Assembly: GCA_040770465.1 (NCBI GenBank)
Contig: JAXGJB010000001.1
Location: 64,001 to 128,000, forward strand
Reading direction: 5' to 3'
DNA from: Methanothrix sp.
Lineage (GTDB): Archaea > Halobacteriota > Methanosarcinia > Methanotrichales > Methanotrichaceae
DNA length: 64,000 nucleotides
In this document: positions 1 through 64,000 of the stretch, one piece after another
Numbering within the stretch: the stretch's first letter is position 1
How the letters are laid out: each line of letters opens with the position of its first letter
Program-made: the position numbers and the translations under genes
Notes under the pieces: generated by a model
Seen by the model: the letters and a program-made list of their open reading frames with translations, nothing else
What the model was told of the DNA's origin: nothing
Database searches by the model: none

Positions 1-1
1 C

Positions 2-103
2 GTCTACGGCCAGCCCAACGAGGGGAGCGTCGCTGTGGTGGTGACACCCGAGAGAAAGGAATATGCCAAGAGCATCATGGACAAGATGATTGTGGAGGAT
101 TGA
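2..103 (+). CDS. C-terminal fragment of DUF359 / GTP-dependent dephospho-CoA kinase
   Basis: Frame 2 reads VYGQPNEGSVAVVVT...IVED*. The YGQPxEG motif and the position just upstream of rps24e-rps27ae are typical of this family. Confidence 0.8.
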   Translation, partial: VYGQPNEGSVAVVVTPERKEYAKSIMDKMIVED

Positions 104-104
104 G

Positions 105-410
105 ATGGAAATCAAGGTCATCGAGGAGAAGAACAACCCGTTGTTGAACAGGAGAGAGGTCAAGTTCGTCGTCGAGCACGATGGGCCCACCCCCTCAAGA
201 AAGAATATCGTCGAGAAGATCGCCGCCACCATGAACTCGAAAGTAGGCCTGGTGATGGTGGACAGTCTCAGGTCCGAGTTCGGGAAGCGCGAGACCGTCG
301 GATACGCCAAGATCTACGAGAACGAGGAGAGGGCGAAAGAGGTGGAGAGGGCTCACATCATCGCGAGGAACGTCCCCGCACCCGCCGCCGAGGCTGAGGA
401 GTCGAGCTAA
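105..410 (+). CDS. rps24e: 30S ribosomal protein S24e
   Basis: MEIKVIEEKNNPLLNRREV...TPSR...FGKRETVGYAKIY; ATG at 105. Confidence 0.95.
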   Translation: MEIKVIEEKNNPLLNRREVKFVVEHDGPTPSRKNIVEKIAATMNSKVGLVMVDSLRSEFGKRETVGYAKIYENEERAKEVERAHIIARNVPAPAAEAEESS

Positions 411-560
411 ATGGCGACAAACGAGTTTTACGAGGTCAGCGGCGACGCCATAAAGAGGAATAAACAGATCTGTCCCCGATGTGGAAACGGGGTATTCCTC
501 GGAGAGCACAAGGACCGGCTCGCCTGCGGAAAGTGCGGATACACCGAGTTCAAGAAGTGA
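411..560 (+). CDS. rps27ae: 30S ribosomal protein S27ae
   Basis: Translated by hand (below ORF-track cutoff): [49 protein letters not shown]; Zn-ribbon. Confidence 0.95.
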
Positions 561-569
561 TCTTTCAGC

Positions 570-645
570 GCCCCTTCCTGGCCTGGAAGGGGGCATGCCG
601 CACTCTTTTGGCATGCGTTTGGCACTATGTTTGTCCTCTTTTTGT
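570..645 (+). terminator. Putative terminator region after rps27ae
   Basis: Hairpins GCCCCTTCC/GGAAGGGGGC and GCATGCC/GGCATGC, followed by oligo-T runs. Confidence 0.45.
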
Positions 646-726
646 ACTCGTTTGAGTTGGGAAACCGTCCCCTTCATCCCGTTGGTTATTTAAACGGAGG
701 AGGATTAACTACTTGAGGGTGTTTCT

Positions 727-1500
727 GTGGTTGACGCATCAGTTGTTTTTGTACCTCTGATCATAGTATTGCTGATACTCTACCAGGGGATAAGGATACC
801 CCGGGAGTACGAGCGGCTCGTCGTCTTCAGGCTGGGCCGGTACAGCGGGATCAAGGGGCCGGGGATCACCATCATCATACCGGTGATCGATAGAGCAATC
901 ACCATGGACCTGCGGGTGGTGACGATCGACGTCCAGAAGCAGGCGGTCATCACCAGGGACAACGTGACCGTGGACGTGGACGCCGTCCTCTATTATCGGG
1001 TCGTCGACCCCGACAGGGCGGTCATCCAGGTCGAGAACTACAGGGTTGCGACAAGCCTCCTCGCCCAGACGACCCTGAGGGACGTCCTCGGCGAGATCGA
1101 GCTCGACGACCTCCTATCGAAGCGAGAGGAGCTGAACGTCAAGCTCCAGGAGATCCTGGATCGGCAGACCGACCCCTGGGGTATCAAGGTCACTGCCGTC
1201 ACCCTCCGGGACGTGAGCCTTCCCGAGTCGATGCTCAGGGCCATCGCCAAGCAGGCCGAGGCCGAGAGGGAGAAGAGGTCGAGGATAATCCTCGCAGACG
1301 GCGAGTTTCAGGCTTCCGAGAGGATGGTTGATGCGGCGAAGCTCTATCAGGGAGCGCCTGTGGCCATCAAGCTGAGGGAGCTTCAGACCCTGGCCGAGAT
1401 AGCGAGGGAGAAGAACCTGATCGTAGTCACCTCCGGCGGCGAGGTCGGCGAGGCGACGGGAACGGTGGCGGGGCTCACCAAGGCCTTCGGTGAGGTATGA
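727..1500 (+). CDS. SPFH/band-7 (stomatin-like, slipin) membrane protein
   Basis: N-terminal TM, EYERLVVFRLG, ITRDNVTVDVDAV, AQTTLR, AEAERE. Confidence 0.93.
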   Translation: MVDASVVFVPLIIVLLILYQGIRIPREYERLVVFRLGRYSGIKGPGITIIIPVIDRAITMDLRVVTIDVQKQAVITRDNVTVDVDAVLYYRVVDPDRAVIQVENYRVATSLLAQTTLRDVLGEIELDDLLSKREELNVKLQEILDRQTDPWGIKVTAVTLRDVSLPESMLRAIAKQAEAEREKRSRIILADGEFQASERMVDAAKLYQGAPVAIKLRELQTLAEIAREKNLIVVTSGGEVGEATGTVAGLTKAFGEV

Positions 1501-2837
1501 AAAGATCAAGATCGGAGGGTTCGGCCTTGGCATCGGCATCGACCTCGCCCCTCTCCGGTCCGCCCCTCTCTTTTATCGTTCTGGCCGCCATCGCCGTCCT
1601 ATGCCTGGCGACCCCGGCCCTCGGCGAGCCTTCTGTGATGGTCGTCGCCCTGGACGACGCCATCACACCGGCAAGCGATGACATCGTCGCCGAGGCGATC
1701 GTCGAGGCGGAGGGGCGGGGGTGCGAGGCCCTGGTGATCACCCTGGACACGCCGGGCGGTGGCCTTTCCGAGACGAAGGAGATCACGAGCCTCATCGAGA
1801 GGACGAGCCTTCCCGTCATCGGGTACGTCTACCCCTCCGGCGCCACCGCCTGGTCTGCGGGGACGATCATCCTCCTCTCCTCGGACATCGCCGCCATGGT
1901 CCCGGGGACGATCATCGGCTCCGCCCAGCCGGTCCAGATCGGGCCGACGGGGACTGAGCCCGTCAATGACACCAAGGTGATAAACGCCGTCGTCGCCCTC
2001 GCCGAGGAGAAGGCGAGGACGAAAGGGAGGAACACCACGGCGGCCCGGGAGTTTGTAACAAGTAACCTCAACCTCAACGCCGAGGACGCCCTAAAATTCG
2101 GGGTCATCGAGGTCGTCAGCCCGAACCTCGAGTCCCTGCTCGACGACGTCGACGGCATGGAGGCGAAGAACCGCACGCTCGCCACCAGCGGCGCCGAGAT
2201 CGTCCGCTTCGTTCCGAGCTTCAGGCTCCAGGTCCTGGCCGTCCTCTCAGATCCCCTGCTGGCGGGGCTCCTCCTGATCGTCGGCCTCTACGCCCTCATC
2301 TTCGGCCTATCGAATCCGGGCCTGGGTGCTGAGCTGGTGGGCGTCATGACCCTGGCCCTCGGCCTCATAGGCCTTGGCTTTTCGGTGAACCTGGGCGCCC
2401 TCTTCCTGATCATCCTGGGGCTCGTCCTCCTCCTGGTTGAGCTGAACAGCCCCGGGTTCGGCCTGATGGGCGCGGCTGGGCTCGCCTGCATGATCGTCGG
2501 GTCGGTCCTCCTCGTCCCCATAGGCTCGACCGACTGGTACACCCCCGCCGAGTACAAGATGGACGCCTTCGTCGCCCTGGTCGTCCCCTCGCTCGTCATC
2601 GGGGCGTTCTTCGTCTTCGCCCTCTACAAGGTGGCGGAGGCGAAAAGAAGGCCCACCTACTCCGAGGTTATGGAGAGGGAGGTCGCAGAGGTCCTGGAGC
2701 GGATCGACCCGCGGGGGCACGTCATCTACAACGGCGAGTACTGGGCCGCCGAGTCTGAGGAGCCGATCGAGGCCGGGGAGACGGTCGAGGTGGTGGGGAA
2801 GGAGAGGATGGTGCTGAAGGTGAGGCGGAAGGGGTAG
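1497..2837 (+). CDS. nfeD: NfeD (stomatin-operon partner) membrane serine protease
   Basis: LDTPGG, AWSAG, IGSAQP ClpP-like domain, TM bundle, C-terminal OB fold (GEYWAA); 4-nt overlap with the stomatin gene. Confidence 0.9.
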   Translation: MKRSRSEGSALASASTSPLSGPPLSFIVLAAIAVLCLATPALGEPSVMVVALDDAITPASDDIVAEAIVEAEGRGCEALVITLDTPGGGLSETKEITSLIERTSLPVIGYVYPSGATAWSAGTIILLSSDIAAMVPGTIIGSAQPVQIGPTGTEPVNDTKVINAVVALAEEKARTKGRNTTAAREFVTSNLNLNAEDALKFGVIEVVSPNLESLLDDVDGMEAKNRTLATSGAEIVRFVPSFRLQVLAVLSDPLLAGLLLIVGLYALIFGLSNPGLGAELVGVMTLALGLIGLGFSVNLGALFLIILGLVLLLVELNSPGFGLMGAAGLACMIVGSVLLVPIGSTDWYTPAEYKMDAFVALVVPSLVIGAFFVFALYKVAEAKRRPTYSEVMEREVAEVLERIDPRGHVIYNGEYWAAESEEPIEAGETVEVVGKERMVLKVRRKG

Positions 2838-3026
2838 GCGCGTGGAGGCGCGAGGTGGTGCGGGCTCGTGGCAGGCCTGGCCCTCTCACCACCGTTTTTG
2901 GGCGATCGCCGGGCGGCGCTAGACCTGATTGGCAGAAGTCTCGCACAGGGATCTGAGTCGTCAAAACTCGCGCCCCTTCCCGATTGACGAAACCTTTATG
3001 ATAAATGGGAACATTCGATAGCCTCA

Positions 3027-5636
3027 GTGAAAGACTTCTTTATCAGCTACACCAGCGCCGACGAAAAATGGGCAACGTGGATAGCCTGGCAGCTAGAGGT
3101 GGCGGGATACACCACCATCCTCCAGGCCTGGGATTTTCGGCCAGCGCACAACTTCATGATGGAGATGGATGAAGCCTCCAAAAAAACAGAAAGAACGATA
3201 GCCATTCTATCTCCTGATTATTTCGAATCCGACTTCTGTAAATTGGAGGCGTTTACCGCTCTCGTCGAAGATCCAGCGAGCAGGGCGGGGAAGCTGCTTC
3301 CGATACGAGTAAGAGAATTTGAGAAGAAGGGTCTTATGAGGTCAATCGTTTACATCGACTTGATGGGGCTGGAGGAAGAAGCAGCAAATAAGGCCCTCCT
3401 TGACGGTGTCAAGTTCGATCGGGTGCCGTCGCCGCCGCCGGGCTTCCCAGGCTTGCGGTCAGTGACGGAAAAGCCGCGTTTTCCTGGAGCTCTGCCGGAC
3501 GTCTGGAACGTCCCTTTTAACCGAAACCCTAACTTCACAGGCCGGAGATCCCTTTTGACCGATCTTCACGCAGCTCTGAACTCCGGTCAATACGCCGCTC
3601 TGACTCAGGCGATAGTCGGCCTCGGCGGCGTGGGCAAGACCCAGTTGGCGCTGGAGTACGTCTATAGCTACATCGACGACTACGAGATCGTCTGGTGGCT
3701 GCGATCTGAAGAGCCATCGACCCTGGTCGCCGATTACGTCGGCCTCGCCGCGGCTCTGAATCTGCCGGAGAGCCGCCTCGCAGATCAGAATATCGTCGTC
3801 GAGGCCGTAAGGCGCAAGCTCGGCCAGCTCGAAGGCTGGCTTCTGATATTCGATAACGCCGCGAAACCTGAACGTGTCGATCCTTACCTGCCCCAAGGAG
3901 GCCGGGGTCATGTGATTATCACCTCCCGGAATCCAAACTGGGGCGGTACCGCAAAGTCCCTCCCCGTCAACGTCTTTAGCCGGGACGAGTCGATTGAGTT
4001 CCTTTGTAAGAGAACCAGGCAGCAAGACGGCGCCGACGCTCTTGCTGACGCTCTTGGCGACCTGCCCCTCGCCCTTGAGCAAGCTGGGGCGTATATCGAT
4101 AGTACTATGATTACGCTTGCAGACTACCTCAAAAGGTTCCAACAAAAGAAAAATCAAATATTAAAGCGCTACAATCCTATCGCTTATTCCGGCACTGTAG
4201 GTACAACTTGGGAAATCTCATTCCAGCAGCTCCAAAATGAGTCTACTGTAGGCGCTAATATGCTCAACCTCATAGCGTTCCTAGCCTCTGACAACATACC
4301 TAAATCACTTCTCATAGAGGGAGCACTGGATCTTTTTGACCCCCTAGAAGCCGCAGCTTTAGCTATCATTGCCTTAGTTAATCCGGATGAAGGCATAAAA
4401 TCGCTAATCGATCCAATTAAGATTGACGATGCCATAGCGGCACTGAAAAAGTACTCGCTTGTGACTGTGACATACGATTACCTATCTGTCCACAAGCTTG
4501 TTCAGACTTCTACTCGCAATAGGATGGTCGAGGACGAAAAGACGAGGTGGGCCAAGGCTGCAATTCTGCTCATGAATAACACCTTTCCCAGAGAAAGCTA
4601 TGACATCCGGAAATGGCCTAAATGCTCGCTCTTATTACCCCACGCCTTAGTATCAGTGGACCATGCAATAACGCATAAAGTTGCTCCTGAAGCTGTAGCC
4701 AGCCTTTTAAATGAGGTTGGAATTTACCTACAAGAATTAGCTGATTATGCCAGGGCAAAGTTGGCCTTCGAGCGGACCCTTCGTATTCGCAAGCAGGTAC
4801 ATGGCTCTGACCATCCGGATGTGGCCATTGGGGCTAATAACCTTGGTGTATTATTACTAAAGATTAACGACCTACAAGGCGCAGTTAAATATTTCGAAGA
4901 GGCCCTGAGGATCTTCGAGAAAGAATACGGCCCGGATCATCCTAAATTGGGCGGTGTAATCAATAACATATCCGCGGCTCAGTTCGAAATGGGAAACTTC
5001 AAAGGTGCCAAGAAGAATGTTGTTAAGGCTATGAAGATCCATATGAAGTCGTTTGGCACAAATTCTGCTGAAGTGGCTAGCGACCTCAATAATCTCGGTT
5101 CAATCATGTGGAAAATGAAAAACTTTAGAAGTGCCAAAAAGATTCTTGAGCGTGCTCTCAAAATCGATGAGAACGTGTTCGGTCCCGACCATCCATCCGT
5201 AGCTAGGGATGCCAACAACCTCGGCCTAGTCCTACATGCTCTCTTAGAATATGAGAACGCAAAAAATTATCATGAGATTGCGATGCGTATTGAAAAGAAG
5301 CTGTACGGTGCCGACCATCCATACGTGGCCAGGGATGCCAACAACCTTGGCTCGGTTCTCGAAGATATGGGCGATCTGGAGAAAGCGAAGAATTATTACG
5401 AGCAAGCTATGCTTATAAATACGAAAGTATACGGTCCAGACAGCCGCGAAGTTGCGATGAACCTCAACAACCTCGGCAAGGTCCTGAATAGCATTGGCGA
5501 CCCTGCCGGCACCAAAAATTCTTTCGAGAGTGCATTAAAGATATTCCGAGAGATTCTGGGAGACGCTCATCCTGACACAGTGAAGGCACGAAATAATCTT
5601 GAGACTATAGATCGCTGCCTTAGAAGTAGATCTTGA
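3027..5636 (+). CDS. TIR - NB-ARC (STAND ATPase) - TPR protein (NLR-like, FxsT-like architecture)
   Basis: TIR_2 DFFISY...SPDYFESDFCKLE; Walker A GLGGVGKT; Walker B WLLIFDNA; IITSR; DLPLAL; about 7 repeats of 42 aa (HPxVAxxxNNLG). Confidence 0.9.
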   Translation: MKDFFISYTSADEKWATWIAWQLEVAGYTTILQAWDFRPAHNFMMEMDEASKKTERTIAILSPDYFESDFCKLEAFTALVEDPASRAGKLLPIRVREFEKKGLMRSIVYIDLMGLEEEAANKALLDGVKFDRVPSPPPGFPGLRSVTEKPRFPGALPDVWNVPFNRNPNFTGRRSLLTDLHAALNSGQYAALTQAIVGLGGVGKTQLALEYVYSYIDDYEIVWWLRSEEPSTLVADYVGLAAALNLPESRLADQNIVVEAVRRKLGQLEGWLLIFDNAAKPERVDPYLPQGGRGHVIITSRNPNWGGTAKSLPVNVFSRDESIEFLCKRTRQQDGADALADALGDLPLALEQAGAYIDSTMITLADYLKRFQQKKNQILKRYNPIAYSGTVGTTWEISFQQLQNESTVGANMLNLIAFLASDNIPKSLLIEGALDLFDPLEAAALAIIALVNPDEGIKSLIDPIKIDDAIAALKKYSLVTVTYDYLSVHKLVQTSTRNRMVEDEKTRWAKAAILLMNNTFPRESYDIRKWPKCSLLLPHALVSVDHAITHKVAPEAVASLLNEVGIYLQELADYARAKLAFERTLRIRKQVHGSDHPDVAIGANNLGVLLLKINDLQGAVKYFEEALRIFEKEYGPDHPKLGGVINNISAAQFEMGNFKGAKKNVVKAMKIHMKSFGTNSAEVASDLNNLGSIMWKMKNFRSAKKILERALKIDENVFGPDHPSVARDANNLGLVLHALLEYENAKNYHEIAMRIEKKLYGADHPYVARDANNLGSVLEDMGDLEKAKNYYEQAMLINTKVYGPDSREVAMNLNNLGKVLNSIGDPAGTKNSFESALKIFREILGDAHPDTVKARNNLETIDRCLRSRS

Positions 5637-5756
5637 ACGACAGCTATTTCGATCGCGTCTCCCCTTCCCCCATCCCACACTAAGCCGAATGCTATTACCT
5701 TCTTTCCTGAGATCAATAACCTTTAAACAATCCCCCGCCTTACCCTCCCCTCATCC

Positions 5757-7826
5757 ATGGTCGAAGATCCCGTTGCGAAGTGGGAGGAGTTCATCAGGTC
5801 CAGGTACTGGGACGAGCTGTTGGAGCTCGCCGACTCCTACCCCCTCCGCCGAAGCCTAGTCATCAAGTTCCCCGACGTCGACCGGTACGACCCGGAGTTC
5901 GCCGACGAGCTTTTGGAGCGGCCCGAGCCCCTCCTGGAGGCGGCCGAGACCGCCCTCCTGGAGATCGATCTGCCCATCGACGTCGTCTTAGAGAAGGCTC
6001 ACTTCCGGATAGTGGGGCTTCCCCGAAGGTACAAGACGAGCGAGCTTCGGTCCGATCACATCGGCCGGCTCATCGCCCTGGAGGGGCTGGTGCGGACGGT
6101 GACCGAGGTGCGGCCGAAAGTGATCTCGGCGGCCTTCGAGTGCCAGAGGTGCGGCCACCTCTTCTACAAGGAGCAGACCACCTCCAAGTTCCAGGAGCCC
6201 TACGACTGCCCCAACGAGGCCTGCGACCGGCGAGGCCCCTTCAAGCTGCTCCTGGACAGGTCAAGGTTCGTCGACGCCCAGAACGTCCGGGTCCAGGAGT
6301 CCCCCGAGGAGCTCCGGGGCGGCGAGCAGCCCCAGACCCTCGACGTCCAGCTCGAAGACGACCTGACGGGGATGATCTACCCCGGCGACCGGGTCGTGAT
6401 CAACGGGGCTCTTCGGTCATATCAGAGGACGACTCAGACCGGGAAGTCGACATACTTCGATCTGTTCCTCGAAGGAAACTCCATCGAGATGATGGAGCAA
6501 GAGTTCGAGGAGATCGACATCAAGGCAGAAGACGAGCGGCTGATAAGAGAGCTTGCCGGCGACCCCATGATCTACGACAAGGTCAAAAGGTCCATCGCCC
6601 CCTCCATCTACGGCTACGACGAGGTGAAGGAGGCCCTGGGGTTACAGCTATTCTCCGGCGTCTCCAAGGGCCTCCCCGACGGGACCAGGATCCGAGGCGA
6701 CATCCACATCCTCCTCGTCGGCGACCCCGGCATCGCAAAAAGCCAGCTCCTCAGGTACATCTCCAAGCTCTCGCCCCGGGGGATCTACACCTCGGGGAAG
6801 AGCTCCACCTCGGCGGGTCTGACCGCGACGGCCGTCAAGGACGAGCTCGGCGACGGCCGCTGGACCATCGAGGCGGGAGCGCTGGTCCTGGCGGACAAGG
6901 GGATCGCCTGCATCGACGAGATGGACAAGATGAGAAGCGAAGACCGGTCCGCCCTCCACGAGGCGATGGAGCAGCAGACGATCAGCGTCGCGAAAGCCGG
7001 GGTGATGGCGACCCTCAAGTCGCGATGCGCCCTCCTGGCTGCCGCGAACCCCAAGTTCGGCCGCTTCGACAAGTACGAGGGGATAGCCCAGCAGATCAAC
7101 CTCTCCCCCGCCCTCATGTCCCGGTTCGATCTGATCTTCGTCCTCACCGACGAGCCTAGCGACGCCCGCGACTCCCAGATCGCCCACCACATCGGCCAGA
7201 CCACCTACGCCGGCGAGATCTCGTCGCGGGGCGACAGGTCGAGAGAGGAGCTGGAGGCGGTGATGGATGTGATCCGCCCCGCCATCGAGCCCGAGGTCCT
7301 AAGAAAGTACATCGCCTACGCCCGAAAGAACGTCTTTCCCGTCCTCTCCGACGAGGCGAGAGAGAGGCTCGAAGGCTACTACGTCAGCCTCCGAAAGCAG
7401 GGCCAGGACTCAAACAAGCCCGTCCCGGTGACGGCAAGACAGCTTGAAGCCCTCTTCAGGCTAAGCGAATCGAGCGCGAGGCTCCGTCTCAGCGACGAGA
7501 TCACCGGCGGCGACGCCGAACGGGTGATCAGGATCGTCGAGTCCTGCCTCCGGCAGGTGGGGGTCGACCCCGAGACCGGCCTCCTCGACGCCGACGTCCT
7601 GGCGGTGGGGATCAGCAAGAGCACCCGGGACAAGACGAGGCTCGTCCTCGACCTCATAAAAGAGCTGACAAAAGAGCACCAGGGCCCCGCCCCCCTGGAG
7701 GCGGTCCTCGACGGGGCCGAGGCGAAGCTCGCTATGGAGAGACATAAAGCCGAAGAGATCATAAAGAGGCTCAGGACAAACGGCGAGATCTTCGAGCCGA
7801 GACCCGGCTATCTGAAGCTTCCATGA
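5757..7826 (+). CDS. mcm: Replicative helicase MCM
   Basis: Zn-finger CQRC..CPNEAC, GDPGIAKS, IDEMDK, SRFD; no intein. Confidence 0.97.
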   Translation: MVEDPVAKWEEFIRSRYWDELLELADSYPLRRSLVIKFPDVDRYDPEFADELLERPEPLLEAAETALLEIDLPIDVVLEKAHFRIVGLPRRYKTSELRSDHIGRLIALEGLVRTVTEVRPKVISAAFECQRCGHLFYKEQTTSKFQEPYDCPNEACDRRGPFKLLLDRSRFVDAQNVRVQESPEELRGGEQPQTLDVQLEDDLTGMIYPGDRVVINGALRSYQRTTQTGKSTYFDLFLEGNSIEMMEQEFEEIDIKAEDERLIRELAGDPMIYDKVKRSIAPSIYGYDEVKEALGLQLFSGVSKGLPDGTRIRGDIHILLVGDPGIAKSQLLRYISKLSPRGIYTSGKSSTSAGLTATAVKDELGDGRWTIEAGALVLADKGIACIDEMDKMRSEDRSALHEAMEQQTISVAKAGVMATLKSRCALLAAANPKFGRFDKYEGIAQQINLSPALMSRFDLIFVLTDEPSDARDSQIAHHIGQTTYAGEISSRGDRSREELEAVMDVIRPAIEPEVLRKYIAYARKNVFPVLSDEARERLEGYYVSLRKQGQDSNKPVPVTARQLEALFRLSESSARLRLSDEITGGDAERVIRIVESCLRQVGVDPETGLLDADVLAVGISKSTRDKTRLVLDLIKELTKEHQGPAPLEAVLDGAEAKLAMERHKAEEIIKRLRTNGEIFEPRPGYLKLP

Positions 7827-7835
7827 TGTGATAAG

Positions 7836-8156
7836 ATGCATGACCACGATGACAGATCAGAGATGATGTACCTCAAGGTTCACAGGATCAGCGGCGAGGT
7901 TATGGTGGCGGTCTGCGACTGCGAGCTATTGGGAAAGACCTTCGACGAGGGGGAGCTCTGCCTATCTGTTGAGGCCGCCTTCTTCGGCGAAGAGGTGGCG
8001 ACAGAGGGCGACGTCGAGCGGGCCCTCGCCGGGGCGTCGATCGCCAACATCGTGGGCGAGAGGGCCGTCGCCTGCGCCATCGAGACGAAGAGCATCGACG
8101 GCAAGAACGTCCTCCGGATCGACGGCGTTCCCACCGCCCAGATGGTGCGGATGTGA
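7836..8156 (+). CDS. DUF424 family protein
   Basis: VAVCDCELLGK...FFG...ANIVGERAV; usual position between mcm and nmd3. Confidence 0.85.
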   Translation: MHDHDDRSEMMYLKVHRISGEVMVAVCDCELLGKTFDEGELCLSVEAAFFGEEVATEGDVERALAGASIANIVGERAVACAIETKSIDGKNVLRIDGVPTAQMVRM

Positions 8157-9205
8157 CAAAAGAGAGCGTCTGCCCACAATGCGGCGAGCCCTCCACCCTG
8201 GGCCTATGCGACCGCTGCCGCCTCGCCATGGCCACCCTCCTCGAGTGCCCCGACTCCGTCGAGGTGACGATATGCCCCCTCTGCGGCTCCCAGCTCATCC
8301 GGGGGCGGTGGCAGGATGCGAAAGCCTCCGTCGAGGAGCTGATAACAGAGGCCGTCGCCGAGAAGATCGGCATCCACCAGGATCTCGCCGACCCAAAGGT
8401 GGAGATCTCGGTATCGCAACTGAACGCCACCCAGTACCTGGTGGATGTCCACCTCTCGGGAACCTTCGGCGAGCTTGCGGCCTCAGGCGACTGCATCGTC
8501 AGGGCAAAAGCCCAGAAGGCCACTTGCGAGAGGTGCAGCAGGATGGCGGGAAACTACTACGAGGCGACCGTCCAGGTGAGGGGCTCTGCGGGGGCGCCCG
8601 GACCCGATGAGCTGAAAATGAGCAGAAAGATCGCCGAGGAGGTTACCGCAAGCTCTTTTGAGAGGGGGGACCGGCTCTCCTTCATCCAGGAGATCAAAGG
8701 GGTCAAAGGCGGGATGGACCTGGTGGTGGGGTCGACCCAACAGGGAAGATCGATCGCGCGCGCCATCCACGAGCGGTTTGGTGGAAGCACCCAGGAATCC
8801 TACAAGCTTGCAGGGACGAAAGACGGAAAGAGCGTCTATCGGACCAGCATCCTCGTCAGGCTCCCGAGTCTCAAAGCCGGCGACCTGATCAGGACGAGAG
8901 GCGCGTTTCTGGAGGTGCGAGGCTTTGAGGGTAAGAGGACAGTCTCGCGATCTCTGCGAGACGGCGCGACCTTCTATCTCTCGCCAGAAGAGGCGGAAGA
9001 TGCCGTCCTGGTGGGGAACCGATCCTCCGCCGAGAGGGGCGTGGTGGTGGCCGCAGACCGGGACGTCCTGGAGGTCTTGGACCCCCAGAGCTACAGGACC
9101 GTCTCCGCATCCAGGCCCTGCACTCTCGCCGCCGAGGCGGGGGACGAAGTCGAGTTTTTGAGGTTCAGGGGCGACCTCGTCATCCTTCCTCCTCGGGACG
9201 GATGA
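8153..9205 (+). CDS. nmd3: NMD3-family ribosome biogenesis protein
   Basis: Four CxxC pairs, GNYYEATVQVR, C-terminal eIF5A-like region. Confidence 0.9.
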   Translation: MTKESVCPQCGEPSTLGLCDRCRLAMATLLECPDSVEVTICPLCGSQLIRGRWQDAKASVEELITEAVAEKIGIHQDLADPKVEISVSQLNATQYLVDVHLSGTFGELAASGDCIVRAKAQKATCERCSRMAGNYYEATVQVRGSAGAPGPDELKMSRKIAEEVTASSFERGDRLSFIQEIKGVKGGMDLVVGSTQQGRSIARAIHERFGGSTQESYKLAGTKDGKSVYRTSILVRLPSLKAGDLIRTRGAFLEVRGFEGKRTVSRSLRDGATFYLSPEEAEDAVLVGNRSSAERGVVVAADRDVLEVLDPQSYRTVSASRPCTLAAEAGDEVEFLRFRGDLVILPPRDG

Positions 9206-9647
9206 GGTCAGAGCGGGCAATCTTAACCTCCACCACAAAGTTATTAAACTAGCTTCGTCCTATTTCTTGGCAATGGTAATGCTCGCAAAGATGCTTTGCG
9301 AGCCGGACGATCATCGAGCCCATCTTCATGCGCCGGTTGATGTATAAAAATATGCGAATAGATTCTCGGGCGATGGACCATCGCCTGCGAGATCTGTGCA
9401 TCCCGCCACCCCATGTGAAGACGAATGAGAGTCCGATACGCAGAAGTTCCATCATCAAGATGCTCATAATCACGAAGTTGATGCCCACCGATTGAAATAG
9501 CTAGATAGATACACCTTCACCATCATCCTCTAAAATCACTATGCTGAGGTTTTTCGGCTCCGATCGGGAATCGTGGATTGTGCCGCGTTAGCGAAGCCCC
9601 GATGCCGCGAGTGTATTTATCTATCTATTTTAAAATAAGAGGTGTCT

Positions 9648-10961
9648 ATGATGCAAAATGTTGATACCACTAAATACGTAATTCACGCTGAGATCACGGC
9701 AGACGGGATCGTGGAGAGGCCCGACGTCGTCGGAGCCATATTCGGCCAGACCGAGGGTCTCCTGGGAAGCGACCTCGATCTGCGAGATCTCCAGAAGACC
9801 GGCCGGATCGGCCGGATCGACGTCCAGATCACGTCCAGCGGCGGCAAATCCTCCGGGACGATCTCGATACCCTCAAGCTTCGACAAGGTGGAGACCGCGA
9901 TCCTCGCCTCAGCCCTCGAGACGATCGATCGGGTTGGACCCTGCATAGCCAGGATCAAGATCTCCAACATCGAGGACGTCAGGGCCTCCAAGAGAAGGTA
10001 CGTGGTGGACCGGGCAAAGCAGATCATTATGGAGATGTTCGACGAGAACCTACTGGACACCCAGGGGATCACCGAACAGATTAAACAATCAGTAAGAGTT
10101 GAGGAGATCACCCACATCGGGCCGGACAAGCTTCCCGCAGGCCCCAACGTCCTCGACTCCGACGCCATCCTGGTGGTGGAGGGGAGGGCGGACGTCCTGA
10201 ACCTCCTCCGATACGGGATAAAGAACGCCGTCGCCGTCGGCGGAACGAACGTCCCTTCCACCATCGCGGAGCTCTGCAGCAAGAAGGTGGTGACTGCCTT
10301 CACCGATGGGGACCGGGGCGGGGAGCTGATCGTAAAGGAGCTTCTCCAGGTGGCGGACATCGATTACGTCGCCAGGGCCCCCGAGGGAAAGTGCGTCGAG
10401 GACATGTCCCAGAAGGAGATCGTGAGAGCCCTCCGCCAGAAGATCCCCGTAGAGCAGGTCCTGGACTTCTACAAGATCAAGCCCCTATCAAAGAAGCAGC
10501 GGCGTGACGTCACCACCAGGAGAAAGAGCCTCATCAGGGAGAGGCCTGTGCGGATCAGCAGGGGCGGCGATAGGAGCGCCGAGACGGCTCCCACCATCCA
10601 GATCCACGAGCCTGAGCCTGAGCTGGAGTACGAGGCCGAGCCGGAGCCGATGGCGGAAGAGGAGCCGGAGGTCGCCGAGGAGACGGTCCAGTGGTTCGTC
10701 CCCCACCTCGAAGACCTGAACGGCACCCTCTCCGCCCGTCTCTTCGATCGGAACCAGAACATGATCCGGGAGGTCGCCGTGCGGGACCTCGCAAAAGAGC
10801 TGAAGGAGTCGAACGGGGACGTGGCGGGTGTCATCTTCGACGGCGTCGTCACCCAGCGGATCCTGGACATAGCCGCAGACAAGAACCTGGAGTACCTGAT
10901 CGGGGCGAAGCTCGGCAACATCGTCAAAAGCCCCCTCTGCGTCAAGGTGATGACGGGATAG
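9648..10961 (+). CDS. dnaG: Archaeal DnaG (TOPRIM, exosome-associated)
   Basis: [39 protein letters not shown]. Confidence 0.96.
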
Positions 10962-11148
10962 GCCGATGGGCCGGGATCGGACAACGTCTCCTTTTTTCAT
11001 CCATCCCCACCTCCCCCGGCCTGCCGCCCCTCCTCCGGATCGATTCCGGAGGAGAGGTCACGCTTTTGGGTCAAATCCATCGGGCCGGCGAGATCCCGGC
11101 CGCGGATGTGTACCCTTTTATCCTATGCGGCATCTAACCCTCGCCATC

Positions 11149-11493
11149 ATGGAGTTCAAGCAATGCATCGTCGTCCGCGAAGACCTGAAGCTCTCTTCCG
11201 GCAAGTTGGCGGTCCAGGTGGCCCACGCGGCGATCCTCGCCATGGAACGGGCTGACAAGCGCGTCGTCAGGGACTGGAAGGAGGAGGGGCAGAGGAAGAT
11301 CGTCCTCAAGGTCTCCGCCCTAGCGGATATCTTCAGGCTGAGGGAGGAGTCGGAGCGGGCCGGGGTCGCGTCCGCCATAGTGATCGATGCGGGGCTCACC
11401 GAGATCCCTCCCGGAACCGTCACCGCTCTCGGCCTCGGGCCAGCGTCGGCGGCCATGCTGGATAGAATCACTGGAAACCTTAAGCTCGTCTGA
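11149..11493 (+). CDS. pth2: Peptidyl-tRNA hydrolase Pth2
   Basis: KQCIVVREDLKLSSGKLAVQVAHA, DAGLTEIPPGT; TATA-like CTTTTATC about 25 nt upstream suggests a leaderless mRNA. Confidence 0.93.
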   Translation: MEFKQCIVVREDLKLSSGKLAVQVAHAAILAMERADKRVVRDWKEEGQRKIVLKVSALADIFRLREESERAGVASAIVIDAGLTEIPPGTVTALGLGPASAAMLDRITGNLKLV

Positions 11494-11512
11494 GGGTCGG
11501 AGGAGATCGAGG

Positions 11513-12793
11513 ATGATGGAGGCCCCAGAGTTCGATCGGTCGATTGGGATGGAGCTTTACGCCACCAATTCTTTGGGATGCGGGGGGCGGCTCCGGGCGA
11601 GGAGCGAGGACTTCGTCGTCGAGGAGATCGCCCTCGACCAGAGCTACGAGGGGGGACGCTTCCTGATCGTCGAGGTCGAGAAGACGGACTGGGACACGCA
11701 CCATCTCGTAAGAGACCTGTCGCGCCAGCTCAAGATCAGCCAGAAGAGGATTTCTTGGGCCGGGACCAAAGACAAGAACGCCGTCACTCGGCAGAGGATG
11801 AGCATCTCCGGCCTCGACGAAGATGAGCTATCTCGGTCGAGCCTCCCCGACGTCAAGATCCGGGCACTGGGAAGGTCCAACAGGGCGGTGGCCCTGGGCG
11901 ACCTCCGCGGAAATAGGTTCTCGATCCGGATCAGAGAGATCGACCTCGAAGAGGACGAGGCGTCCCGCCGCCTGGAGGCGGTCACCGGAGAGATCCGCGC
12001 CCAAGGCGGCCTTCCCAACTACTTCGGGGTCCAGAGGTTCGGCGAGGTGAGGCCGGTGACCCACCTCGTCGGCGAGGCCCTGGTGAGGGGCGACCCGGAG
12101 ATGGCGGCGATGACCTACCTTGCCCTCCCCTTCCCCGGCGAGCCAGAGACGACCCGGTCGGCCAGGGCGAAGCTCCTCGCCGACCGGGACTTCGGCCAGG
12201 CCCTAAAAGAGTATCCTCTCCGCCTCCGCTACGAGAGGGCGATGATCAGCCGCCTTATGGAGGGGAGCGACTGGGCCACCTCCTTCGACGTCCTCGCAAA
12301 AAACCTCAAGCGGCTCTTCGTCCACGCCTACCAGTCCCTCCTATTCAACCGGATCCTCTCCCGGAGGATGAGGGCGGGGCTCCCTCTGGACCGGGCGGTG
12401 GAAGGAGACGTCGTCTGCTTCTCGAAGGACGGCCTTCCCGACCCCGACAAGATCCAGGCCGTCGACGGGACGAACCTCGCCGCGGTCAACAGGCTCGCCG
12501 AGAGGGGGAGGGCCTTTGTGACCCTTCCCCTCTTCGGATACGAGTCGGAGTTTGCAGACGGGGTCCCAGGCGAGATGGAGAGGTCGGTCCTGGAAGAGGA
12601 GGGGGTCGAGCAGTCCGACTTCAGGGTCCCGGCGAACCCGGACCTCGGCTCGCCGGGGTACCGGAGGCCGGCCCTCCTCAGGTTCGACCCCGTCGTGGTG
12701 GTCGAGGGAGGGGGCTCCGCCCTCCTCAAATTCGACCTTCCGGCTGGCTCTTACGCCACCGTCGTCCTCAGAGAGTACATGAAGAGCGCATGA
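11513..12793 (+). CDS. truD: tRNA pseudouridine(13) synthase
   Basis: EDFVVEE, AGTKDKNAVT, PNYFGVQRFG, GSYATVVLRE. Confidence 0.95.
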   Translation: MMEAPEFDRSIGMELYATNSLGCGGRLRARSEDFVVEEIALDQSYEGGRFLIVEVEKTDWDTHHLVRDLSRQLKISQKRISWAGTKDKNAVTRQRMSISGLDEDELSRSSLPDVKIRALGRSNRAVALGDLRGNRFSIRIREIDLEEDEASRRLEAVTGEIRAQGGLPNYFGVQRFGEVRPVTHLVGEALVRGDPEMAAMTYLALPFPGEPETTRSARAKLLADRDFGQALKEYPLRLRYERAMISRLMEGSDWATSFDVLAKNLKRLFVHAYQSLLFNRILSRRMRAGLPLDRAVEGDVVCFSKDGLPDPDKIQAVDGTNLAAVNRLAERGRAFVTLPLFGYESEFADGVPGEMERSVLEEEGVEQSDFRVPANPDLGSPGYRRPALLRFDPVVVVEGGGSALLKFDLPAGSYATVVLREYMKSA

Positions 12794-12957
12794 AGAGCGG
12801 GGCGATGGACGACTACTGGACGACGCCGGGGAATATGAGCCCCACGAGGCGGGAGTATATCGGCCCCCATGATCACGCCCATTATCAGAGATCTTATAGT
12901 CCAGAGCCCTAAACTGTAAAATGATGATATGCTTGCATTCGTTCGAGGTGTTCATCC

Positions 12958-13851
12958 GTGCTCAGTCTTGACGATCCATATGCCGTGGTCTACAGACAGA
13001 TCCACGCCGTATCAAGCCTCGACGGCGGTGCCGTTGAGATCCTGGAGAGGTCCTCCTGCTACGGAGGCGGGGCCTGGTCCCTTTACCATTACTCGAAGGG
13101 CCCATTGGTTGTGAGCTCCCGATCGGTGGGGGAGTGGTTCCGGTACCTGGTGAAGGCTGGGAAGGCGGACCTGGACCTCGCCTCCTCCAGAAGATCGGCG
13201 GGGATCGAGTCTGTTCTGGTCGGAGCCGACGAGGTGGAGATAACCTACGCCGGCCTCGGCGGTGGCGGAGTGGGGGCGACAGTCTCAAGGTCGAGGGCCG
13301 GGGACGTCCTCAGGTCCGATGTATCCGAGTCTGGCGGGGGGAAGGTGGGCCGGGGTACGATCGTCCTTCCCCGGCGGGAGAGGATAGTCATCGGGGTCGA
13401 CGACACCGACTCCAAGACCGAAGGGGCCACGTGGTCGCTCGTCCACAACATCTCCCTCAAAGTCGACCGCCCTGAGGCGAGGTACGTATCCCACGCCCTG
13501 GTCCAGCTCTTCCCCGTCCCCACCAAGACCCAGAACTGCGTATCCACGGTGGTGGAGTTCGCCGCCCTCCCCGGCAAAGCCGAAGGGATGCTGGCGGACT
13601 TCAAAGCCCTCCTGGAGCGGTACAGCGTCTCGGAGAACACGGGGATGGCCGTCTTCAGAGGGTTTGACCCCTCGCCCCTGATGGACTACTCTCACTTGTG
13701 CAGAAGAGAGAGAATACCCTACGAGCTGGCCGTCGAGACGGCGAGAAAGACCGGAACAGAAGTCGTCCTCGCCGGCCAGGGGCTGATAGGGGCGCTGGCG
13801 GCGATCCCCTTCTGCGCGAATCCGCTCGAGTCGGTGAGCCCCGAGGTCTGA
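12958..13851 (+). CDS. Methanogenesis marker protein 11 (TiaS-related fold)
   Basis: DPY, CYGGGAW, YAGLGGGGVGA, IGVDDTDS...GATW, KTQNC, GLIGALAA. Confidence 0.82.
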   Translation: MLSLDDPYAVVYRQIHAVSSLDGGAVEILERSSCYGGGAWSLYHYSKGPLVVSSRSVGEWFRYLVKAGKADLDLASSRRSAGIESVLVGADEVEITYAGLGGGGVGATVSRSRAGDVLRSDVSESGGGKVGRGTIVLPRRERIVIGVDDTDSKTEGATWSLVHNISLKVDRPEARYVSHALVQLFPVPTKTQNCVSTVVEFAALPGKAEGMLADFKALLERYSVSENTGMAVFRGFDPSPLMDYSHLCRRERIPYELAVETARKTGTEVVLAGQGLIGALAAIPFCANPLESVSPEV

Positions 13852-13863
13852 AGAGGCGGTTTT

Positions 13864-15417
13864 GTGAAGAGCGGTCCGACTGGCGTGGACGCTTTGCGAG
13901 GGGCTCTCGCCGAACACAGGGTCGATCTCCGGATATACGTTCCCGGCTACCCCATAACCGACGCCATCCCCGCCCTGGGAAATGCAGCCCAGATGGCCGC
14001 AAATGAGAAGGTGGCGATGGAGGTGGCCCTGGGGGCCTCGGCTTCGGGAAGGCGATCCATCGTCCTTGTGAAGCACCTGGGACTAAACCTCCTCTCCGAC
14101 CCCCTCTCCATCGCCCCGACCCATTCCATCGGGGCGGGGCTGGTGGTCCTGGCCGGAGAGGACGTGGGACCTAAAGGGTCCCAGGTCGAGATGGACGAGA
14201 GAAACTACGGCCCCCTCTGCGAGATCCCCGTCCTTGACCCGGCGAGCCCCGACCTTCTGGGCCGGGCCCTCCAAGAGGCCTACTCGCTCTCCGAGATGAT
14301 CAGAGCCCCGGCGATGGTCAGGACCACCTTCGAGTTCAAAGATACGATCAAAGATACGATCAAAGATACGGTCAAAGATACGGTCAACGAGGCGGGAGGA
14401 AGTCCGGCTTTCGGCGAGCCTCCGGGAAGCGCCGACGAGAGGGGCGAGGAAGGCTTCGGCGTCTTCGACCGTTCGATCTGGGACCTGACGGCGAAGGGGC
14501 GCCACATGAAGTACAGGAGCGAGGCTCTGCCGGCGATGGAGTCCGCCTCCACCGCCTCTTCGCTGAACTTCTTGAGGGATGGTGCCGGAGAGATCGGGAT
14601 CATAGCCTCGGGGAGGCCCGCAAGCTTAGCTCTTAACCTGACGGCGGAGGTTCCCATCCTGGTCGCAGGATATTCCCATCCCCTCCCCTGGGAGATGATC
14701 CAGCAGTTCTCTCACAAGCACGACGCGATCCTGGTGGCAGAAGAGCCGACCCCCTTCATCGAGGCGCGCCTCCATCTCTGCGGAAAGGTCTTCGGTAAGA
14801 TGACCGGCCACCTCCCCTGGGGAAAGATGGAGGCAGAGGATCTGAAACGGGCTCTCGATCTGATCGCTTCAGGCGAAGTGCCCGGTCCCGCCCCCTCGCC
14901 CCAGAGGTTTCTGGACCGGCCGGGGTCGAGGAACGTCTGCGACGACTGCCCCTTCCGACCGGTCTACGAGGCGGTCGGTGGCTTCTCGGTCCCGGTGGCG
15001 GGAGACGCCGGATGCAGCATCAGGGCTGTCAGGCCGCCCCTGGAGGCGGTGGACGTCGTCTACGGCCTCGGCTCCTCGGTGGCCGTCGCCTCTGGATTCG
15101 GCAGAAAGGGGGTCTCCCTCGTCGGCGACTACGCCATGGCCCACTCCGGACTTCTTGGGCTGATCGACTCAGTGAATAACAATAGAGAGGTGCTGGTCGT
15201 CCTCCTCAAAAACGGCGTCGCGGCGATGACCGGAGGCCAGAGCGTCCCCGACATCACCCCGGTCCTCGAGGCGATCGTCCCCTCCTTGCGGACCGTCGAC
15301 CTTCCGGAGGGAGAAGAGGAAATTGGTGAAATTTTGAGAGAGGAGCTGGCGAATCCCGGCGTCTCCCTGGTGGTGGCGAGGGGGATATGCCCGAGACGGG
15401 GTCCCGCAGCCAGATGA
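13864..15417 (+). CDS. ThDP-dependent IorA-like protein (no ferredoxin domain)
   Basis: VPGYPIT, NEKVAMEVALGAS, KHLGLN, CxxCPFR, GDAGC, GD...HSG...N...MTGGQ. Confidence 0.8.
   Translation: MKSGPTGVDALRGALAEHRVDLRIYVPGYPITDAIPALGNAAQMAANEKVAMEVALGASASGRRSIVLVKHLGLNLLSDPLSIAPTHSIGAGLVVLAGEDVGPKGSQVEMDERNYGPLCEIPVLDPASPDLLGRALQEAYSLSEMIRAPAMVRTTFEFKDTIKDTIKDTVKDTVNEAGGSPAFGEPPGSADERGEEGFGVFDRSIWDLTAKGRHMKYRSEALPAMESASTASSLNFLRDGAGEIGIIASGRPASLALNLTAEVPILVAGYSHPLPWEMIQQFSHKHDAILVAEEPTPFIEARLHLCGKVFGKMTGHLPWGKMEAEDLKRALDLIASGEVPGPAPSPQRFLDRPGSRNVCDDCPFRPVYEAVGGFSVPVAGDAGCSIRAVRPPLEAVDVVYGLGSSVAVASGFGRKGVSLVGDYAMAHSGLLGLIDSVNNNREVLVVLLKNGVAAMTGGQSVPDITPVLEAIVPSLRTVDLPEGEEEIGEILREELANPGVSLVVARGICPRRGPAAR
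14337..14387 (+). repeat. In-frame 12-bp tandem repeat (CAAAGATACGRT x4)
   Basis: Encodes KDTI-KDTI-KDTV-KDTV. Confidence 0.95.
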
Positions 15418-15428
15418 CGATCAGACCT

Positions 15429-16265
15429 TCAAAGCACGATCTCCGTCCCCACGCAAGTTTGGACGAACCGATCCGGAAACGTAGCCGCCAGAGCCGAGGC
15501 GGCGGCAAAACCGGTGCAGTGAGACGGGGCCAGGATCTCGAGGTCGAGTTCTCGGAGCGCCTCAATCGTCTTGGGAAGCTTATCCTCGCCGCCGAATCCG
15601 AGATGGGTTCCGCCGGCGACCCCCACAATCCTCTCGATTCCCGTCACCTCTCTCGCGCGAAGGAGGGTGTTGATCATCCCCGAATGGGCGCACCCCAGGA
15701 GGACGAAGATCCCTCTCTTCAAAACCATCACCAGAGCCTGGTCGTCCATGATGGGATCGACGACGACCTCGCCCTCCTCCGATAATACGACCAGATCTTC
15801 GCAGGCGCCCTCAAAATCGGTGATCCTCGGGACCTCGCCCGTGAGCCAGAGGCCGGGAACGATTTCTCGCGCCTCCCTCGAAAGCTCGAAACTAGCGCCC
15901 ATCCTCTCCAGCTCCCCTCGATCGAAGGGGAGCCCGATCTGCCTCAGTGCCCCGCCCCGCCGGGTGTACCGTGAGGCGAAGACGTCGGGATGGGCGTGGA
16001 CGGGAACGGGGCCGGTCCTCTCAAGAACGCTGGCGAGGCCTCCGGTGTGGTCGTAATGTCCGTGGCTCAGGACGATGGGGAGGCCCGCCAGGTCGATCCC
16101 CAGCAGATCGGCGTTGTGGACGGCAGTTGTGGTCTGGCCCGCATCGAATATCATCCTGTAGTCCCCGAACTCCAAGTAGACCGAGAAGCCGTGCTCAGCC
16201 AGGAACTCTCGCCTCAGACCAGCCGAGTTCTCGGTGAGGATGACAAGCCTTGCATCTACGTCCAG
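15429..16265 (-). CDS. MBL-fold metallo-hydrolase (COG1237-like; related to methanopterin synthesis enzymes)
   Basis: AEHGFSVY, FDAGQ, SHGHYDHTGG, DDQAL, GCAHSG, GGTH, HCTG. The frame extends upstream of the listed TTG to a CTG at 16265; the start is uncertain. Confidence 0.85.
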   Translation of the reverse strand: MDVDARLVILTENSAGLRREFLAEHGFSVYLEFGDYRMIFDAGQTTTAVHNADLLGIDLAGLPIVLSHGHYDHTGGLASVLERTGPVPVHAHPDVFASRYTRRGGALRQIGLPFDRGELERMGASFELSREAREIVPGLWLTGEVPRITDFEGACEDLVVLSEEGEVVVDPIMDDQALVMVLKRGIFVLLGCAHSGMINTLLRAREVTGIERIVGVAGGTHLGFGGEDKLPKTIEALRELDLEILAPSHCTGFAAASALAATFPDRFVQTCVGTEIVL

Positions 16266-16316
16266 CTTTCAAACCCCCAATATCGTAAAAGCCGCTTCAG
16301 GCATTTATGCATCATT

Positions 16317-18317
16317 TCAACTCTTCCAGAAGTCGGGTATCAGCAGGACCAGGACCGTCATGATCTCAAGCCTCCCTATCCACATGCAGACGACGAGGAT
16401 TAGCTTGCCCAGGCCCGGAACCTCGGAGTAGTTGTCCGTCGGGCCGAAGCGGTTGAAGCCGGGGCCGACGTTTCCCAGGGTCGTGGCCACGGCGGAGGCT
16501 GCGCTGATCATGTCGATGTTGCCGCTGTGGCCGGACCCGAAGAATACCTCGTCCCCCATCCTGGTGTAGACCACCGAGAGGTTCAGGGGCCTTCTGTCCA
16601 CGTCTATAATCTTCGTGCCGTTCCCTGGGGCGACGAAACATGCGACGTCGCTGACGTTCCCCGGGGAGCCGCGGAGCTCTTCGGCTCCACCAAGCTCTCC
16701 CGACCCGAAGCAGACGATCCTCTGATCATCTCCGGAGCCTGAGACGAAGCATACGATCTCCCCCGCCGCCGTCTCCTCCTCCGCGATGGAAGTGACCGAC
16801 GCGAAGATCACCGTAGCCGCGGCGAAGATGAGAAGGTACATGGCGATGAATATGAGGATCGAGTTTAGGACGTCCTCTTTGACGGGGCTCGTCTTCAGCT
16901 TCACCGCCATCACCGCCTTCGGGTGGAGGGCCCGGAATAGCTCACGCCTTCCGTACTTCATGGTGAGGAGGATCCGGACGAGCTTGATCCCTCCCGCCGT
17001 CGACCCGGCACAGGCGCCCGTGAACATCAGCAACAGGAGGATCAGCTTTGCGGGGCTGGTCCAGAGGTCGTAGTCTGCGGTGGCAAATCCCGTGGTGGTG
17101 ATGATCGAGACCGTCTGGAAGGCGGCGGTCCTGAGGCGGAGGCTCGCCAGCTCCAACCCCTCTGGATGGGTACCGTCGGACGGGAAGCTCTCATCGATCC
17201 CTCCGATGAGGATGGCGACTACGATGGCGAAGAGGACCAGAAGGGAGTAGAACCTGAACTCGGGGTCCCTCACAAGGCTCTTTCTGCTGGTGTACATCGT
17301 CCTATAGTGGAGGGCGAAGTTCGCTCCGGATAGGAACATGAAGACTATCACGATCACCTGTATGAAGGATCCGTAAAAGTCGTGGCCGCTGTAGTAGGCG
17401 ATGCTGTCAACCCGGGGGGAGAAGCCGCCCGTCGATACGGTTGAGAAGGTGTTGCATACCGCATCGTACGCCGGCATCTTCGCCAGCATCAGAAGCAGAA
17501 ATTCGGCGGCCGTGAGGACCATGTAGACGCCCCACAGGATCTTAGCAGTCTCTTTTATCCGGGGCCTTATCAGATCCTCCGTCGGCCCCGGGACCTCTGC
17601 CTTGAAGAGCTGCCGGCCCGCCACGCCCAGGTTCGGGAGGATGGCTATGAAAAGGACGATGATCCCCATCCCGCCGAGCCACTGAGTGAAGCACCTCCAG
17701 AAGAGGAGTCCTCGATAACTCGGACCGGATAGGGTGTTGCTGAGGTCGATCTCGCCTCCGACGAGGGTTGTGTTCAAGGTCGTGTTCAGGCTGGTGTTGA
17801 GGCTGTTGTTGAGAATTGTCTCGTTGAGTGAAGATATGTTCGATGCCACCAAGTTGGCTGTGCCGACGGCTGCGCCAATAGTGGAATCGTTGAAGACCAT
17901 ATGTGAGAGGGTGGCTGCAAGGCTGTGGCTTGCGGCGGTGGCGTTGACGATCCAGAGGCCATCGGCTCCACCCTCTGCGAGGATCGTGGCCCCCGTCGTC
18001 GTAAAGCCGGACATCGACTCGAATATGGCGTCTACGGGGCTGAGACCCATGAGAATGTAAGGAAGGGCCCCGGTGGCCGCCGCCCCCAGCCATCCGAAGG
18101 CCACCAGGGCGAACCCCTCCTTGTTGGAGAGGATATTCTCCTCCCCCAGACGCTCCATTGCGAGGCCGAGGGAGAGGGTGAAGATGGCAGGGAAGACGAA
18201 GGCTATCACCCCATCGATCTCGCCGTAGAGAAGTGATACTCCGGCGGGAATGAGCATCAACACCCCCAGCAACTTAAATAGGTTACCAAAGACCTTGAGA
18301 AAAACCCTGATCCTCAC
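16317..18317 (-). CDS. trkH: TrkH potassium uptake permease with two large insertions
   Basis: Four pore motifs SGFTTTGA, STGGF, TTTGF, LGNVGPG; GSTAGGIK; GRLE. Confidence 0.93.
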   Translation of the reverse strand: MRIRVFLKVFGNLFKLLGVLMLIPAGVSLLYGEIDGVIAFVFPAIFTLSLGLAMERLGEENILSNKEGFALVAFGWLGAAATGALPYILMGLSPVDAIFESMSGFTTTGATILAEGGADGLWIVNATAASHSLAATLSHMVFNDSTIGAAVGTANLVASNISSLNETILNNSLNTSLNTTLNTTLVGGEIDLSNTLSGPSYRGLLFWRCFTQWLGGMGIIVLFIAILPNLGVAGRQLFKAEVPGPTEDLIRPRIKETAKILWGVYMVLTAAEFLLLMLAKMPAYDAVCNTFSTVSTGGFSPRVDSIAYYSGHDFYGSFIQVIVIVFMFLSGANFALHYRTMYTSRKSLVRDPEFRFYSLLVLFAIVVAILIGGIDESFPSDGTHPEGLELASLRLRTAAFQTVSIITTTGFATADYDLWTSPAKLILLLLMFTGACAGSTAGGIKLVRILLTMKYGRRELFRALHPKAVMAVKLKTSPVKEDVLNSILIFIAMYLLIFAAATVIFASVTSIAEEETAAGEIVCFVSGSGDDQRIVCFGSGELGGAEELRGSPGNVSDVACFVAPGNGTKIIDVDRRPLNLSVVYTRMGDEVFFGSGHSGNIDMISAASAVATTLGNVGPGFNRFGPTDNYSEVPGLGKLILVVCMWIGRLEIMTVLVLLIPDFWKS

Positions 18318-18626
18318 GTCATCCCTCCTTCACATCATCTGACTCAGATATCTGAAGTCCCTTTAAAGAACCCTCGCCCTCTATTTTACGATGATGGTTG
18401 AACTAAATCCTTTAGAGCATAATACAGATGATATAATATACTGGAGTTCACGGTCACTTTCTGAGCAGCAGCCACGGATCATCGATCTGAACAGTTCCGC
18501 GCCGGACGAAAATAGCATTCGACGGGGTCTTTTGGGGCAGGCAGAATTGCAGTTTTCTGCCTCTCTCACTTTCGATGATCGCCGAGCATCAAACCGGGCT
18601 GACGCCCTCCAGGCAGCCCCTCATAT

Positions 18627-19808
18627 TCAGAGGTCGGGATAGACTATCTCGATGTCCAGGTCGTGGATCAGCTTTCTGAGCTCGTCGCAGGATATGGGCC
18701 GCTTGTACTCGCTGCACCTCTTCACCCTCTCGGCGAGTAGGCATATCTCGTCCCTCTTCAGGTCGTAGCCCATCTTCTTTGTTATATGCTTGAGGGCCCG
18801 AGCCCCGGTGTGCTTTCCGATTATTATCCTCCTCGCCGACCCCACCATCTCGGGGGAGTAAAGCTCGTAGGTTCGGGGCTCCTCCAACACCGCTGCCACG
18901 TGGATCCCCGACTCGTGGGCGAAGGCGTTGTCTCCGACCACCGCCTTGTTCTTCGGCATCATGACCCCCGAGTAGCTCTGGACGAGCTTCGAGAGGTGTG
19001 TGAGCTTTGTGGTGTCGTACCGCTCCACGCCGTAGTGGACTCTGAGGGCCACCATCAGCTCCTCGAGAGGGGTGTTCCCACTCCTCTCTCCGATCCCGTT
19101 GACGGTGGTGTGGAGCTGTTTTGCCCCGGCCTCGGCCGCCGCCAGGGTGTTGGCCAGGGCCATCCCCAGGTCGTCGTGGCAGTGCATGCATATCGGGATA
19201 CTTACCGCCTTTTTGATCTCGCTGACCAGAAAGAAGGTGGTCCGGGGGTTCAAGATCCCCACAGTATCGGCGATGCTGACGTAGTCTGCATTGTACTCCT
19301 CTGCCTTCCTGTACAACCGTTTCAAAAGCCCAAAGTCGGTCCGGGTCGCGTCCTCCGCCGAGAACCTGACTATGAGGCCATGGTCTTTTGCGTACTCCAC
19401 CGTCTCAAAGGCGCACTTGACCGCCTCGGCGCAGGTCATGTGGAGCTTGTACTTCAGGTGGAGGTCGGAGGTGGCGATGAAGACGCTGACCATGTCCACG
19501 TCGCAGTCCAGGGCGGCGTCCACGTCCTTGGGGACGGACCGTGAGAGGACCGAGATCTTTGAGTCGAGGCCGAGGTTGGAGACGTCCTGGACGGCCCTCC
19601 TCTCCGCCTCCGATACGACCGGAAAGCCCGCCTCGATGATCTCCACCCCCACCTCGTTCAGCTTGATGGCGATATCCAGCTTCTCGTCGGGCCTGAAGAC
19701 GACGCCGGGCATCTGCTCACCGTCTCTCAGGGTGACATCGCAGACCTCGATATCGATCTTTGGAGTTTTTGCGAGTTCTAGAAACTGATTGACGGAATAA
19801 TCTTGCAT
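18627..19808 (-). CDS. aksA: Homocitrate synthase family (AksA-like)
   Basis: DVTLRDGEQ, HCHDDLG, NGIGERSGN, AHESGIH; no C-terminal regulatory domain. Confidence 0.78.
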   Translation of the reverse strand: MQDYSVNQFLELAKTPKIDIEVCDVTLRDGEQMPGVVFRPDEKLDIAIKLNEVGVEIIEAGFPVVSEAERRAVQDVSNLGLDSKISVLSRSVPKDVDAALDCDVDMVSVFIATSDLHLKYKLHMTCAEAVKCAFETVEYAKDHGLIVRFSAEDATRTDFGLLKRLYRKAEEYNADYVSIADTVGILNPRTTFFLVSEIKKAVSIPICMHCHDDLGMALANTLAAAEAGAKQLHTTVNGIGERSGNTPLEELMVALRVHYGVERYDTTKLTHLSKLVQSYSGVMMPKNKAVVGDNAFAHESGIHVAAVLEEPRTYELYSPEMVGSARRIIIGKHTGARALKHITKKMGYDLKRDEICLLAERVKRCSEYKRPISCDELRKLIHDLDIEIVYPDL

Positions 19809-19930
19809 GTCGGGATGATATGTGGCGCCCCTCGGTTAAATCGGTTTCGAAGGCAACTGGCGTCCGGCTTCAACTAAGTTTTCTGTTTATCCTCATGGGA
19901 AGGGAGAAACGCCATCGGTTAATGGAGGAA

Positions 19931-20052
19931 GGAGAGGAAGGATAGGAAAAAGGAGAGGAAGGATAGGAAAAAGGAGAGGAAGGATAGGAAAAAGGAGAGG
20001 AAGGATAGGAAAAAGGAGAGGAAGGATAGGAAAAAGGAGAGGAAGGATAGGA
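19931..20052. repeat. 21-bp tandem repeat GGAGAGGAAGGATAGGAAAAA, 5 full copies plus a partial copy
   Basis: Identical units abut with no spacers. Confidence 0.97.
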
Positions 20053-20097
20053 GCCCGGATATCTCTTCCGATCTGGGCCCCTTTTCTCTCTTCCGGT

Positions 20098-21135
20098 CTA
20101 GACGCCTTCCAGGTTCACTGTGTTGTTGAAGAACCGATTTGGTCCGACCCGGTCGATCCCGGAGTCGCGAAGGCTGATCCCCTTGGCGTTGTATCCGATG
20201 ACGTTCCCGGTCACTACGGCGTTCGTGGCCGCATCAAGGAATATCCCAGCTTTTGTGTTGTTGATGACGACATTCCCTTCGATCCGGTTGCTATCGGAGC
20301 TGAGGATGGAGATCCCGTCGTCGAGGTTGTTGCTGACGACGCTGTCAGATACCAGGTTTTCGGTGGCTCTGAAGATGAGGATTCCGTCGTTGCCGTTGTT
20401 GGAGGAGATGCACCTGGTTATGGTGGTGTTGGAAGAGCCCTTGAGGTAGATTCCTGCCCAGTTGCTGTTCATGACGCCACAGTCTGAGATGACGTTGTCG
20501 TTTGAGACAACCTCGATCCCGGCGCTGGGCCAGGGGCCGGCATTGGTGATGTACAATCCTTCAAGGACGATCCCGTCTGCCTCCAGGAGGACGGCGCTAC
20601 CGTTCCCCTGGGCATTAACAACGGGGACACCCTCACCGGTATCCACACCTCTGATGGTGACCTTTTTTTCAAGGACGATCTTCTCGTTGTAGGTTCCGCT
20701 CCCCACTTCTATGACGGCACCGTCACCAGCGGCCTCGATCGCCGCCTGGATGCTGGTGAAGTTGCAGCCGTTGAGACAGACGGAGCGGATCGCCACCTCG
20801 GCACCTTCTTCGACCGTTTCGGGCGCAGCCACCGTGATGGGCTCGTTGAGGGATTCGTTGGCGGAATCGTTAAGGGACTCGTCGATGGTGGTCGTATCGT
20901 TCAACTCGGTCCCGTTATCGATTTGTACAAGAGCTTCGGTGAAGTTCTCCGAATCGTTGGCCACCCCTCCCGCGACCTCTGAGGTTGCGTTCGCCTCCTG
21001 AAGTAGCTGATCTTCAATCCCCGCGCGGTCGTTGATGTCATCCGAGACCACGGCCTGGACAAGCCCTGCCGATAGGATGATGGCCAGGGCGAGCCAGGAG
21101 CCGATGGCGACCCTGTGAATGTGATCATCGAGCAT
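20098..21135 (-). CDS. Secreted NosD/pectin-lyase-like beta-helix surface protein
   Basis: Signal peptide, acidic N-x-S/T-rich linker, SIQAAI...GTYNE, repeated NNxxGIxL. Confidence 0.85.
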   Translation of the reverse strand: MLDDHIHRVAIGSWLALAIILSAGLVQAVVSDDINDRAGIEDQLLQEANATSEVAGGVANDSENFTEALVQIDNGTELNDTTTIDESLNDSANESLNEPITVAAPETVEEGAEVAIRSVCLNGCNFTSIQAAIEAAGDGAVIEVGSGTYNEKIVLEKKVTIRGVDTGEGVPVVNAQGNGSAVLLEADGIVLEGLYITNAGPWPSAGIEVVSNDNVISDCGVMNSNWAGIYLKGSSNTTITRCISSNNGNDGILIFRATENLVSDSVVSNNLDDGISILSSDSNRIEGNVVINNTKAGIFLDAATNAVVTGNVIGYNAKGISLRDSGIDRVGPNRFFNNTVNLEGV

Positions 21136-21230
21136 ATTTAAACCTCTTATCTCAATATAGGACTTGCTCTGCTTTAAAATTACTTAACAATATCGAGCCG
21201 TATCCGTTCCTTATATCCCTCGATATCCCC

Positions 21231-22073
21231 CTATCTCGGTCGCTTTAAGGGTGCGATCTCAATCTGGAAGGTCTCGGGCCAGAGCTTCCCGGTGACCAGG
21301 AGCATTCCGGACCGGGCATCGTAGGCGATCCCGTTCAGGACGTCTGAACTGAGCCGCTCCTCTTCGGTCAGGATGCCCGAGAGGTCGATCCAAGCCACCA
21401 CCTCCCCCGTCTCCGGCGATATGATGGCGATCTCATCTGTCTGCCAGACGTTGGCGTAGATGAAACCCTCGACCCACTCCAGCTCGTTGAGCCTCAAGAG
21501 GGGCTCGCCGTCGGCGCATACCTCCAACGTCCTCGTCACATCGAAGGTCTCTGGATTCAAGAAACGGAGGACTGAGGACCCGTCGCTCATGATCAAGCTC
21601 TGGCCGTCGGTGGTGATCCCCCACCCCTCCGTGGGGTAGGTGAAGGTCTCAATGACGGTGAAGTTCTCCATGTCCCAGACCAGGCCCATCCCCTCCCTCC
21701 AGGTGAGCTGGACCAGGGTATCGCCCCAGAGGACGATCCCCTCGCCGAAGATATCAGGCGGCAAGCTCCGAATTCTGACCTGCTCACCCGTCTCCAGGAT
21801 CGTCTCCCGGAGGCTGGACCTGCCATAAAGGCCCGTCCCCTCGTAGAGAAGGCCGTCCCGATAAGCGAGCCCCTGGGTGAAGGCTTCAGGATCGTGGGGA
21901 AAGACCGCCACCACATCAAAGCCATAAACAGGTGCCCTCTGATCGCCGAGCGGGTTCTCGATGCAGCCTGTCGAAAGAATCGACAGCAGAGCCGCGAGGG
22001 CCAGGGCAGCAAAGCTCGCGGTGGGGGCGAAGGCCGAGGCAAAGATCCGGACTGCGTCAGATCTCGGGGTCAT
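21231..22073 (-). CDS. Glutaminyl-peptide cyclotransferase (beta-propeller type), probable lipoprotein
   Basis: PHDPEAFTQGL, FGEG, EGWG, LNELE, VLNGIA, TGKLW; lipobox-like LSTGC. Confidence 0.9.
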   Translation of the reverse strand: MTPRSDAVRIFASAFAPTASFAALALAALLSILSTGCIENPLGDQRAPVYGFDVVAVFPHDPEAFTQGLAYRDGLLYEGTGLYGRSSLRETILETGEQVRIRSLPPDIFGEGIVLWGDTLVQLTWREGMGLVWDMENFTVIETFTYPTEGWGITTDGQSLIMSDGSSVLRFLNPETFDVTRTLEVCADGEPLLRLNELEWVEGFIYANVWQTDEIAIISPETGEVVAWIDLSGILTEEERLSSDVLNGIAYDARSGMLLVTGKLWPETFQIEIAPLKRPR

Positions 22074-22289
22074 TGTTTCGGTTCTTTCGAGGCGGCGGGC
22101 ATATTTAGAGGATTCGCAAGGAGTTCTGAAGAGCCATCGGGCGCGTCCGAAGAGGACTGAGAACATCTACCAACAGGTATATCTTCATGGCGGGAGCACC
22201 CCTACCAGCTTGCGCAGATGACCTCTTTGGGGATCTCGCTAGCAACGTCGATTCTTCTGAATCGATGACCAAAAAGGCGCGTGAATATA

Positions 22290-22472
22290 ATGGACGAGAG
22301 ACGTGGACGTAGAGGCGGCTTCGACAGAGGCCCCAGAGAGATGCACGATGCGGTCTGCGCGGATTGCGGAAAGGAGACTAAGGTCCCCTTCAAGCCCGAC
22401 GGATCGAGGCCGGTATACTGCAGCGAATGCTACCAGAAGCACAGGCCCGCAAGACCACCGAGACGGTTCTGA
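22290..22472 (+). CDS. CxxC-x17-CxxC zinc-ribbon protein
   Basis: PREMHDAVCADCGKETKVPFKPDGSRPVYCSECY. Confidence 0.9.
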   Translation: MDERRGRRGGFDRGPREMHDAVCADCGKETKVPFKPDGSRPVYCSECYQKHRPARPPRRF

Positions 22473-22780
22473 GATGAGCGGGTCGATCTGATCTCGACCG
22501 GTCTCTTCTACGACCGATCAGTTCTGTCCGTCAGGGCGATCTTTCACAATGACGGCGGGAGACGAATGCAGGGTCGGCATCCGAACCCTGCAGCGCTTTC
22601 CGGCACGATGGCTCTTTTCAAAGAAGAATTTAAATGACTCATTCAGCCAGAAGGTTTTTCAGATTCTGGTTTTTCAGGCCGACTATTTATTCTTATGATT
22701 AATGTTCTCCCCATCGAAATAAATTATTTATATGATTAAGTTTTTGTATGATGCAAATTTAAAAAAATCCCCCGGTGACG

Positions 22781-23161
22781 ATGATGAAGGAGAGCACGGT
22801 GAAGGTGCTGGACGATAAAGATCTCGAGTTCGCGGAGACCCTCAGAAGCCTAGGGGTACAGCGGAACGTGGCCATCCTGATAACGTACCTGGCCAATGTG
22901 GACGAAGCGTCCTCGCGGGATATCGAGATGGGCTCCAATCTCAGGCAGCCCGAAGTGAGCATAGCGATGCGAGCGCTGAGAGATAACGACTGGGTGAGCG
23001 AGAAGGAGGTGAGGAGGGGAGGCAAAGGAAGGCCCATGAAAGTCTACTCGCTACTGACTCCCATCGACGAGATAATAAAGCATTTCGAAGAAGAGAAGCA
23101 GCAGGAGTCGGCCCAGACTATGGAGAGCATACAGAAGCTGAAAGAGCTGATATCAGGCTGA
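22781..23161 (+). CDS. Winged-helix transcriptional regulator (methanogen COG4738-like)
   Basis: SRDIEMGSNLRQPEVSIAM, GKGRP; AT-rich promoter upstream. Confidence 0.82.
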   Translation: MMKESTVKVLDDKDLEFAETLRSLGVQRNVAILITYLANVDEASSRDIEMGSNLRQPEVSIAMRALRDNDWVSEKEVRRGGKGRPMKVYSLLTPIDEIIKHFEEEKQQESAQTMESIQKLKELISG

Positions 23162-23210
23162 GGATCTCAAGGCCTTCAGAGGCCCGTCTCCGATCCCTTT
23201 TATTTTGGAC

Positions 23211-23486
23211 CTATCTCTCCCCGACCTGGACGCTGCATCTATTTTGGGCGGCGGGATCGACGACCACCTCCACGTCGATCTTGGAGGCGATCCCCCGTCC
23301 CATGGATACACAACACCCGCCGACCTCGATCACCACCGGCCCCCCAAAGGGCTGGCAGGCGATCTTGCGGACCCTCTGTCCCTTTCTTATCCCCATCGAT
23401 TCTAACCTGTTAGCCCAGCCGAAGCTGGGTGCGAAGGACTTTATCTCCAGGACCAGGTTGCAGGGCGCTTTAGTCAGCGAGATCAA
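23211..23486 (-). CDS. feoA: FeoA-family SH3-like protein
   Basis: RLESMGIRKG...PFGGPVVI...MGRGIASKI; no feoB in the window. Confidence 0.75.
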   Translation of the reverse strand: MISLTKAPCNLVLEIKSFAPSFGWANRLESMGIRKGQRVRKIACQPFGGPVVIEVGGCCVSMGRGIASKIDVEVVVDPAAQNRCSVQVGER

Positions 23487-23640
23487 TTCTATACCTCAAA
23501 CCTAACCGTGGTAAAACCGATCCGGCGTCTATAAATCTGACGGTGCCGCTCCGGCCTCAACCTCGATGCTGGAAGGCGAGAAGGCGGTGGCCCCAAGCCC
23601 CCCCCTCCACGACCCGGCTACCAATCGTCGGCTGGAAAGC

Positions 23641-24453
23641 TCAAGCTCTGACGTGGATCCCTCTCTCGGCGAGGTACCGTTTCACCTCGTCGACCCCCCA
23701 CTCGCCATAGTGGAATATGCTGGCTGCCAGGGCTGCTGAGGCCCCGGTCTTCAAAAAGACCTCGTATATGTGTTCGGCGTTGCCGCAGCCGCCAGAGGCG
23801 ATCACCGGGATCCGGACCCGTTTGCAGACGGCGTCGGTGAGGGGCAGGTCGAACCCGTCGTAGGTGCCGTCTCGATCCATGCTGGTGAGGAGGATCTCGC
23901 CGGCCCCGAGCCTCTCAGCCTCCATCGCCCATGCTATGGCGTCGACCCCAGAAAACTCCCTTCCGCCGTAGAAAGAGCACTCAAACCAGGATTCTCCCTG
24001 GGGGGTGGGAACAGAGATACGGCCTTCGGTGGGGTTGTCCCTCCGTTTCGCGTCTATGGCGACGACGCAGGCCTGGCTCCCGTACTCCTCGGCGATCTCG
24101 CCGATGATCTCGGGCCTCTTCAGGGCGGTGGTGTTGACGGTGACCTTGTCGGCCCCGGCCTTGAATATGTTCCTGACGTCGTCGACGGTCTTTATCCCGC
24201 CGCCAACGGCCAGGGGGACGAAGACGTTCTTGGCGGTATCCCTGATGACGCTCTTCATCGTCTCCCGCCGATCGGAGGATGCGGTGATGTCGAGGAATAC
24301 GATCTCGTCTGCCCCCTCCTCGTAATACCGGGTGGCGAGCTCCCAGGGGACCCCGGCGTACCTGATCTGCTTGAACTCAATACCCTTCACGACCCTCCCC
24401 TGGGGGACGGCGAGGTCGCAATCGAGGCAGGGTATTATCCTTCTTGCTAACAT
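23641..24453 (-). CDS. hisF: Imidazole glycerol phosphate synthase cyclase subunit
   Basis: [43 protein letters not shown]. Confidence 0.96.
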
Positions 24454-25049
24454 CTGGTCAGCCTCACAAAGTTATCAAGGATTTTTAGACCCTTCTGCCC
24501 CGACTTCTCGGGGTGGAACTGGACGGCGAAGAGGTTCTCCCTTGAGACCGCCGCGGCGATCTCGGTGCCGTAATCGGTTGTGGCGGCCAGTACCGATCCG
24601 TCTTTTGGGACGCAGAAGTAAGAGTGGACGAAGTAGAAGAAGTCCTCGTCAGAGATCCCCTCCAGGATCTCGCCCTCCTTTTTTATGGTGAGGGTGTTCC
24701 ATCCCATCTGGGGGACCAGGACCGAGTCAGGCAGTCTGACCACCTCTCCTTTTATCCAGCCGAGCCCCTCCTCGGGGCTCTCCTCGCTCCTCTCAAAGAG
24801 GACCTGCATCCCGACGCATATCCCCAGGGTCGGCGTCCCGCCCTCCAGGGCCTCCAGGATGACGGCCTCGAACCGGGAGAGCCGCCTCATGCACCGTCCA
24901 AAGGAACCGACCCCCGGAACCACGACCCCGTCGAACCTCGTCAGGTCCTCCGGCTCGGTTACGAGCTCGGGGCCGGCCTCGATGTGTTCGAGGGCGTTAT
25001 AAATGCTGAAGAGGTTTCCCACCCCGTAATCGACTACTGCAATCGTCAA
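24447..25049 (-). CDS. hisH: Imidazole glycerol phosphate synthase glutaminase subunit
   Basis: DYGVGNL, PGVG, GICVGMQ, YFVHSY, QFHPEKS. Confidence 0.96.
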
Positions 25050-25237
25050 ATCTCATTCACCTGGTGACTTAAATTCAAGACTTTCGCCAGCCTGGACCTC
25101 GTTCGATCCGGCCCCGTATATACCTTTTCGGGGTTTATCGCGGATATAAGCAGTCCTTTTCGACTATTATATCATGAAACGGAGCCGAGCCTTTGTCCGA
25201 ACCTTGTCAGAACCTCGTCCGAACTGATTCACCCATC

Positions 25238-27298
25238 TCATTCCGCGGGCGCTATCTTGCAGGCCGCCATCTTGTACTCCGGGATCTTGGATATGGGGTC
25301 TCGCGCGTCGGAGGTGAGAAGGTTCGCCCCGTAATAGTGGAAGGGCATGAAGACCATCCCCGGCTTGACCGAGTTCGTCAGCCTCGCCTTCGCCCTCGCC
25401 TCTCCCCTGACCGTCGAGACGACCACCATGCTGCCGTCGGCGATCTTCAGGCGGGACGCGTCCTCGGGGTTCAACTCCACGTACAGCTCGGGGTCCCTCT
25501 CCATGAGGGAGGCGCTCCTCTTGGTCATGGAGCCGCCGCAGTAGTGGACGACTATCCTGCCCGTCGTCAGGAGGATGGGGTACTCGGCGCTCGTCACCTC
25601 CGCAGGGGGGACGTTCTCGACGGCTGCGAGATTTGCCCTGCCGTCCGGCGAGGAGAACCTCTCGGTGTGGAGGATCTCCGTTCCAGGGTGGTCCTCTGTC
25701 GGGCAGGGCCAGGGCACGCCGCCGGGCTTGGATATCCTCGACTTCGTAGCCCCCTTGTAGGCAGGAACCGTACGGTTGATCTCCTCTAAAACCTCTGAGG
25801 CGGAGGCGTAGTTGAATGAGGCGGAGGCGTAGTTGAAGTCCAGCCCGAGCTTTCTTGCGATCTCGCAGATTATCAATAGCCCCTCTTTAGCCTCTCCGGG
25901 CGCGTCCACGGCCTTATCGACCCACTGAACCCGTCTCTCCATGGAGGTGTAGCTGCCGTCCTTCTCAGCCCAGGCGGCGGCTGGAATGACGACGTCGGCG
26001 AGCCTTGCCGTAGGCGTCATGAATATCTCCTGGACCACCAGAAAGTCGAGGCTCTCAAGAGCCTTGGTGGTCTTTGAAGTGTTCGGATCGCAGATGACGG
26101 GGTCTTCGCCAATTATGTACATCGCCCTGATCTTCCCTTCGAGGGCCGCATCCATCATCTCGGTGGAGGTCATCCCCGGCCCCTCGGGGAGGCTTTCCGC
26201 CCCCCATGCGGCCTTGAAGAAATCGACGGACGCGGGATCAGCCGCCCTCTTATATCCTGGATAGAACTCGGCGATGGCGCCCATATCGCAGGCTCCCTGG
26301 ACGTTGTTCTGGCCTCTCATGGGCATGATCCCAGCCCCTGGCCTTCCCACCTGGCCAGAGATCAGGGCGAGGTCGGCGCAGGCCCTGACGTTCTCGGTGC
26401 CGCAGACGTGCTGGGTGATCCCCATGGAGTAGAGGAGGGCCGAGGCCTCCGAGCGGGAGTAGAGCCGGGCCGCAAGGGCGATCTCCTCGGCCGGCACCCC
26501 CGTCAGCTCCGCGGCCTTCTCGACGGTGAACCCGTCCAGGCTCCGCAACAGGTCCTCGAAACCCTTCGTCCGATCGGCGATGAACCTCTCGTCTATCAGA
26601 CCTTCGTCTATCGCGACCTTCATCATCCCCCTGATGAGATCGATGTCGGTTCCGGGCGCAAGCCTCAGATGGAGGTCTGCCATCCAGGACGTATGGGTGA
26701 TCCTGGGATCGACGACTATGATCACAGCCCCATTGTCCTTGGCCTTCTGGACCCACCGAGAGACGACGGGGTGGGCCTCGGCCAGGTTAGTCCCTATGGC
26801 CAGGATGCATTTGGCGTTCTCCAGATCCCTGATGTTGTTGGTCATAGCCCCGGTGCCGAGGGCCCCACCAAGTCCCACCACCGTAGGAGAGTGGCAGAGT
26901 CGGGCGCAGTTGTCGACGTTCGGCGATCCCAGGAGCCGGGCCATCTTCTGGATGACGTAGTTCTCTTCGTTGTTGCACCTCGATGAGGCGAGAAATCCGA
27001 GGGATCGGGGTCCGTGATCTTTGACGGCCTTTCCGAGCCCCTTTGTCACCAGGTCCAGGGCCTCTTCCCAGGAGATTCTTACCCACTCGCTCCCGACCCT
27101 CCGCATCGGGTATCGGAGCCTCTCCTCGTGGTTGAGGATCTCCAGTACCGAGTTGCCTTTGGGGCAGAGGCCTCCCTCTCCCGTCGGATGGTCGAGCATG
27201 TACTCCATCCCCGTAACACGCCCTTTATCCACCACCAGGTAAAACCCGCAGCCTACGGCGCAATAAGGGCAGACAGACGCAATTTTTTCTTCGGTTAT
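25238..27298 (-). CDS. fdhA: Formate dehydrogenase alpha subunit (Mo/W-bisPGD, Cys-type), copy 2
   Basis: CPYCAVGC, LCPKG, DNCARLCHSPT, RGQNNVQGACDMG, PEYK. Start placed at ATA 27298 by alignment with copy 1. Confidence 0.88.
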   Translation of the reverse strand: MTEEKIASVCPYCAVGCGFYLVVDKGRVTGMEYMLDHPTGEGGLCPKGNSVLEILNHEERLRYPMRRVGSEWVRISWEEALDLVTKGLGKAVKDHGPRSLGFLASSRCNNEENYVIQKMARLLGSPNVDNCARLCHSPTVVGLGGALGTGAMTNNIRDLENAKCILAIGTNLAEAHPVVSRWVQKAKDNGAVIIVVDPRITHTSWMADLHLRLAPGTDIDLIRGMMKVAIDEGLIDERFIADRTKGFEDLLRSLDGFTVEKAAELTGVPAEEIALAARLYSRSEASALLYSMGITQHVCGTENVRACADLALISGQVGRPGAGIMPMRGQNNVQGACDMGAIAEFYPGYKRAADPASVDFFKAAWGAESLPEGPGMTSTEMMDAALEGKIRAMYIIGEDPVICDPNTSKTTKALESLDFLVVQEIFMTPTARLADVVIPAAAWAEKDGSYTSMERRVQWVDKAVDAPGEAKEGLLIICEIARKLGLDFNYASASFNYASASEVLEEINRTVPAYKGATKSRISKPGGVPWPCPTEDHPGTEILHTERFSSPDGRANLAAVENVPPAEVTSAEYPILLTTGRIVVHYCGGSMTKRSASLMERDPELYVELNPEDASRLKIADGSMVVVSTVRGEARAKARLTNSVKPGMVFMPFHYYGANLLTSDARDPISKIPEYKMAACKIAPAE

Positions 27299-27332
27299 GC
27301 CAACACCTTCTGCTAATATTTTCAGCGCCCTC

Positions 27333-27752
27333 TCACGGGCTCTTCCTGCACCTTCCAAGCACCATCTCTCGAGTTGCCCTCTCCGCCTCGATCTTCCGGC
27401 GGCAGGTGGGGCAGACCCGGATCCATTCCAGCCCCTCAGAGTCCTTCTGGGAGTCGGCGGGGAGGACCGACTCGATCCTTTTGAGCATCGGCTCCGTGGC
27501 GTACCGCGACCCGCAGATCTTGCAGGCCACAAGGGCGAAGGAGACCTCCGGTTCCGGAACCGACTCGTCGAGGGGGACGAGGGTCAGAGCTTTTGCCGGG
27601 CAGAGCTCGACGCAGAGATCGCACTCCTCCCGACACTTTTTCCAGTGGATGGACCGCTTCGTCTCGGTCTCGGTTCGGACGATGTTCTGGTTGGGGCAGA
27701 CGTTGGAGCAGGAGCAGCAGCCAAGGCAGAGATCCGGATCGACTTTGATCAT
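27333..27752 (-). CDS. 4Fe-4S ferredoxin-like protein with extra CxxC pairs
   Basis: CLGCCSCSNVCP, CREECDLCVELCP, CKICG, CPTCRR. Confidence 0.85.
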   Translation of the reverse strand: MIKVDPDLCLGCCSCSNVCPNQNIVRTETETKRSIHWKKCREECDLCVELCPAKALTLVPLDESVPEPEVSFALVACKICGSRYATEPMLKRIESVLPADSQKDSEGLEWIRVCPTCRRKIEAERATREMVLGRCRKSP

Positions 27753-28186
27753 CTTCGAACCCCCTGAACGGCAGCTCGCGCGGCTCGGGCCTGCGCCCTG
27801 CGAGACGCCAGATCGAAATCAGTGGTCAGAGCGTTGGCAGGACAGGTAGTGACACATGCGGGCTCAGGCCGCCCTTCGCAGAGGTCGCATTTGTGGGCTA
27901 TCTTATCGGTCCATACGACCCCGAAGGGGCAGGCGAGGCTGCATAAACCGCAGCCGGTGCACTTCTCGACATCGAAGGCCGTCCGCTCCCCCTCCTTGAA
28001 AAGGGCTCCGGAGAAGCAGGCGATGGTGCAGTTTGCCTCTTCACAGTGGTGGCAGAATATGGGAACCGAGGCGGAATCACCTACAAAATGGACTTTGACG
28101 TGGCCGAGGCCTTCGTGGACCCGCTCGCAAGCCACCTCGCAGGACCGGCAGCCGATACATCTAGCGACATCGACGTAAACTGGCAT
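27749..28186 (-). CDS. 4x[4Fe-4S] electron-transfer protein (HycB/DmsB-like)
   Basis: CIGCRSCEVAC, CHHCEEANC...C, CTGCGLCSLACPFG, KCDLC...PACVTTCP. Confidence 0.9.
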   Translation of the reverse strand: MPVYVDVARCIGCRSCEVACERVHEGLGHVKVHFVGDSASVPIFCHHCEEANCTIACFSGALFKEGERTAFDVEKCTGCGLCSLACPFGVVWTDKIAHKCDLCEGRPEPACVTTCPANALTTDFDLASRRAQARAARAAVQGVRR

Positions 28187-30223
28187 TCAGTCCCTCCGGG
28201 AGATCTTGCAGGCCGAGACCTTGAACTCCGGTATCCTTGCCTCGGGGTCGGTGACCTCCGATGTCAGGATGTTCGTCCCGGGGAAGTGGAAGGGCATGAA
28301 GACCACCCCTCTTTTCACCCCGTCGGTGAGACGGGCGCGGGCCTCGGTCTCTCCCCGGGGCGTGGTCACCATCACCTCATCGCCGTCGGCCACCCTGAGC
28401 CGCAGGGCGTCGGTGACGTTCATCTCCACGTACAGGTCCGGCTCCCGGCTGATTAGAGACGGGCTCCTTCTTGTCATGGACCCGGCGTTGTGGTGGACGG
28501 CGACGCGGCCCGTGGTCAGGATGAAGGGATAGTCCCAGCTCGACTCCTCTGCCGCCGGCCGATAGGCTACCGGCACTATGGCTGCCCGTCCATCGGCGAG
28601 CTTGAAGCCTGAAGAGTGGAGGATCGGCGTTCCTGGATGGTCGGCGGTGGGGCACGGCCAGACGAGGCTTGATTCGCCGAGCCGATCCCGGGTTATGCCG
28701 GCGTACTGGGGGACGGTCCGGTTTATCTCCGCCAGAACCGAGGCCGCATCGGGATAGTCGAGCTCGATCCCGAGGGTTCTGCCGACCATGCAGACTATCT
28801 CGAGGTCGGAGAGGGCCGATCCTGGGGGATCTACGGCCTTGAAGCTCCACTGGACCCTTCTCTCCGTATTGGTGAAGCTGCCCTCCTTCTCCGCCCAGAC
28901 AGCCCCGGGCAGAACGAGATCTGCGAGGTTCGCCGTGGCGGTCATGAATATGTCCTGGACCACCAGAAAATCGAGGTTCTCGAGAGCCTCGTGGACGTTC
29001 CGGCTGGAGGGGTCGGAGTTTGCCGGATCCTCTCCGACGATGTACATCGCCTTGATCTCCCCCGCCGCTGCAGCATCGATCATCTCCGTGGCCGTGAGGC
29101 CGGGTCCCAGAGGAAGCCCCTCGGCGTCCCAGGCGGAGGAGAAGTATCGAACCGTCTCGGGATCGTCCGCCTTTCTATATCCGGGATAAAATTCGGCCAG
29201 AGCCCCCATATCGCAGGCGCCCTGGACGTTGTTTTGGCCCCGAAGCGGCATCACCCCCGTCCCCGGCCGACCGATGTGGCCGGTGATGAGGGCGAGGTTG
29301 GAGATGGCCTGGACGTTCTCCGTACCTGTGGTGTGCTGGGTGATCCCCATGGAGTAGAGGATCGATGAGGCCGGTGATATGGCGTACGCCCTTGCTGCCC
29401 TAACAATATCGTCGGGGGATACGCCGGTGATCTCCGACACATTCTCTGGGGAGAAATCTTTGACCGATTCCCTCAAGGCCTCAAAGCCTCGTGTATTCTT
29501 GGCGATGTAATCTCCGTCAAAAAGACCCTCTTTGATTATGACGTGAGCCATCCCGTTCAGGAGGGCCACGTCCGTTCCTGGCTCAAGCTGCAAGAATATG
29601 TCCGCCATCCAGGAGGTGTGAGTCTCCCTCGGATCGGCGACGATCACCACCGCGCCGTCGTCATGAGCCCTGTGGATAAAGCGAGATATGACGGGATGGT
29701 TCTCCGCCAGGTTCGACCCTATGATGAATATGCACTGTGAGCTCGCTATATCGGGGATGGGGTTTGTCATCCCCGCCGCTCCCAGCGTCCGGTTCAGACC
29801 CACCACCGAAGGGGCGTGGCAAAGCCGGGCGCAGTTGTCGACGTTCGGCGAGCCGAGAAGGCGGGCCAGCTTCTGGATCAGGTAGTTCTCTTCGTTGGTG
29901 CATTTGGAGGAGGCGAGGATGGCGATCCTCCTCGGGCCGTGCTTTCTGATGGCTCCGCCCATCTCCCGGACCAAGAGGTCCATGGCCTCGTCCCAGGATA
30001 TTTCGACAAAACCCTCCCCCTTCCTCTTCAGAGGAGAGGTGAGCCTGTCCTGGTGGCGGAGGATCTCCAGGGCCGCGTTCCCCTTGGGGCATAACGCTCC
30101 CTCGCTGACGGGATGGTCCCGCATGTACTCTATCCCGGTGGGGTTTCCCTTCTCTACCGCGATGAACAGTCCGCAGCCTGCCCCGCAGTAAGGGCAGACC
30201 GTTGGAACAAGCACTCTTGTCAT
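28187..30223 (-). CDS. fdhA: Formate dehydrogenase alpha subunit (Cys-type), copy 1
   Basis: CPYCGAGC, DNCARLCHAPS, LRGQNNVQGACDMG, PEFK. Confidence 0.92.
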   Translation of the reverse strand: MTRVLVPTVCPYCGAGCGLFIAVEKGNPTGIEYMRDHPVSEGALCPKGNAALEILRHQDRLTSPLKRKGEGFVEISWDEAMDLLVREMGGAIRKHGPRRIAILASSKCTNEENYLIQKLARLLGSPNVDNCARLCHAPSVVGLNRTLGAAGMTNPIPDIASSQCIFIIGSNLAENHPVISRFIHRAHDDGAVVIVADPRETHTSWMADIFLQLEPGTDVALLNGMAHVIIKEGLFDGDYIAKNTRGFEALRESVKDFSPENVSEITGVSPDDIVRAARAYAISPASSILYSMGITQHTTGTENVQAISNLALITGHIGRPGTGVMPLRGQNNVQGACDMGALAEFYPGYRKADDPETVRYFSSAWDAEGLPLGPGLTATEMIDAAAAGEIKAMYIVGEDPANSDPSSRNVHEALENLDFLVVQDIFMTATANLADLVLPGAVWAEKEGSFTNTERRVQWSFKAVDPPGSALSDLEIVCMVGRTLGIELDYPDAASVLAEINRTVPQYAGITRDRLGESSLVWPCPTADHPGTPILHSSGFKLADGRAAIVPVAYRPAAEESSWDYPFILTTGRVAVHHNAGSMTRRSPSLISREPDLYVEMNVTDALRLRVADGDEVMVTTPRGETEARARLTDGVKRGVVFMPFHFPGTNILTSEVTDPEARIPEFKVSACKISRRD

Positions 30224-30284
30224 CTCAATCCCTGAACTTGGTTCCTAAAGACTTCAATATGTATAATTACAATAATATACACAC

Positions 30285-31097
30285 TCAGTACGCATACAGA
30301 TTGCTGTAGGGCCTCTTCGACCGGGGAGTCAGCTTGACGAATTGAGAGCCCGTTATCTCCTCTTTGTCCAGCCCCACCTCGGGGAAGCGCTCGACGAACT
30401 TTGAGACGTACTGGTCCAGGACCGCCCGGTCGGCCTCGTCTATGGGCGAGATCTCAACCTGGTCTCCCACCTGAGACTGGTCTACGCTCCCCCGGAGGTA
30501 GATCACGCCACCGTGCATGCCGGTCCCTATGAAGTTAGCCTGGTGGGTCTGGCCTTCCAGGTCCAGGATTATCACGATCCCCCCGGCCATGTACTCGCCA
30601 AGGAAGTCCTGGGACCTGCCACCCACCACCAGAACGGGCCTTTTGCCCTCGTACTCTTTCATATGGAGGGCGGTTCGATAGCCGCAGCCGTCCCGGATGT
30701 AGATCTCGCCTCCACGCATGGAGAAGCCGAGGACGTCTCCCGCCCTCCCCTTCACGGTCACCTCTCCGGCGTCCATGGTGTTTCCGACGCCGTCCTGGGC
30801 GTTGCCGTGGACGGCTATGGTATGGCCGTAGAGGAAGGCGGCGAGGTCGTTTCCGGGGGTTCCGAATATCTCGATCTCCATCTTGAGACGGTTTGGCGAG
30901 TAGAGGCGGGTGCCTATGTACCTCTGGCCGCAGATGTTGGTGATGCTGACCTTTCTCTTGCCGGATAGCATCAGGTCTCGCAGCCGGTCGTTCAGCTCTC
31001 TCGTCTCGAGGTTTGATGCATCTATATCGGCTGCCATCATCTCTTCAGTTGCCTGATCTGCATTTAGACTCCGTTCGGATACAACAGCTTTAGCCAT
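30285..31097 (-). CDS. Archaeal glutamate synthase GXGXG beta-helix subunit (GltB3)
   Basis: GQRYIG, GTPGNDL, GNAQDGVGNTM, DFLGEYMAGG, IGTGMHGG; ATG at 31097. Confidence 0.88.
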   Translation of the reverse strand: MAKAVVSERSLNADQATEEMMAADIDASNLETRELNDRLRDLMLSGKRKVSITNICGQRYIGTRLYSPNRLKMEIEIFGTPGNDLAAFLYGHTIAVHGNAQDGVGNTMDAGEVTVKGRAGDVLGFSMRGGEIYIRDGCGYRTALHMKEYEGKRPVLVVGGRSQDFLGEYMAGGIVIILDLEGQTHQANFIGTGMHGGVIYLRGSVDQSQVGDQVEISPIDEADRAVLDQYVSKFVERFPEVGLDKEEITGSQFVKLTPRSKRPYSNLYAY

Positions 31098-31102
31098 CTT
31101 TC

Positions 31103-32617
31103 TCACTCTCCGGCTCCTTTTATTCCCAAAACGTCCAGTTCCCAGTCGTAGAGCCCCACCCCGCGCAGGTGGTCTCTGTTTCCTCGGAGGCTCTCCAGGG
31201 CGTTGATCCCCATCCCTCCCAGCATCTCGCTGATCTCGTGAGACCAGGCGGAGATTAGATTGGACAGCCTCGTGGAGGCGATATCCACGTTCAGTCTGCC
31301 GGAGAGGCGCGGGTCCTGGGTGCATATTCCCCAGTTGCACTTTCCGGTGTAGCATTTCTGGCAGAGGGTGCAGCCCATGGCGATGAGGGCCGCAGACCCT
31401 ATGTAGACGGCATCTGCCCCCAGGGCGATGGCCTTGATGATGTCGGAGCTGCAGCGGATCCCGCCCGCGGCGATGATGGAGCATTGGTTGCGGATCCCCT
31501 CCTCCCGGAGCCTCCGGTCGAGGGAGGATATGGCGAGCTCCGTCGGTATCCCCACGTTGTCCCGGATCGCCTTGGGGGCGGCGCCCGTCCCGCCCCGGAG
31601 GCCGTCGATGGCGATGATGTCGGCGCCGGCCCGGACGATTCCCGAGGCGATGGCGGCGAAGTTGTGGACGGCGGCGATCTTGACTGAAACGGGCTTCTCG
31701 TAGTTTGTAGCCTCTTTGAGAGCGCCGATGAGGGTTGCGAGGTCCTCGATGGAGTAGATGTCGTGATGAGGTGCCGGAGATATGGCGTCGGTCCCCTGGG
31801 GGATCATCCTCGTCTTGGCCACTGTGTCGGATACCTTCTCGCCGGGGAGGTGGCCGCCTATCCCGGGCTTTGCCCCCTGCCCCACCTTGATCTCCACCGC
31901 CTGGGCCGTGTTCAGGTACTCGGCATCTATCCCGAACCGGCCGCTGGCGACCTGGACGATGGCGCACCTTCCGAACTCGTCTCTCATCTCGAGGGGTAGG
32001 CCGCCCTCGCCGGTGTTGAAGTAGGTCTTGGACCTGCATGCAGCCGTGGCTAGGGACCGGAAGGCGTTGTAGCTGATGGCTCCGTAGGACATCGCCGAGA
32101 AGAGGATGGGGGTCTCCACCACCAGGTTGGGGTAAAGCTCGGTCCTGATCTCCACGTCTCCGGAGTCGGCTGAGATATCCATCAAATCAGGCTTTCGTCC
32201 CAGGAATGTCCGAAGCTCCATCGGCTCCCGCAGGGGATCCAGCGATGGGTTTGTAACCTGGGAGGCGTTGAGGACGATGTGGTCCCAGTAGATCCGGAAG
32301 GGCTTGTCGCTTCCGCAACCTGTGAGGATGACGCCTCCCGTCTCTGCCTGTCTCTTGAGGTCCTCAAGCTTCTCGCGGGACCAGGATGCGTTTGCCCGAT
32401 AGTACGAGGGGGAGGGCCTGACCACTATGGCGTCCTTGGGACAGAAGATTACGCATCTCTGGCAGCCGACGCACTTGCTCTCGTCGGAGACGATCCTGTC
32501 GGCTGCCGGATCGTAGGTGTGGGTCCCGAAGGCGCACTGCCTCTCGCAGCCCCGGCACTGGCCGCAGCTCTCTTCGTCCCTTATGACCTGAAACTCGGGA
32601 AAGACGAACGATTTCAT
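31103..32617 (-). CDS. Archaeal glutamate synthase FMN subunit (GltB2) with N-terminal 2[4Fe-4S] domain
   Basis: CGQCRGC/CVGCQRC, AMSYGAIS, NTGEGG, GQGAKPGIGGHLPG, CxxCxxCxxxxC, GICTQ. Confidence 0.93.
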   Translation of the reverse strand: MKSFVFPEFQVIRDEESCGQCRGCERQCAFGTHTYDPAADRIVSDESKCVGCQRCVIFCPKDAIVVRPSPSYYRANASWSREKLEDLKRQAETGGVILTGCGSDKPFRIYWDHIVLNASQVTNPSLDPLREPMELRTFLGRKPDLMDISADSGDVEIRTELYPNLVVETPILFSAMSYGAISYNAFRSLATAACRSKTYFNTGEGGLPLEMRDEFGRCAIVQVASGRFGIDAEYLNTAQAVEIKVGQGAKPGIGGHLPGEKVSDTVAKTRMIPQGTDAISPAPHHDIYSIEDLATLIGALKEATNYEKPVSVKIAAVHNFAAIASGIVRAGADIIAIDGLRGGTGAAPKAIRDNVGIPTELAISSLDRRLREEGIRNQCSIIAAGGIRCSSDIIKAIALGADAVYIGSAALIAMGCTLCQKCYTGKCNWGICTQDPRLSGRLNVDIASTRLSNLISAWSHEISEMLGGMGINALESLRGNRDHLRGVGLYDWELDVLGIKGAGE

Positions 32618-33786
32618 AGCAAAACCTTTCTCGCACTCTTTAGCTCGCCGACGACCGGCTCTCCCCCGTTGGGGGTCCAGACCCGGTCGAGGTGGGGTGA
32701 AATGAGTCTGATGGACGCTTCCTCGCTGGAGATGTAGAACATCTCGCCGCTGGTGGCTGCGGTGAGGGGGCGCAGCCTGATCCTGTCGGTGAGGCCGATC
32801 ATCCGGCCGGTCTCGCCGATGATGATGGCGAAGGGTCCGTTCATCAGCAGGGGCCCGTAGACCATCCGCAGGGTGGTCAAGAGCTTCTTCTCCTTCTCAT
32901 TCATCCGGTCGATGGCGTTCCATATGGGGGGGGCCAGGATCTTGGCCACGATATCGATGGGAAGCTTCTGCCGCCTCATCAGGAGGTCGGCGGCGTAGGC
33001 GATCACCTCGGTATCGGTCTGGAGGGTGCAGGCGTAGCCGTACATCTCCAGGTACCAGCGGTTGGTGCCGTAAGACGAGATCTCGCCGTTGTGGACTATC
33101 GTCGTGTCCAGGAGGCTGAAGGGATGGGCACCGCCCCACCAGGCCTGAGTGTTGGTGGGGAATCTCCCGTGGACGGTCCAGGTGTGGGCCCGGTAGAGCT
33201 CGTCCAGCATGAAGTACTCGCCGATCTCCTCGGGGTAGCCCACGCCCTTGAAGCAGCCCATGTTCTTTCCGGAGCTGAAGACGTAGGCGTTCTCGATTCT
33301 GGTGTTGACCGCCATGATCTGGTCCACGATGAAGTCCTCTTCTGTGCGGCCGCCCCAATCCCCGCCATCTCCACCATTTCCACCATCTCTGGGGAGGACG
33401 AAGTAGCGCCAGAGGAGGGGCGGGTCGCTGACGGGGACGGAGTCGTCGTGAGGGATCTCCTCGTCGCAGACGACGTCGAACTTCGAAGAGAGGAAGGTCT
33501 CGAATTCCCGTTTGGCGGCCTCTTTGGCGACCACGTTCTTGCCGGTGAACATGAGGTGGAAGGCGTAGTAGTCTCGATACTCGGGGTATATGCCGTAAGC
33601 TGCAAACCCTCCACCCAGACCGTTGCCTCTGACCCGCATGTTGGCTATCGCCTTCATGACTCCCTCTCCGGTGAACCGGTCACCGTCCCGGTTCATGGCC
33701 CCGAAGATGGAGCAGGCACAGATCTCCTTGTTGTATAGCTCTCTTCTTTTTCTTCTAATCCCTGGCATAATGATCTCGAACCTCAT
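32614..33786 (-). CDS. Archaeal glutamate synthase class-II amidotransferase subunit (GltB1)
   Basis: ACSIFG, RGNGLGGG, HGRFPTNT..WWGGAHPF, HNGEISSY, DRIRLRP; start may be 33768. Confidence 0.9.
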   Translation of the reverse strand: MRFEIIMPGIRRKRRELYNKEICACSIFGAMNRDGDRFTGEGVMKAIANMRVRGNGLGGGFAAYGIYPEYRDYYAFHLMFTGKNVVAKEAAKREFETFLSSKFDVVCDEEIPHDDSVPVSDPPLLWRYFVLPRDGGNGGDGGDWGGRTEEDFIVDQIMAVNTRIENAYVFSSGKNMGCFKGVGYPEEIGEYFMLDELYRAHTWTVHGRFPTNTQAWWGGAHPFSLLDTTIVHNGEISSYGTNRWYLEMYGYACTLQTDTEVIAYAADLLMRRQKLPIDIVAKILAPPIWNAIDRMNEKEKKLLTTLRMVYGPLLMNGPFAIIIGETGRMIGLTDRIRLRPLTAATSGEMFYISSEEASIRLISPHLDRVWTPNGGEPVVGELKSARKVLL

Positions 33787-33900
33787 ACATCGGCCTGATA
33801 CTCATGAATCGATAACTTGCAGGCAAGAAGTGGTCGCAAGAGAAGGGAGGTCGAGAGCTATTTTATAGGTATTTGAGAAGTCTTGGGAAAGTTTGAGAAA

Positions 33901-33921
33901 CGTTCATAACAATTATGAACG
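33901..33921. promoter_or_regulatory. Perfect palindrome CGTTCATAA-CAA-TTATGAACG upstream of the gltB1 TATA box
   Basis: 9-bp inverted repeat about 40 bp upstream of TATAAAA (minus strand, 33861-33867); near copy upstream of glnA. Confidence 0.6.
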
Positions 33922-33967
33922 CCGAGGTCGGGTGCGGTCCGATTTTGAAACGATCTTGATATCATCC

Positions 33968-34121
33968 CCTGGCCCCGGGCGGCGCCGAAAAGGGCGACCC
34001 CCGCCGTCACCAGGAGCCCCGTAAAGATCATGGCGGAGTTGAAGATCGTCGCCGAGGGCCGGGCGACGACGCTATCGGGCGGCATCGAGGCGCCCAGGTC
34101 ACTGATGGCCTTCTCCGCCAT
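33968..34121 (-). pseudogene. Fragment of a DUF998-like membrane protein
   Basis: AISDLGA...ATIFNSAMIFTGLLV motif, truncated at both ends, next to the low-GC islet. Confidence 0.55.
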
Positions 34122-34308
34122 GTCTAGCGGATGACAGCTGGTTTATAATTGTGAGTGATTCTTACCACGAGCAATGGTATTTTATAAGTATTTCTTTAAT
34201 AAATATGTCTGGGGTAATCCAGTGTCTAAAGATGCTCCTTGTTGGAGATAAAGCCACATAACAATTTCAAAGAAGCTGCCCCAAGAAATTCGCCTTAAAT
34301 GTTGAATT

Positions 34309-34677
34309 TCAAGTCCAAAACTTCCACCAAGGCCGTGAAAGATCCTTTTTGATAGCCGGAATTAACTCCGTATCGATTAGTTTCCGTAATTCGACGAGAG
34401 GAATTGATCCAGATTCAAGTGTAGCTATAATTCTTGATGAGATCTCTTTAACTTCGTCATTACCAAATATCATTGCTATATTGTTTGCTTGTCTTAGTTC
34501 GGGTTTCCAGGTGGTCGGATTCATAGGCCTTCCTTTATCTAGGTGCCCGAGAAGATCCACATAAGCTTTTTCGTTTATATTAGACTCTTTTTGCCAACCT
34601 CCGATAAGCACTCCGACTACCAAGCCGCCTATTAGCGTGATAGCTGAGTTTGTAACAATATCAATAGCCGACATCAT
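34309..34677 (-). CDS. Hypothetical membrane-anchored protein (low GC)
   Basis: 122-aa ORF with N-terminal TM and C-terminal RPWWKFW; AT-rich relative to flanks. Confidence 0.65.
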   Translation of the reverse strand: MMSAIDIVTNSAITLIGGLVVGVLIGGWQKESNINEKAYVDLLGHLDKGRPMNPTTWKPELRQANNIAMIFGNDEVKEISSRIIATLESGSIPLVELRKLIDTELIPAIKKDLSRPWWKFWT

Positions 34678-34992
34678 CTATACCATCTCGTAGAACTTAG
34701 AAGGGTACTCCTCTGAAATACCTTTCGTTAAAGGTCTTTTAGCCTTTGGTTGTGAATATTCTAAGGCTTATCGCAGACCAATATTGTTAGGACTTCGGCC
34801 TCCTCTATCGTCGTCCTAATCACGACGCCCTAAAGTTCATCAAAGCCTCCAGCTTCCTCCAACCTTTCTTTCCGCCCTATGCCCCTTCGGAAGGTCCCCA
34901 ACGGTCTGTGCCGTCCGTGAGCCTTTCGCACGATCCCCCCTCCAGCTCTCCCCACCGACCGCCTTTTATCTCCCGGCCCCCGATTCCCGACC

Positions 34993-35559
34993 ATGATCGT
35001 CCCACCCTCCATCCAGACCGAGCGGCTCATCATCAGGCGCCACCTCCCCCAGGACTTCGAGCCGATGCGCTCCAACTTCTGCGACGAGGAGGCGACGAGG
35101 CTTCTGGACATGACGGCGGAGCAGAAGACCAAAGAGGCGGTCCGCGCCCTTCTGGATGCGGTGATCGACTCCTACGACTCGGGGGAGCCGATCTTCGCCC
35201 TGGCCATCGTGGAGAAGGAGGAGGGCAGGTTTGTCGGCTCCTGCGGGATGGCCCCCGACGATCTGGACCCGCGCGAGATCCAGATCTTCTACGTGATACT
35301 TCCCGAATACCAGGGCCGCGGCTTCGCCTCGGAGGCGGCGGCGGGGCTCGTCTCGTACGCTTTCACCAACCTGGGGGTGGAGAGGCTCTTCGCCTCCATG
35401 GCCGCCGAGAACGCCGCCTCGGTGAAGGTGGCCGAGAAGCTGGGGATGACCCTGGCCGGGAATGGAGAGAAGGAGGTGGGCGGGGTAATTTATCAGAGCC
35501 GACGCCGCATCCTCGCCAAAAGCCGGTTCTTGGAGCTCCGGAAAAGAGGGAAATGCTGA
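34993..35559 (+). CDS. GNAT N-acetyltransferase (RimJ/RimL-like)
   Basis: IQTERLIIR, YQGRGFASEAA, NAASVKVAEKLGM. Confidence 0.9.
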   Translation: MIVPPSIQTERLIIRRHLPQDFEPMRSNFCDEEATRLLDMTAEQKTKEAVRALLDAVIDSYDSGEPIFALAIVEKEEGRFVGSCGMAPDDLDPREIQIFYVILPEYQGRGFASEAAAGLVSYAFTNLGVERLFASMAAENAASVKVAEKLGMTLAGNGEKEVGGVIYQSRRRILAKSRFLELRKRGKC

Positions 35560-35577
35560 AAATTTTGCGGCGGATGA

Positions 35578-35680
35578 GGGGGAGGTTTGGATCGGTTTGG
35601 GGCGGATTCGGGCCGGGTTCGGGTCCTGTTTGGTTCGGGTTGGGTTTGGTTCGGTTTTAGGGGGGGGTCTGGTTAGGAGG
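35578..35680. repeat. G/T-rich degenerate pentamer tract (GGTTT/GGTTC/GGGTT)
   Basis: Low-complexity intergenic run between convergent GNAT and glnK genes. Confidence 0.6.
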
Positions 35681-35782
35681 CGGCAGGCGATTTCGCGCCT
35701 CCCGCCTCGCGCGCCGCCTTCACCTCCGTCTCCGGCAAAGCCGCCGCCCGGTGTCGTCTCCCAGAGTGAGGCGGAAGCCGAA

Positions 35783-36133
35783 CTATACCGCCCCCGACCC
35801 CCTCTCCTTCGTCCGAACCCTCACCACGTCCACCACGGGGTAGACGAAGATCTTTCCGTCCCCCGCCTCGCCGGTGTGGGCGGCATCGCAGACCAGGTCG
35901 ACGAGCCGGTCGGCATCTTCGTCCTCCACCACCACCTCCAGCTTAATTTTGGGGAGAAACTCCACCTTGTAGTCCCCGGCCCGCCACTGGAGGGCGACTC
36001 CCTTCTGCCGCCCCCGGCCCTTGATCTCCGTGGCCGACATCCCGGGAAAGCCGTTCCTGTCCAGGACCTCCCTCACCGCGCTCAGCCTCTCAGGCCTGAT
36101 TATCGCCTCGATCTTCTTCATCTCAGAAACCAT
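35783..36133 (-). CDS. glnK: PII nitrogen regulator (Amt-associated)
   Basis: MKKIEAIIRP, GRGRQKG...WRAGDY...LPK, GDGKIF, RVRT. Confidence 0.95.
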   Translation of the reverse strand: MVSEMKKIEAIIRPERLSAVREVLDRNGFPGMSATEIKGRGRQKGVALQWRAGDYKVEFLPKIKLEVVVEDEDADRLVDLVCDAAHTGEAGDGKIFVYPVVDVVRVRTKERGSGAV

Positions 36134-36169
36134 CCGTTATTTTTTTTGCGCTCGATTTTTTTCCTATCT

Positions 36170-37441
36170 TCAAACGTAAGCCCCCTCCCCGTGCTGGCTG
36201 ATGTCCAGGCCCACCGACTCCTCATGGTGTCCGACCCGGAGCCCCATGGCCGCATCGACCACCTTGGCGATCCCGAAGGTGGCGACGAAGGAGTAGATCC
36301 AGACGATGGCGGCGGCCGCGGCCTGAACTCCCAGCTGGGATGGGTTTCCCGAGAGGAGGCCGGTAGCGCCGATGGAGGCGAAGATCCCGGTGGCCACCAC
36401 CCCCCAGGTCGACCCGATCCCGTGGCAGGCCAGGACGTCCAGGGAGTCGTCCACCTTCTTGCTGCCCCTGATGAAGAGGATGGCATAGTACCCGACCAAG
36501 GCCGCGCCTATGCCTATGGGTATGGCCGCGAGGGGGGTCACAAACCCGGCTGCCGGGGTGATGGCCGCAAGCCCAGCCACGGCGCCGGTGACGATCCCGA
36601 GGGCGCTCGGCGCCCGGTCCCGCCAGGAAAGGAGCATCCAGGTGGTGGCAGCCGCGGCGGCCGAGGTGTTGGTGGCCACGAAGGCGTTGGCGGCGATCCC
36701 GTTGGCGGCCAAGGCGGAGCCGGCGTTGAACCCGAACCATCCAAACCAGAGGAGTGCGGCCCCGAGGACGGTGGTGGGTATGTTGTGAGGCTCCATGGGG
36801 TCCCTGCCGAAGCCCCTCCTCACCCCGATCACCATCGCTATCGCCAGAGCCGAGACCCCGGCGCTGATGTGGACGACGATCCCGCCGGCGAAGTCGAGAG
36901 CCCCCATCTGGGAGAGGAAGCCCCCACCCCAGACCCAGTGAGCTATGGGGTCGTAGACGAGGGTCGCCCAAGCGAGGGAGAATACGAGAAACGAGCTGAA
37001 CTTGATCCTCTCAACGTAGCTTCCGGTGATCAGTGAGACGGTGATGATGGCGAACATCGCCTGGAATATCATGAAGGTGAGAGAGGGTATGGTGAGTCCC
37101 TCCATCGCCTCCATCCCGACCCCCCGCAGGCCAAGGTGGTCGAGCCCCCCGATGACGCCGCCGACGTCGGTGCCGAAGGCGAGGGTGTACCCTATGAGGA
37201 TCCACTGGAGGCTTATAATCCCCATGATCGCGAAGCTGAATATTATCGTCGATATTGCATTCTTCTTTCTCACCATCCCCCCGTAGAAGAGACCCACTCC
37301 GGGGATCATGATCAATACAAGGGCGGCGCTGATCAGGACCCAGGCGTTGTCCGCAGGATTTATCGTGGACTCGGCTGCGGCAGTCCCGATGAGCCCCATA
37401 AGCATCGATAATAGCAAAATTCTTCTTAACTGGAGCTTCAT
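36170..37441 (-). CDS. amtB: Ammonium transporter
   Basis: FYGGMVRKKN, FQAMFA, DFAGGIVVH, LWFGWFGFN, twin His residues, GLDISQHGE. Confidence 0.96.
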   Translation of the reverse strand: MKLQLRRILLLSMLMGLIGTAAAESTINPADNAWVLISAALVLIMIPGVGLFYGGMVRKKNAISTIIFSFAIMGIISLQWILIGYTLAFGTDVGGVIGGLDHLGLRGVGMEAMEGLTIPSLTFMIFQAMFAIITVSLITGSYVERIKFSSFLVFSLAWATLVYDPIAHWVWGGGFLSQMGALDFAGGIVVHISAGVSALAIAMVIGVRRGFGRDPMEPHNIPTTVLGAALLWFGWFGFNAGSALAANGIAANAFVATNTSAAAAATTWMLLSWRDRAPSALGIVTGAVAGLAAITPAAGFVTPLAAIPIGIGAALVGYYAILFIRGSKKVDDSLDVLACHGIGSTWGVVATGIFASIGATGLLSGNPSQLGVQAAAAAIVWIYSFVATFGIAKVVDAAMGLRVGHHEESVGLDISQHGEGAYV

Positions 37442-37746
37442 AGTTTGGAGGACAACTCCTCATTTTATAAGCATATTTGTGCTAAAATAAGCTATATTCT
37501 TAGAATATATGAAAATTTCATAGCTTTGAATTTACGTAATAGTGGATCTTGAGATAACATAATCTATCCAGAAAAGAAGAGCGTCCAGGTCGTGAAAGCC
37601 GAAAGATCCCCGTACCATCGATCGTGACCGTTTCAGATCCGAGACGAATTATGCCGCCGAGTCGACGTTTTCGATTCCTCGACGTTTTCGATGATACCTG
37701 ATGTGTCTGAGGTCCCCAATCCAAAGATTTTGATAGTCTGTCGCCA

Positions 37747-38094
37747 TCAGGTTTCGAACTTTGCCATCTCATCACCACTCCTGATTTTTATCGATCTCGC
37801 CACGGGGCTGACGAATATCCTGCCGTCTCCGATGTTCCCCGTCCTGACGGCCTCGGTGATCGTCTCCACCAAAAAGTCCACCTCATAGTCGCAGACTACG
37901 AGCTCTATCCTCGCCTTTGGAACCGGTGCCGAATTTTCTGTCTTGCCGTTGTATCGGAGCTTTATTCCCCTCTGCTCCCCTCGGCCCATCACCTCGCTGA
38001 TGGTCATGGAGACGAAACCCTTCTCCTCCAGAGCGGCGCGAAGCCTCTCCAGCCTCTCCGGTTGGATTATGGCCTCAACCCTCATCAACGCCAT
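37747..38094 (-). CDS. glnK: Second PII protein with divergent T-loop
   Basis: VEAIIQPE, GRGEQRG, TGNIGDGRIF. Confidence 0.88.
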   Translation of the reverse strand: MALMRVEAIIQPERLERLRAALEEKGFVSMTISEVMGRGEQRGIKLRYNGKTENSAPVPKARIELVVCDYEVDFLVETITEAVRTGNIGDGRIFVSPVARSIKIRSGDEMAKFET

Positions 38095-38344
38095 CCGCCC
38101 CCAGCCGCAACCGTGCGGCTTCTAGCCGTCTCCGCCATGCCAGCCTGACCACTTGATATAATGTGATACTTCTTTGAAAAACGAGACCGTTTGCGAGGTG
38201 GTTTCAGCTCCGATTCGGGCGCGCCCGTTTGGGTGGAGATATCTTCTCGGCATGATGGAAGGGAGCGCGCCCGCATCGTTATTGCTCGTCAGATCTCTGT
38301 AAGATCTCAATCAGATCTTCGTTTGTTTCCTCCTGCAACTCCGC

Positions 38345-39682
38345 CTACAGCAGCGGCAGATACTTCTCGATCTCCCACCTGCTGACGTCGGTCCTGTACT
38401 CGTCCCACTCGACCTTCTTCGAAGCGATGAAGTTGGTGAAGATGTGGTCGCCGAGAGTCTCTCTCATCAGGTCGCTATTCTCTGTCAGCATCAGGGCCTC
38501 GATGAGGCTTCCAGGAAGCGACTTGATTCCGGCCTTCTCCTTCTCCGCCTCGGTCATCTTGAAGATGTCCCGCTCCATCGGCTCGGGGAGCTCGTACTTG
38601 TTCTTGATGCCGTCCATCCCGGCTGCCAGCATCACCGCAAAGGCGAGGTACGGGTTTGCTCCGGGGTCGGGGCTTCTGTACTCCACCCGGGTGGCGTTCT
38701 CTTTTCCGGGCTTGTACATCGGCATCCGGACCAGGGCCGACCTGTTCCTCCGGGCCCAGGATATGTAGACTGGAGCCTCGTAGCCGGGGACGAGCCTCTT
38801 GTAGGAGTTGATCCACTGGTTGGTGACGGCCGTTATCACCGGCGCGTTCTTGAGCAGGCCAGCGATGTAGTGCTTGCCCAGGTCTGAGAGGTTGTACTTG
38901 TCATCGGGGTCGAAGAAGGCGTTCCTCTTACCCTTGAAGAGCGACTGGTGGACGTGCATCCCCGTCCCGTTCTCGCCGAAGATCGGCTTCGGCATGAAGG
39001 TGGCGTAGTAGCCGTACTGCTGGGCGATCTCCTTGACGACGATCCTGTAGGTCATCACGATGTCGCCCATCCTGAGAGCCTCCTGGTACCGGAGGTCGAT
39101 CTCGTGCTGGGAGGGGGCCACCTCGTGATGGCTGTACTCTACGTTGATCCCCATAGACTCCAGGGTCAGGATCGTATCTCTCCTGAGGTTGCTCCCGGCG
39201 TCCATCGTCGTCATGGCGTCGAAGTAGCCGCCCTTGTCCAGAATCTCGGTACTCTTGTCGTCTTTGAAGTAGAAGTACTCCAGCTCCGGGCCAACATACA
39301 GGTCGTAGCCCATATCCTTCAGCTTCGCCAGGTTCCTCTTGAGGACGTACCGCGGGTCCCCCTCGTAGGGGCTGCCGTCGGGCTGGAGGATGTCGCAGAA
39401 CATCCTGCCCACGTTCTGCCCCTCCTTCGCCCTCCACGGGAGGATCTGGAAGGTCTCGGGGTCGGGCTTTGCCACCATGTCGCTCTCTTCGATCCTGGCG
39501 AAACCCTGGATCGAGGAGCCGTCAAAGCCCATCCCCTCTTCAAAGGCTCCTTCAAGCTCCGATGGGGAGACGGCGAAGCTCTTTGGGAGCCCCAGAATAT
39601 CTGTGAACCACAATCGGACGAACTTGACGCCCTTTGACTCAATCGCCTCAAACACCTTATCCTTGCTGGACGACGTTACCAT
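38345..39682 (-). CDS. glnA: Glutamine synthetase type I-alpha
   Basis: FDGSSI, HHEVAPSQHE, TFMPKP, NSYKRLVPGYEAP; GGAGG SD before ATG at 39682. Confidence 0.97.
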   Translation of the reverse strand: MVTSSSKDKVFEAIESKGVKFVRLWFTDILGLPKSFAVSPSELEGAFEEGMGFDGSSIQGFARIEESDMVAKPDPETFQILPWRAKEGQNVGRMFCDILQPDGSPYEGDPRYVLKRNLAKLKDMGYDLYVGPELEYFYFKDDKSTEILDKGGYFDAMTTMDAGSNLRRDTILTLESMGINVEYSHHEVAPSQHEIDLRYQEALRMGDIVMTYRIVVKEIAQQYGYYATFMPKPIFGENGTGMHVHQSLFKGKRNAFFDPDDKYNLSDLGKHYIAGLLKNAPVITAVTNQWINSYKRLVPGYEAPVYISWARRNRSALVRMPMYKPGKENATRVEYRSPDPGANPYLAFAVMLAAGMDGIKNKYELPEPMERDIFKMTEAEKEKAGIKSLPGSLIEALMLTENSDLMRETLGDHIFTNFIASKKVEWDEYRTDVSRWEIEKYLPLL

Positions 39683-39741
39683 CTCTTTTTTGCCTCCTTG
39701 CTGAAAAGTCGTCCTTGACGATTTATATCTGTTTGAGACGA

Positions 39742-39760
39742 GTTCACAAATGTTATGAAG
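39742..39760. promoter_or_regulatory. Imperfect copy of the gltB1 palindrome (GTTCACAAATGTTATGAAG) just upstream of the glnA BRE/TATA
   Basis: 14/19 identity to 33902-33920; both copies are preceded by GTTTGAGA-N3. Confidence 0.55.
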
Positions 39761-39973
39761 AATTAAGATGGGAGCCGGATCATAGAAAAATCTCTGGGCG
39801 GTTGAAAGCTGGATATCCGGGGCCCAATATCCAGCCGTAAACGATATCCAACAACGCAAACCCGTAGATGGACTCCAGTCTGGAGGGCAAAACTCAATCA
39901 GATTTCGGGACCATCTTCGATCGGATGCCCAACAAAAAACTTGGTCTTGAGAAAAATCCCGGTCTATATCGGA

Positions 39974-41785
39974 TCAGCGGCCCCAGAAGGGGTCTCTATT
40001 CCTCTTGATATCCAGAAACTTCTCCAGGGCCTCCAGCTCGTCCTCGGAGAACCGCTGCTTCAGCTCGGCCTCGATGATCTTGACGTGCTTTTCGGGGATG
40101 TTGACGAAGAGTATGTCACCCTCGTGGATCTGGCGGCCGACGGTGGGACCGTCGATGGATACCGCCACCTCCTTTCCGACGCCGGCGGAGCCGACGTTCT
40201 CCCCGCTGGCCTGGACCCCTTTCACCGTCCCGATGACGGCCCCGTCCTCCCTCATGAGGCTGACGCCGTTTGTGATCTGGCCCCCCACCACCTGGACGCC
40301 GACGACGGCTGGCTTGCTCTGTCTGAAGACGTAGTCGGGGATGATCCTGATCATGCCCGGCCTGATCACCGCCTGGAGCCTCTCCTGCTCCATCCTCATC
40401 TTCTGGTCAGCCACCCAGTCGTCGTAGTGCTCGATGAGGTTGTAGATGACCTCGGAGAGGAAGATCGGCACATCGCTCTTCTGGACCTCGGCGAGGGCGT
40501 CGGGGAGGATCTTGACGTTGAAGCCCAGGACCGCCGAGTAGAGGGGGTCTTTTATGGCCGCGGCCCTGATCACGTCCCGTCTGGTTATGGGGCCGACGTC
40601 GGCGGCGTGGATCGGCACCTCTTTTGCCTCCAGCTCCCCCACCAGGGCCTCGAGGGAGCCTATGGTGTCTGTCTTGATGATGACACCGACGTTCTCGGTA
40701 TCTATCCTCGCCGTATCCAGCTCCGACTTTATCTCCTGGAGGACTACCTCGATATCTTCGCCCTCCTCCACCACCCTGACGGTGGAGCCTGCAAGGGCGT
40801 TCTCGATTTTTGGGGCGCTCACCTTGACGCCGCTTGCGGCCGCCACGTGCTTGACGGGAAGAAACCTCTCTTCGCTCCTGATCTCCGAGAGGGGTCGCGG
40901 CTTCAAAAGGGCCCTGATCTTGGTGACGATCGGCTCCTTGAGGGTTCCCACGACGACGGTGTCTCCGGCCCGAAACTCGCCGTCGTAGAGGATGACGTCG
41001 AGGGTGGTTCCGAGGCCCCTCTCCTCCTTAACCTCGAGGATCGTTCCGACGCCGGGACCGCTGGCCCTCACCTTCAGGTTGTCCTTCAAGAACTTCTGAG
41101 CGAGGCCCAATAAAACCATCAGAAGGTCCGGGACCCCCTCACCGGAGAGGGAGCTGACGGGCACTACGCCCACGTTCTTGGTGAAGTCGCTGATCCGATC
41201 GTACCTATCCGAGTTGAAGCCGTACTTGTAAAGCTCCCCTATCAGCTCGTAGATCCGGTTGTCCAGATCTCCAGTAACTCGCTCGCTCTGGGCTTTTAGG
41301 GTCGCGGCCAGGGGCGCCCCCTCAACCGGCTGCCATCCGGATATCCGGTCTATTTTATTAGCCGCCACCAGGAAGGGGGTGCGGTACCGTTTCAGGATGT
41401 TTATCGACTCTATCGTCTGGGGCTGGAAACCCTCGTTCACGTCGACGATGAGGACGGCGAGATCGGCGAGAGAGCCGCCCCTGCTCCGCAGGGACGTAAA
41501 AGAGTGGTGGCCCGGGGTGTCGATGAAGAGGAGGCCGGGTATCTGGAAGTCTCCTCGAAAGAGGGGTCCGCAGACCTCTTTGACGACGTTGAGGGGGATC
41601 TCGGTGGCTCCGATGTGCTGGGTTATGGCCCCAGCCTCACCGTCGGCGATGGTGGTGCCTCTGATCTTGTCGAGAAGGGTGGTCTTGCCGTGGTCAACGT
41701 GGCCCATCACGCAGACGATGGGAGTTCTCAGGTCGGACTCGGTCTGGCCCTTCCCCTTCTTCGCCTTCCTCGATTTCTGCTTCAT
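39974..41785 (-). CDS. infB: Translation initiation factor aIF5B/IF-2
   Basis: GHVDHGKTT, GAITQHIGA, DTPGH, NKID, GSLEAL. Confidence 0.97.
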   Translation of the reverse strand: MKQKSRKAKKGKGQTESDLRTPIVCVMGHVDHGKTTLLDKIRGTTIADGEAGAITQHIGATEIPLNVVKEVCGPLFRGDFQIPGLLFIDTPGHHSFTSLRSRGGSLADLAVLIVDVNEGFQPQTIESINILKRYRTPFLVAANKIDRISGWQPVEGAPLAATLKAQSERVTGDLDNRIYELIGELYKYGFNSDRYDRISDFTKNVGVVPVSSLSGEGVPDLLMVLLGLAQKFLKDNLKVRASGPGVGTILEVKEERGLGTTLDVILYDGEFRAGDTVVVGTLKEPIVTKIRALLKPRPLSEIRSEERFLPVKHVAAASGVKVSAPKIENALAGSTVRVVEEGEDIEVVLQEIKSELDTARIDTENVGVIIKTDTIGSLEALVGELEAKEVPIHAADVGPITRRDVIRAAAIKDPLYSAVLGFNVKILPDALAEVQKSDVPIFLSEVIYNLIEHYDDWVADQKMRMEQERLQAVIRPGMIRIIPDYVFRQSKPAVVGVQVVGGQITNGVSLMREDGAVIGTVKGVQASGENVGSAGVGKEVAVSIDGPTVGRQIHEGDILFVNIPEKHVKIIEAELKQRFSEDELEALEKFLDIKRNRDPFWGR

Positions 41786-41874
41786 GACCGATCACATCCG
41801 GACCCCGTCAGTTTCGAAGGCGGCGACGAGGCCGCCTTCCGGTCAGATCTAAGACCTAAGTGACGAACGCCGGC

Positions 41875-42324
41875 TCATTCGTAGAGCCAGGCCTCGTCTA
41901 TCCTGGTGTAGCTCAAAAGCTCGGCGTCGCTGAAGTGGAGCGAGATCTCGCGCTTCGCCGATTCGGGAGAGTCGGAGCCGTGGATGACGTTCCGCCCCAT
42001 GTCCAGCCCGAAGTCGCCCCGGATGGTTCCAGGCTGGGCCTTCGTGGGGTTTGTAGCCCCGTTCATCTTCCTGACCTCGGAGATGGCGTCTTTTCCCTCC
42101 ACCACCATCGGGACCGAAGGGCCGGAGGTGATGAAGCCCACCAGGTCTCCGAAGAAGGGCTTTTCCGCGTGCTCGACGTAATGCTCGCGGGCGACGTCCT
42201 GGGGCAGAGTCCTCATCTTCATGGCGACGATCTTCAGCCCTTTCGCCTCGATCCTCTGGACGATCTTGCCCACCAGCCCCCGCTGGACGCCGTCGGGCTT
42301 GATCATTACGAAGGTCCTCTCCAA
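41875..42324 (-). CDS. ndk: Nucleoside diphosphate kinase
   Basis: [23 protein letters not shown]. Confidence 0.97.
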
Positions 42325-42327
42325 GCC

Positions 42328-42501
42328 CTACCACCCTTTGATGGCCCACTCGATCCTTCTCGGAACTCTGCCGAGCTCGATCATGTTCTTCTCACATTTG
42401 GACGAGCAGAAGTAGTAAACTGTCCCGTCCTTCTTGGCGTAGATCTTCCCCGTGCCGGCCTCGATCTTCCGGTTGCAAAAGGAGCACTTTCTCTCTTCCA
42501 T
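42328..42501 (-). CDS. rpl24e: 50S ribosomal protein L24e
   Basis: Translated by hand: [57 protein letters not shown]. Confidence 0.95.
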
Positions 42502-42507
42502 GAGACC

Positions 42508-42723
42508 TCACCTGGTGGTAAGCTTCTTGGCTTCTCTTGCGGTCTCAAGCAGCATCAAAACGTCCCCCATCCTGATGGGGCCCATGCAGTTTCTGGTGAT
42601 GATGCGGCCTTTGTTGCTGCCTTCCAGAATCCTGCACTTGATCTGGGTGGCCTCTCCGTGCATCCCGGTGTTGCCGATGATCTCTATGACTTCGGCGGGA
42701 ACTCCTTCCCAATCGTCTGCCAT
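42508..42723 (-). CDS. rps28e: 30S ribosomal protein S28e
   Basis: [24 protein letters not shown]...ETAREA. Confidence 0.95.
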
Positions 42724-42737
42724 CAGCTACCATCCCC

Positions 42738-43112
42738 CTACTTCAGGGCCTGGGCCTTCTGAACTATCTCGTCCAAGATGTCCTTTCCTTTCCCCGGCTC
42801 CAGGATGGCTACGGCTGCGCTCTTCACCCTCATGCCGCAAGCAGCGCCGATCTCGCTCTGCTTCTTGACGTAGATGTAAGGAGTCTTCTTCTCTTCACAG
42901 AGCGGCGGAATATGGGCCACGATCTCTGGAGGCTCCACGTCTTCGCCCACCACCACGAGCTTTGCTACGCCGCGCTCGATGGCCTTGGTGGTCTCGTTTG
43001 TCCCCTTCTTGAGCCTTCCAGTATCTCGGGCCAGCTCGATCGCTTCCAGGGATTTGGAGGCCAGGTCAGCTGGAACGTCAAATCTAACGTATATCGGTCT
43101 TGCCATAATCAT
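42738..43112 (-). CDS. rpl7ae: 50S ribosomal protein L7Ae
   Basis: [24 protein letters not shown]. Confidence 0.96.
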
Positions 43113-43206
43113 TCTCCTTCAGGGCGGTGCCCGTCATCATTCATCGCAAAAATCGCCCCATTAAGGCTTAGCTCATGGGGGCAGCTTCCCAGCTAAAAAG
43201 GTTGCG

Positions 43207-44091
43207 CTATGGAGCGACGAACGCTCCCAGCGTCTCGGTCAGGTTCTGAGCTCCAACCGCCCCCGAGACGGTGACGATGTCGTCCTCTGAACGCGTCTCA
43301 AGGCCGAAGCTCTCCGCCAGGTCAGATACTCTCGACTCGCTTCTGCCCCCAAGGGTGAGGTACTTCGCCGTCAGGGTGAAGCCGCCATCGTTGGGGCTTA
43401 TGCCCAGGTAGGACTCCGCATAATCTCCGCCCAGGGGGGACTGTAAGCTAGGATTGGAGGCGGCGCCCGTTCCCAGGACCGAGATCTGAAGGGTGTCGCT
43501 CTCGTCGTAGGGGAGGACGAAGCCCTCGGTGGTGGGTGCGGTGCCCGATATCACGTCCACGACCTTCTTGACGGAAGTTTCGGTTCCGAAGAGGACGGGA
43601 GTTCCCATAACTATGAATAGTTCTGAGGTTCCCAGGGGTATCACCTGATATCCGTTGTAGAGGACTGCGAGGCCGTGGGCTCCCAGGGGGGCGGGTCTCG
43701 TCCAGTGGAACTCGGCAGTCTCGTTTCCGAAGAAGCCCCAGGAGATCTCATCAATCGGCGAGGGGTAGAGGTTCAACTGATCTTTCAGGGTCAGCCCGAC
43801 AGTGGCCGGAAGGGTAAGAGCAGCTGCCTCGGTGAGGTTATCCGACGCGGTCATGTTGAGCCAGAAGGCGAAGACCAGGTCCTCGGGGTACATCCCGAGG
43901 GCGTCGCCCAGGCTCTCGAAGTCCCAGTTGATCAGCCGTCCGCTCACCCCGAAGTCTGAGGGGTTCCAGGTCGCTTGGACGGTCGTCTCGGCAGGCTCCC
44001 CACCTCGAAAAATGAAGCTTGAAAAGCTGGAGAAAAACATTATCCCGGCGAGGAAGACTGCTATTATAATAGCTCCAGATTTCTGATCCAT
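43207..44091 (-). CDS. Hypothetical membrane-anchored/secreted protein
   Basis: Hydrophobic N-terminus, several N-x-S/T sequons, host-like codon usage. Confidence 0.75.
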   Translation of the reverse strand: MDQKSGAIIIAVFLAGIMFFSSFSSFIFRGGEPAETTVQATWNPSDFGVSGRLINWDFESLGDALGMYPEDLVFAFWLNMTASDNLTEAAALTLPATVGLTLKDQLNLYPSPIDEISWGFFGNETAEFHWTRPAPLGAHGLAVLYNGYQVIPLGTSELFIVMGTPVLFGTETSVKKVVDVISGTAPTTEGFVLPYDESDTLQISVLGTGAASNPSLQSPLGGDYAESYLGISPNDGGFTLTAKYLTLGGRSESRVSDLAESFGLETRSEDDIVTVSGAVGAQNLTETLGAFVAP

Positions 44092-44118
44092 CGGGGGCGG
44101 TGGACGAGTCGATCTTAT

Positions 44119-45651
44119 TTAATTCTTTGTCGGGAATAGCGGCTCGTCCTGAGAGTAGCTTCTGCCGAGCAGGAGCGCCGTCTCGGCCCGCTCCAGCTCC
44201 CGGCCCAGGTATCCGGCGTGGTCGAGCCTGGTGACGAGCCCCCGGTCGACGATCTCCGAAAGGAGGTCGCGGGAGGATTCGCCCACCAGGGTGACTGCGT
44301 CGTGGCGGACGACGATCTTTCCCATCGCGACGGCTATCCTGAAGCTTCCGGCGGGGTCCATCTCCCACCGGCGGCCACTGGCCTCGATCTTGCCTGCTTC
44401 CTCGCCGCCATCACCGGCCACTCTCCCGCTTTCGCCGCCGGGGCCGACCGCCCCCATTGCCCCCACCGCCACGAACTCCTCGGGCATCTCCTCCTCGGGG
44501 CGGCGGTGCTTCTCCTTGAGGACCAGAAGGTCCAGCCCCAGGTCTTTTGGGGGGCTCTTTCTCGCTTCTGCGAGGAGCATCATCTCGGAGGCCGTCCGCA
44601 GCTCCCGGATGCTGCCCCGGGCCTTTTCGCTGTACTCGGGGGTGAAGAGGACGCTCGCACCCACCTCCGCCCCCATAGCGGTCAATAGCCCGTTCACGCC
44701 CTGGCTGTCTGCATCCAACAGCTCCGTCACGTTCCCGACGCCGAAGAATAAAGGCAGCTCAGGAAACGCCTGGTGGACGTCGCTGTACCTGCAGATCGAC
44801 TCGGCGAGCCCCAGAAGCGGCGGGCTCAGAACGGGGTCTGCCATCGCTCCCACCCCCAGAGCGAGGGCCAGGTGGAGGTTCTCTGCGAGGGTCGTCTCCC
44901 CCGGCCCCGGCAGGACGACGGCGGGGACCCCGGCGGCGGCCGCCACCCCCCCGACCTCTTCGAGGTTGGAGCCGTCGAGGCTCAGGATCAGGTCGCATCC
45001 CGCCTCGATCCCGGCTTTGATTAGATCGGGCCGCAAGCTGTCAACGCTGACGGGGAGGCGGGTCACGCCCTTCGCCACGCCAACGGCCCGCGCCACGTCG
45101 GCGGGCTCGGCGTCCAGCGGAATCCCTAAATCGATCATGTCCGCCCCCTCGCGCTGGTAGTGGCGGACCTTTTCCGCGAGGGCCGCATCGTCGAAGCGGG
45201 TCGCGTCCACGATCTCGGCCAGAACCTTCATCCGGCTCTCGCCGCCGACTTTGACCCCCTTGATCACAATCGGCGCGGTCGCCCCCGCCTCTAGCTCTTC
45301 GACGGCGGACCGCGCCTCATCTCTCAGCCTCTCTTCGAGGAGGACACAGGCGGGGATGGTGGTCGAGAGCTCGACCTCATCGAGGAGCGGCAGAACCCGC
45401 CGGAGGTCGACGGCGTGCTTGGGCCCGAGCCTGACCTTGGTACCCAGCTCCGCGGCGACGGGGCCGAAGTCGGCGGTAATGGCCCCCGGGATCAGTATTA
45501 TATCGTAGCCTTCGGGCGCAGCATTCCGGAGCATCTTCGGGGTTATGAAGGAGGCGACGTCGACGTCCATCACCAGGACGTCGGCTCTGTCCCCCACCGC
45601 CTCTCTCACCATCCGCTCGGCGAGCCGTCCCGTCACCGCCAGCGCTCTCAT
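44119..45651 (-). CDS. Dihydropteroate synthase-like protein with C-terminal DUF4346
   Basis: VTGRLAE, GPKHA, GADMIDLG, SVDS, GNVTELLDADS, HAGYLGREL; ATG at 45651. Confidence 0.87.
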   Translation of the reverse strand: MRALAVTGRLAERMVREAVGDRADVLVMDVDVASFITPKMLRNAAPEGYDIILIPGAITADFGPVAAELGTKVRLGPKHAVDLRRVLPLLDEVELSTTIPACVLLEERLRDEARSAVEELEAGATAPIVIKGVKVGGESRMKVLAEIVDATRFDDAALAEKVRHYQREGADMIDLGIPLDAEPADVARAVGVAKGVTRLPVSVDSLRPDLIKAGIEAGCDLILSLDGSNLEEVGGVAAAAGVPAVVLPGPGETTLAENLHLALALGVGAMADPVLSPPLLGLAESICRYSDVHQAFPELPLFFGVGNVTELLDADSQGVNGLLTAMGAEVGASVLFTPEYSEKARGSIRELRTASEMMLLAEARKSPPKDLGLDLLVLKEKHRRPEEEMPEEFVAVGAMGAVGPGGESGRVAGDGGEEAGKIEASGRRWEMDPAGSFRIAVAMGKIVVRHDAVTLVGESSRDLLSEIVDRGLVTRLDHAGYLGRELERAETALLLGRSYSQDEPLFPTKN

Positions 45652-45841
45652 GGGGGTGTGTAGGCGGCGGGAGGTGAAAAAGGCTGTGGAGGTTACAGGA
45701 GTAGATGTTATGTCTATTGCCGAGATTCCAAAATCTAACTGATCTGAAGTTATGCAGATAACATATAAATATTTAATAATATAACTAACTTGTATCGGGG
45801 GCGTTAACGATATAAGCGTTCTCGTCAATCTCGAAGTGGCT

Positions 45842-46810
45842 ATGAGCGAAACCATTAATGACGAAATAATTTGGACGACTCAATCGAGCTTGGACCCAGA
45901 AGTCAAGCCGCTTAAGAATATTCTCATCACTTGCGACTACTCTAGCCAATATTTTGATTCTTTGATTATTTGTGGTGATGCTAAAGAAGAACTCAAAAAA
46001 TTTCCGGATAATCATTTTCAATGCTGTATCACAAGTCCGCCCTATTGGGGACTTCGAGATTATGGCATTCCTCATCAAATTGGAGGCGAGCCAAAACTTG
46101 ACGATTACGTAACTAATTTGGTTGAAGTTTTCAGAGAAGTGAGACGTACACTATCCGATGATGGTACATTATGGCTAAATATTGGGGATTCTTATACGAG
46201 CGGAAACAGAACCTGGAGAGATCCAGATAAAAAAAATCCTGCACGAGGTATGGATTATAGGCCACCTACACCCAGTGGATTAAAATCCAAGGATCTTATT
46301 GGAGTACCATGGAGATTGGCTTTTGCACTGCAATCGGATGGTTGGTTTTTGCGATCAGATATAATATGGCATAAGCCTAATTGCCAACCTGAATCGGTTA
46401 AAGATCGGCCTACAAGATCCCACGAATACTTATTCCTGCTTACAAAATCAGAGAGATATTTATATAACTATGAGGATCTTATGGAGCCCTCTAAGGACAG
46501 AAGGGGTCTGCGAAATCGTAGGACCGTATGGTCCATAAAAACAGAGCCATTTAAGTACTCACACTTTGCTGTTTTTCCTGAGGAACTTATCAAACCATGT
46601 ATATTGGGTGGAAGCAATAGGGGTGATATGGTTTTAGACCCCTTTTTTGGATCTGGGACTGTAGGAATTGTAGGTTTAAAATTGAATCGTAGATTTGTTG
46701 GTATAGAATTAAATCCAGAATTTATTGAAATTGCTCGAAGAAGATTTATTGATGAACATCTAAGCATATCACCAGCGATCAAGAATTATCATTGCAGGAG
46801 GGATATTTAA
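45842..46810 (+). CDS. N4-cytosine DNA methyltransferase, beta class (M.Cfr9I/XmaI/SmaI-like)
   Basis: TSPPYWGLRDY precedes DPFFGSGT; DKKNPAR, KDLIGVPWRLAFALQ, PESVKDRPTRSHE as recalled for CCCGGG m4C MTases. Confidence 0.88.
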   Translation: MSETINDEIIWTTQSSLDPEVKPLKNILITCDYSSQYFDSLIICGDAKEELKKFPDNHFQCCITSPPYWGLRDYGIPHQIGGEPKLDDYVTNLVEVFREVRRTLSDDGTLWLNIGDSYTSGNRTWRDPDKKNPARGMDYRPPTPSGLKSKDLIGVPWRLAFALQSDGWFLRSDIIWHKPNCQPESVKDRPTRSHEYLFLLTKSERYLYNYEDLMEPSKDRRGLRNRRTVWSIKTEPFKYSHFAVFPEELIKPCILGGSNRGDMVLDPFFGSGTVGIVGLKLNRRFVGIELNPEFIEIARRRFIDEHLSISPAIKNYHCRRDI

Positions 46811-47776
46811 TTGACTGGCCAAAGGTATCAAGTGCTGGCGCCTGATATTCAAATTGAGTTTTATTATAGATTGAGATATCTTAATGATAGATACTTGCTA
46901 GATGCTTTGAAGGAAACAGTAAGTAAGTTAGATATTAGAAAAATAGATGATGACCTATCCAATTATGTTGATCCTATATGCTTAAAAAAAGTTGCATCTT
47001 TCGGAATAAGAGGTGAGATATTTTTCCCCGTCCCTTATATAATCGAAGCAAACCCAAAGTTGCTGGGATATTATCGGTTGCTACTAGGAATATCACAAAA
47101 AAATTTTTATTCAAAAGAGCATTTTTCAGGGTTCAAGCCGTTGGAAGATCGAGGAAAGATATCTTCAGATGTAAAACCCCGTATCGAGGATTTGTGCACG
47201 AGCTTGGTTGGAACATCTGAAATATTAATAAGAGAAATTGATATGATTTCACTATCAATGGTCCGGGACTTGCAGCTTTTAACATTAGGAGGACAGTTAA
47301 GAGGCGGGATTAATAACAAAATAGGCGAAATAGCTAAACAGATGGTTTTTGATATGATAAGAGATATAACAGAGCCTTACATCAAAAATGTTAAGGATGA
47401 TTCGATCGAGATCTTAAATGACTCAAACCGTAAAGTAATCATTAAATTCTCAGGTGATCCTGATATCAGCATAACAGAAACGATTGGCGCCACAAATCGT
47501 CCGCTTGTAGCTATCGAAATAAAAGGTGGTTACGATTATTCTAACATTTATAATAGACTTGGCGAGGCTGAGAAGAGCCATCAAACTGCTAAAGATAATG
47601 GCTTTACCGAATTTTGGACTATTATCCGAGTTGATGTAGACATCAATAGGGCAAAAATAAAGACGCCTACTACGAACAAGTTTTTTAATATAAATAAGAT
47701 TCAAAATCCTGATGAGGAAGAATATCACTTGTTCAGGGATTTGTTGAGTTCGATGTTGAGCATTCAGATAAATTAA
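46811..47776 (+). CDS. Type II restriction endonuclease, XcyI/Cfr9I-like
   Basis: Directly follows the MTase; LLGYYRLLLG, LTLGGQLRGG.NN, PD...IEIKGG (PD-(D/E)xK), NRLGEAEKSH. Confidence 0.8.
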   Translation: MTGQRYQVLAPDIQIEFYYRLRYLNDRYLLDALKETVSKLDIRKIDDDLSNYVDPICLKKVASFGIRGEIFFPVPYIIEANPKLLGYYRLLLGISQKNFYSKEHFSGFKPLEDRGKISSDVKPRIEDLCTSLVGTSEILIREIDMISLSMVRDLQLLTLGGQLRGGINNKIGEIAKQMVFDMIRDITEPYIKNVKDDSIEILNDSNRKVIIKFSGDPDISITETIGATNRPLVAIEIKGGYDYSNIYNRLGEAEKSHQTAKDNGFTEFWTIIRVDVDINRAKIKTPTTNKFFNINKIQNPDEEEYHLFRDLLSSMLSIQIN

Positions 47777-48047
47777 TAATTACCTTCTGCTATTAAATGA
47801 CCGCTCGCCTTGCTGAAACCCAACCCAGCATCCAGTACCTCCGTACCCCTCGCCCAATCATCTCCAGCCAAGCCAGAGATTCCCGCGTCATCTGCAACTC
47901 GGCGACCTCGGGATGCAGATTTCTTCAAGGTGGTAAAGCAAGCCCAGTAAGGGGTTGGCAAGAGGCAAGCTTAGGCATCAAACCCGTGAAGGCACCATCA
48001 AAATAAGAGCTCGAAAAACTACCAACACGCCCAGACGGGTGATCTTC

Positions 48048-49463
48048 TCATTCGTCGATGTACTCGGTGATCTTCGTCTGCGCGAGGCGGCAGACCTCGC
48101 CGGGGATCTCGATGGGGTAGATTCCGGTGAGACAGCCCATGCAGAGCTGCTCCCTCGGGATTCCTATCGCCCGGACCAGACCTTCGTGGCTTATGTAGCC
48201 CAGGGAGTCGGCGTTGATCACCGCCTCCACCCCGGCGACGGTCTTGTGGGCTGCGATCAGCTCGTCCCTTGTGGCCATGTCGATCCCCATGTAGCAGGGG
48301 GCTACGATCGGGGGGCTTCCGATCCGGACGTGGACCTCCTTCGCCCCCGTTGACCTCACCATGTCCACGATCCGCCTGCTCGTCGTCCCCCGGACGATGC
48401 TGTCGTCGACCATGATGATCCTGTTCCCCTCGATGTTGGGGCGGATGGTGTTCATCTTCAGCTTCACCGCGATCTCCCTCAGCTCCTGGCCGGGCATGAT
48501 GAAGGTCCTGCCGATGTACCGGTTCTTCATCAGACACTCCCGGTACTTGATGTTCGACTTTTGGTGATAGCCGATGGCGAAGGTGATCCCCGAGTCGGGG
48601 ATCGGGGTCACGGTGTCCGCGTCCGACGGATGCTCCTCGGCGAGGATGGCACCGATCTTCACCCGGACGTCGTAGACGAGCTTCCCGTCCATGATGCTGT
48701 CGGGGCGCGCGAAGTAGATGTACTCAAAGACGCAGTGGGCCGGGCACTGGTTGTGGGTGAGCTGGTAGAACCGGACGTCTCCGTCCCTTGCGATCACCAT
48801 CTCGCCGGGCCGGACGTCCCTTACGAGCTTCCCGTTGAGGGTGTCGATGGCGGCGCTCTCGGAGGTGATGATGACGTCGGTCTCGGTCTTCCCGACGCAT
48901 AGAGGCTTGATCCCCAGGGGGTCCCTGACGGCGACGACGGTGTTTCCCACGAGGAGGACGATGGAGTACGACCCCACGGTCTTTCTCATGATCGTCCGGA
49001 CCGCCTCGGCGATATCCTCCTGCTCGAGCATCGATCGGACGAAGAGGCGGGCCATCACCTCGGTGTCCGAGGTGGAGTGAAATACCTCTCCCTCCGCCTC
49101 CAGCTCCTCTTTGAGCTTTCCGGCGTTGACGAGGTTTCCGTTGTGGGCGATGGCCACCGAGCTGTCCTTGTACTTGACTAAAATAGGTTGGCTGTTCTTG
49201 AGGGCTGACTCGCCGGTGGTGGAGTATCGGACGTGGCCGATCCCCGATGGCCCCTCCAGGGCGTCTATCCGGGCGTTGTTGAATACCTCGGCGACGAGCC
49301 CCATGGCCTTATGGGTCCGGACCACCTTTCCGTCGTAGACGGAGATTCCGGCCGACTCCTGGCCTCGATGTTGCAGGGCGTAAAGAGCGTAGTATATTGA
49401 CTTGGCCACGTTGCGACACGGATCTGCAGAGGAGATCCCCACCACGCCGCACTTGTCCTGCAA
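48048..49463 (-). CDS. purF: Amidophosphoribosyltransferase
   Basis: CGVVG, LQHRGQESAG, GHVRYST, CVFEYIYFARPDS, VDDSIVRGTT; GGAGGT SD before TTG at 49463. Confidence 0.96.
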   Translation of the reverse strand: MQDKCGVVGISSADPCRNVAKSIYYALYALQHRGQESAGISVYDGKVVRTHKAMGLVAEVFNNARIDALEGPSGIGHVRYSTTGESALKNSQPILVKYKDSSVAIAHNGNLVNAGKLKEELEAEGEVFHSTSDTEVMARLFVRSMLEQEDIAEAVRTIMRKTVGSYSIVLLVGNTVVAVRDPLGIKPLCVGKTETDVIITSESAAIDTLNGKLVRDVRPGEMVIARDGDVRFYQLTHNQCPAHCVFEYIYFARPDSIMDGKLVYDVRVKIGAILAEEHPSDADTVTPIPDSGITFAIGYHQKSNIKYRECLMKNRYIGRTFIMPGQELREIAVKLKMNTIRPNIEGNRIIMVDDSIVRGTTSRRIVDMVRSTGAKEVHVRIGSPPIVAPCYMGIDMATRDELIAAHKTVAGVEAVINADSLGYISHEGLVRAIGIPREQLCMGCLTGIYPIEIPGEVCRLAQTKITEYIDE

Positions 49464-49476
49464 CCCGGACCTCCAA

Positions 49477-49659
49477 TCAGTTTCCGCCGTAGTTGCTGCT
49501 GTATTTCTGCCAGACGTAGCCCCGCAGCCTCCTGGACCTTCCGAAGCCGCAGGATGCGCAGGTCTTTGTATGGAAGTTGAAGGATACCTTGCCACATCGA
49601 CGACACTTGACGTGGGTCTTCTTGTGGCGCCTTCCCATCGATGGGGTACCTTTTGTCAT
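49477..49659 (-). CDS. rpl37e: 50S ribosomal protein L37e
   Basis: MTKGTPSMG...CRRCG...CASCGFG. Confidence 0.95.
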
Positions 49660-49669
49660 TTATAAAACC

Positions 49670-49888
49670 TCACGGTGAAATGTAAACTACGTTATCTCCT
49701 CGGACGACGACGGTTCCGAGCTTCTTGGAGTCTACACCCTCTCTTATCTCCTCGGTGTTGTCGAGGACCAGGTTCATGTGGATGTCATAACCCTGAAGCT
49801 CTCCTCGAAACGCCCTACCATCCTTGAGCTTGACTATCACGGGCCCGTTCAGCGATTCATTTAAAATATCAAGGGGTCTCTGAGCCAT
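49670..49888 (-). CDS. Sm-like (Lsm/SmAP1) RNA-binding protein
   Basis: RPLD...[10 protein letters not shown]...VRGDNV. Confidence 0.95.
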
Positions 49889-49971
49889 CGGCCTCTCTCC
49901 AGTCGCGAATACAAAAGCTATGCCGAGACTTGCACGTTGCGTATTTAAACTTGTCGGGGTATATGGGAATT

Positions 49972-50451
49972 ATGAAAATCAAATCCAGGCACCACCTCAA
50001 GGGGAGCGAGTCGAAGAAGATCCTCAAGGCGATCGAGCCGTTCCTGGATGACCCCATGTCCTTGCGAGGGCTGGCTCTGGAGGTCGCCGAGACCGATCAG
50101 GACTTCGGCCTGATACTCTTGAAGGGGAGGCCTGTCTTCATGATGATCGAGGAGAGGCCCTTCTTCACCGTCCGCGGCGCCCTGGAGTTCGCGCCGAAGA
50201 AGAGCGTGGTGGTCGTGGACTCGGGCGCCGTCAGCTACATCGTCAACGGAGCCGACGTGATGGCCCCGGGGATCGTGGACGCCGACCCCGACATCGTGAC
50301 CGGAGATCCCGTGGTGATAGTCGAGGAGAGGCACAGAAAGCCCCTGGCCGTTGGGGTCGCCCTCCTCCCCGGCTCCGAGATGCGGGGATCGGGCAAAGCG
50401 GTCAAGTCGGTCCACCACGTCGGCGACGACCTCTGGGGTATGAGCGGATGA
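49972..50451 (+). CDS. PUA-domain RNA-binding protein (MCT-1/Tma20-like)
   Basis: VDSGAV...NGADVMAPGI, HHVGD. Confidence 0.9.
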   Translation: MKIKSRHHLKGSESKKILKAIEPFLDDPMSLRGLALEVAETDQDFGLILLKGRPVFMMIEERPFFTVRGALEFAPKKSVVVVDSGAVSYIVNGADVMAPGIVDADPDIVTGDPVVIVEERHRKPLAVGVALLPGSEMRGSGKAVKSVHHVGDDLWGMSG

Positions 50452-50690
50452 CTTCATCAGTTCCAGCAACCACCATGATAACTCGGACCAGCATTTCCGC
50501 ATACACATTCTTGAGATTCGACCCTCAGCATAGCGGAGAATCGTGAGCTAAGATCTCGGTGAGATCACCATGAGAACTGGAAGAATAACCATATCAGAAT
50601 ATTTTGCTCTTTTATCATCGACCACACTCTTCATCCACCCTCTGGCCAAGATCCTCCTGCCGGATGTGATGGCGTTGACGTCGTACGTCG

Positions 50691-51968
50691 TCAAACCGTC
50701 CCCGAAAACACAAACGCCCAGATCCCTCCGCCCACCAGAGCGCCGAAGAGGGTTGCAAAGAGGTTGACGCCGTTGTTGCTGAGGAGGCCCCGCGGTTGGA
50801 GGGTCGCCCCCAGGAGGCTGTCGAAGTTCGTCCCCAGAAATCCCCCCAGGACCGCGGCGGCCAGGCCGTCGTAACCGACCATGCCCGTCGCCACCGCCAG
50901 GACGCCGGTGAAGAGGGAGCCGAAGACGGAGGATGCCTCGCCAAGGAGGGTGACGCCGCCGTCGACGCCAGGCTCGACTTTTCGGAAGGTAGTGATCATC
51001 CTTGGTATCGATCTCGCCGTCTCGCCTATTTCACTTGCGAGAGTGTCTCCGGTGGCGGTGGCCACCGAGCCGAGGAAGGCGAAGACAAACAGGTCCGACC
51101 CGTAAACCCCGTAGAATACCGCCAGCGCCAGAGGGACGAGGCTGTTGCTGTAAACGTTCTTGTATCCCCGGACGCCCCCCCGAGACTGGGCGATCCTCAG
51201 CTCCTGCTTTCTCGCGTACTTGTACCTGGTGAAGCCGCTTCCCAGAAGGTAGAAGGAGAGGAGGAGGAGAAACCAGAAGATGTCTGCGAAGAAGATGACG
51301 AGGAGGCAGATTATGACCATGCTGAGGACCGCCTCGGCATCGGCCGCCTTCATCCGATAGGCTCCGACCCCCAGGGCCAGGGCGAAGACGTATATGCCAG
51401 CCATGTATTCAACTTCCGGAAGAGGATAGTCGAAGCTGAAGAGCCACATCACCATGCAGGAGCCGAAGGGGACGGCGAAGTCCCGCTCAGCCCTCCTCGA
51501 GGCGGAGTCGAGGAAGGCGCCGGCAAGCCCCCCAAGGGTCGCCAGAAAGAGGGTCCTCTCGGGCTCGATGCCGAAGGCGGCCGCCGCTATTGACGCGACT
51601 GATGCAAATGAGGCGGCTTCGCCGAGAACCGGCGGCATCGTCGTCCAGATGATGGCAAGACAGCCCAAGGCCGTCGTCGTCGCCAGATAGACGAGGCTCT
51701 TTGATAAATCCCGAAACCTCGAGGAGGCGAGGGCCCCGAAGGTGGGGGCGACGAAGGATACCGCCACCAGATAAAGGGGGAGCTTGAAGCTCGTCGGCTC
51801 AAGGCTCCAGCTCAGAAGGAAGAGGAAGGCTAGGGAAGCGACGAGGACCCGAATCCTCCGCTCTGCAAGGAATATGGCAAAAAGGGCGAGGATGGAAAAA
51901 AACCCGGCGTAAGGAAATAGCAGAACCGTCATCCCCACGCACGCCCTCGCCACGCCCTCTCTCTTCAT
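50691..51968 (-). CDS. DUF92 (TMEM19/VTE6-like) membrane protein
   Basis: GGVRGYKNV, ATGDTLASEIG, ITT..VEPGVDGGVT, DSLLGATLQ, NNGVN. Confidence 0.87.
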   Translation of the reverse strand: MKREGVARACVGMTVLLFPYAGFFSILALFAIFLAERRIRVLVASLAFLFLLSWSLEPTSFKLPLYLVAVSFVAPTFGALASSRFRDLSKSLVYLATTTALGCLAIIWTTMPPVLGEAASFASVASIAAAAFGIEPERTLFLATLGGLAGAFLDSASRRAERDFAVPFGSCMVMWLFSFDYPLPEVEYMAGIYVFALALGVGAYRMKAADAEAVLSMVIICLLVIFFADIFWFLLLLSFYLLGSGFTRYKYARKQELRIAQSRGGVRGYKNVYSNSLVPLALAVFYGVYGSDLFVFAFLGSVATATGDTLASEIGETARSIPRMITTFRKVEPGVDGGVTLLGEASSVFGSLFTGVLAVATGMVGYDGLAAAVLGGFLGTNFDSLLGATLQPRGLLSNNGVNLFATLFGALVGGGIWAFVFSGTV

Positions 51969-51978
51969 CGACCGCTAA

Positions 51979-52656
51979 ATGAAGCCTATCGCAAAAATAC
52001 TTTCTCTCGACGGAACCGTCCAGGGGGGGCCGATGTTCGACCGCGCGCGCGAAAAGATGCTGGAGAAGGAGATCAGAAAAGACGAGGTACCAACCTCCAT
52101 AGCCGTCATCATCTCCTCAAAGGCGATATCCCCCCGGTGGTGGAGGAGGGTCGGCGATGTGGCAGGCTGGTGCACAACCCTCGGGATCCGCGAGGCAACC
52201 ATCTTCCCGGAGCTGGATGGGGAAGGGCGGCTCGACGACGTCGCCCGAGAGGTGGCTGAAGAGCTCTCGGCGCTCCCGGCGAATGGCCGCCTTATCTTCG
52301 GAGATGTTGAGACCTCATTTGGGAAGGGAGGTCCTCTGGACCTCGCGATATCCATCGGCCGCGGCGGAAAGGAGGAGGTGACCGAGGCGATACGATCCCT
52401 TCTTGAAGACGTAAAATCCGGGCTAGTCGACCCCGAGGAGATCGACGAGGCCGCCATCGAGGCGAAGCTCCAGATAAATCAGAGGCCAGACCTTATGATA
52501 AGGCTCGGAGATCGAGAGCTGAGCGACTTCATGATATGGCAGTCGACCTACTCCGAGCTCTACTTCATCGACCGGTCCTGGGACCGGCTGAAGAAGGCCG
52601 ACTTTCTTTCGGCCGTCAGGGATTACCAGAGGAGAGAGAGGAGGTTTGGGAGATGA
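51979..52656 (+). CDS. cis-prenyltransferase-like protein (UppS fold, degenerate active site)
   Basis: GRGGKEE, PDLMIR, LSDFMIWQSTYSELYF, RRFGR; the true start may be 52033. Confidence 0.82.
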   Translation: MKPIAKILSLDGTVQGGPMFDRAREKMLEKEIRKDEVPTSIAVIISSKAISPRWWRRVGDVAGWCTTLGIREATIFPELDGEGRLDDVAREVAEELSALPANGRLIFGDVETSFGKGGPLDLAISIGRGGKEEVTEAIRSLLEDVKSGLVDPEEIDEAAIEAKLQINQRPDLMIRLGDRELSDFMIWQSTYSELYFIDRSWDRLKKADFLSAVRDYQRRERRFGR

Positions 52657-53295
52657 TCAGCCCTCTTTCGTCGGAGAGAAGGGGACGGAGCTGAGGTACT
52701 CGGCGGGGACGTTCTCCGAGATGACGATCTGATCGCTCACCGTCATCATCTTCACCCCCGCCCTCTGGGCGGCCTCGGCGTCGACTTTGATGACCCGGGG
52801 GCTGTTCGTCCTGAAGGTGCCGACGTACCACGCCTTCTCCGGGGTCGTGGAGAGGTGGACGTACCTCTGGGTCGCCGACTTAAGCCCCACCTCCAGGATC
52901 CTGTCGGCCTCCTCCTCGTTCGCCCCGTAGTAGAGGGCTGCCAAGTCGTTTTTGGGGTAGTCGAGGGCGACATCCACCGAATGTCCGTACTTCGCCCTGA
53001 TCTTCCCCTCCCTGATCTCGTACCTCTCCTTGGGGTCGGACTGGACCAGGGCGATCACCATCCTTTTATTTGCCCACCGGTACCTGGTCCCGATAGCCTC
53101 TGTGAGGTCGTCCAGATCCACCCACCCACGGGAGTTCATGTCCAGCCCCAGATCGTCGGGGAAGTGTCTGAGGGCGCCGGCCACCAGCCTGCCGAGCTTC
53201 TCGCTTCTCTCCTCTTCGAGGACGATCTGACCGGCGTTGCCACAAACGCACCGCTCCCCCCGGAAAAATCCGTGTTCTGGACATCTCTTGATCAC
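52657..53295 (-). CDS. kptA: RNA 2'-phosphotransferase (Tpt1/KptA)
   Basis: N-terminal Zn-ribbon, LRH, KERYE, IRAKYGHS, YVHLS. Confidence 0.9.
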   Translation of the reverse strand: MIKRCPEHGFFRGERCVCGNAGQIVLEEERSEKLGRLVAGALRHFPDDLGLDMNSRGWVDLDDLTEAIGTRYRWANKRMVIALVQSDPKERYEIREGKIRAKYGHSVDVALDYPKNDLAALYYGANEEEADRILEVGLKSATQRYVHLSTTPEKAWYVGTFRTNSPRVIKVDAEAAQRAGVKMMTVSDQIVISENVPAEYLSSVPFSPTKEG

Positions 53296-53537
53296 GATTA
53301 TCGCCTCCGGCTGAAATTAAAGTCGTCTTACAGATAGATATAGCTGACTCCAGAACGAAACCTTGACTCACCGCCAGCGGCAGGCCGAATCTTGGGAGTC
53401 CAGACGCGCAGCAGCTCTCTTTACCTCCATTCCCTGCTCTTTTTTCCTCTCTCAGTCTTCCGGTTATTCGCAGGTCAAGGGAAATTTCAGGATGGAGGGC
53501 AAAGCCTGAAATAGAATTTGATCCCTGAGATCTGGCC

Positions 53538-53753
53538 ATGCTGGACTTGGACAAGATCGAGAGAGTGCTTAGTTGCGGTGACCTTCTTGATCTGGACGAA
53601 GAAGAGCTCTCCCTCGATCGGGAGACCTTTCTCCAGGCGATGAAAGAGAGGGATCGCCAGATATCCGAGACCCTGGAGACCCTTCTGGCCGAGGTGGAGG
53701 AGCTGATCGCCCTCTCCGACGAGCTGGAATCCGAGGACGAGATCTGCAGGTGA
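53538..53753 (+). CDS. Small acidic hypothetical protein
   Basis: 71-aa ORF with host codon usage, 6 bp upstream of mptA. Confidence 0.65.
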   Translation: MLDLDKIERVLSCGDLLDLDEEELSLDRETFLQAMKERDRQISETLETLLAEVEELIALSDELESEDEICR

Positions 53754-53759
53754 TGCCCT

Positions 53760-54734
53760 TTGGAGACGCTGCCAGACGTTCAGGCCTGCCAGCCCGAGTA
53801 CCCCATAAACCTAACCCGGGTAGGGCTCACCGGCGTCAAGAAGCTGGTTAAGGTCCTCCGGGAGGACGAGGAGCGGCCGATAGTCCTCATCTCCAACTTC
53901 GAGGTCTTCGTCGACCTCCCATCCGACCGGAAGGGGGCGAACCTATCTCGAAACTTTGAGGTGATAGACGAGGTGCTGGAGGAGGCCGTAAACGAGCCGG
54001 TCTACGTAATCGAGGAGCTCTGCGGCGAGATCGCCCGCCGGGTCCTCTCAAAGCACGAGTACGCCACACGGGCCGAGGTGAAGATGAAGAGCGAGTACAT
54101 CGTCGAGAGGAGCTCGCCCGTCACCAAGACCGCGGGCCAGGAGGTGGTGGACATCTTCGCCGAGGCGGTGGCGCGGGCTGGCCACGTGAGAAAGCTGGTG
54201 GGCGCGGAGGTGGTGGGGATGACCGCCTGCCCCTGCGCCCAGGAGATCATGAGAGACCAGGTCCGAAAGGAGCTATCAACCCTGGGGCTCAGCCCCGAAG
54301 AGGCCTTCGAGTTCGCCGCAAAACTTCCAGTCGCCACCCACAACCAGCGCGGCCGAGGGATGATATCGATCCAGGTCTGCGACCGCCGCTGCGTATCCCT
54401 GGACGACATAATCAAGATCATCGAGAGGTCGATGAGCTCCCGGGTCTTTGGCCTTCTCAAGCGCCCCGACGAGGCCCTGGTGGTCCAAAGGGCCCACAGC
54501 AACCCCAAGTTCGTAGAGGACTGCGTGCGGACGATGGCCCAGAAGTTGGTGGAATCCTTCAAAGACCTTCCCGACGACGCCGTCGTCGTCCTCAAACAGG
54601 TGAACGAGGAGAGCATCCACCAGCACAACGCCTTCGCCGAGAGGAGCGCCACCATGGGGGAGCTCCGGGCGGAGCTGGGGGCCGAGGACCTCAACAGCAC
54701 CAGCACCAGCGCCATCGAGGTGCCGAAGAAATGA
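53760..54734 (+). CDS. mptA: GTP cyclohydrolase IV (methanopterin biosynthesis)
   Basis: [46 protein letters not shown]. Confidence 0.93.
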
Positions 54735-55498
54735 CCGAAAAGAAGATCGAGTTCATAGGAAGCTGCCTCTCCGACCTCCTGACAGAAAAGGAGATCATCG
54801 CCAGGTACGAGCTTCTCCAGCGGGTCTACGACTGCGTCAGGAGGGCGGACCTCTCCCCCGAAGAGAAGGTGGAATTGAAGAAGACCCTGGGCAAAAAGAA
54901 CGTCGCTTCGGGAATATTCTTCAACCTCCTCTCCGGCGAGCCGATCTTCATCAACCTTCCGAAGCTTGACAGCGTGATAAAGATCAACGATAGGATGTTC
55001 CACTTCGTCCACACCGGGAATTACGCAGACCCCGACTTCGCACGAGCCTTCAATCAGTTCAAAGACTCCGAGAAAGAGATCGAGGAGCTGGTGCGGCTTA
55101 ACCTCAAAGACCTCGTGGCCGAGTTCATGGCGGGGGCGGGCTACGCCGTCGCCGACGGCTCCTCAGGGTCGGGGATGCTCACCTTCGCGGGCCCCGAGGG
55201 CAAGAGGCTCGACTTCTGGATATTCTCATCGATCGAGGATGTGGAGCTGGTGGAGGGGATGGGGGGGTCTGTCGTCATCGTCCCCCACGCCGAGAGCCCC
55301 GGCCCCTTCATCGCCTTCTTCCGAGAGAGAGGGAAGGAGGCGGAGCTGGCCGAGATCAAGGTCTGGGTCGCCAACATGGAGCAGGGGACGATCGACCCCT
55401 TCATAGGCTACCCAAAAGACCTCGCCATCTACAAGCAGTTCAACAACCCGCGGATGGCGATGATGGTCAAGACGAACTGGGGCCGGAGGATGGAGTAA
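54731..55498 (+). CDS. Conserved hypothetical protein
   Basis: 255-aa ORF overlapping the mptA stop; host codon usage; IDPFIGYP motif. Confidence 0.75.
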
Positions 55499-55634
55499 AG
55501 ACCGAGGTCGGCGTCGCCCTCCTCCTCCGATCGAGGATTGAAAATAGATCGACGTAGATCGACGACGAAGACCAAAGATGAAACATGTGATTGTCGCCGA
55601 GGAAAACTCCTCGGCCTCTTATAAATCGAGCCTT

Positions 55635-56771
55635 TCACCCCAGCATCTTCCCCATCCTCTCCAGAGCCTGCTGGAGCCTCTCCCGCGAGGCGGCGTAAGA
55701 GATCCGGACGTGATCGACTCCGCCCGGTCCGAAGGCCGAGCCGGGGGTGGCCGCCAGCATCGCCTCCGAGAGCATCCTCTCGGCGAACCTGTCCCCGCCT
55801 CCGACCTCCGAGACGTCGGGGAAGACGTAGAAGGCGCCGCCGGGAAGAGGGCATCGAATGCCGATCTCCGCGAGCCCCGCGACGAGCAGGTCCCGCCGGG
55901 CCTGAAACTCGGCCACCATCGCTCTGATGCTCTCCTGGGGGCCCTTGAGCGCCTCGATCCCCGCCCACTGGACGAAGGTGGTGGCGTGAGAGACGGAGTG
56001 GGAGAGGATCCTGTTCACCCACGCCATCATCTCCTGGGGTCCTGTCAGGTAGCCGAGCCGCCAGCCGGTCATGGCGTAGCACTTGGAGAAGCCGTTGACG
56101 GTGACGGTCCGGTTCTCCATCCCAGGAAGCGACCCGATGCTGAGGTGCTCCTGGCCGTAGATGATCTTCTCATAGATCTCGTCGGATAGTACCAAAAGGT
56201 CGTGGTCGACGGCCAGGTCCCTAATCTCCTCGAGGATCGACCTATCGAAGACGGCGCCGGTGGGGTTTGAGGGGGAGTTGACCAGGATCATCTTCGTCCT
56301 GGAGTTGATGGAATCCGCCAGGCTGACGGGCTCAAATTCATCGTCCACCTCGGCCCATCGGACCCTCCCTCCGGCGAAGTTGACGCATGGCTCGTAGCTG
56401 ACCCAGGAGGGTCCGATGAGGACGCACTCGTCCCCCTCGTCCAGAAGCGCCTGCATCGCGGCGAAGATCGCCATCTTCGCCCCCGGGACGACGGATACGA
56501 GGTCCGGTGATACCTCGATCCCGTTCTCGTTGTAGAGCTTCTCCGCGATCGCCGTCCGGAGCTCCGGGATCCCGCTGGTGGGGAGATAGTGGGTGTCACC
56601 CCTCTGGATAGAAGTGATGGCGGCATCGCAGATGTTCTTGGGCGTATCGAAGTCGGGCTCTCCCACCCCCAGGTCGATGACGTCAAGCCCGGCGGCGTTC
56701 AGCTTCTTGGCCATCGCCGAGATCTTCATGGTGGTGGACTCGGGGATCGAGGCGAGTCTCTCTGATACCAA
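55635..56771 (-). CDS. PLP-dependent aminotransferase class I/II (aspartate aminotransferase-like)
   Basis: GEPDF, NSPSNPTG, SDEIY, GFSKCYAMTGWRLG. Confidence 0.93.
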   Translation of the reverse strand: MVSERLASIPESTTMKISAMAKKLNAAGLDVIDLGVGEPDFDTPKNICDAAITSIQRGDTHYLPTSGIPELRTAIAEKLYNENGIEVSPDLVSVVPGAKMAIFAAMQALLDEGDECVLIGPSWVSYEPCVNFAGGRVRWAEVDDEFEPVSLADSINSRTKMILVNSPSNPTGAVFDRSILEEIRDLAVDHDLLVLSDEIYEKIIYGQEHLSIGSLPGMENRTVTVNGFSKCYAMTGWRLGYLTGPQEMMAWVNRILSHSVSHATTFVQWAGIEALKGPQESIRAMVAEFQARRDLLVAGLAEIGIRCPLPGGAFYVFPDVSEVGGGDRFAERMLSEAMLAATPGSAFGPGGVDHVRISYAASRERLQQALERMGKMLG

Positions 56772-56773
56772 AT

Positions 56774-57184
56774 CTAATCACCCTTCAGCCTTTTGACCAT
56801 CTTGACCGCGGCCTCCACGGCCCGCTTGGAGTAGTCTATGCGACGATGCGCGTCCATCCTGGACATCTTGGGGCCGGAGATCCCCAGGGTGACGGGCTTG
56901 TCGAACTCCAGGGCCAGGTCCATGATCTTCCGCGAAGCCTGCTGGGCCACGATCTCGTCGTGGCCGGTCTCGCCCTGGATGACGCAGCCGATGGTCACCA
57001 CGGCGTCGACGTCGTCGCGGGCGATCAGCTTTTTTACGGCGAGAGGCATGTCGTAGACTCCAGGTACCAGAAGCGTAACTGGGACCTCTGCGCCCAGAAA
57101 TTCCGCATGTTCTCGCCCCAGGATCTCCATCTGGTATGTGATATCCCGGTTGAACTCTGCGACCACAAAACCAAGTTTTATCAT
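56774..57184 (-). CDS. ribH: 6,7-dimethyl-8-ribityllumazine synthase
   Basis: [24 protein letters not shown]; ATG at 57184. Confidence 0.94.
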
Positions 57185-57346
57185 AAATTCAACACCGCCA
57201 GAGAGGGTGGGTAGCTTCTTAAGCTCGGCGCATTTTGCGCTAATAAAACCATCGATCGGTGGTGGCATAATTCTCGGAGCCAAAACCTATCGAAGGGTCA
57301 AAACCCATTTATTCTTTGCCAATTTATCCGGGCTGGTGGATGCCTT

Positions 57347-58213
57347 ATGAATTGGGTTTACCTGGATGGGAAGTTCGTTCCCGCTGAAGAGGCGGCGGTC
57401 TCGGTTTACGATCACGGCCTTCTGTACGGCGACGGGGTCTTTGAGGGGATAAGGGCCTACAACGGCAGGGTCTTCAGGCTGGAGGAGCACGTCAAGAGGC
57501 TTTACGACTCCGCCAAGGCGATCATGCTGGAGATACCCATGAGCCAGGAGGAGATGTGCGATGCGATCCGGGAGACGCTCAGAAAGAACGGCCTCACCGA
57601 CGCCTACATCCGACCCCTGGTCACACGAGGCGTCGGAGACCTGGGGCTTGACCCAAGGAAGTGCGCAAAGCCGACGGTTATGATCATCTCTCAGAAGTGG
57701 GACGCCATGTACGGAGACCTCTACGAGGTCGGCCTCACCGCCGTCACCGTCACCGTCCGGAGAAACTCGTCGGCGGCGCTCCCACCAAACATCAAGTCCC
57801 TCAACTACCTCAACAACATCCTCGCCAAGATCGAGGCGAACGTCAAGGGCGGAAACGAGGCGATCTTCCTGGACGATGCCGGGAACGTCTCCGAGGGGAG
57901 CGGCGACAACATCTTCGTCGTCAAGGACGGGAAGATATTCACCCCCCACACCTTGAACAACCTCAAGGGGATAACCAGGATCGCCGTCATCGAGGTCGCC
58001 CTGGCCCGGGGGTACGAGATGAAGGACGTCCACCTGGGGATCTTCGACCTCTACACCGCCGACGAGATCTTCGTCACGGGGACGGCGGCGGAGGTCGCTC
58101 CGGTCACCAGGATCGACGGCAGGGTGATAAGCGGCGGAAAGCCCGGCCCGGTCACCAGAGATATCATCGAGGGCTTCAAAGAGATGACGGAAACGACGGG
58201 AACTCCCATCTGA
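57347..58213 (+). CDS. ilvE: Branched-chain amino acid aminotransferase
   Basis: [39 protein letters not shown]. Confidence 0.95.
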
Positions 58214-58289
58214 ACTCTCCCGATCCATCAGAAACGACGCGGACGGCCTGAACTTCCTGGACGAAAAGAAAACCGGAATGGGAGGATCT

Positions 58290-58691
58290 TCAGGATGGAA
58301 CGACCTTGATGAGGACGTTCCTCCTCCGGGGGCCGTCCAGCTCGACGAAGAGGACCCTCTGCCAGGTTCCCATGACCAGGCATCCCTCCTCGATCGGAAT
58401 CGTCTGACAACTTCCCAAAAGGACGGCCTGGAGGTGGGCGTGGGCGTTGTCGTCGATCCTGTCGTGGAGGTACCCGTCCCCGGGCGGCGCGAGGGACGAG
58501 AGCCTCCGGATCAGATCCTGAACAAGGCCGCTCTCCGACTCGTTGATCACGATCCCCGTGGTGGTGTGGAGGGTGTAGACGAGGCAGATCCCCTCAACAA
58601 CGCCGCTATCCGCCACGGCTCCGTTAACCTGATCGGTTATGTCTACGACCTGAACCGGCTTTTCCGTCTTTATCTCCAGCAGATGAATCAC
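58290..58691 (-). CDS. YjbQ/UPF0047 family protein
   Basis: HTTTGIVINE, HD...NAHAHL, GTWQ...ELDGPR. Confidence 0.92.
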   Translation of the reverse strand: MIHLLEIKTEKPVQVVDITDQVNGAVADSGVVEGICLVYTLHTTTGIVINESESGLVQDLIRRLSSLAPPGDGYLHDRIDDNAHAHLQAVLLGSCQTIPIEEGCLVMGTWQRVLFVELDGPRRRNVLIKVVPS

Positions 58692-58746
58692 CTCATCACA
58701 GAACCCGTTTTAAACGTATATATAAAATAAATTGAATTATAAAAGA

Positions 58747-59448
58747 TCATACTCCGCCAAACCCCTCAGATGTGGGGTTCTCGGAGAACCGCAGAGTCTT
58801 CTCGACCTCGAAGACTCCGGAGAAGGTCTGGTGCTCCAACATGTCCTTATAGAAGATCTTGTGCCACCTGGAGTCGGTCTGCCACGTTCCGTTGAAGCTT
58901 GTGGCAAGGTCCATTCCCACCATGTGGGCGGGGCTTTTTTCCCTCAGGGCCGCGGCCTCGGCGGGGTCTGAGGACCGTGATCCTGGGTCGGTGGAGGCGA
59001 AGTAGGTCTTCTGGATCCTCTCCATCTCAGTCACCTCAAAATACTCCTTTACTTCGGCGCCGATGCCGCCCCAGAAGGCTTTGGAGTTGATGTACTTGCT
59101 CCCCACCATGGGGGTCTCCCCCTCGTAGCTCATCTTGACCTCGTCAAGGAGGTTGAGGGGGACTTTGGAGCCGTTCAGATCGCCCTGGACGTTTGCGGCG
59201 CTGGTCGAGACGGCGCTCTTCTGGTCCATCTCCAGGTGGCCGTCTCCGTAGACGAAGCTGTAGTACTCAAGCCCAATCCTCTTGTCCACCACCGAGGAGC
59301 CCACCTCGAAGTAGCCGGTTCCAGACGCCCTGACCCTGTTGTAATAATCCTCGCTCTGGGCAGTCTCGGAGATCGCCGGGTTTCCGGCAGCCACGCTCAT
59401 CGCCAGAACGGCGATGAGGAGGATCGCGCTAAAAGTCGCCCCCTTCGT
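58747..59448 (-). CDS. Secreted hypothetical protein
   Basis: The frame continues upstream of ATG 59400 as xKGATFSAILLIAVLA (signal peptide); start placed tentatively at ACG 59448. Confidence 0.7.
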   Translation of the reverse strand, partial: TKGATFSAILLIAVLAMSVAAGNPAISETAQSEDYYNRVRASGTGYFEVGSSVVDKRIGLEYYSFVYGDGHLEMDQKSAVSTSAANVQGDLNGSKVPLNLLDEVKMSYEGETPMVGSKYINSKAFWGGIGAEVKEYFEVTEMERIQKTYFASTDPGSRSSDPAEAAALREKSPAHMVGMDLATSFNGTWQTDSRWHKIFYKDMLEHQTFSGVFEVEKTLRFSENPTSEGFGGV

Positions 59449-59609
59449 CCCTCTCGCCCCACAGTCGTTGCTCGGACCTATTATTCGGCATCTTAATTAA
59501 AAAATGTGTCGTTTGGAGGCGCCGTCGTCAGGTCGGCTTAAATCCCTCAAGATCCTACAGGCCAGATGAAGAATAGACCAAGAGAAGAAAGAGAAGACGA
59601 GGCGAGATC

Positions 59610-60659
59610 GTGAAGATTGAGGTGTGGACCTGGGGGACGGGTGGACCCTTCGGAAGAGAGCTTGGCATCTCTCCCAACCGGAGACGGCGAGGCCATACGG
59701 CGACGTCGATCATCTTCTCAGATGAGGGTGAAGGCGGCGGGATCGGGGCCCACGTCCTCGTCGACGCCGGTGCCCCTTTCGTCGAGACGATGATCGAGAG
59801 GGGGGTGGGGTCCCCAGACCTCCTCTTTCTGACCCACCCCCACTTCGACCACGTCTCAGACCTGGATAGGCTCGCAAACAGCAGGATGAGGGGGCTCATG
59901 GTCGAGAGGGGGAAGAGAGACTTCGAGGGGGCGGAGAGGAGCTTCGGGCCGCTCCCGGTGATCGGGACCTATGGGTGTCTGAACCACCCCGAGGACGGGG
60001 TGAAGGCGAGGTTCGGCTACCTTGGAAGGCTCGTCTCCTACAAGCCGATATCGACCTTTGGCGTATGGCACCGGGTCCGGAGGAAGGACGGCTCCATCTT
60101 CCCGATCGAGCCTTTGAATTTTGAAGGTCGCCGGATCGACCGCTCCATGGATCTCCCGGGTCCCGGGAGCTTCTATCCCCTGGAGTTTGCAGCCCTTCCC
60201 GTCCGCCACTCGAAGCACGCTCCAGGGTCCTGCCTCTTCATATTCAGGTTCAAACCGGGCGGAGTCGGTGGCCCTCCCGGCGAACGGGATGGTGGAGGGA
60301 GAAAAACCAGAAACGTCGTCGTCTCCGGGGACTTCAAGTCGATGGAAGAATGGGTCGAAGAAAGTCCGGATCTCGTGGATCCGGCCTGCATCGTCCTCGA
60401 TTCAAATACCATCAAGGCCTCCGGAAGATATCACGCAAGCTTCGAGGAGAACAAGGCACGGATCGACCGGTGGTCCTCCGGAGATGAGGATGTCCTGGTC
60501 CTCATAAACCACCTCTCGGGCTTTGGCGACTACACCGAGGGCTTCTACGACCACGTCCCCGACGACGAGGACTGGAGGGTTGCCATCGACGGTTTCATCC
60601 CGAAGCCGAAGGTGATGATCAGGATCGCCGAGGACGGGGCCTGCTATCGCCTCAGATGA
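59610..60659 (+). CDS. MBL-fold metallo-hydrolase (PhnP/RNase Z-like)
   Basis: GTGG, LVDAG, THPHFDH, VRH, SGD, YHAS, NHLS. Confidence 0.82.
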   Translation: MKIEVWTWGTGGPFGRELGISPNRRRRGHTATSIIFSDEGEGGGIGAHVLVDAGAPFVETMIERGVGSPDLLFLTHPHFDHVSDLDRLANSRMRGLMVERGKRDFEGAERSFGPLPVIGTYGCLNHPEDGVKARFGYLGRLVSYKPISTFGVWHRVRRKDGSIFPIEPLNFEGRRIDRSMDLPGPGSFYPLEFAALPVRHSKHAPGSCLFIFRFKPGGVGGPPGERDGGGRKTRNVVVSGDFKSMEEWVEESPDLVDPACIVLDSNTIKASGRYHASFEENKARIDRWSSGDEDVLVLINHLSGFGDYTEGFYDHVPDDEDWRVAIDGFIPKPKVMIRIAEDGACYRLR

Positions 60660-60759
60660 TGTGGGGGCGGGGCTCGGCCGAGAGATCCCAAAGCCTTTAA
60701 GAGTGAAGCCGACTTCAGATGATCGAGATGATGACCGGCTTATGATGGAGTTAGTGATC

Positions 60760-61800
60760 ATGAGAACGAAATTATTTCTGGTTTTGGCGGCGGCCCTCAT
60801 TCTGGCCCCGGTTTACTCCGCGGCCGAGGAGACCGTGGGCCTGGGACCCTACCTGGTCTCCTTCAACCTGACGGCTTCGAAAAACTGCACCATCCTGGCA
60901 GCGGAGCCCGTCGAGGGGAGAACGCCGACGGGAACCGATTACGTCGAACGCTCCATCACCCTGGACTGCGACGACGGTCGGGCCGAGATCAGGATCGCAA
61001 AATACGTCAGCCCCGTCTCGGCGGGCGACGGCGCCACCCGGGCTTTGAGCAAAAAGACGCCCTGGGGTATCGGGTGCATCGGCGTCGAGACCGAGGCCCG
61101 GCTCGTGGACCGGCACACCGGATATCTGACGACCTTCTCGCTCGCCGCAGGTGGAGAGGTCTATAAGGCCGCATACTGGCTGGACAGGTACCTGGCGCCC
61201 GGGGACTATCAGGGAGAGACGTCCTGCGTCATATCCTCCAGCCTCCCCTGGGTGGCGACAAAAGAGCTGCTCGATACCCTCCACGTCGAGAGAAGGCCGG
61301 AGGCGGCCCTGAACGGATCGACGGCTGAGACGGTGATCGCCGGCCCCTACGCCGTCTCCTTCGACCTGGGGGATCTGAACTACACCATCTCCCTGGAGGC
61401 TCCCGAGCCCGGCGAGGCCGGTCTGGGGGTTGAGACTCAGAGGATAACCCTCGACGAGGGAAACAGGGCGGCCACCATCAAGATCACCGGCTACGAAGAC
61501 TTCAGGCCCGTAAACCTCGAAGCTGAGAGGCTCCTCGCCGAAGCCCTCCTGGCGGCGGGGGGGTACACAAGGAACAACGCAACGGATTGGACGATCGGCG
61601 GCGAAGCGGGGGTCCTGGGGGTCGGGGAGGACGACGACCACCAGATCCTCTATGCTGCGATCTATTGGCCCGACCAGGTCCAGACGGAGGATGGACAGGT
61701 CATCGGAACGGCCAGGTGCGAGGTGGAGTCGAGCTTCTTTTGGGACACGACGGAGAGGCTCCTCAACACCATCAGCGTTGAGAGGATCGAGGTGACCTGA
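60760..61800 (+). CDS. Secreted protein with two internally repeated domains
   Basis: Signal peptide; GPYxVSF...AxYWxD...C.I/V.SS..W.xTxxLLxT occurs twice. Confidence 0.78.
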   Translation: MRTKLFLVLAAALILAPVYSAAEETVGLGPYLVSFNLTASKNCTILAAEPVEGRTPTGTDYVERSITLDCDDGRAEIRIAKYVSPVSAGDGATRALSKKTPWGIGCIGVETEARLVDRHTGYLTTFSLAAGGEVYKAAYWLDRYLAPGDYQGETSCVISSSLPWVATKELLDTLHVERRPEAALNGSTAETVIAGPYAVSFDLGDLNYTISLEAPEPGEAGLGVETQRITLDEGNRAATIKITGYEDFRPVNLEAERLLAEALLAAGGYTRNNATDWTIGGEAGVLGVGEDDDHQILYAAIYWPDQVQTEDGQVIGTARCEVESSFFWDTTERLLNTISVERIEVT

Positions 61801-61826
61801 CCCGGTTGCGGGGTCGGAGGGCCATT

Positions 61827-63896
61827 ATGAGCCGGCTTTTGGCGGGGGTTATCCTCCTGCCCCTCTTTTTTACGATGGCGGCAGCTGGAGCCGGGGCCGG
61901 AGAGGCCGGGAGCGATAGCCCGGCCGTCGTCATCTCCAGGGTGGAGATCAACCCCCCAGGGTCTGACGGGGGCCGTGAGTGGGCGGAGATCTTCAACCCC
62001 GGGGGGGCTGACGCCCCGATCGGCGGCTGGAGGCTTGTTGCAAAGGAGAGCGGTGCTGCCGCGACCCTTTCGGCAGACGCCGTCGTGCCCGCCCAGGGAA
62101 GCCTCAGGGCGAGTTTCGGCGAGGACGGCCTGAGCCTCGCCGACTCTGAGGAGTCGATCCGTCTTTTCGACGAATCGGGGACGGTCGTCGACGAGACCCC
62201 ACCAATAAACGATTCGGAAAACGGCAACAATGTCTGGACCAGAATCTCGTTTGACGACGAAATTCTCCAGGACTGGAGGTTTGAGAGCCTCTACCGGAGA
62301 ATCGACGAACTCGCCGACTCCGCCCCGGCCGAGGCTGAGTCGTCCCCCGAAGATCTGGCCCTCTACCTATCGGGATCGGCCGAAAGCGACGAAGAGCGGG
62401 CACGGGCGATCTATCGCTGGATCACAGCCAACGTCGAGTACGACGTCGGGGCCTCCGTCTCGGCGGCCTATGGGGGCCGGCCCCCAGAAGAGGTTTTGGA
62501 CGGGAGGAAGGGGGTGTGCAGCGATTACAGCCGCCTCTTCGAGAGGCTCTGCGAGCTATCGGGGCTGGAGGCGGTGGTGATCCGGGGGTTTGGCAAAGGG
62601 TACGGGTACACCGTCGGCTCGCAGATCCCAAACTCCAGCAACCACGCCTGGAACGCCGTCAGGATCAATGGCGAGTGGCGGCTCATCGACTCCACCTGGG
62701 GGGCGGGCCACCTGGACCCGGCTGTGGGTTTTTTCCGGGAGTTCGAGGAGTTTTACTTCCTCACCCCGCCCGAGGACCTGGTCTGGACCCACCTTCCCGA
62801 CGATCCCGCCTGGCAGCTTCTGGACGAGCCGATGACGAGGGTGGAGTTCGAGGGGCTCGTTTACGCAAAGCCCGCCTTCTTCAGGGACGATTTGAAGATA
62901 GCCGGATCCCCGGCTGGAACCATCGAAGCCGACGGCGGGGCGACCGTCAACCTCTCGGCCCCCCGGGATGTGAGGGTCATGGCAAACCTCCTGGATGGGG
63001 ATGGAAGAGAGCTTCCCAGCCGGTTCGCCCAGGTCCGGCGGTCCCCAGAGGGAGTGGGCGAGGGCGAGGGTGCGTCGGTGAGGACGGCCTGCCCCGGCCC
63101 CGGAAATTACACTCTGCGGATCTACTCGAATAGGTTCGGGGGCGAGGATCAGGAAGGGGATCGAGAAGGGGGCAAGGAGGCCGACCAGAAGGTCTACGAC
63201 TGGGCCCTGGACTATCGGATCGAAGCGGGGCCGGACTCTCCGGTTCAGACCGGCTTTCCCGTGATCTGGGATGCGTTCTGGGATCTGGGGCTCGACTTCA
63301 AGAGCCATCCTGAGGGGTTGATCGAGACGGGAGCCGAGCTGAAGGTGACCCTCTCGGCCCCCGAAGACGTCCTCCTCCTGGCTAGGCTCCTCAACGATGG
63401 AGGAAAGGAACTCGCTGAGGAGAGGACCTTCGCCCAGAGGGAGGAGGACGGGTACGCCGTCATGGCGTCGTTCCCCGAGGCCGGAGACTACACCCTCAGG
63501 ATCTATGCCAGACGAGGAGGAGACGGGGGGGACGGAGGCGGGAGCGGAGGCGGAGCCGGCGAGTACACCTCTGTCGTCGAGTACTCGGTGGTGGCAGACG
63601 ACGGGATCGAAGAGAGAACTTTCCCGCGAACGATGGGGTCGTTCGCCGAGGTTGGGGCGACCCTCATCAGCCCACTCGAGGGAAGGCTCGTTGCAGGGAA
63701 CGCCACCGAATTTGAGATCATCGTCCCCGGAGCCGAGGATGCGACGGTTATCTCCGATGGGACATGGACCCCTCTGACCAGGGACGGCGAGACCTTCCGG
63801 GGGGAAGCGGTGCTATCCGAAGGAGTGGCCCGGATAGCGGCTAAGTCTCCGGGCGAGAACTCTTACGGCATCCTCCTGGAATACGAAGTCATTTGA
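61827..63896 (+). CDS. Secreted lamin-tail + transglutaminase-like (KY/hillarin type) + Ig-like repeat protein
   Basis: Signal peptide; VVISRVEINPPG..EWAEIFN (LTD); GVC..Y, HAWNAV, IDSTWG triad; YFLTPP; two P..GxYTLRIY repeats. Confidence 0.85.
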   Translation: MSRLLAGVILLPLFFTMAAAGAGAGEAGSDSPAVVISRVEINPPGSDGGREWAEIFNPGGADAPIGGWRLVAKESGAAATLSADAVVPAQGSLRASFGEDGLSLADSEESIRLFDESGTVVDETPPINDSENGNNVWTRISFDDEILQDWRFESLYRRIDELADSAPAEAESSPEDLALYLSGSAESDEERARAIYRWITANVEYDVGASVSAAYGGRPPEEVLDGRKGVCSDYSRLFERLCELSGLEAVVIRGFGKGYGYTVGSQIPNSSNHAWNAVRINGEWRLIDSTWGAGHLDPAVGFFREFEEFYFLTPPEDLVWTHLPDDPAWQLLDEPMTRVEFEGLVYAKPAFFRDDLKIAGSPAGTIEADGGATVNLSAPRDVRVMANLLDGDGRELPSRFAQVRRSPEGVGEGEGASVRTACPGPGNYTLRIYSNRFGGEDQEGDREGGKEADQKVYDWALDYRIEAGPDSPVQTGFPVIWDAFWDLGLDFKSHPEGLIETGAELKVTLSAPEDVLLLARLLNDGGKELAEERTFAQREEDGYAVMASFPEAGDYTLRIYARRGGDGGDGGGSGGGAGEYTSVVEYSVVADDGIEERTFPRTMGSFAEVGATLISPLEGRLVAGNATEFEIIVPGAEDATVISDGTWTPLTRDGETFRGEAVLSEGVARIAAKSPGENSYGILLEYEVI

Positions 63897-63922
63897 ATGA
63901 AGATCCAGATGTGAATTAAGTC

Positions 63923-64000
63923 ATGAAAGTCACCATAATCTACGACAACACCTCACTTCGGGAGGATCTCAGAGCCGACTGGGGATTCTCCGCCCTCGTC
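63923..64000 (+). CDS. N-terminus of an MBL-fold metallo-hydrolase (COG1237-like), truncated by the window edge
   Basis: MKVTIIYDNTSLREDLRADWGFSALV. Confidence 0.75.
   Translation, partial: MKVTIIYDNTSLREDLRADWGFSALV

Follow-up and report, generated by a model that had tools for sequence, protein, structure and literature searches.

In the window, the 64,000-nucleotide stretch of Methanothrix sp. DNA that was analysed, a candidate immune-sensor gene lies between the housekeeping genes nfeD and mcm. The features of the locus and of the encoded protein are as follows, in window coordinates.

727-1500, SPFH/Band_7 protein, a flanking reading frame assigned by Pfam.
1497..2837, plus strand, nfeD, the left flank; its stop codon is the left edge of the variable site.
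2986..3006, plus strand, putative archaeal promoter read from the sequence: BRE-like gacgaaa, purine-rich, then TATA-like cctttatgataaat.
3027..5636, plus strand, candidate immune-sensor gene: a single intact open reading frame of 869 codons plus stop, with a GTG start.
3027..3416, plus strand, TIR domain (residues 1-130), the predicted NADase effector.
3246..3248, plus strand, codon for the catalytic-position Glu, E74, in helix alphaC (F70-x3-E74, helix 71-81).
3417..3506, plus strand, Pro-rich linker (residues 131-160), conserved in sequence and of low model confidence.
3507..4016, plus strand, nucleotide-binding domain (NBD; residues 161-330), with FTGRR, Walker A, Walker B and the sensor-I Arg R301.
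4017..4166, plus strand, helical domain 1 (HD1; residues 331-380), with the GxP motif GDLPLALEQA at 344-353.
4230..4538, plus strand, winged-helix/DUF7779 region (residues 402-504; Pfam DUF7779, 31.8 bits).
4686..5633, plus strand, TPR sensor array (residues 554-869): seven 42-residue repeats of the kinesin-light-chain type and a cap helix.
5637..5756, plus strand, spacer that bounds the variable site on the right and contains the conserved mcm promoter.
5757..7826, plus strand, mcm, the right flank, a housekeeping gene assigned by Pfam.

The 869-residue protein has the domain order TIR, NB-ARC-type STAND ATPase, winged helix/DUF7779 and TPR. Its N-terminus, VKDFFISY, agrees with the start of homologues (MKDFFISY). 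The TATA-like cctttatgataaat has its centre some 27 nt before the GTG, and the promoter call leans on archaeal promoter geometry; such a promoter would yield a leaderless transcript. Contigs assembled from RNA libraries are identical to the gene at 3145-3509, 3409-3652 and 5452-5618 with zero differences. They cover 3145-3652 and 5452-5618 only, so that start, strand and expression level are not readable from them, and they are a weak sign of expression, since RNA libraries can hold DNA. These libraries (X12, X20) belong to the study from which the genome itself came; runs from two additional studies (X3, X4) also contain identical pieces of the gene.

Pfam TIR_2 matches residues 4-120 with 100.4 bits (cut-off 28), and the modelled domain has a beta-alpha fold with pLDDT values of 64-90. 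The PDB sequence and profile matches of this region are TIR domains, and a profile built from 33 TIRs of the family matches AbTIR, PdTIR, TcpB, SARM1, ROQ1 and RUN1. The preliminary description had noted a Glu at the usual catalytic position in the motif SDFCKLE, and this observation is borne out. The motif spans residues 68-74, and its last residue, E74, is kept without exception in 50 full-length homologues and in 33 TIR domains. In an alignment with 7uxr, a bacterial TIR of solved structure, E74 falls on the Glu of that protein's W-x3-E motif ('nWteyE'). We infer that the TIR would be an NAD+-cleaving enzyme. An archaeal TIR, TcpO, is described in sections of one study as depleting NAD+ in a Glu-dependent manner (PMC10022894). 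The domain departs at four positions (G40A, W75A, F79L and C98F) from residues that are at least 90% conserved in TIRs of the family. W75A adjoins E74, and the activity of the TIR could therefore be altered or weakened.

The linker that follows is poorly modelled at residues 131-145 (pLDDT <50), and R132, P141 and P153 are invariant among homologues. The Walker motifs are intact, as had been stated before. Walker A is GLGGVGKT at 198-205, in which all 50 homologues keep G198, G201, G203, K204 and T205, and Walker B is WLLIFDNA at 271-278, with D276 invariant. The FTGRR motif occupies residues 170-174 and sensor I (VIITSRN) residues 296-302; T299, S300 and R301 are conserved in at least 90% of homologues. 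In the helical domain, L346, P347, L348, A349 and L350 are invariant in the sequence GDLPLALEQA, the GxP (GLPLA-type) motif. The sequence SVHKLVQ at 487-493, the MHD-like motif, carries H489, which is conserved in at least 90% of homologues. Pfam NB-ARC (PF00931) matches residues 195-335 with 21.4 bits, below the gathering cut-off of 23.5, and a paralogue in the same genome (on C41) exceeds this cut-off with 26.3 bits. The sub-threshold score is one model's near miss and is outweighed by the motifs and the fold.

The predicted structure of residues 1-545 (pLDDT 82.1) has as its best Foldseek match the plant TIR-NLR RPP1 (7dfv/7crc; E 5e-12), in an alignment of 566-575 columns that takes in TIR and NB-ARC together. 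The next matches are Apaf-1, CED-4, the NRC and ROQ1 resistosomes, and the phage sensor Avs3. The matches to RPP1, Apaf-1, CED-4, NRC and ROQ1 all have a probability of 1.00, with E values from 5e-12 to 1e-7. Judged by motifs and modelled fold, the NBD-HD1-WHD module is a STAND NTPase of the AP-ATPase/NB-ARC clade. Profile searches and structure prediction, both proposed in the preliminary description, are thus in accord with its domain reading (TIR_2, DUF7779, TPR, a near-threshold NB-ARC and a model resembling RPP1, Apaf-1 and CED-4).

The count of about seven TPR units of 42 residues also holds. Pfam TPR_12 and TPR_10 each match in six stretches (E 2.9e-73 and 9.1e-55). In the full-length model (pLDDT 86.5), seven helix pairs start at residues 554, 597, 639, 681, 723, 765 and 807, the last six exactly 42 residues apart, and a capping helix follows at 849-868. 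Tandem Repeats Finder detected no DNA-level repeat in 3000-5700, which suggests that the seven units are old and diverged.

The composition of the gene is atypical. Its GC3 of 0.554 lies at the 10.5th percentile among 964 open reading frames of at least 300 codons; the values for nfeD and mcm are 0.89 and 0.88. Within the gene, GC3 falls from 0.63-0.67 to 0.48-0.49 near residue 360, and the TPR array has a value of 0.48. Identity to relatives is likewise uneven along the protein. The TIR is 84% identical to that of the homologue P0006 and the NBD 77-82% identical to its own clade. Residues 331-869 share 40-58% identity with all sequences compared, and for residues 361-869 the best non-self identity is at most 49% among the matches listed. 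Judged by composition and identity, the gene is a mosaic, and its C-terminal sensor half has no close relative among the matches listed. The best blastn match in its own genome is to a paralogue, with 74% identity over 485 nt, and recent gene conversion is thus not indicated.

Between nfeD and mcm lies a variable site, which the gene occupies as an accessory cassette. mcm is 91-98% identical across all 15 congeners, and the closest congener copy of the TIR-NLR gene is only 60-63% identical. The last ~50 nt of the spacer before mcm are alignable in 15 of 15 sequences (the genome itself and 14 congeners; G005 was left out, as its contig begins inside mcm). Contigs from two other studies track nfeD to 2829-2833 and then diverge, and in contigs of other studies the breakpoints coincide exactly with the nfeD stop codon and lie just before the mcm ATG. 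An independent study has one contig that runs across 5230-5767 without a difference; the nfeD junction 5' of the gene is present in this assembly only. The comparison of presence and absence at this locus, suggested in the preliminary description, shows that universal vertical conservation, which that description had named as a refutation, fails and that the gene is a patchy occupant, of atypical GC, of a variable site.

Upstream of mcm lies a variable hotspot, at which 6 of the 15 congeners carry defence genes. An NLR-type gene lies directly upstream of mcm in four (G002, G010, G014 and G015); in G015, two TIR-NLRs surround a ThsA-like SIR2 gene. The site holds a DruE-like (Druantia-like) helicase together with a type IIG restriction-modification (RM)-like gene in one congener (G007) and a type I RM system in another (G013). 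The hotspot is not purely defensive. Four of the 15 carry other low-GC cargo, for which no defence model gave a hit: TPR proteins, a PI-PLC-X protein and one with pentapeptide repeats. Two have a Usp gene alone upstream of mcm, apparently an unoccupied site, and three are uninformative. Divergent NOD lineages occupy the site among congeners. A single clade of all five mcm-site NOD modules was rejected by an AU test (p-AU ~1e-126), a result that carries little weight, since the group was named after the first tree was seen and since metagenome proteins of unknown locus fall within the clade of the query.

The preliminary description had also stated that the gene sits alone. This is correct for the locus, with its housekeeping genes on either side, but not for the genome, which encodes at least four further NOD-TPR paralogues; three of these have membrane-type N-termini and one has none. 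Many bacterial phyla, Methanothrix and Methanosarcinaceae have full-length relatives, with identities of 39-60%. Relatives were also found on 104 plasmid records; in one case, a conjugative plasmid of Chlorobiaceae, the genes nearby include a restriction endonuclease, a recombinase and a DGR. A tblastn search of a phage collection with the protein gave no match. The architecture is not novel: NCBIfam NF040586, FxSxx_TPR (fxsT), names the family and matches the whole protein with 458.5 bits (cut-off 300), papers describe it, and it is widely annotated. The gene is thus a good candidate and not a new kind of system. A search of PADLOC-DB v2, which had been proposed as a check on the defence reading, did not support it: no STAND-sensor model matched the protein, in a collection that we take to include Avs/AVAST, NLR-like and TIR-NLR models. 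The only hits were six weak ones in TPR or TIR parts, of which PDLC01169 (TPR, 8.5e-11) was the strongest.

The proposal of a one-component NLR-like receptor in a methanogen emerges as the best-supported reading, given the mcrA gene of this Methanothrix-like genome, the RPP1-like modelled fold, the invariant Glu and the failure of universal vertical conservation. The gene product is probably an NLR-like abortive-infection sensor that depletes NAD+ in response to viruses or other mobile elements. By analogy with Apaf-1 and plant NLRs, the resting protein would be a closed, ADP-bound monomer. The C-terminal TPR array would bind a foreign protein, probably from an archaeal virus. Binding would promote nucleotide exchange at the Walker A/B site, which is intact in the sequence, and the NOD would then oligomerise. 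Oligomerisation may gather the TIR domains so that active NADase sites form around E74, the residue that is seen at the catalytic position. Consumption of NAD+ would stop the growth of the infected cell, or kill it, early enough to keep the invader from spreading in the filament or the population. The RM and DruE-like genes at the same site in congeners point to defence against mobile genetic elements. In a passage of a 2025 preprint, the TIRs of Avs and of stand-alone proteins are set aside where likely NAD+-depleting effectors are discarded (10.64898/2025.12.03.692087).

The same switch could act outside antiviral defence, in programmed cell death, kin recognition or allorecognition, or development of a filamentous, multicellular methanogen. 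We consider this unlikely, although it is the strongest of the alternatives. Parts of two publications link prokaryotic NLR-like proteins to multicellular lineages and propose other conflict or cell-death roles for similar proteins of filamentous prokaryotes (10.1101/2020.01.06.895854; PMC7159879). The Methanothrix-like genome fits such a role, as do the paralogues with swapped N-termini and the divergent NOD lineages at the mcm site of congeners; in this, the locus with its divergent alleles would resemble the het/NLR loci of fungi. However, the same site in congeners holds RM and DruE-like genes, plasmid-borne relatives adjoin restriction genes, and no hint of a self-derived ligand was found in the analysis.

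A second alternative, to which we assign a rather low probability, is that the TIR does not kill by NAD+ depletion but makes a cyclic ADP-ribose-type signal for a separate effector, as in Thoeris or plant TNL pathways. The profile of the family TIRs does match signal-producing TIRs (7uxr, AbTIR, RUN1 and ROQ1), and the SIR2-domain gene between the two TIR-NLR copies of G015 could be taken for such an effector. That gene, however, matches the ThsA profile at positions 7-226 of 478, which is the SIR2 part only and not the signal-binding part. The locus has no partner gene between its two housekeeping neighbours, and a search of the genome (94.85% complete) with the ThsA1 model (PDLC00407) gave no match. 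The preprint text cited above groups the TIRs of Avs and of stand-alone proteins among likely NAD+-depleting effectors.

It is improbable, to a greater degree still, that the gene was transferred and now survives only as a functionless remnant, inactive or decaying. Its atypical GC and the four departures from near-invariant TIR residues would fit decay, and related copies in congeners (G002, G015 and G004) contain internal stops. Against this, the frame of 869 codons is intact, all catalytic and switch motifs are present, the full-length model is confident, and identical pieces recur in the two further studies and in the RNA libraries of the source's own study. The last alternative, that the gene is the fxsT of an FxSxx-COOH peptide-maturation or vWA-MoxR ternary conflict system, is very remote and was rejected as a functional reading: it draws on the NF040586 score and on a section of PMC7159879 that places an actinobacterial TIR-AP-ATPase-TPR gene downstream of an FxSxx peptide system, but the best match to the FxsB radical-SAM maturase (TIGR04269) in the genome is far below cut-off (128.1 against 370 bits) and lies on another contig, the neighbours are SPFH, nfeD and mcm, and the plasmid homologue likewise lacks Fxs partners.

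The reading as an NAD+-depleting antiviral sensor can be extended to the locus as a whole, though we hold the extension only tentatively and consider it doubtful. The mcm-upstream site might be a genus-wide exchange point for immune cassettes, in which deeply diverged lineages of TIR-NLRs persist and are recombined module by module, and the allele described here, with its low-GC sensor half of orphan type, would sense a methanogen-virus protein and kill the filament cell by NAD+ depletion. In this the site would resemble the R-gene clusters of plants or the het loci of fungi. NLR-type immunity has been demonstrated experimentally in plants, animals, fungi and bacteria. In the literature searched, we found no demonstrated NLR-type immunity in archaea and no test of a member of the TIR-NB-ARC-TPR family in any archaeon; if the extended reading is true, the gene would, within that literature, be the first functional archaeal NLR-type immune receptor. 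The gene is an intact example with all motifs, from an environmentally important, acetoclastic-type methanogen lineage of anaerobic digesters. The defined variable locus, with its natural alleles and paralogues (TIR-type, membrane-type and effector-less), is a practical start for testing whether archaeal NLR-like proteins detect viruses and kill through NAD+ depletion. Such tests would also help to find viral triggers in a group whose viruses are poorly known.

Compared with the fxsT proteins of NF040586, the protein has the same three-part architecture and the same motifs. It differs in being encoded by a stand-alone cassette between housekeeping genes, without an FxsB maturase match above cut-off, and in a sensor half (361-869) that is no more than 49% identical to any relative among the matches listed.

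The plant TIR-NLRs RPP1 and ROQ1 are the best structural matches of the predicted model over TIR and NB-ARC (7dfv/7crc and 7jlv). The resistosomes of both activate a TIR NADase. As in plant TIR-NLRs, the Glu at the catalytic position is kept, and an N-terminal effector, a central switch and a C-terminal repeat sensor follow one another. Unlike in these proteins, which carry LRRs and a C-JID, the sensor is a TPR array; identity is about 15%, and an EDS1-type downstream pathway is not expected.

With Avs/AVAST, bNACHT and the TIR-NLR of an E. coli P4 satellite, the protein shares the plan of a single-protein sensor-effector, and the N-terminal effectors of these systems include TIR. Avs3 (8dgc) is among the structural matches of the 1-545 model. 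Unlike in the bacterial antiviral STANDs, the NOD is of the NB-ARC/Apaf-1 type and not NACHT, and the protein comes from an archaeon. For the E. coli TIR-NLR, the cited study reports, in the portion relevant here, protection against phages (PMC9122126). Apaf-1 and CED-4 have in common with the model the NBD-HD1-WHD fold, the GxP motif, the sensor-I Arg and the winged-helix His. They differ from it at both ends, where the protein has a TIR in place of the CARD and a TPR array in place of the WD40 domain.

The gene is a single ORF on the forward strand of 869 codons with a GTG start (ORF listing of the window). Its N-terminus, VKDFFISY, resembles the MKDFFISY of homologues, so the start codon is well placed. 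The gene and its neighbors are:

727-1500, SPFH/Band_7 gene, upstream
1497-2837, nfeD, upstream
3027-5636, + strand, gene under study
5757-7826, mcm, downstream

The following domains and motifs were located in the protein:

residues 4-120, TIR_2 (Pfam, 100.4 bits)
residues 68-74, SDFCKLE
residues 170-174, FTGRR
residues 195-335, NB-ARC (Pfam, 21.4 bits, slightly below the gathering score of 23.5)
residues 198-205, Walker A, GLGGVGKT
residues 271-278, Walker B, WLLIFDNA
residues 296-302, VIITSRN
residues 344-353, GDLPLALEQA
residues 402-504, DUF7779 (Pfam)
residues 487-493, SVHKLVQ
six stretches apiece of TPR_12 and TPR_10 (Pfam)

The full-length AlphaFold model (pLDDT 86.5, pTM 0.75) contains seven TPR helix pairs, starting at residues 554, 597, 639, 681, 723, 765, and 807, with a cap helix after the last pair. 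From 597 on, successive pairs begin exactly 42 residues apart. By sequence, this C-terminus resembles the TPRs of kinesin light chains (E 1e-26), and no DNA-level repeat was found within the gene. The preliminary description had placed between nfeD and mcm a protein with a TIR domain keeping its Glu in SDFCKLE, intact Walker A and B motifs, and about seven TPRs of 42 residues. All of this is borne out.

The Glu of SDFCKLE, E74, is kept by all 50 aligned full-length homologues and by all 33 TIR domains taken from named genomes. A profile of these 33 domains matches solved TIR structures, including known NAD+ hydrolases (AbTIR, PdTIR, TcpB, SARM1, ROQ1, RUN1, RPP1, SPARTA TIR, and Cat1), and pairs the family Glu with that of 'nWteyE' in the bacterial TIR 7uxr. 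An aromatic residue, F70, lies four residues ahead of E74. The invariance, the alignment with 7uxr, and this spacing together place E74 at the catalytic position. In the central nucleotide-binding switch module (NOD), the P-loop, Walker B D276, T299, S300, R301, the GxP block L346-L350, and H489 are invariant or nearly so across the 50 homologues. A model of residues 1-545 (pLDDT 82.1) was searched with Foldseek. The plant TIR-NLR RPP1 was matched over 566-575 columns, covering both TIR and NB-ARC (E 5e-12). Further matches were Apaf-1 and CED-4, the NRC, Sr35, ZAR1, and ROQ1 resistosomes, the phage sensor Avs3, the STAND-TPR structure 6mfv, and MalT. The HMM and structure predictions proposed earlier as checks agree with the assigned architecture.

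The protein scores 458.5 bits against the NCBIfam family NF040586 (fxsT, 'FxSxx-COOH system tetratricopeptide repeat protein'), with a cut-off of 300. A large protein search scored 8000 candidates, 5503 with E <= 0.001; full-length relatives among the matches listed share 39-59% identity with the query (MAFFT gives up to 60%). The few named relatives among them belong to Thermodesulfobacteriota, Tectomicrobia, Acetobacteraceae, Methanothrix, and Methanosarcinaceae. When species-representative genomes were scanned, 586 of 602 candidate stretches were confirmed; they come from many bacterial phyla and from Methanothrix/Methanotrichaceae. In an even sample of the phylum (401 genomes, 121 genera), 16 genomes exceed the family cut-off, and 38, spread over 15 of the genera, have a match with E <= 1e-30. 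Relatives occur in 104 plasmid records, nine of which cover at least 80% of the query; phage records gave no match to it. The best plasmid relative, annotated fxsT, is carried by a conjugative Prosthecochloris plasmid, where its neighbors include a restriction endonuclease, a recombinase, and a diversity-generating retroelement. The patchy counts and the plasmid relatives show the family to be patchy and mobile.

The gene is compositionally and genealogically mosaic. GC is 0.45-0.47 over 4001-5750, versus 0.61-0.67 in the flanks. Whole-gene GC3 is 0.554, which ranks at the 10.5th percentile among the 964 ORFs with 300 aa or more; nfeD and mcm have 0.89 and 0.88. Within the gene, GC3 is 0.63-0.67 at residues 1-360 and 0.48-0.49 thereafter. 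The TIR is 84% identical to that of a metagenome protein (P0006) and 49-63% to the others compared. The nucleotide-binding domain is 77-82% identical to its own eight-row clade (G002, G010, and five metagenome proteins). Residues 331-869 are 40-58% identical to everything compared. A search with residues 361-869 scored 8000 candidates, 4389 with E <= 0.001, and among the 120 matches listed no non-self identity exceeded 49%. From these sequence comparisons, we read the gene as an older recombinant, whose effector and switch halves would come from the local Methanothrix lineage and whose sensor half has no close relative.

The mcm gene is present in 16 of 16 genus genomes (91-98% identity). We compared the DNA upstream of it in 14 of 15 congeners, since the G005 contig starts within mcm. 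An NLR-type gene lies directly upstream in four of the 15, other recognized defence genes in two, and low-GC cargo of other kinds, without a match to any defence model, in four. Two (G006 and G008) have a Usp gene alone between nfeD and mcm, and three (G004, G005, and G009) are uninformative.

Cargo upstream of mcm in congener genomes
G002, NLR-type: TIR-NOD-TPR protein, 57-82% identical to the query by module, truncated by the contig edge
G010, NLR-type: just the final ~60 TPR residues before the contig end
G014, NLR-type: NOD-TPR, truncated by the contig edge
G015, NLR-type: two full TIR-NLRs with a ThsA-like SIR2 gene in the middle
G007, defence: DruE-like helicase (1779 aa, E 2e-137) and a type IIG RM-like gene
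G013, defence: hsdM, hsdS, hsdR
G001, other: TPR protein
G003, other: 337-aa ORF and 1093-aa TPR protein
G011, other: pentapeptide-repeat protein
G012, other: PI-PLC-X-domain protein

About 50 nt of the mcm promoter can be aligned in all 15 sequences (own genome and 14 congeners), and homology ends ~110-120 nt upstream of the mcm ATG. Contigs of other studies (public runs) track nfeD up to 2829-2833 and continue into unrelated sequence; one enters the mcm ATG from unrelated sequence. The variety of cargo and these breaks mark the nfeD-mcm interval as a variable hotspot enriched in defence genes, which answers the proposal to compare the locus among relatives. A contig from an independent study spans 5230-5767 with zero differences, so the allele exists beyond the source sample.

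Other features were seen at and near such sites. The G015 array (fetched stretch L061, 3927-10052) consists of a TIR-NLR, a 317-aa SIR2_2 protein (GC 0.38, with ThsA likeness limited to the SIR2 part), and a second TIR-NLR, which may together form a composite defence cassette. In G003 the mcm promoter and first 23 codons occur a second time ahead of the real mcm (L060, about 582-650), and in G012 an mcm fragment with 56% identity over residues 51-119 lies ahead of it (L054, 1734-1940). These pieces look like recombination or integration scars at the mcm 5' end and may hint at how cargo enters. Elsewhere in the window, two adjacent low-GC ORFs (45836-47776, +, GC 0.35-0.39) encode an N6/N4 DNA methylase (PF01555, E 9e-53) and an XcyI-type restriction endonuclease (PF09571, E 4e-104), a pair that resembles a small type II restriction-modification island.

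The own genome (2.54 Mb, 66 contigs, 57.4% GC, estimated completeness 94.85%) contains mcrA. It matches NF040586 in 17 places, with four ORFs above the cut-off. The paralogue set comprises the query, three ORFs of 864-1067 aa, and a 561-aa form:

contig C41, 14529-17732, membrane-type NOD-TPR
contig C43, 19611-22205, membrane-type NOD-TPR
contig C53, 3277-6072, membrane-type NOD-TPR
contig C55, 5173-6858, 561-aa NOD-TPR without N-terminal effector (286 bits, slightly under the cut-off; GC 0.655, normal)

The N-termini of the three longer paralogues resemble a signal or membrane anchor, not a TIR: a hydrophobic signal-like stretch, a low-complexity Thr/Ser-rich segment, and a transmembrane-like helix stand where the TIR would be. 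In C41, the one scanned, no Pfam domain was found in this part. The three may be NLR-like proteins anchored in the membrane. Most congeners have a counterpart, 556-563 aa long, of the 561-aa form, which, unlike the variable paralogues, looks like a conserved core member. A FastTree of the NOD module (119 rows) puts the TIR-type and membrane-type forms of the genus in one clade (support 96), together with metagenome proteins and one Actinomycetota row; in a rooted IQ-TREE (36 rows), ingroup and outgroup split at SH-aLRT 100. The shared clade indicates that N-terminal modules were exchanged on a common NOD-TPR chassis. No stretch of recent gene conversion was found between query and paralogues (maximum 74% nucleotide identity). 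In the C41 paralogue a 126-bp unit is repeated 9.6 times in tandem with 86% match (L001, 1121-2329). This array of 42-aa TPRs has expanded recently, which recalls the repeat dynamics of fungal NLRs. The genome has TIR_2 at four places; two more low-GC proteins carry it (C59 5192-6853, 553 aa, GC 0.35; C35 30515-31705, 396 aa, GC 0.40), and their C-terminal parts matched no Pfam family.

Over 3145-3509, 3409-3652, and 5452-5618, contigs assembled from two metatranscriptome libraries are identical to the gene. The libraries come from an anaerobic-digester study, possibly also the source of the DNA, and are a weak hint of expression only, because such libraries can contain DNA. A TATA-like element with a purine-rich stretch ahead of it lies 25-40 nt upstream of the GTG. 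Given known archaeal promoter geometry, this putative promoter is compatible with a leaderless transcript.

The domain order, intact switch motifs, invariant catalytic-position Glu, fold, and accessory, hotspot, and mosaic character are established here. By homology, the TPRs would bind a ligand, the protein would oligomerise in a nucleotide-dependent manner, proximity would switch on a TIR NADase, and growth arrest or death would follow. There are precedents: an archaeal TIR (TcpO) depresses NAD+ in a Glu-dependent manner (PMC10022894), an E. coli TIR-NLR protects against phage (PMC9122126), and a 2025 preprint that discarded likely NAD+-depleting TIR effectors also dropped Avs and stand-alone TIRs (10.64898/2025.12.03.692087). 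The protein is probably an abortive-infection protein acting through NAD+ depletion, and the earlier reading as a one-component NLR-like immune receptor is reasonable.

A non-viral role in cell death or recognition in a filamentous archaeon seems unlikely. That the TIR signals to a separate effector is less likely still; ThsA1 was not matched in the own genome. As for a decaying gene, the TIR deviates at four positions where at least 90% of family members agree (G40A, W75A, F79L, C98F), and we hold decay to be quite improbable. True membership in an FxSxx or vWA-MoxR system is very improbable: the best match to the maturase FxsB in the own genome reaches only 128 bits versus a cut-off of 370, and the name 'FxSxx' does not describe a system in this genome.

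Two computational studies (Kaur et al. 2020, PMC7159879; Dyrka et al. 2020 preprint, 10.1101/2020.01.06.895854) had already described TIR-AP-ATPase-TPR proteins and archaeal NLR-like proteins, so the architecture is known. The protein is a further member of a known, widely annotated family and not a new kind of system; new here are the defence hotspot beside mcm in this genus, the set of paralogues with swapped N-termini, and the orphan sensor half.

Follow-up and report, generated by a model that had tools for sequence, protein, structure and literature searches.

Downstream of the split glutamate synthase genes of a Methanothrix sp. we found a formate dehydrogenase (FDH) gene and two genes for small Fe-S proteins, fdhA1-FeS145-FeS139, which behave as a portable module, with their order conserved, their spacing tight and the Fe-S genes under selection. 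Judged by homology, FdhA1, FeS145 and FeS139 would make up a soluble module joining formate/CO2 to an Fe-S wire, homologous to the FDH arm of formate hydrogenlyase (FHL) and HDCR. The reading we favour, at a probability of roughly 0.45, is that this arm, here without a hydrogenase and co-expressed with GS-GOGAT, passes electrons from formate to the synthase subunit GltB2, either directly or via ferredoxin; we infer that FDH supplies GOGAT with electrons directly, as we do the direction in which FDH works and the contact with GltB2. The gltB-fdh arrangement is common to dozens of related species and may allow nitrogen to be assimilated at the expense of formate.

Gene content and setting of the cluster

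ORF calling in the window (the whole stretch of 64,000 nucleotides that was analysed) returned the seven genes gltB1-gltB2-gltB3-fdhA1-FeS145-FeS139-fdhA2, all on the minus strand and where the sequence-only reading had placed them (Table 1); the gene identities proposed there were borne out by profile scores. Profile searches of the flanks found glnA, a PII gene and amtB upstream and hisH and hisF downstream, and the cluster is placed within a glnA-PII-amtB-gltB nitrogen row. The true start of glnA probably lies downstream of the listed TTG. The 87-aa ORF upstream of gltB1 had no NCBIfam match, and copies of it, 65-68% identical, are also found upstream of gltB1 in three other loci (L043, L045 and L052). 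An AT-rich gap of 188 bp lies between the end of the cluster and hisH. According to the synteny survey, hisH-hisF follow the cluster in the loci of one genus (g1), while relatives in another (g2) have gltB1 with glnA directly upstream; in 41 of the 75 named family loci glnA was detected upstream of the Fe-S pair and in the same orientation.

Table 1. Features of the gltB-fdh region, in window coordinates
Feature	Position	Strand	Evidence
hisF	23641-24453	-	TIGR00735, 369 bits
hisH	24447-25049	-	TIGR01855, 231 bits
fdhA2, second Cys-type FdhA	25238-27358 (start uncertain)	-	TIGR01591, 830.8 bits vs 666.25
FeS139, HycF-like Fe-S protein	27333-27752	-	Fer4 dicluster + CxxC...CxxC
FeS145, HycB/HydN-like 4x[4Fe-4S] protein	27749-28186	-	16 Cys, four CxxCxxCxxxC-type motifs
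fdhA1, cytoplasmic Cys-type Mo/W-bis-PGD formate dehydrogenase catalytic subunit	28187-30223	-	TIGR01591, 813.8 bits vs 666.25
gltB3-fdhA1 spacer, exactly 61 bp	30224-30284	-	AT-rich, GGGAT-type Shine-Dalgarno-like motif before ATG
gltB3, GXGXG subunit, separate gene	30285-31097	-	PF01493, 99.7 bits vs cut-off 32.5
gltB2, FMN/3Fe-4S synthase subunit with N-terminal 2x[4Fe-4S]	31103-32617	-	Glu_synthase PF01645, 471 bits
gltB1, class-II glutamine amidotransferase subunit	32614-33786	-	GATase_2 PF00310, 47.4 bits vs cut-off 19.9
87-aa ORF upstream of gltB1	33858-34121	-	outside known families
amtB, ammonium transporter	36170-37441	-	Pfam Ammonium_transp, 393.9 bits
PII nitrogen regulatory protein	37747-38094	-	Pfam P-II, 80.6 bits
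glnA, glutamine synthetase	38345-39859	-	Pfam Gln-synt_C 437 bits, Gln-synt_N 109 bits

All three parts of the archaeal split glutamate synthase (amidotransferase, FMN synthase and GXGXG) were present by profile. On reading, GltB1 has a Cys-Ser-Ile-Phe-Gly stretch after a leader of ~25 residues, and 60+ loci carry orthologues of it at 70-87% identity. The PF01645 match in GltB2 spans profile positions 3-369 of 369, and Fer4 families match residues 11-66, a fused 2x[4Fe-4S] ferredoxin domain. The cysteines of both ferredoxin motifs, as well as those of the C-terminal cluster that is the predicted 3Fe-4S site (C416, C419, C422, C427 and C432), are invariant among 38 sequences. gltB3, which is present in 158 of the 301 genomes of the phylum sample, had been listed as an ORF of 584 aa and fdhA2 as one of 764 aa; both lengths arose from upstream in-frame starts, and homology supports genes of ~270 aa and ~700 aa, respectively.

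FdhA1 aligned end to end with PDB chain 9t1s_L (680 bits), its best match, and with FdhF of HDCR (7qv7_S, 622 bits). It has Cys-His where 9t1s_L prints X-His, the X being what we take to be selenocysteine, and the PLRGQNNVQG motif is identical; the Cys or Sec before His is presumably the Mo/W ligand, and the conserved Arg of the motif presumably belongs to the formate site. No twin-arginine leader was seen on reading FdhA1. FdhA2 keeps the same Cys-His and PLRGQNNVQG motifs by reading. Past the FeS139 stop, no ATG, GTG or TTG precedes the first Cys of FdhA2; the closest start in frame is the TTG at 27358, and a canonical start codon is also missing in L018. Besides the window, fdhA2 follows FeS139 in just four relatives, three family-sample loci and one named record without fdhA1 (L146). 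In trees fdhA2 forms a clade of four (support 100) inside a group of FdhA linked to fwd/fdhD (support 94 in the C-terminal tree and 99 in the full-length tree). With so few relatives carrying fdhA2, the 'double' FDH first described is an oddity of this lineage, and FdhA2 would be a recent, redundant second catalytic subunit using the same two Fe-S proteins as FdhA1.

Among 77 sequences of FeS145, 11 of the 16 cysteines are invariant and the remaining 5 are at least 90% conserved. Its best NCBIfam matches were the N-terminal part of AegA (1e-24) and YgfT (5.9e-23), and HydN, and its best solved relatives were HycB4 of HDCR (7qv7_B, 8.8e-25), HycB3 and subunit 2 of E. coli FHL (7z0s_B, 1.4e-17). 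FeS139, whose gene shares 4 nt with the stop end of FeS145, was closest in NCBIfam to the HycF-type family PRK12387 (2.6e-10, profile positions 36-169 of 180), with a score of 40 bits that is far under the cut-off of 204, and it matched FHL subunit 6 (7z0s_F) at 4.2e-7 over residues 5-120. Its cysteines C9, C12, C15, C51, C77, C80, C114 and C117 are invariant. A search of 5.8 billion proteins retrieved 197 homologues of FeS139; the best 120 of the 197 show 67% identity or more, and wherever a source name among these 120 states a taxon, it is Methanothrix or Methanotrichaceae. Going by these names, FeS139 is restricted to the Methanothrix family, and the labels of its near homologues uphold the Methanothrix-like origin first suggested for the window.

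Conservation and portability of the module

The 61-bp spacer between gltB3 and fdhA1 contains no oligo-T tract or terminator-like site, and in relatives the junction measures 13-82 bp, with the Shine-Dalgarno-like motif kept. The gap is just 13-16 bp in eight loci, so a promoter cannot fit inside it there. The TATA-like spacer of the window could itself hold an internal archaeal promoter. We infer that the fdhA module is most likely transcribed together with the glnA...gltB genes in this organism and in most relatives.

fdhA1 lies directly after gltB3 in 35 of the 65 gltB2-bearing genomes of the family, distributed over six genera (6 more genomes being undecidable), and in 46 of the 75 named family loci; the two surveys overlap, and their counts are not additive. 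This rules out an adjacency unique to the strain, a possibility that the sequence-only reading had raised against its own proposal. Neither fdhA nor these Fe-S genes occurred at any of the 21 nearest gltB3 loci outside the family, and the trio behind gltB is therefore a specific acquisition by the family.

Within the family, both fdhA and the Fe-S pair are missing behind gltB in 14 of the 65 genomes, so GOGAT needs neither of them. fdhA1 has been deleted at least six separate times. The Fe-S pair remains intact beside gltB3 after such a deletion in 10 of the 65 genomes, and dN/dS of the Fe-S genes is 0.10-0.17 among three species with one common deletion scar. A dN/dS of ~0.1 for fdhA1, FeS145 and FeS139 indicates purifying selection; split genes are found at some loci (L072, L190 and L215). 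Retention of the Fe-S pair after loss of fdhA1 could equally be explained by its serving unlinked FdhA of the fwd/fdhD type, for which 8 of 10 loci had no adjoining Fe-S partner gene and two (L095 and L101) had weak FeS145-like matches, at 31% and 37%, beside it.

Orthologous trios were found after cooS-cooF in four genomes belonging to two to three genera (G028, G018, G003 and G011), with FdhA 69-70% identical and nothing behind the gltB clusters of the same genomes. The loci with this cooS-cooF-trio arrangement are L102-L106, L140 and L142-L144 (CooS: TIGR01702, 735 bits). In five further loci (L167, L173, L199, L200 and L209) the Fe-S pair follows a gene for a SudB-like FAD/NAD protein, with no gltB nearby. 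That the neighbours are redox enzymes instead of an arbitrary set of genes is in keeping with a plug-in electron module. In one genome of 99% completeness (G017) the Glu_synthase domain is absent throughout, and all that is left of gltB3 is a decayed remnant; fdhA1-FeS145-FeS139 are nevertheless intact there, and their dN/dS in comparisons with relatives (0.07-0.13) is the same as in gltB-intact pairs (0.06-0.15). The FDH trio is not tied to GltB, and the link between the two that had been proposed from the window is weakened by the trios behind cooS-cooF, the one that has outlived its glutamate synthase and the repeated loss of fdhA1.

Electron input to glutamate synthase and alternative explanations

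Neither GltD nor FrhB/FdhB came up in profile searches of the cluster and its flanks, and nor did a hydrogenase or membrane subunit; the absence of GltD and FdhB from the cluster, noted at the outset, thus stands, no ORF there matching either. FdhB beside FdhA, the signature of F420-type FdhAB, was likewise not found among the cluster ORFs. Genome-wide there is a single match to FrhB_FdhB_C (PF04432), on contig C20, in what looks from ORF reading only like a polysaccharide/glycosyltransferase cluster, and an F420 subunit of the FdhB/FpoF type that could serve GltB2 is missing from the genome. The genome profile search did find a TIGR01316 GltD/GltA-type NADPH flavoprotein gene (602 bits) on contig C8, contrary to the expectation that no NADPH input subunit is encoded elsewhere, though its neighbours there are an FNT channel, another FdhA (919 aa) and a SudB-like gene. 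An FNT formate channel is encoded (TIGR00790, 269.7 bits vs 232.3), as are three further FdhA. A lone NuoD/HycE-type large subunit, encoded on contig C1 and thus not in the window, is the sole [NiFe] hydrogenase signal in the genome, which is 94.85% complete.

In a formate-driven GOGAT, the Mo/W centre of FdhA1 would oxidise formate, and the electrons would travel from the [4Fe-4S] cluster of FdhA along the four FeS145 clusters and on through FeS139 to the N-terminal 2x[4Fe-4S] domain of GltB2, directly or through the ferredoxin pool. The 3Fe-4S cluster and FMN of GltB2 would then reduce the 2-iminoglutarate that 2-oxoglutarate forms with ammonia from GltB1. The ferredoxin-type entry domain of GltB2 itself, the lack of an F420 subunit to serve it and the encoded FNT formate channel all point towards such a route. 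Syntrophic digesters are rich in formate, which would spare acetate-derived reduced ferredoxin while GS-GOGAT is in use. A bolder version, which we regard as possible but rather unlikely, is that the plug-in module enters a physical complex with whichever oxidoreductase precedes it, be it gltB123, cooS-cooF or the SudB-like gene. If so, the product behind gltB123 would be a formate:2-oxoglutarate/glutamine oxidoreductase, that is, a fourth, formate-driven class of glutamate synthase; behind cooS-cooF it would be a CO-driven CO2 reductase turning CO into formate, and behind the SudB-like flavoprotein an NAD(P)-linked FDH. Several FDH genes would then be kept in the obligate acetate-splitting Methanothrix because formate is an auxiliary biosynthetic reductant, not a methanogenic substrate.

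The portability of the trio would also suit the main alternative, an autonomous FDH or CO2 reductase working only on the general ferredoxin pool, for example to provide formate for formate-dependent purine steps or to consume stray formate; its position behind gltB3 would then be a historical insertion or a matter of loose co-regulation and would not mark an electron route reserved for GOGAT. The trios behind cooS-cooF in genomes with a bare gltB, the intact trio in the genome without glutamate synthase, the Fe-S pairs behind SudB-like genes, the repeated losses of fdhA1, the 14 gltB clusters without the module and the hisH-hisF genes that follow the cluster in genus g1 all agree with this, and what the monomeric Methanothrix FdhA does is called unclear in an excerpt of PMC6687939. 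We nevertheless rate it as less likely than the favoured reading, given that six genera and dozens of species have retained the gene order and the very short junctions, that a place 3' of the GS-GOGAT genes hardly suits a constitutive demand for biosynthetic formate, that the three further FdhA genes could supply such formate, and that all contexts found feature redox enzymes provided with an Fe-S entry or exit point, a hint of partner-specific wiring.

The resemblance of FeS145 and FeS139 to HycB and HycF of E. coli FHL would allow the trio to be the input arm of an energy complex on the FHL plan, with FeS139 docking on a membrane NuoB/D-type module, either of a hydrogenase or of an Fpo complex without FpoF, and formate being converted to H2 or oxidised with methanophenazine. 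The lack of FpoF/FdhB-type subunits in the genome is in line with this, as is the splitting of formate to H2 + CO2 by M. concilii and strain CALS-1 described in the excerpt of PMC6687939, yet a single NuoD/HycE-type subunit is all the [NiFe] signal that the genome gives and no membrane or hydrogenase gene adjoins the trio in any inspected locus, making such a complex very improbable. Slightly less probable still is that the nearness to gltB is meaningless and fdhA1-FeS145-FeS139-fdhA2 is a separate, partly decaying unit with its own promoter in the spacer. The AT-rich, TATA-like spacer of the window, the lack of a canonical start codon for fdhA2 here and in L018, the frequent fdhA1 deletions and the split genes would fit such a unit, whereas the shortest spacers leave no room for a promoter, all three genes are under purifying selection, and both FdhA keep their catalytic residues and score over the curated cut-off.

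Comparison with known formate and glutamate synthase systems

By their matches to 7qv7_S, 7qv7_B, 7qv7_A, 7z0s_B and 1aa6, the cluster products include the FdhF-type FDH and HycB-type subunit that mark FHL and HDCR; a hydrogenase catalytic subunit was found neither in the cluster nor in related loci, and for the NiFe type the genome gave no signal besides the single NuoD/HycE-type ORF. The order of E. coli FHL (FdhF-HycB-HycF-HycG/E; 7z0s), in which an FdhF-type FDH is followed by a HycB-type four-cluster protein and a HycF-type protein, is reproduced here with FeS139 as the putative HycF-type protein, and FdhA1 matches E. coli FDH-H (1aa6) at 507.7 bits. Unlike in FHL, no hydrogenase or membrane subunit is nearby, there is one NuoD/HycE-type gene in the genome, and the neighbour is glutamate synthase. 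HDCR (FdhF-HycB3-HycB4-HydA2; 7qv7) contains the closest solved relative of FeS145, HycB4, and the second-best match of FdhA1, FdhF, and shares the logic by which small poly-[4Fe-4S] proteins link a soluble FDH with an oxidoreductase partner. The partner in HDCR is an [FeFe] hydrogenase, whereas here it would be GOGAT, or CooS/CooF in relatives, and a HycF-like third subunit is not among the HDCR subunits listed. E. coli AegA and YgfT, whose NCBIfam names, formate-dependent uric acid utilization proteins, tie them to formate, have an N-terminal four-cluster domain like FeS145. There it is fused to a GltD-like flavoprotein, whereas FeS145 is free-standing and its partner would be the large-subunit GltB, not a GltD-like domain.

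With the NADPH- and ferredoxin-dependent glutamate synthases (GltBD and Fd-GltS) the cluster shares the amidotransferase, FMN/3Fe-4S and GXGXG parts; it differs in that these domains are on three polypeptides, a 2x[4Fe-4S] domain is part of GltB2 itself and GltD is not adjacent. Archaea encode the glutamate synthase domains as separate ORFs, according to an excerpt of a review (PMC8097209). A parallel in plan is offered by the methanogen enzymes FGltS I/II, putative glutamate synthases dependent on F420, whose function, in the excerpt of PMC3448663, is proposed from gene context only, as is that of the present cluster; in both, split/archaeal GltS genes adjoin an electron-input gene. An FrhB/FpoF/FdhB homologue adjacent to the GltS genes is absent here, the lone genome copy being unrelated. 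The input subunit of FGltS I/II is, in the same excerpt, an F420-binding FrhB/FdhB/FpoF homologue, whereas the candidate here is an FDH with its Fe-S wires.

The glutamate synthase–formate dehydrogenase cluster

Pfam and NCBIfam scans bore out the gene content that the sequence-only reading had described, namely a split glutamate synthase (GOGAT; gltB1-gltB2-gltB3) followed by two formate dehydrogenase (FDH) genes, fdhA1 and fdhA2, on either side of two Fe-S protein genes. We refer to the latter as FeS145 (HycB/HydN-like, with four [4Fe-4S] motifs) and FeS139 (HycF-like), together the Fe-S pair, and to fdhA1-FeS145-FeS139 as the trio. The genes amtB, a PII gene and glnA lie upstream of gltB1, hisH and hisF lie downstream of fdhA2, and the cluster is part of a larger nitrogen-assimilation row.

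Genes and spacer of the glutamate synthase–formate dehydrogenase cluster in the window
Feature	Position (nt)	Strand	Assignment
gltB1	32614-33786	minus	class-II glutamine amidotransferase (Pfam/NCBIfam)
gltB2	31103-32617	minus	Glu_synthase FMN domain, 471 bits; 2x[4Fe-4S] ferredoxin domain N-terminal to it (residues 11-66)
gltB3	30285-31097	minus	GXGXG
gltB3-fdhA1 spacer	between gltB3 and fdhA1	minus	61 bp
fdhA1	28187-30223	minus	TIGR01591, 813.8 bits (cut-off 666.25)
FeS145	27749-28186	minus	145 aa; 16 Cys, four cluster motifs
FeS139	27333-27752	minus	139 aa; ferredoxin dicluster motif and CxxC...CxxC
fdhA2	25238 to ~27358	minus	TIGR01591, 830.8 bits

No canonical start codon for fdhA2 was found between the FeS139 stop and the first fdhA2 cysteine. 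An in-frame TTG at 27358, overlapping FeS139, is a possible start; at this position the orthologue in locus L024 has GTG and that in L018 has no start codon. In the C-terminal half of fdhA2 (25238-27358), a unit of 7 residues occurs as two tandem copies. The composition profile of the window contains two low-GC islands, at 4001-6000 (0.485) and 46001-48000 (0.39), against about 0.60 elsewhere.

No terminator-like site was detected in the window's gltB3-fdhA1 spacer. A sigma-70 promoter scan gave nothing above chance, its model being bacterial and not applicable to an archaeal host. The sequence GGAA-N6-TTCC, which we take to be the NrpR-type nitrogen operator pattern, occurs twice in the window, both times far from the cluster, and at 2.1 expected occurrences is uninformative. 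Three metatranscriptome runs contain almost none of the window's sequence words. At 80% likeness their contigs yielded only pieces of 80-90% likeness, which come from relatives or other, unrelated FDHs, and none of those listed spans the gltB3-fdhA1 junction.

Distribution, loss and relocation of the module

We mapped the DNA behind every GltB2 match in 81 genomes (16 genera) of the family Methanotrichaceae, using the window's proteins as tblastn queries for gene calls. Such matches came from 65 genomes. The genomes are mostly metagenome-assembled (MAGs), so that split genes and contig ends may be artefacts. Counting related genomes, which are non-independent observations, fdhA1 lies directly 3' of gltB3 in 35 of the 65 (genera g1, g2, g5, g12, g13 and g15): the window, 30 complete loci, one with fdhA1 in two pieces and three cut by a contig end within fdhA1. 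FeS145-FeS139 directly follows gltB3 without an intact fdhA1 in 10 (g1, g2, g5 and g16), neither fdhA1 nor the Fe-S pair occurs within at least 900 bp of gltB3 in 14 (g4, g7, g8, g9, g10 and g14), and contig ends make six undecidable. The gltB3-fdhA1 spacer measures 13-82 bp (13-16 bp in eight loci), and a GGGAT-type Shine-Dalgarno (SD)-like motif precedes the fdhA1 ATG in every spacer seen. In this survey, the order FeS139-fdhA2 is limited to the window and three g1 loci.

A second survey, of named species-representative genomes, overlaps the first, so that counts are not additive, and retrieved 75 archaeal loci with a FeS139 relative, their record titles being Methanothrix, Methanosaeta, Methanocrinis and Methanotrichaceae. 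The order gltB3-fdhA1-FeS145-FeS139 was present in 46 and gltB3-FeS145-FeS139 in 13; six loci begin inside or at fdhA1, one has glnA, a gltB3 remnant and then the trio, one has a fragmented glnA followed directly by the Fe-S pair, seven have neither gltB nor an intact fdhA1 upstream of the pair, and one was too short for a call. In a 301-genome sample of the phylum, gltB3 occurs in 158 genomes, and fdhA and window-type Fe-S genes are absent from the 1.5 kb downstream of it in all 21 of the nearest non-family loci. Outside the family, only two genomes, both of g23, a genus from a different family in the same class, share the full arrangement of fdhA and two Fe-S genes, and only 15 of the 301 have any FeS139 match. 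Among 5.8 billion proteins FeS139 has 197 homologues; identity is 67% or more throughout the best 120, whose taxon-bearing source names all give Methanothrix or Methanotrichaceae. FeS139 is nearly confined to the family, and the FDH extension behind gltB3 is a family invention.

Within the family, fdhA1 has been lost repeatedly. Its first codons are fused to its last in L054, L060 and L068; its SD and ATG are fused to those of FeS145, at an identical junction, in L055, L056 and L058; L052 keeps a 481-bp remnant (residues 1-107 and 614-678); and in L146, the locus of the closest named relative, a C-terminal remnant is left and fdhA2 is still present. These distinct scars and remnants indicate at least six independent deletions. 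In three species sharing one scar, dN/dS of FeS145 and FeS139 is 0.10-0.17 at dS 0.13-0.23, so that selection keeps the Fe-S pair even where fdhA1 is gone. In the first survey, each of the ten genomes lacking fdhA1 encodes elsewhere an FdhA of the clade that comprises fdhA2 and fwd/fdhD-linked genes, and this unlinked FdhA could be a client of the retained pair; it has no adjoining Fe-S gene in eight of the ten loci, the other two (L095 and L101) having weak FeS145-like matches (31% and 37%).

The converse, a module without GOGAT, is seen in G017 (99% complete), in which the Glu_synthase domain is absent genome-wide and a frameshifted gltB3 remnant lies between glnA and an intact trio. Against relatives, dN/dS in G017 is 0.07-0.13 for FdhA1, 0.05-0.11 for FeS145 and 0.09-0.13 for FeS139 (gltB-intact pairs, 0.06-0.15). 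The domain is also absent from four more g2 genomes (G033, G042, G047 and G066; all five are 94-99% complete), and a GltB2 match is lacking in nine g2 genomes of the 81-genome survey. Genomes of g2 without the domain presumably assimilate ammonium via glutamate dehydrogenase (GDH) only.

The trio also occurs beside other genes. Orthologous trios lie 3' of cooS-cooF in G028, G018, G003 (g4) and G011 (g11), whose gltB clusters all have nothing behind them; identity to the window is 69-70% for FdhA, 69-74% for FeS145 and 51-57% for FeS139. A trio in G009 (g9; 69%, 61% and 48% identical) stands at a contig start, its upstream neighbour out of view. Five loci have paralogous trios behind cooS (TIGR01702, 735 bits) and a cooF-like gene: two belong to g23, and g7, g1 and g13 contribute one apiece. 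The order cooS, cooF-like, fdhA, HycB-like, HycF-like was recorded in L102 (9336-13850), L103 (7869-12709), L104, L105, L106, L140, L142, L143 and L144. In trees from quick searches, with SH-aLRT as the sole support measure, the cooS-linked orthologues fall within the FdhA1 clade (full-length tree, support 96), and fdhA2 belongs to a clade of four (support 100) in the fwd/fdhD-linked type (94 in the C-terminal tree, 99 in the full-length tree). The gltB-linked pair of g13 branches outside the cooS-linked genes, so the trio has switched context at least twice. The cooS-cooF-fdhA cluster suggests a CO-driven CO2 reductase that converts CO to formate. In L167 (5506-7420), L173, L199, L200 and L209 the Fe-S pair alone lies directly 3' of a gene for a SudB-like FAD/NAD protein (NF004862, ~382 bits), with a C-terminal fdhA remnant in between in L200 and L173.

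Other electron-input and FDH genes of the genome

The window's genome (GCA_040770465.1) has one FrhB/FdhB-family match, of 458 aa (C20:11370-12746), whose neighbours, from ORF reading only, resemble flippase, glycosyltransferase and polysaccharide genes, with no adjacent redox enzyme. Since the only match lies in this polysaccharide-looking cluster, neither an F420-dependent FDH nor an input of the F420-dependent glutamate synthase (FGltS) type appears to be at hand. A flavoprotein of the GltD/GltA or GltA/NfnB type (TIGR01316, 602 bits) is encoded on contig C8. Its locus, L107 (2633-13302), also has genes for an FNT formate channel, GDH, a SudB-like FAD/NAD protein and an FdhA of 919 aa whose N-terminus is NuoG-like, possibly an NADP-linked FDH feeding GDH. 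A 529-aa ORF in L107 matches Glu_synthase weakly (43.5 bits, profile 189-309) and matches no NCBIfam family. The FNT channel was rejected as a tracker of the gltB-linked module, occurring in 62 of the 81 family genomes and in all arrangement classes; it is found in none of the seven g7 genomes, and in at least nine genomes the fused 919-aa-type FdhA lies ~12 kb away or less.

Five full-length FdhA genes were found in the genome, and no sixth in the assembly. One, of 679 aa (C13:31493-33532, locus L108), lies between ORFs labelled FwdB/FwdD, from ORF length, reading and tblastn only, and fdhD (L108 3696-4496; TIGR00129, 154 bits); several genomes have relatives of it next to fwd-like genes or fdhD. 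The genome's cooS (C6:938-2782, 739.7 bits) lies ~940 bp from a contig end, and a downstream trio would be out of view.

A candidate link between formate oxidation and glutamate synthesis

Methanothrix and Methanocrinis are among Earth's main methane producers. According to one study, they count as strict users of acetate but have several FDH genes without a clear role; it describes two monomeric FdhA, also without a clear role, in Methanothrix MAGs, and formate splitting by some strains (PMC6687939). Of three others, one used gene context to propose an F420-dependent GltS (PMC3448663), another notes that in archaea the GltS domains are encoded by separate ORFs (PMC8097209), and the third has FrhB paralogues beside GltS genes in ANME, only FrhB-linked clusters being mentioned in its available part (PMC9012536). 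The available parts of PMC9853277 and PMC12072023 make no mention of a gltB-fdhA cluster. We found no description of this arrangement in literature on Methanothrix/Methanosaeta GltS and FDH, on methyl-group oxidation with FDH or on GltB electron donors in methanogens, although supplementary gene tables could list it, nor of a cooS-cooF-fdhA cluster in that on Methanothrix cooS and FDH; the phrase 'formate-dependent glutamate synthase' is absent from the literature searched. To our knowledge, no measurement exists of what donates electrons to archaeal split glutamate synthases, and we know only of F420-dependent versions having been proposed.

The window locus joins these two questions, the role of FDH in acetate users and the electron donor of split GOGAT. 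As the sequence-only reading had suggested, formate oxidation may be coupled to GOGAT; we put the probability of such coupling, direct or via ferredoxin, at roughly 45%. Judged from gene order and homology, the trio may be a self-contained FDH-plus-wire module plugged into different partners by gene placement, GOGAT being the partner in the window, which would fit all of the evidence; contact between proteins or a shared ferredoxin would probably provide the link. GOGAT is purely an electron consumer, so behind gltB the module would oxidise formate; behind cooS-cooF, CO2 reduction would be more likely. The CO2/formate couple lies at about -430 mV and that of 2-oxoglutarate plus ammonia/glutamate is much more positive, so electron flow from formate to GOGAT would be energetically favourable. 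The conserved glnA...gltB-fdhA-hycB-hycF row would then predict that ammonium assimilation can run on electrons from formate, sparing acetate-derived reduced ferredoxin in an organism near the thermodynamic limit. For this prediction the fdhA1-deleted, gltB-deleted and cooS-linked natural variants form a ready comparative set, the last suggesting a CO-to-formate route in methanogens.

Coupling to GOGAT is favoured by a gene order that is tight, old and widespread within the GS-GOGAT/ammonium row, by the SD-type internal start at fdhA1, by the ferredoxin-type entry domain of GltB2, by the lack of another dedicated input subunit in the cluster and by the other homes of the module, all redox enzymes with Fe-S entry or exit points. 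An obligate link is opposed by the 14 of 65 genomes in which GOGAT lacks the module, by the module without GOGAT in G017, by the frequent loss of fdhA1 and by the Fe-S pair also standing alone. The same observations would suit an autonomous ferredoxin-linked FDH, the main rival, which we consider rather unlikely. Retention of the Fe-S pair was rejected as strong evidence for a GltB link, being weakened by the seven of 75 loci with the pair but neither gltB nor fdhA1 nearby, and by the unlinked FdhA genes without an Fe-S neighbour. That the trio should be unrelated to gltB is, in our estimate, very unlikely.

A role of the FHL (formate hydrogenlyase) or Fpo type, at which homology of the trio hints, is likewise very unlikely; the sole [NiFe]-type signal found in the window's genome (94.85% complete) is one NuoD/HycE-type ORF.

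FdhA1 aligns end to end with the solved F420-type FdhA 9t1s_L (680 bits), with FdhF of the hydrogen-dependent CO2 reductase (HDCR; 7qv7_S, 622) and with E. coli FDH-H (1aa6, 508). Its Cys-His stands opposite the X-His of 9t1s_L, where we take the printed X to be selenocysteine, and the RGQNNVQG motif is kept; by reading of its sequence it has no twin-arginine leader and should therefore be cytoplasmic. FeS139 matches the polyferredoxin repeats of FmdF and MvhB and also, along nearly its whole length, FHL subunit 6 (HycF; 4.2e-7). The nearest solved relatives of FeS145 are HycB4 (8.8e-25) and HycB3 (5.4e-19) of HDCR, and it resembles subunit 2 (HycB) of E. coli FHL (1.4e-17). Together, these likenesses mark the trio as a probable FDH arm of the FHL and HDCR type without the hydrogenase.
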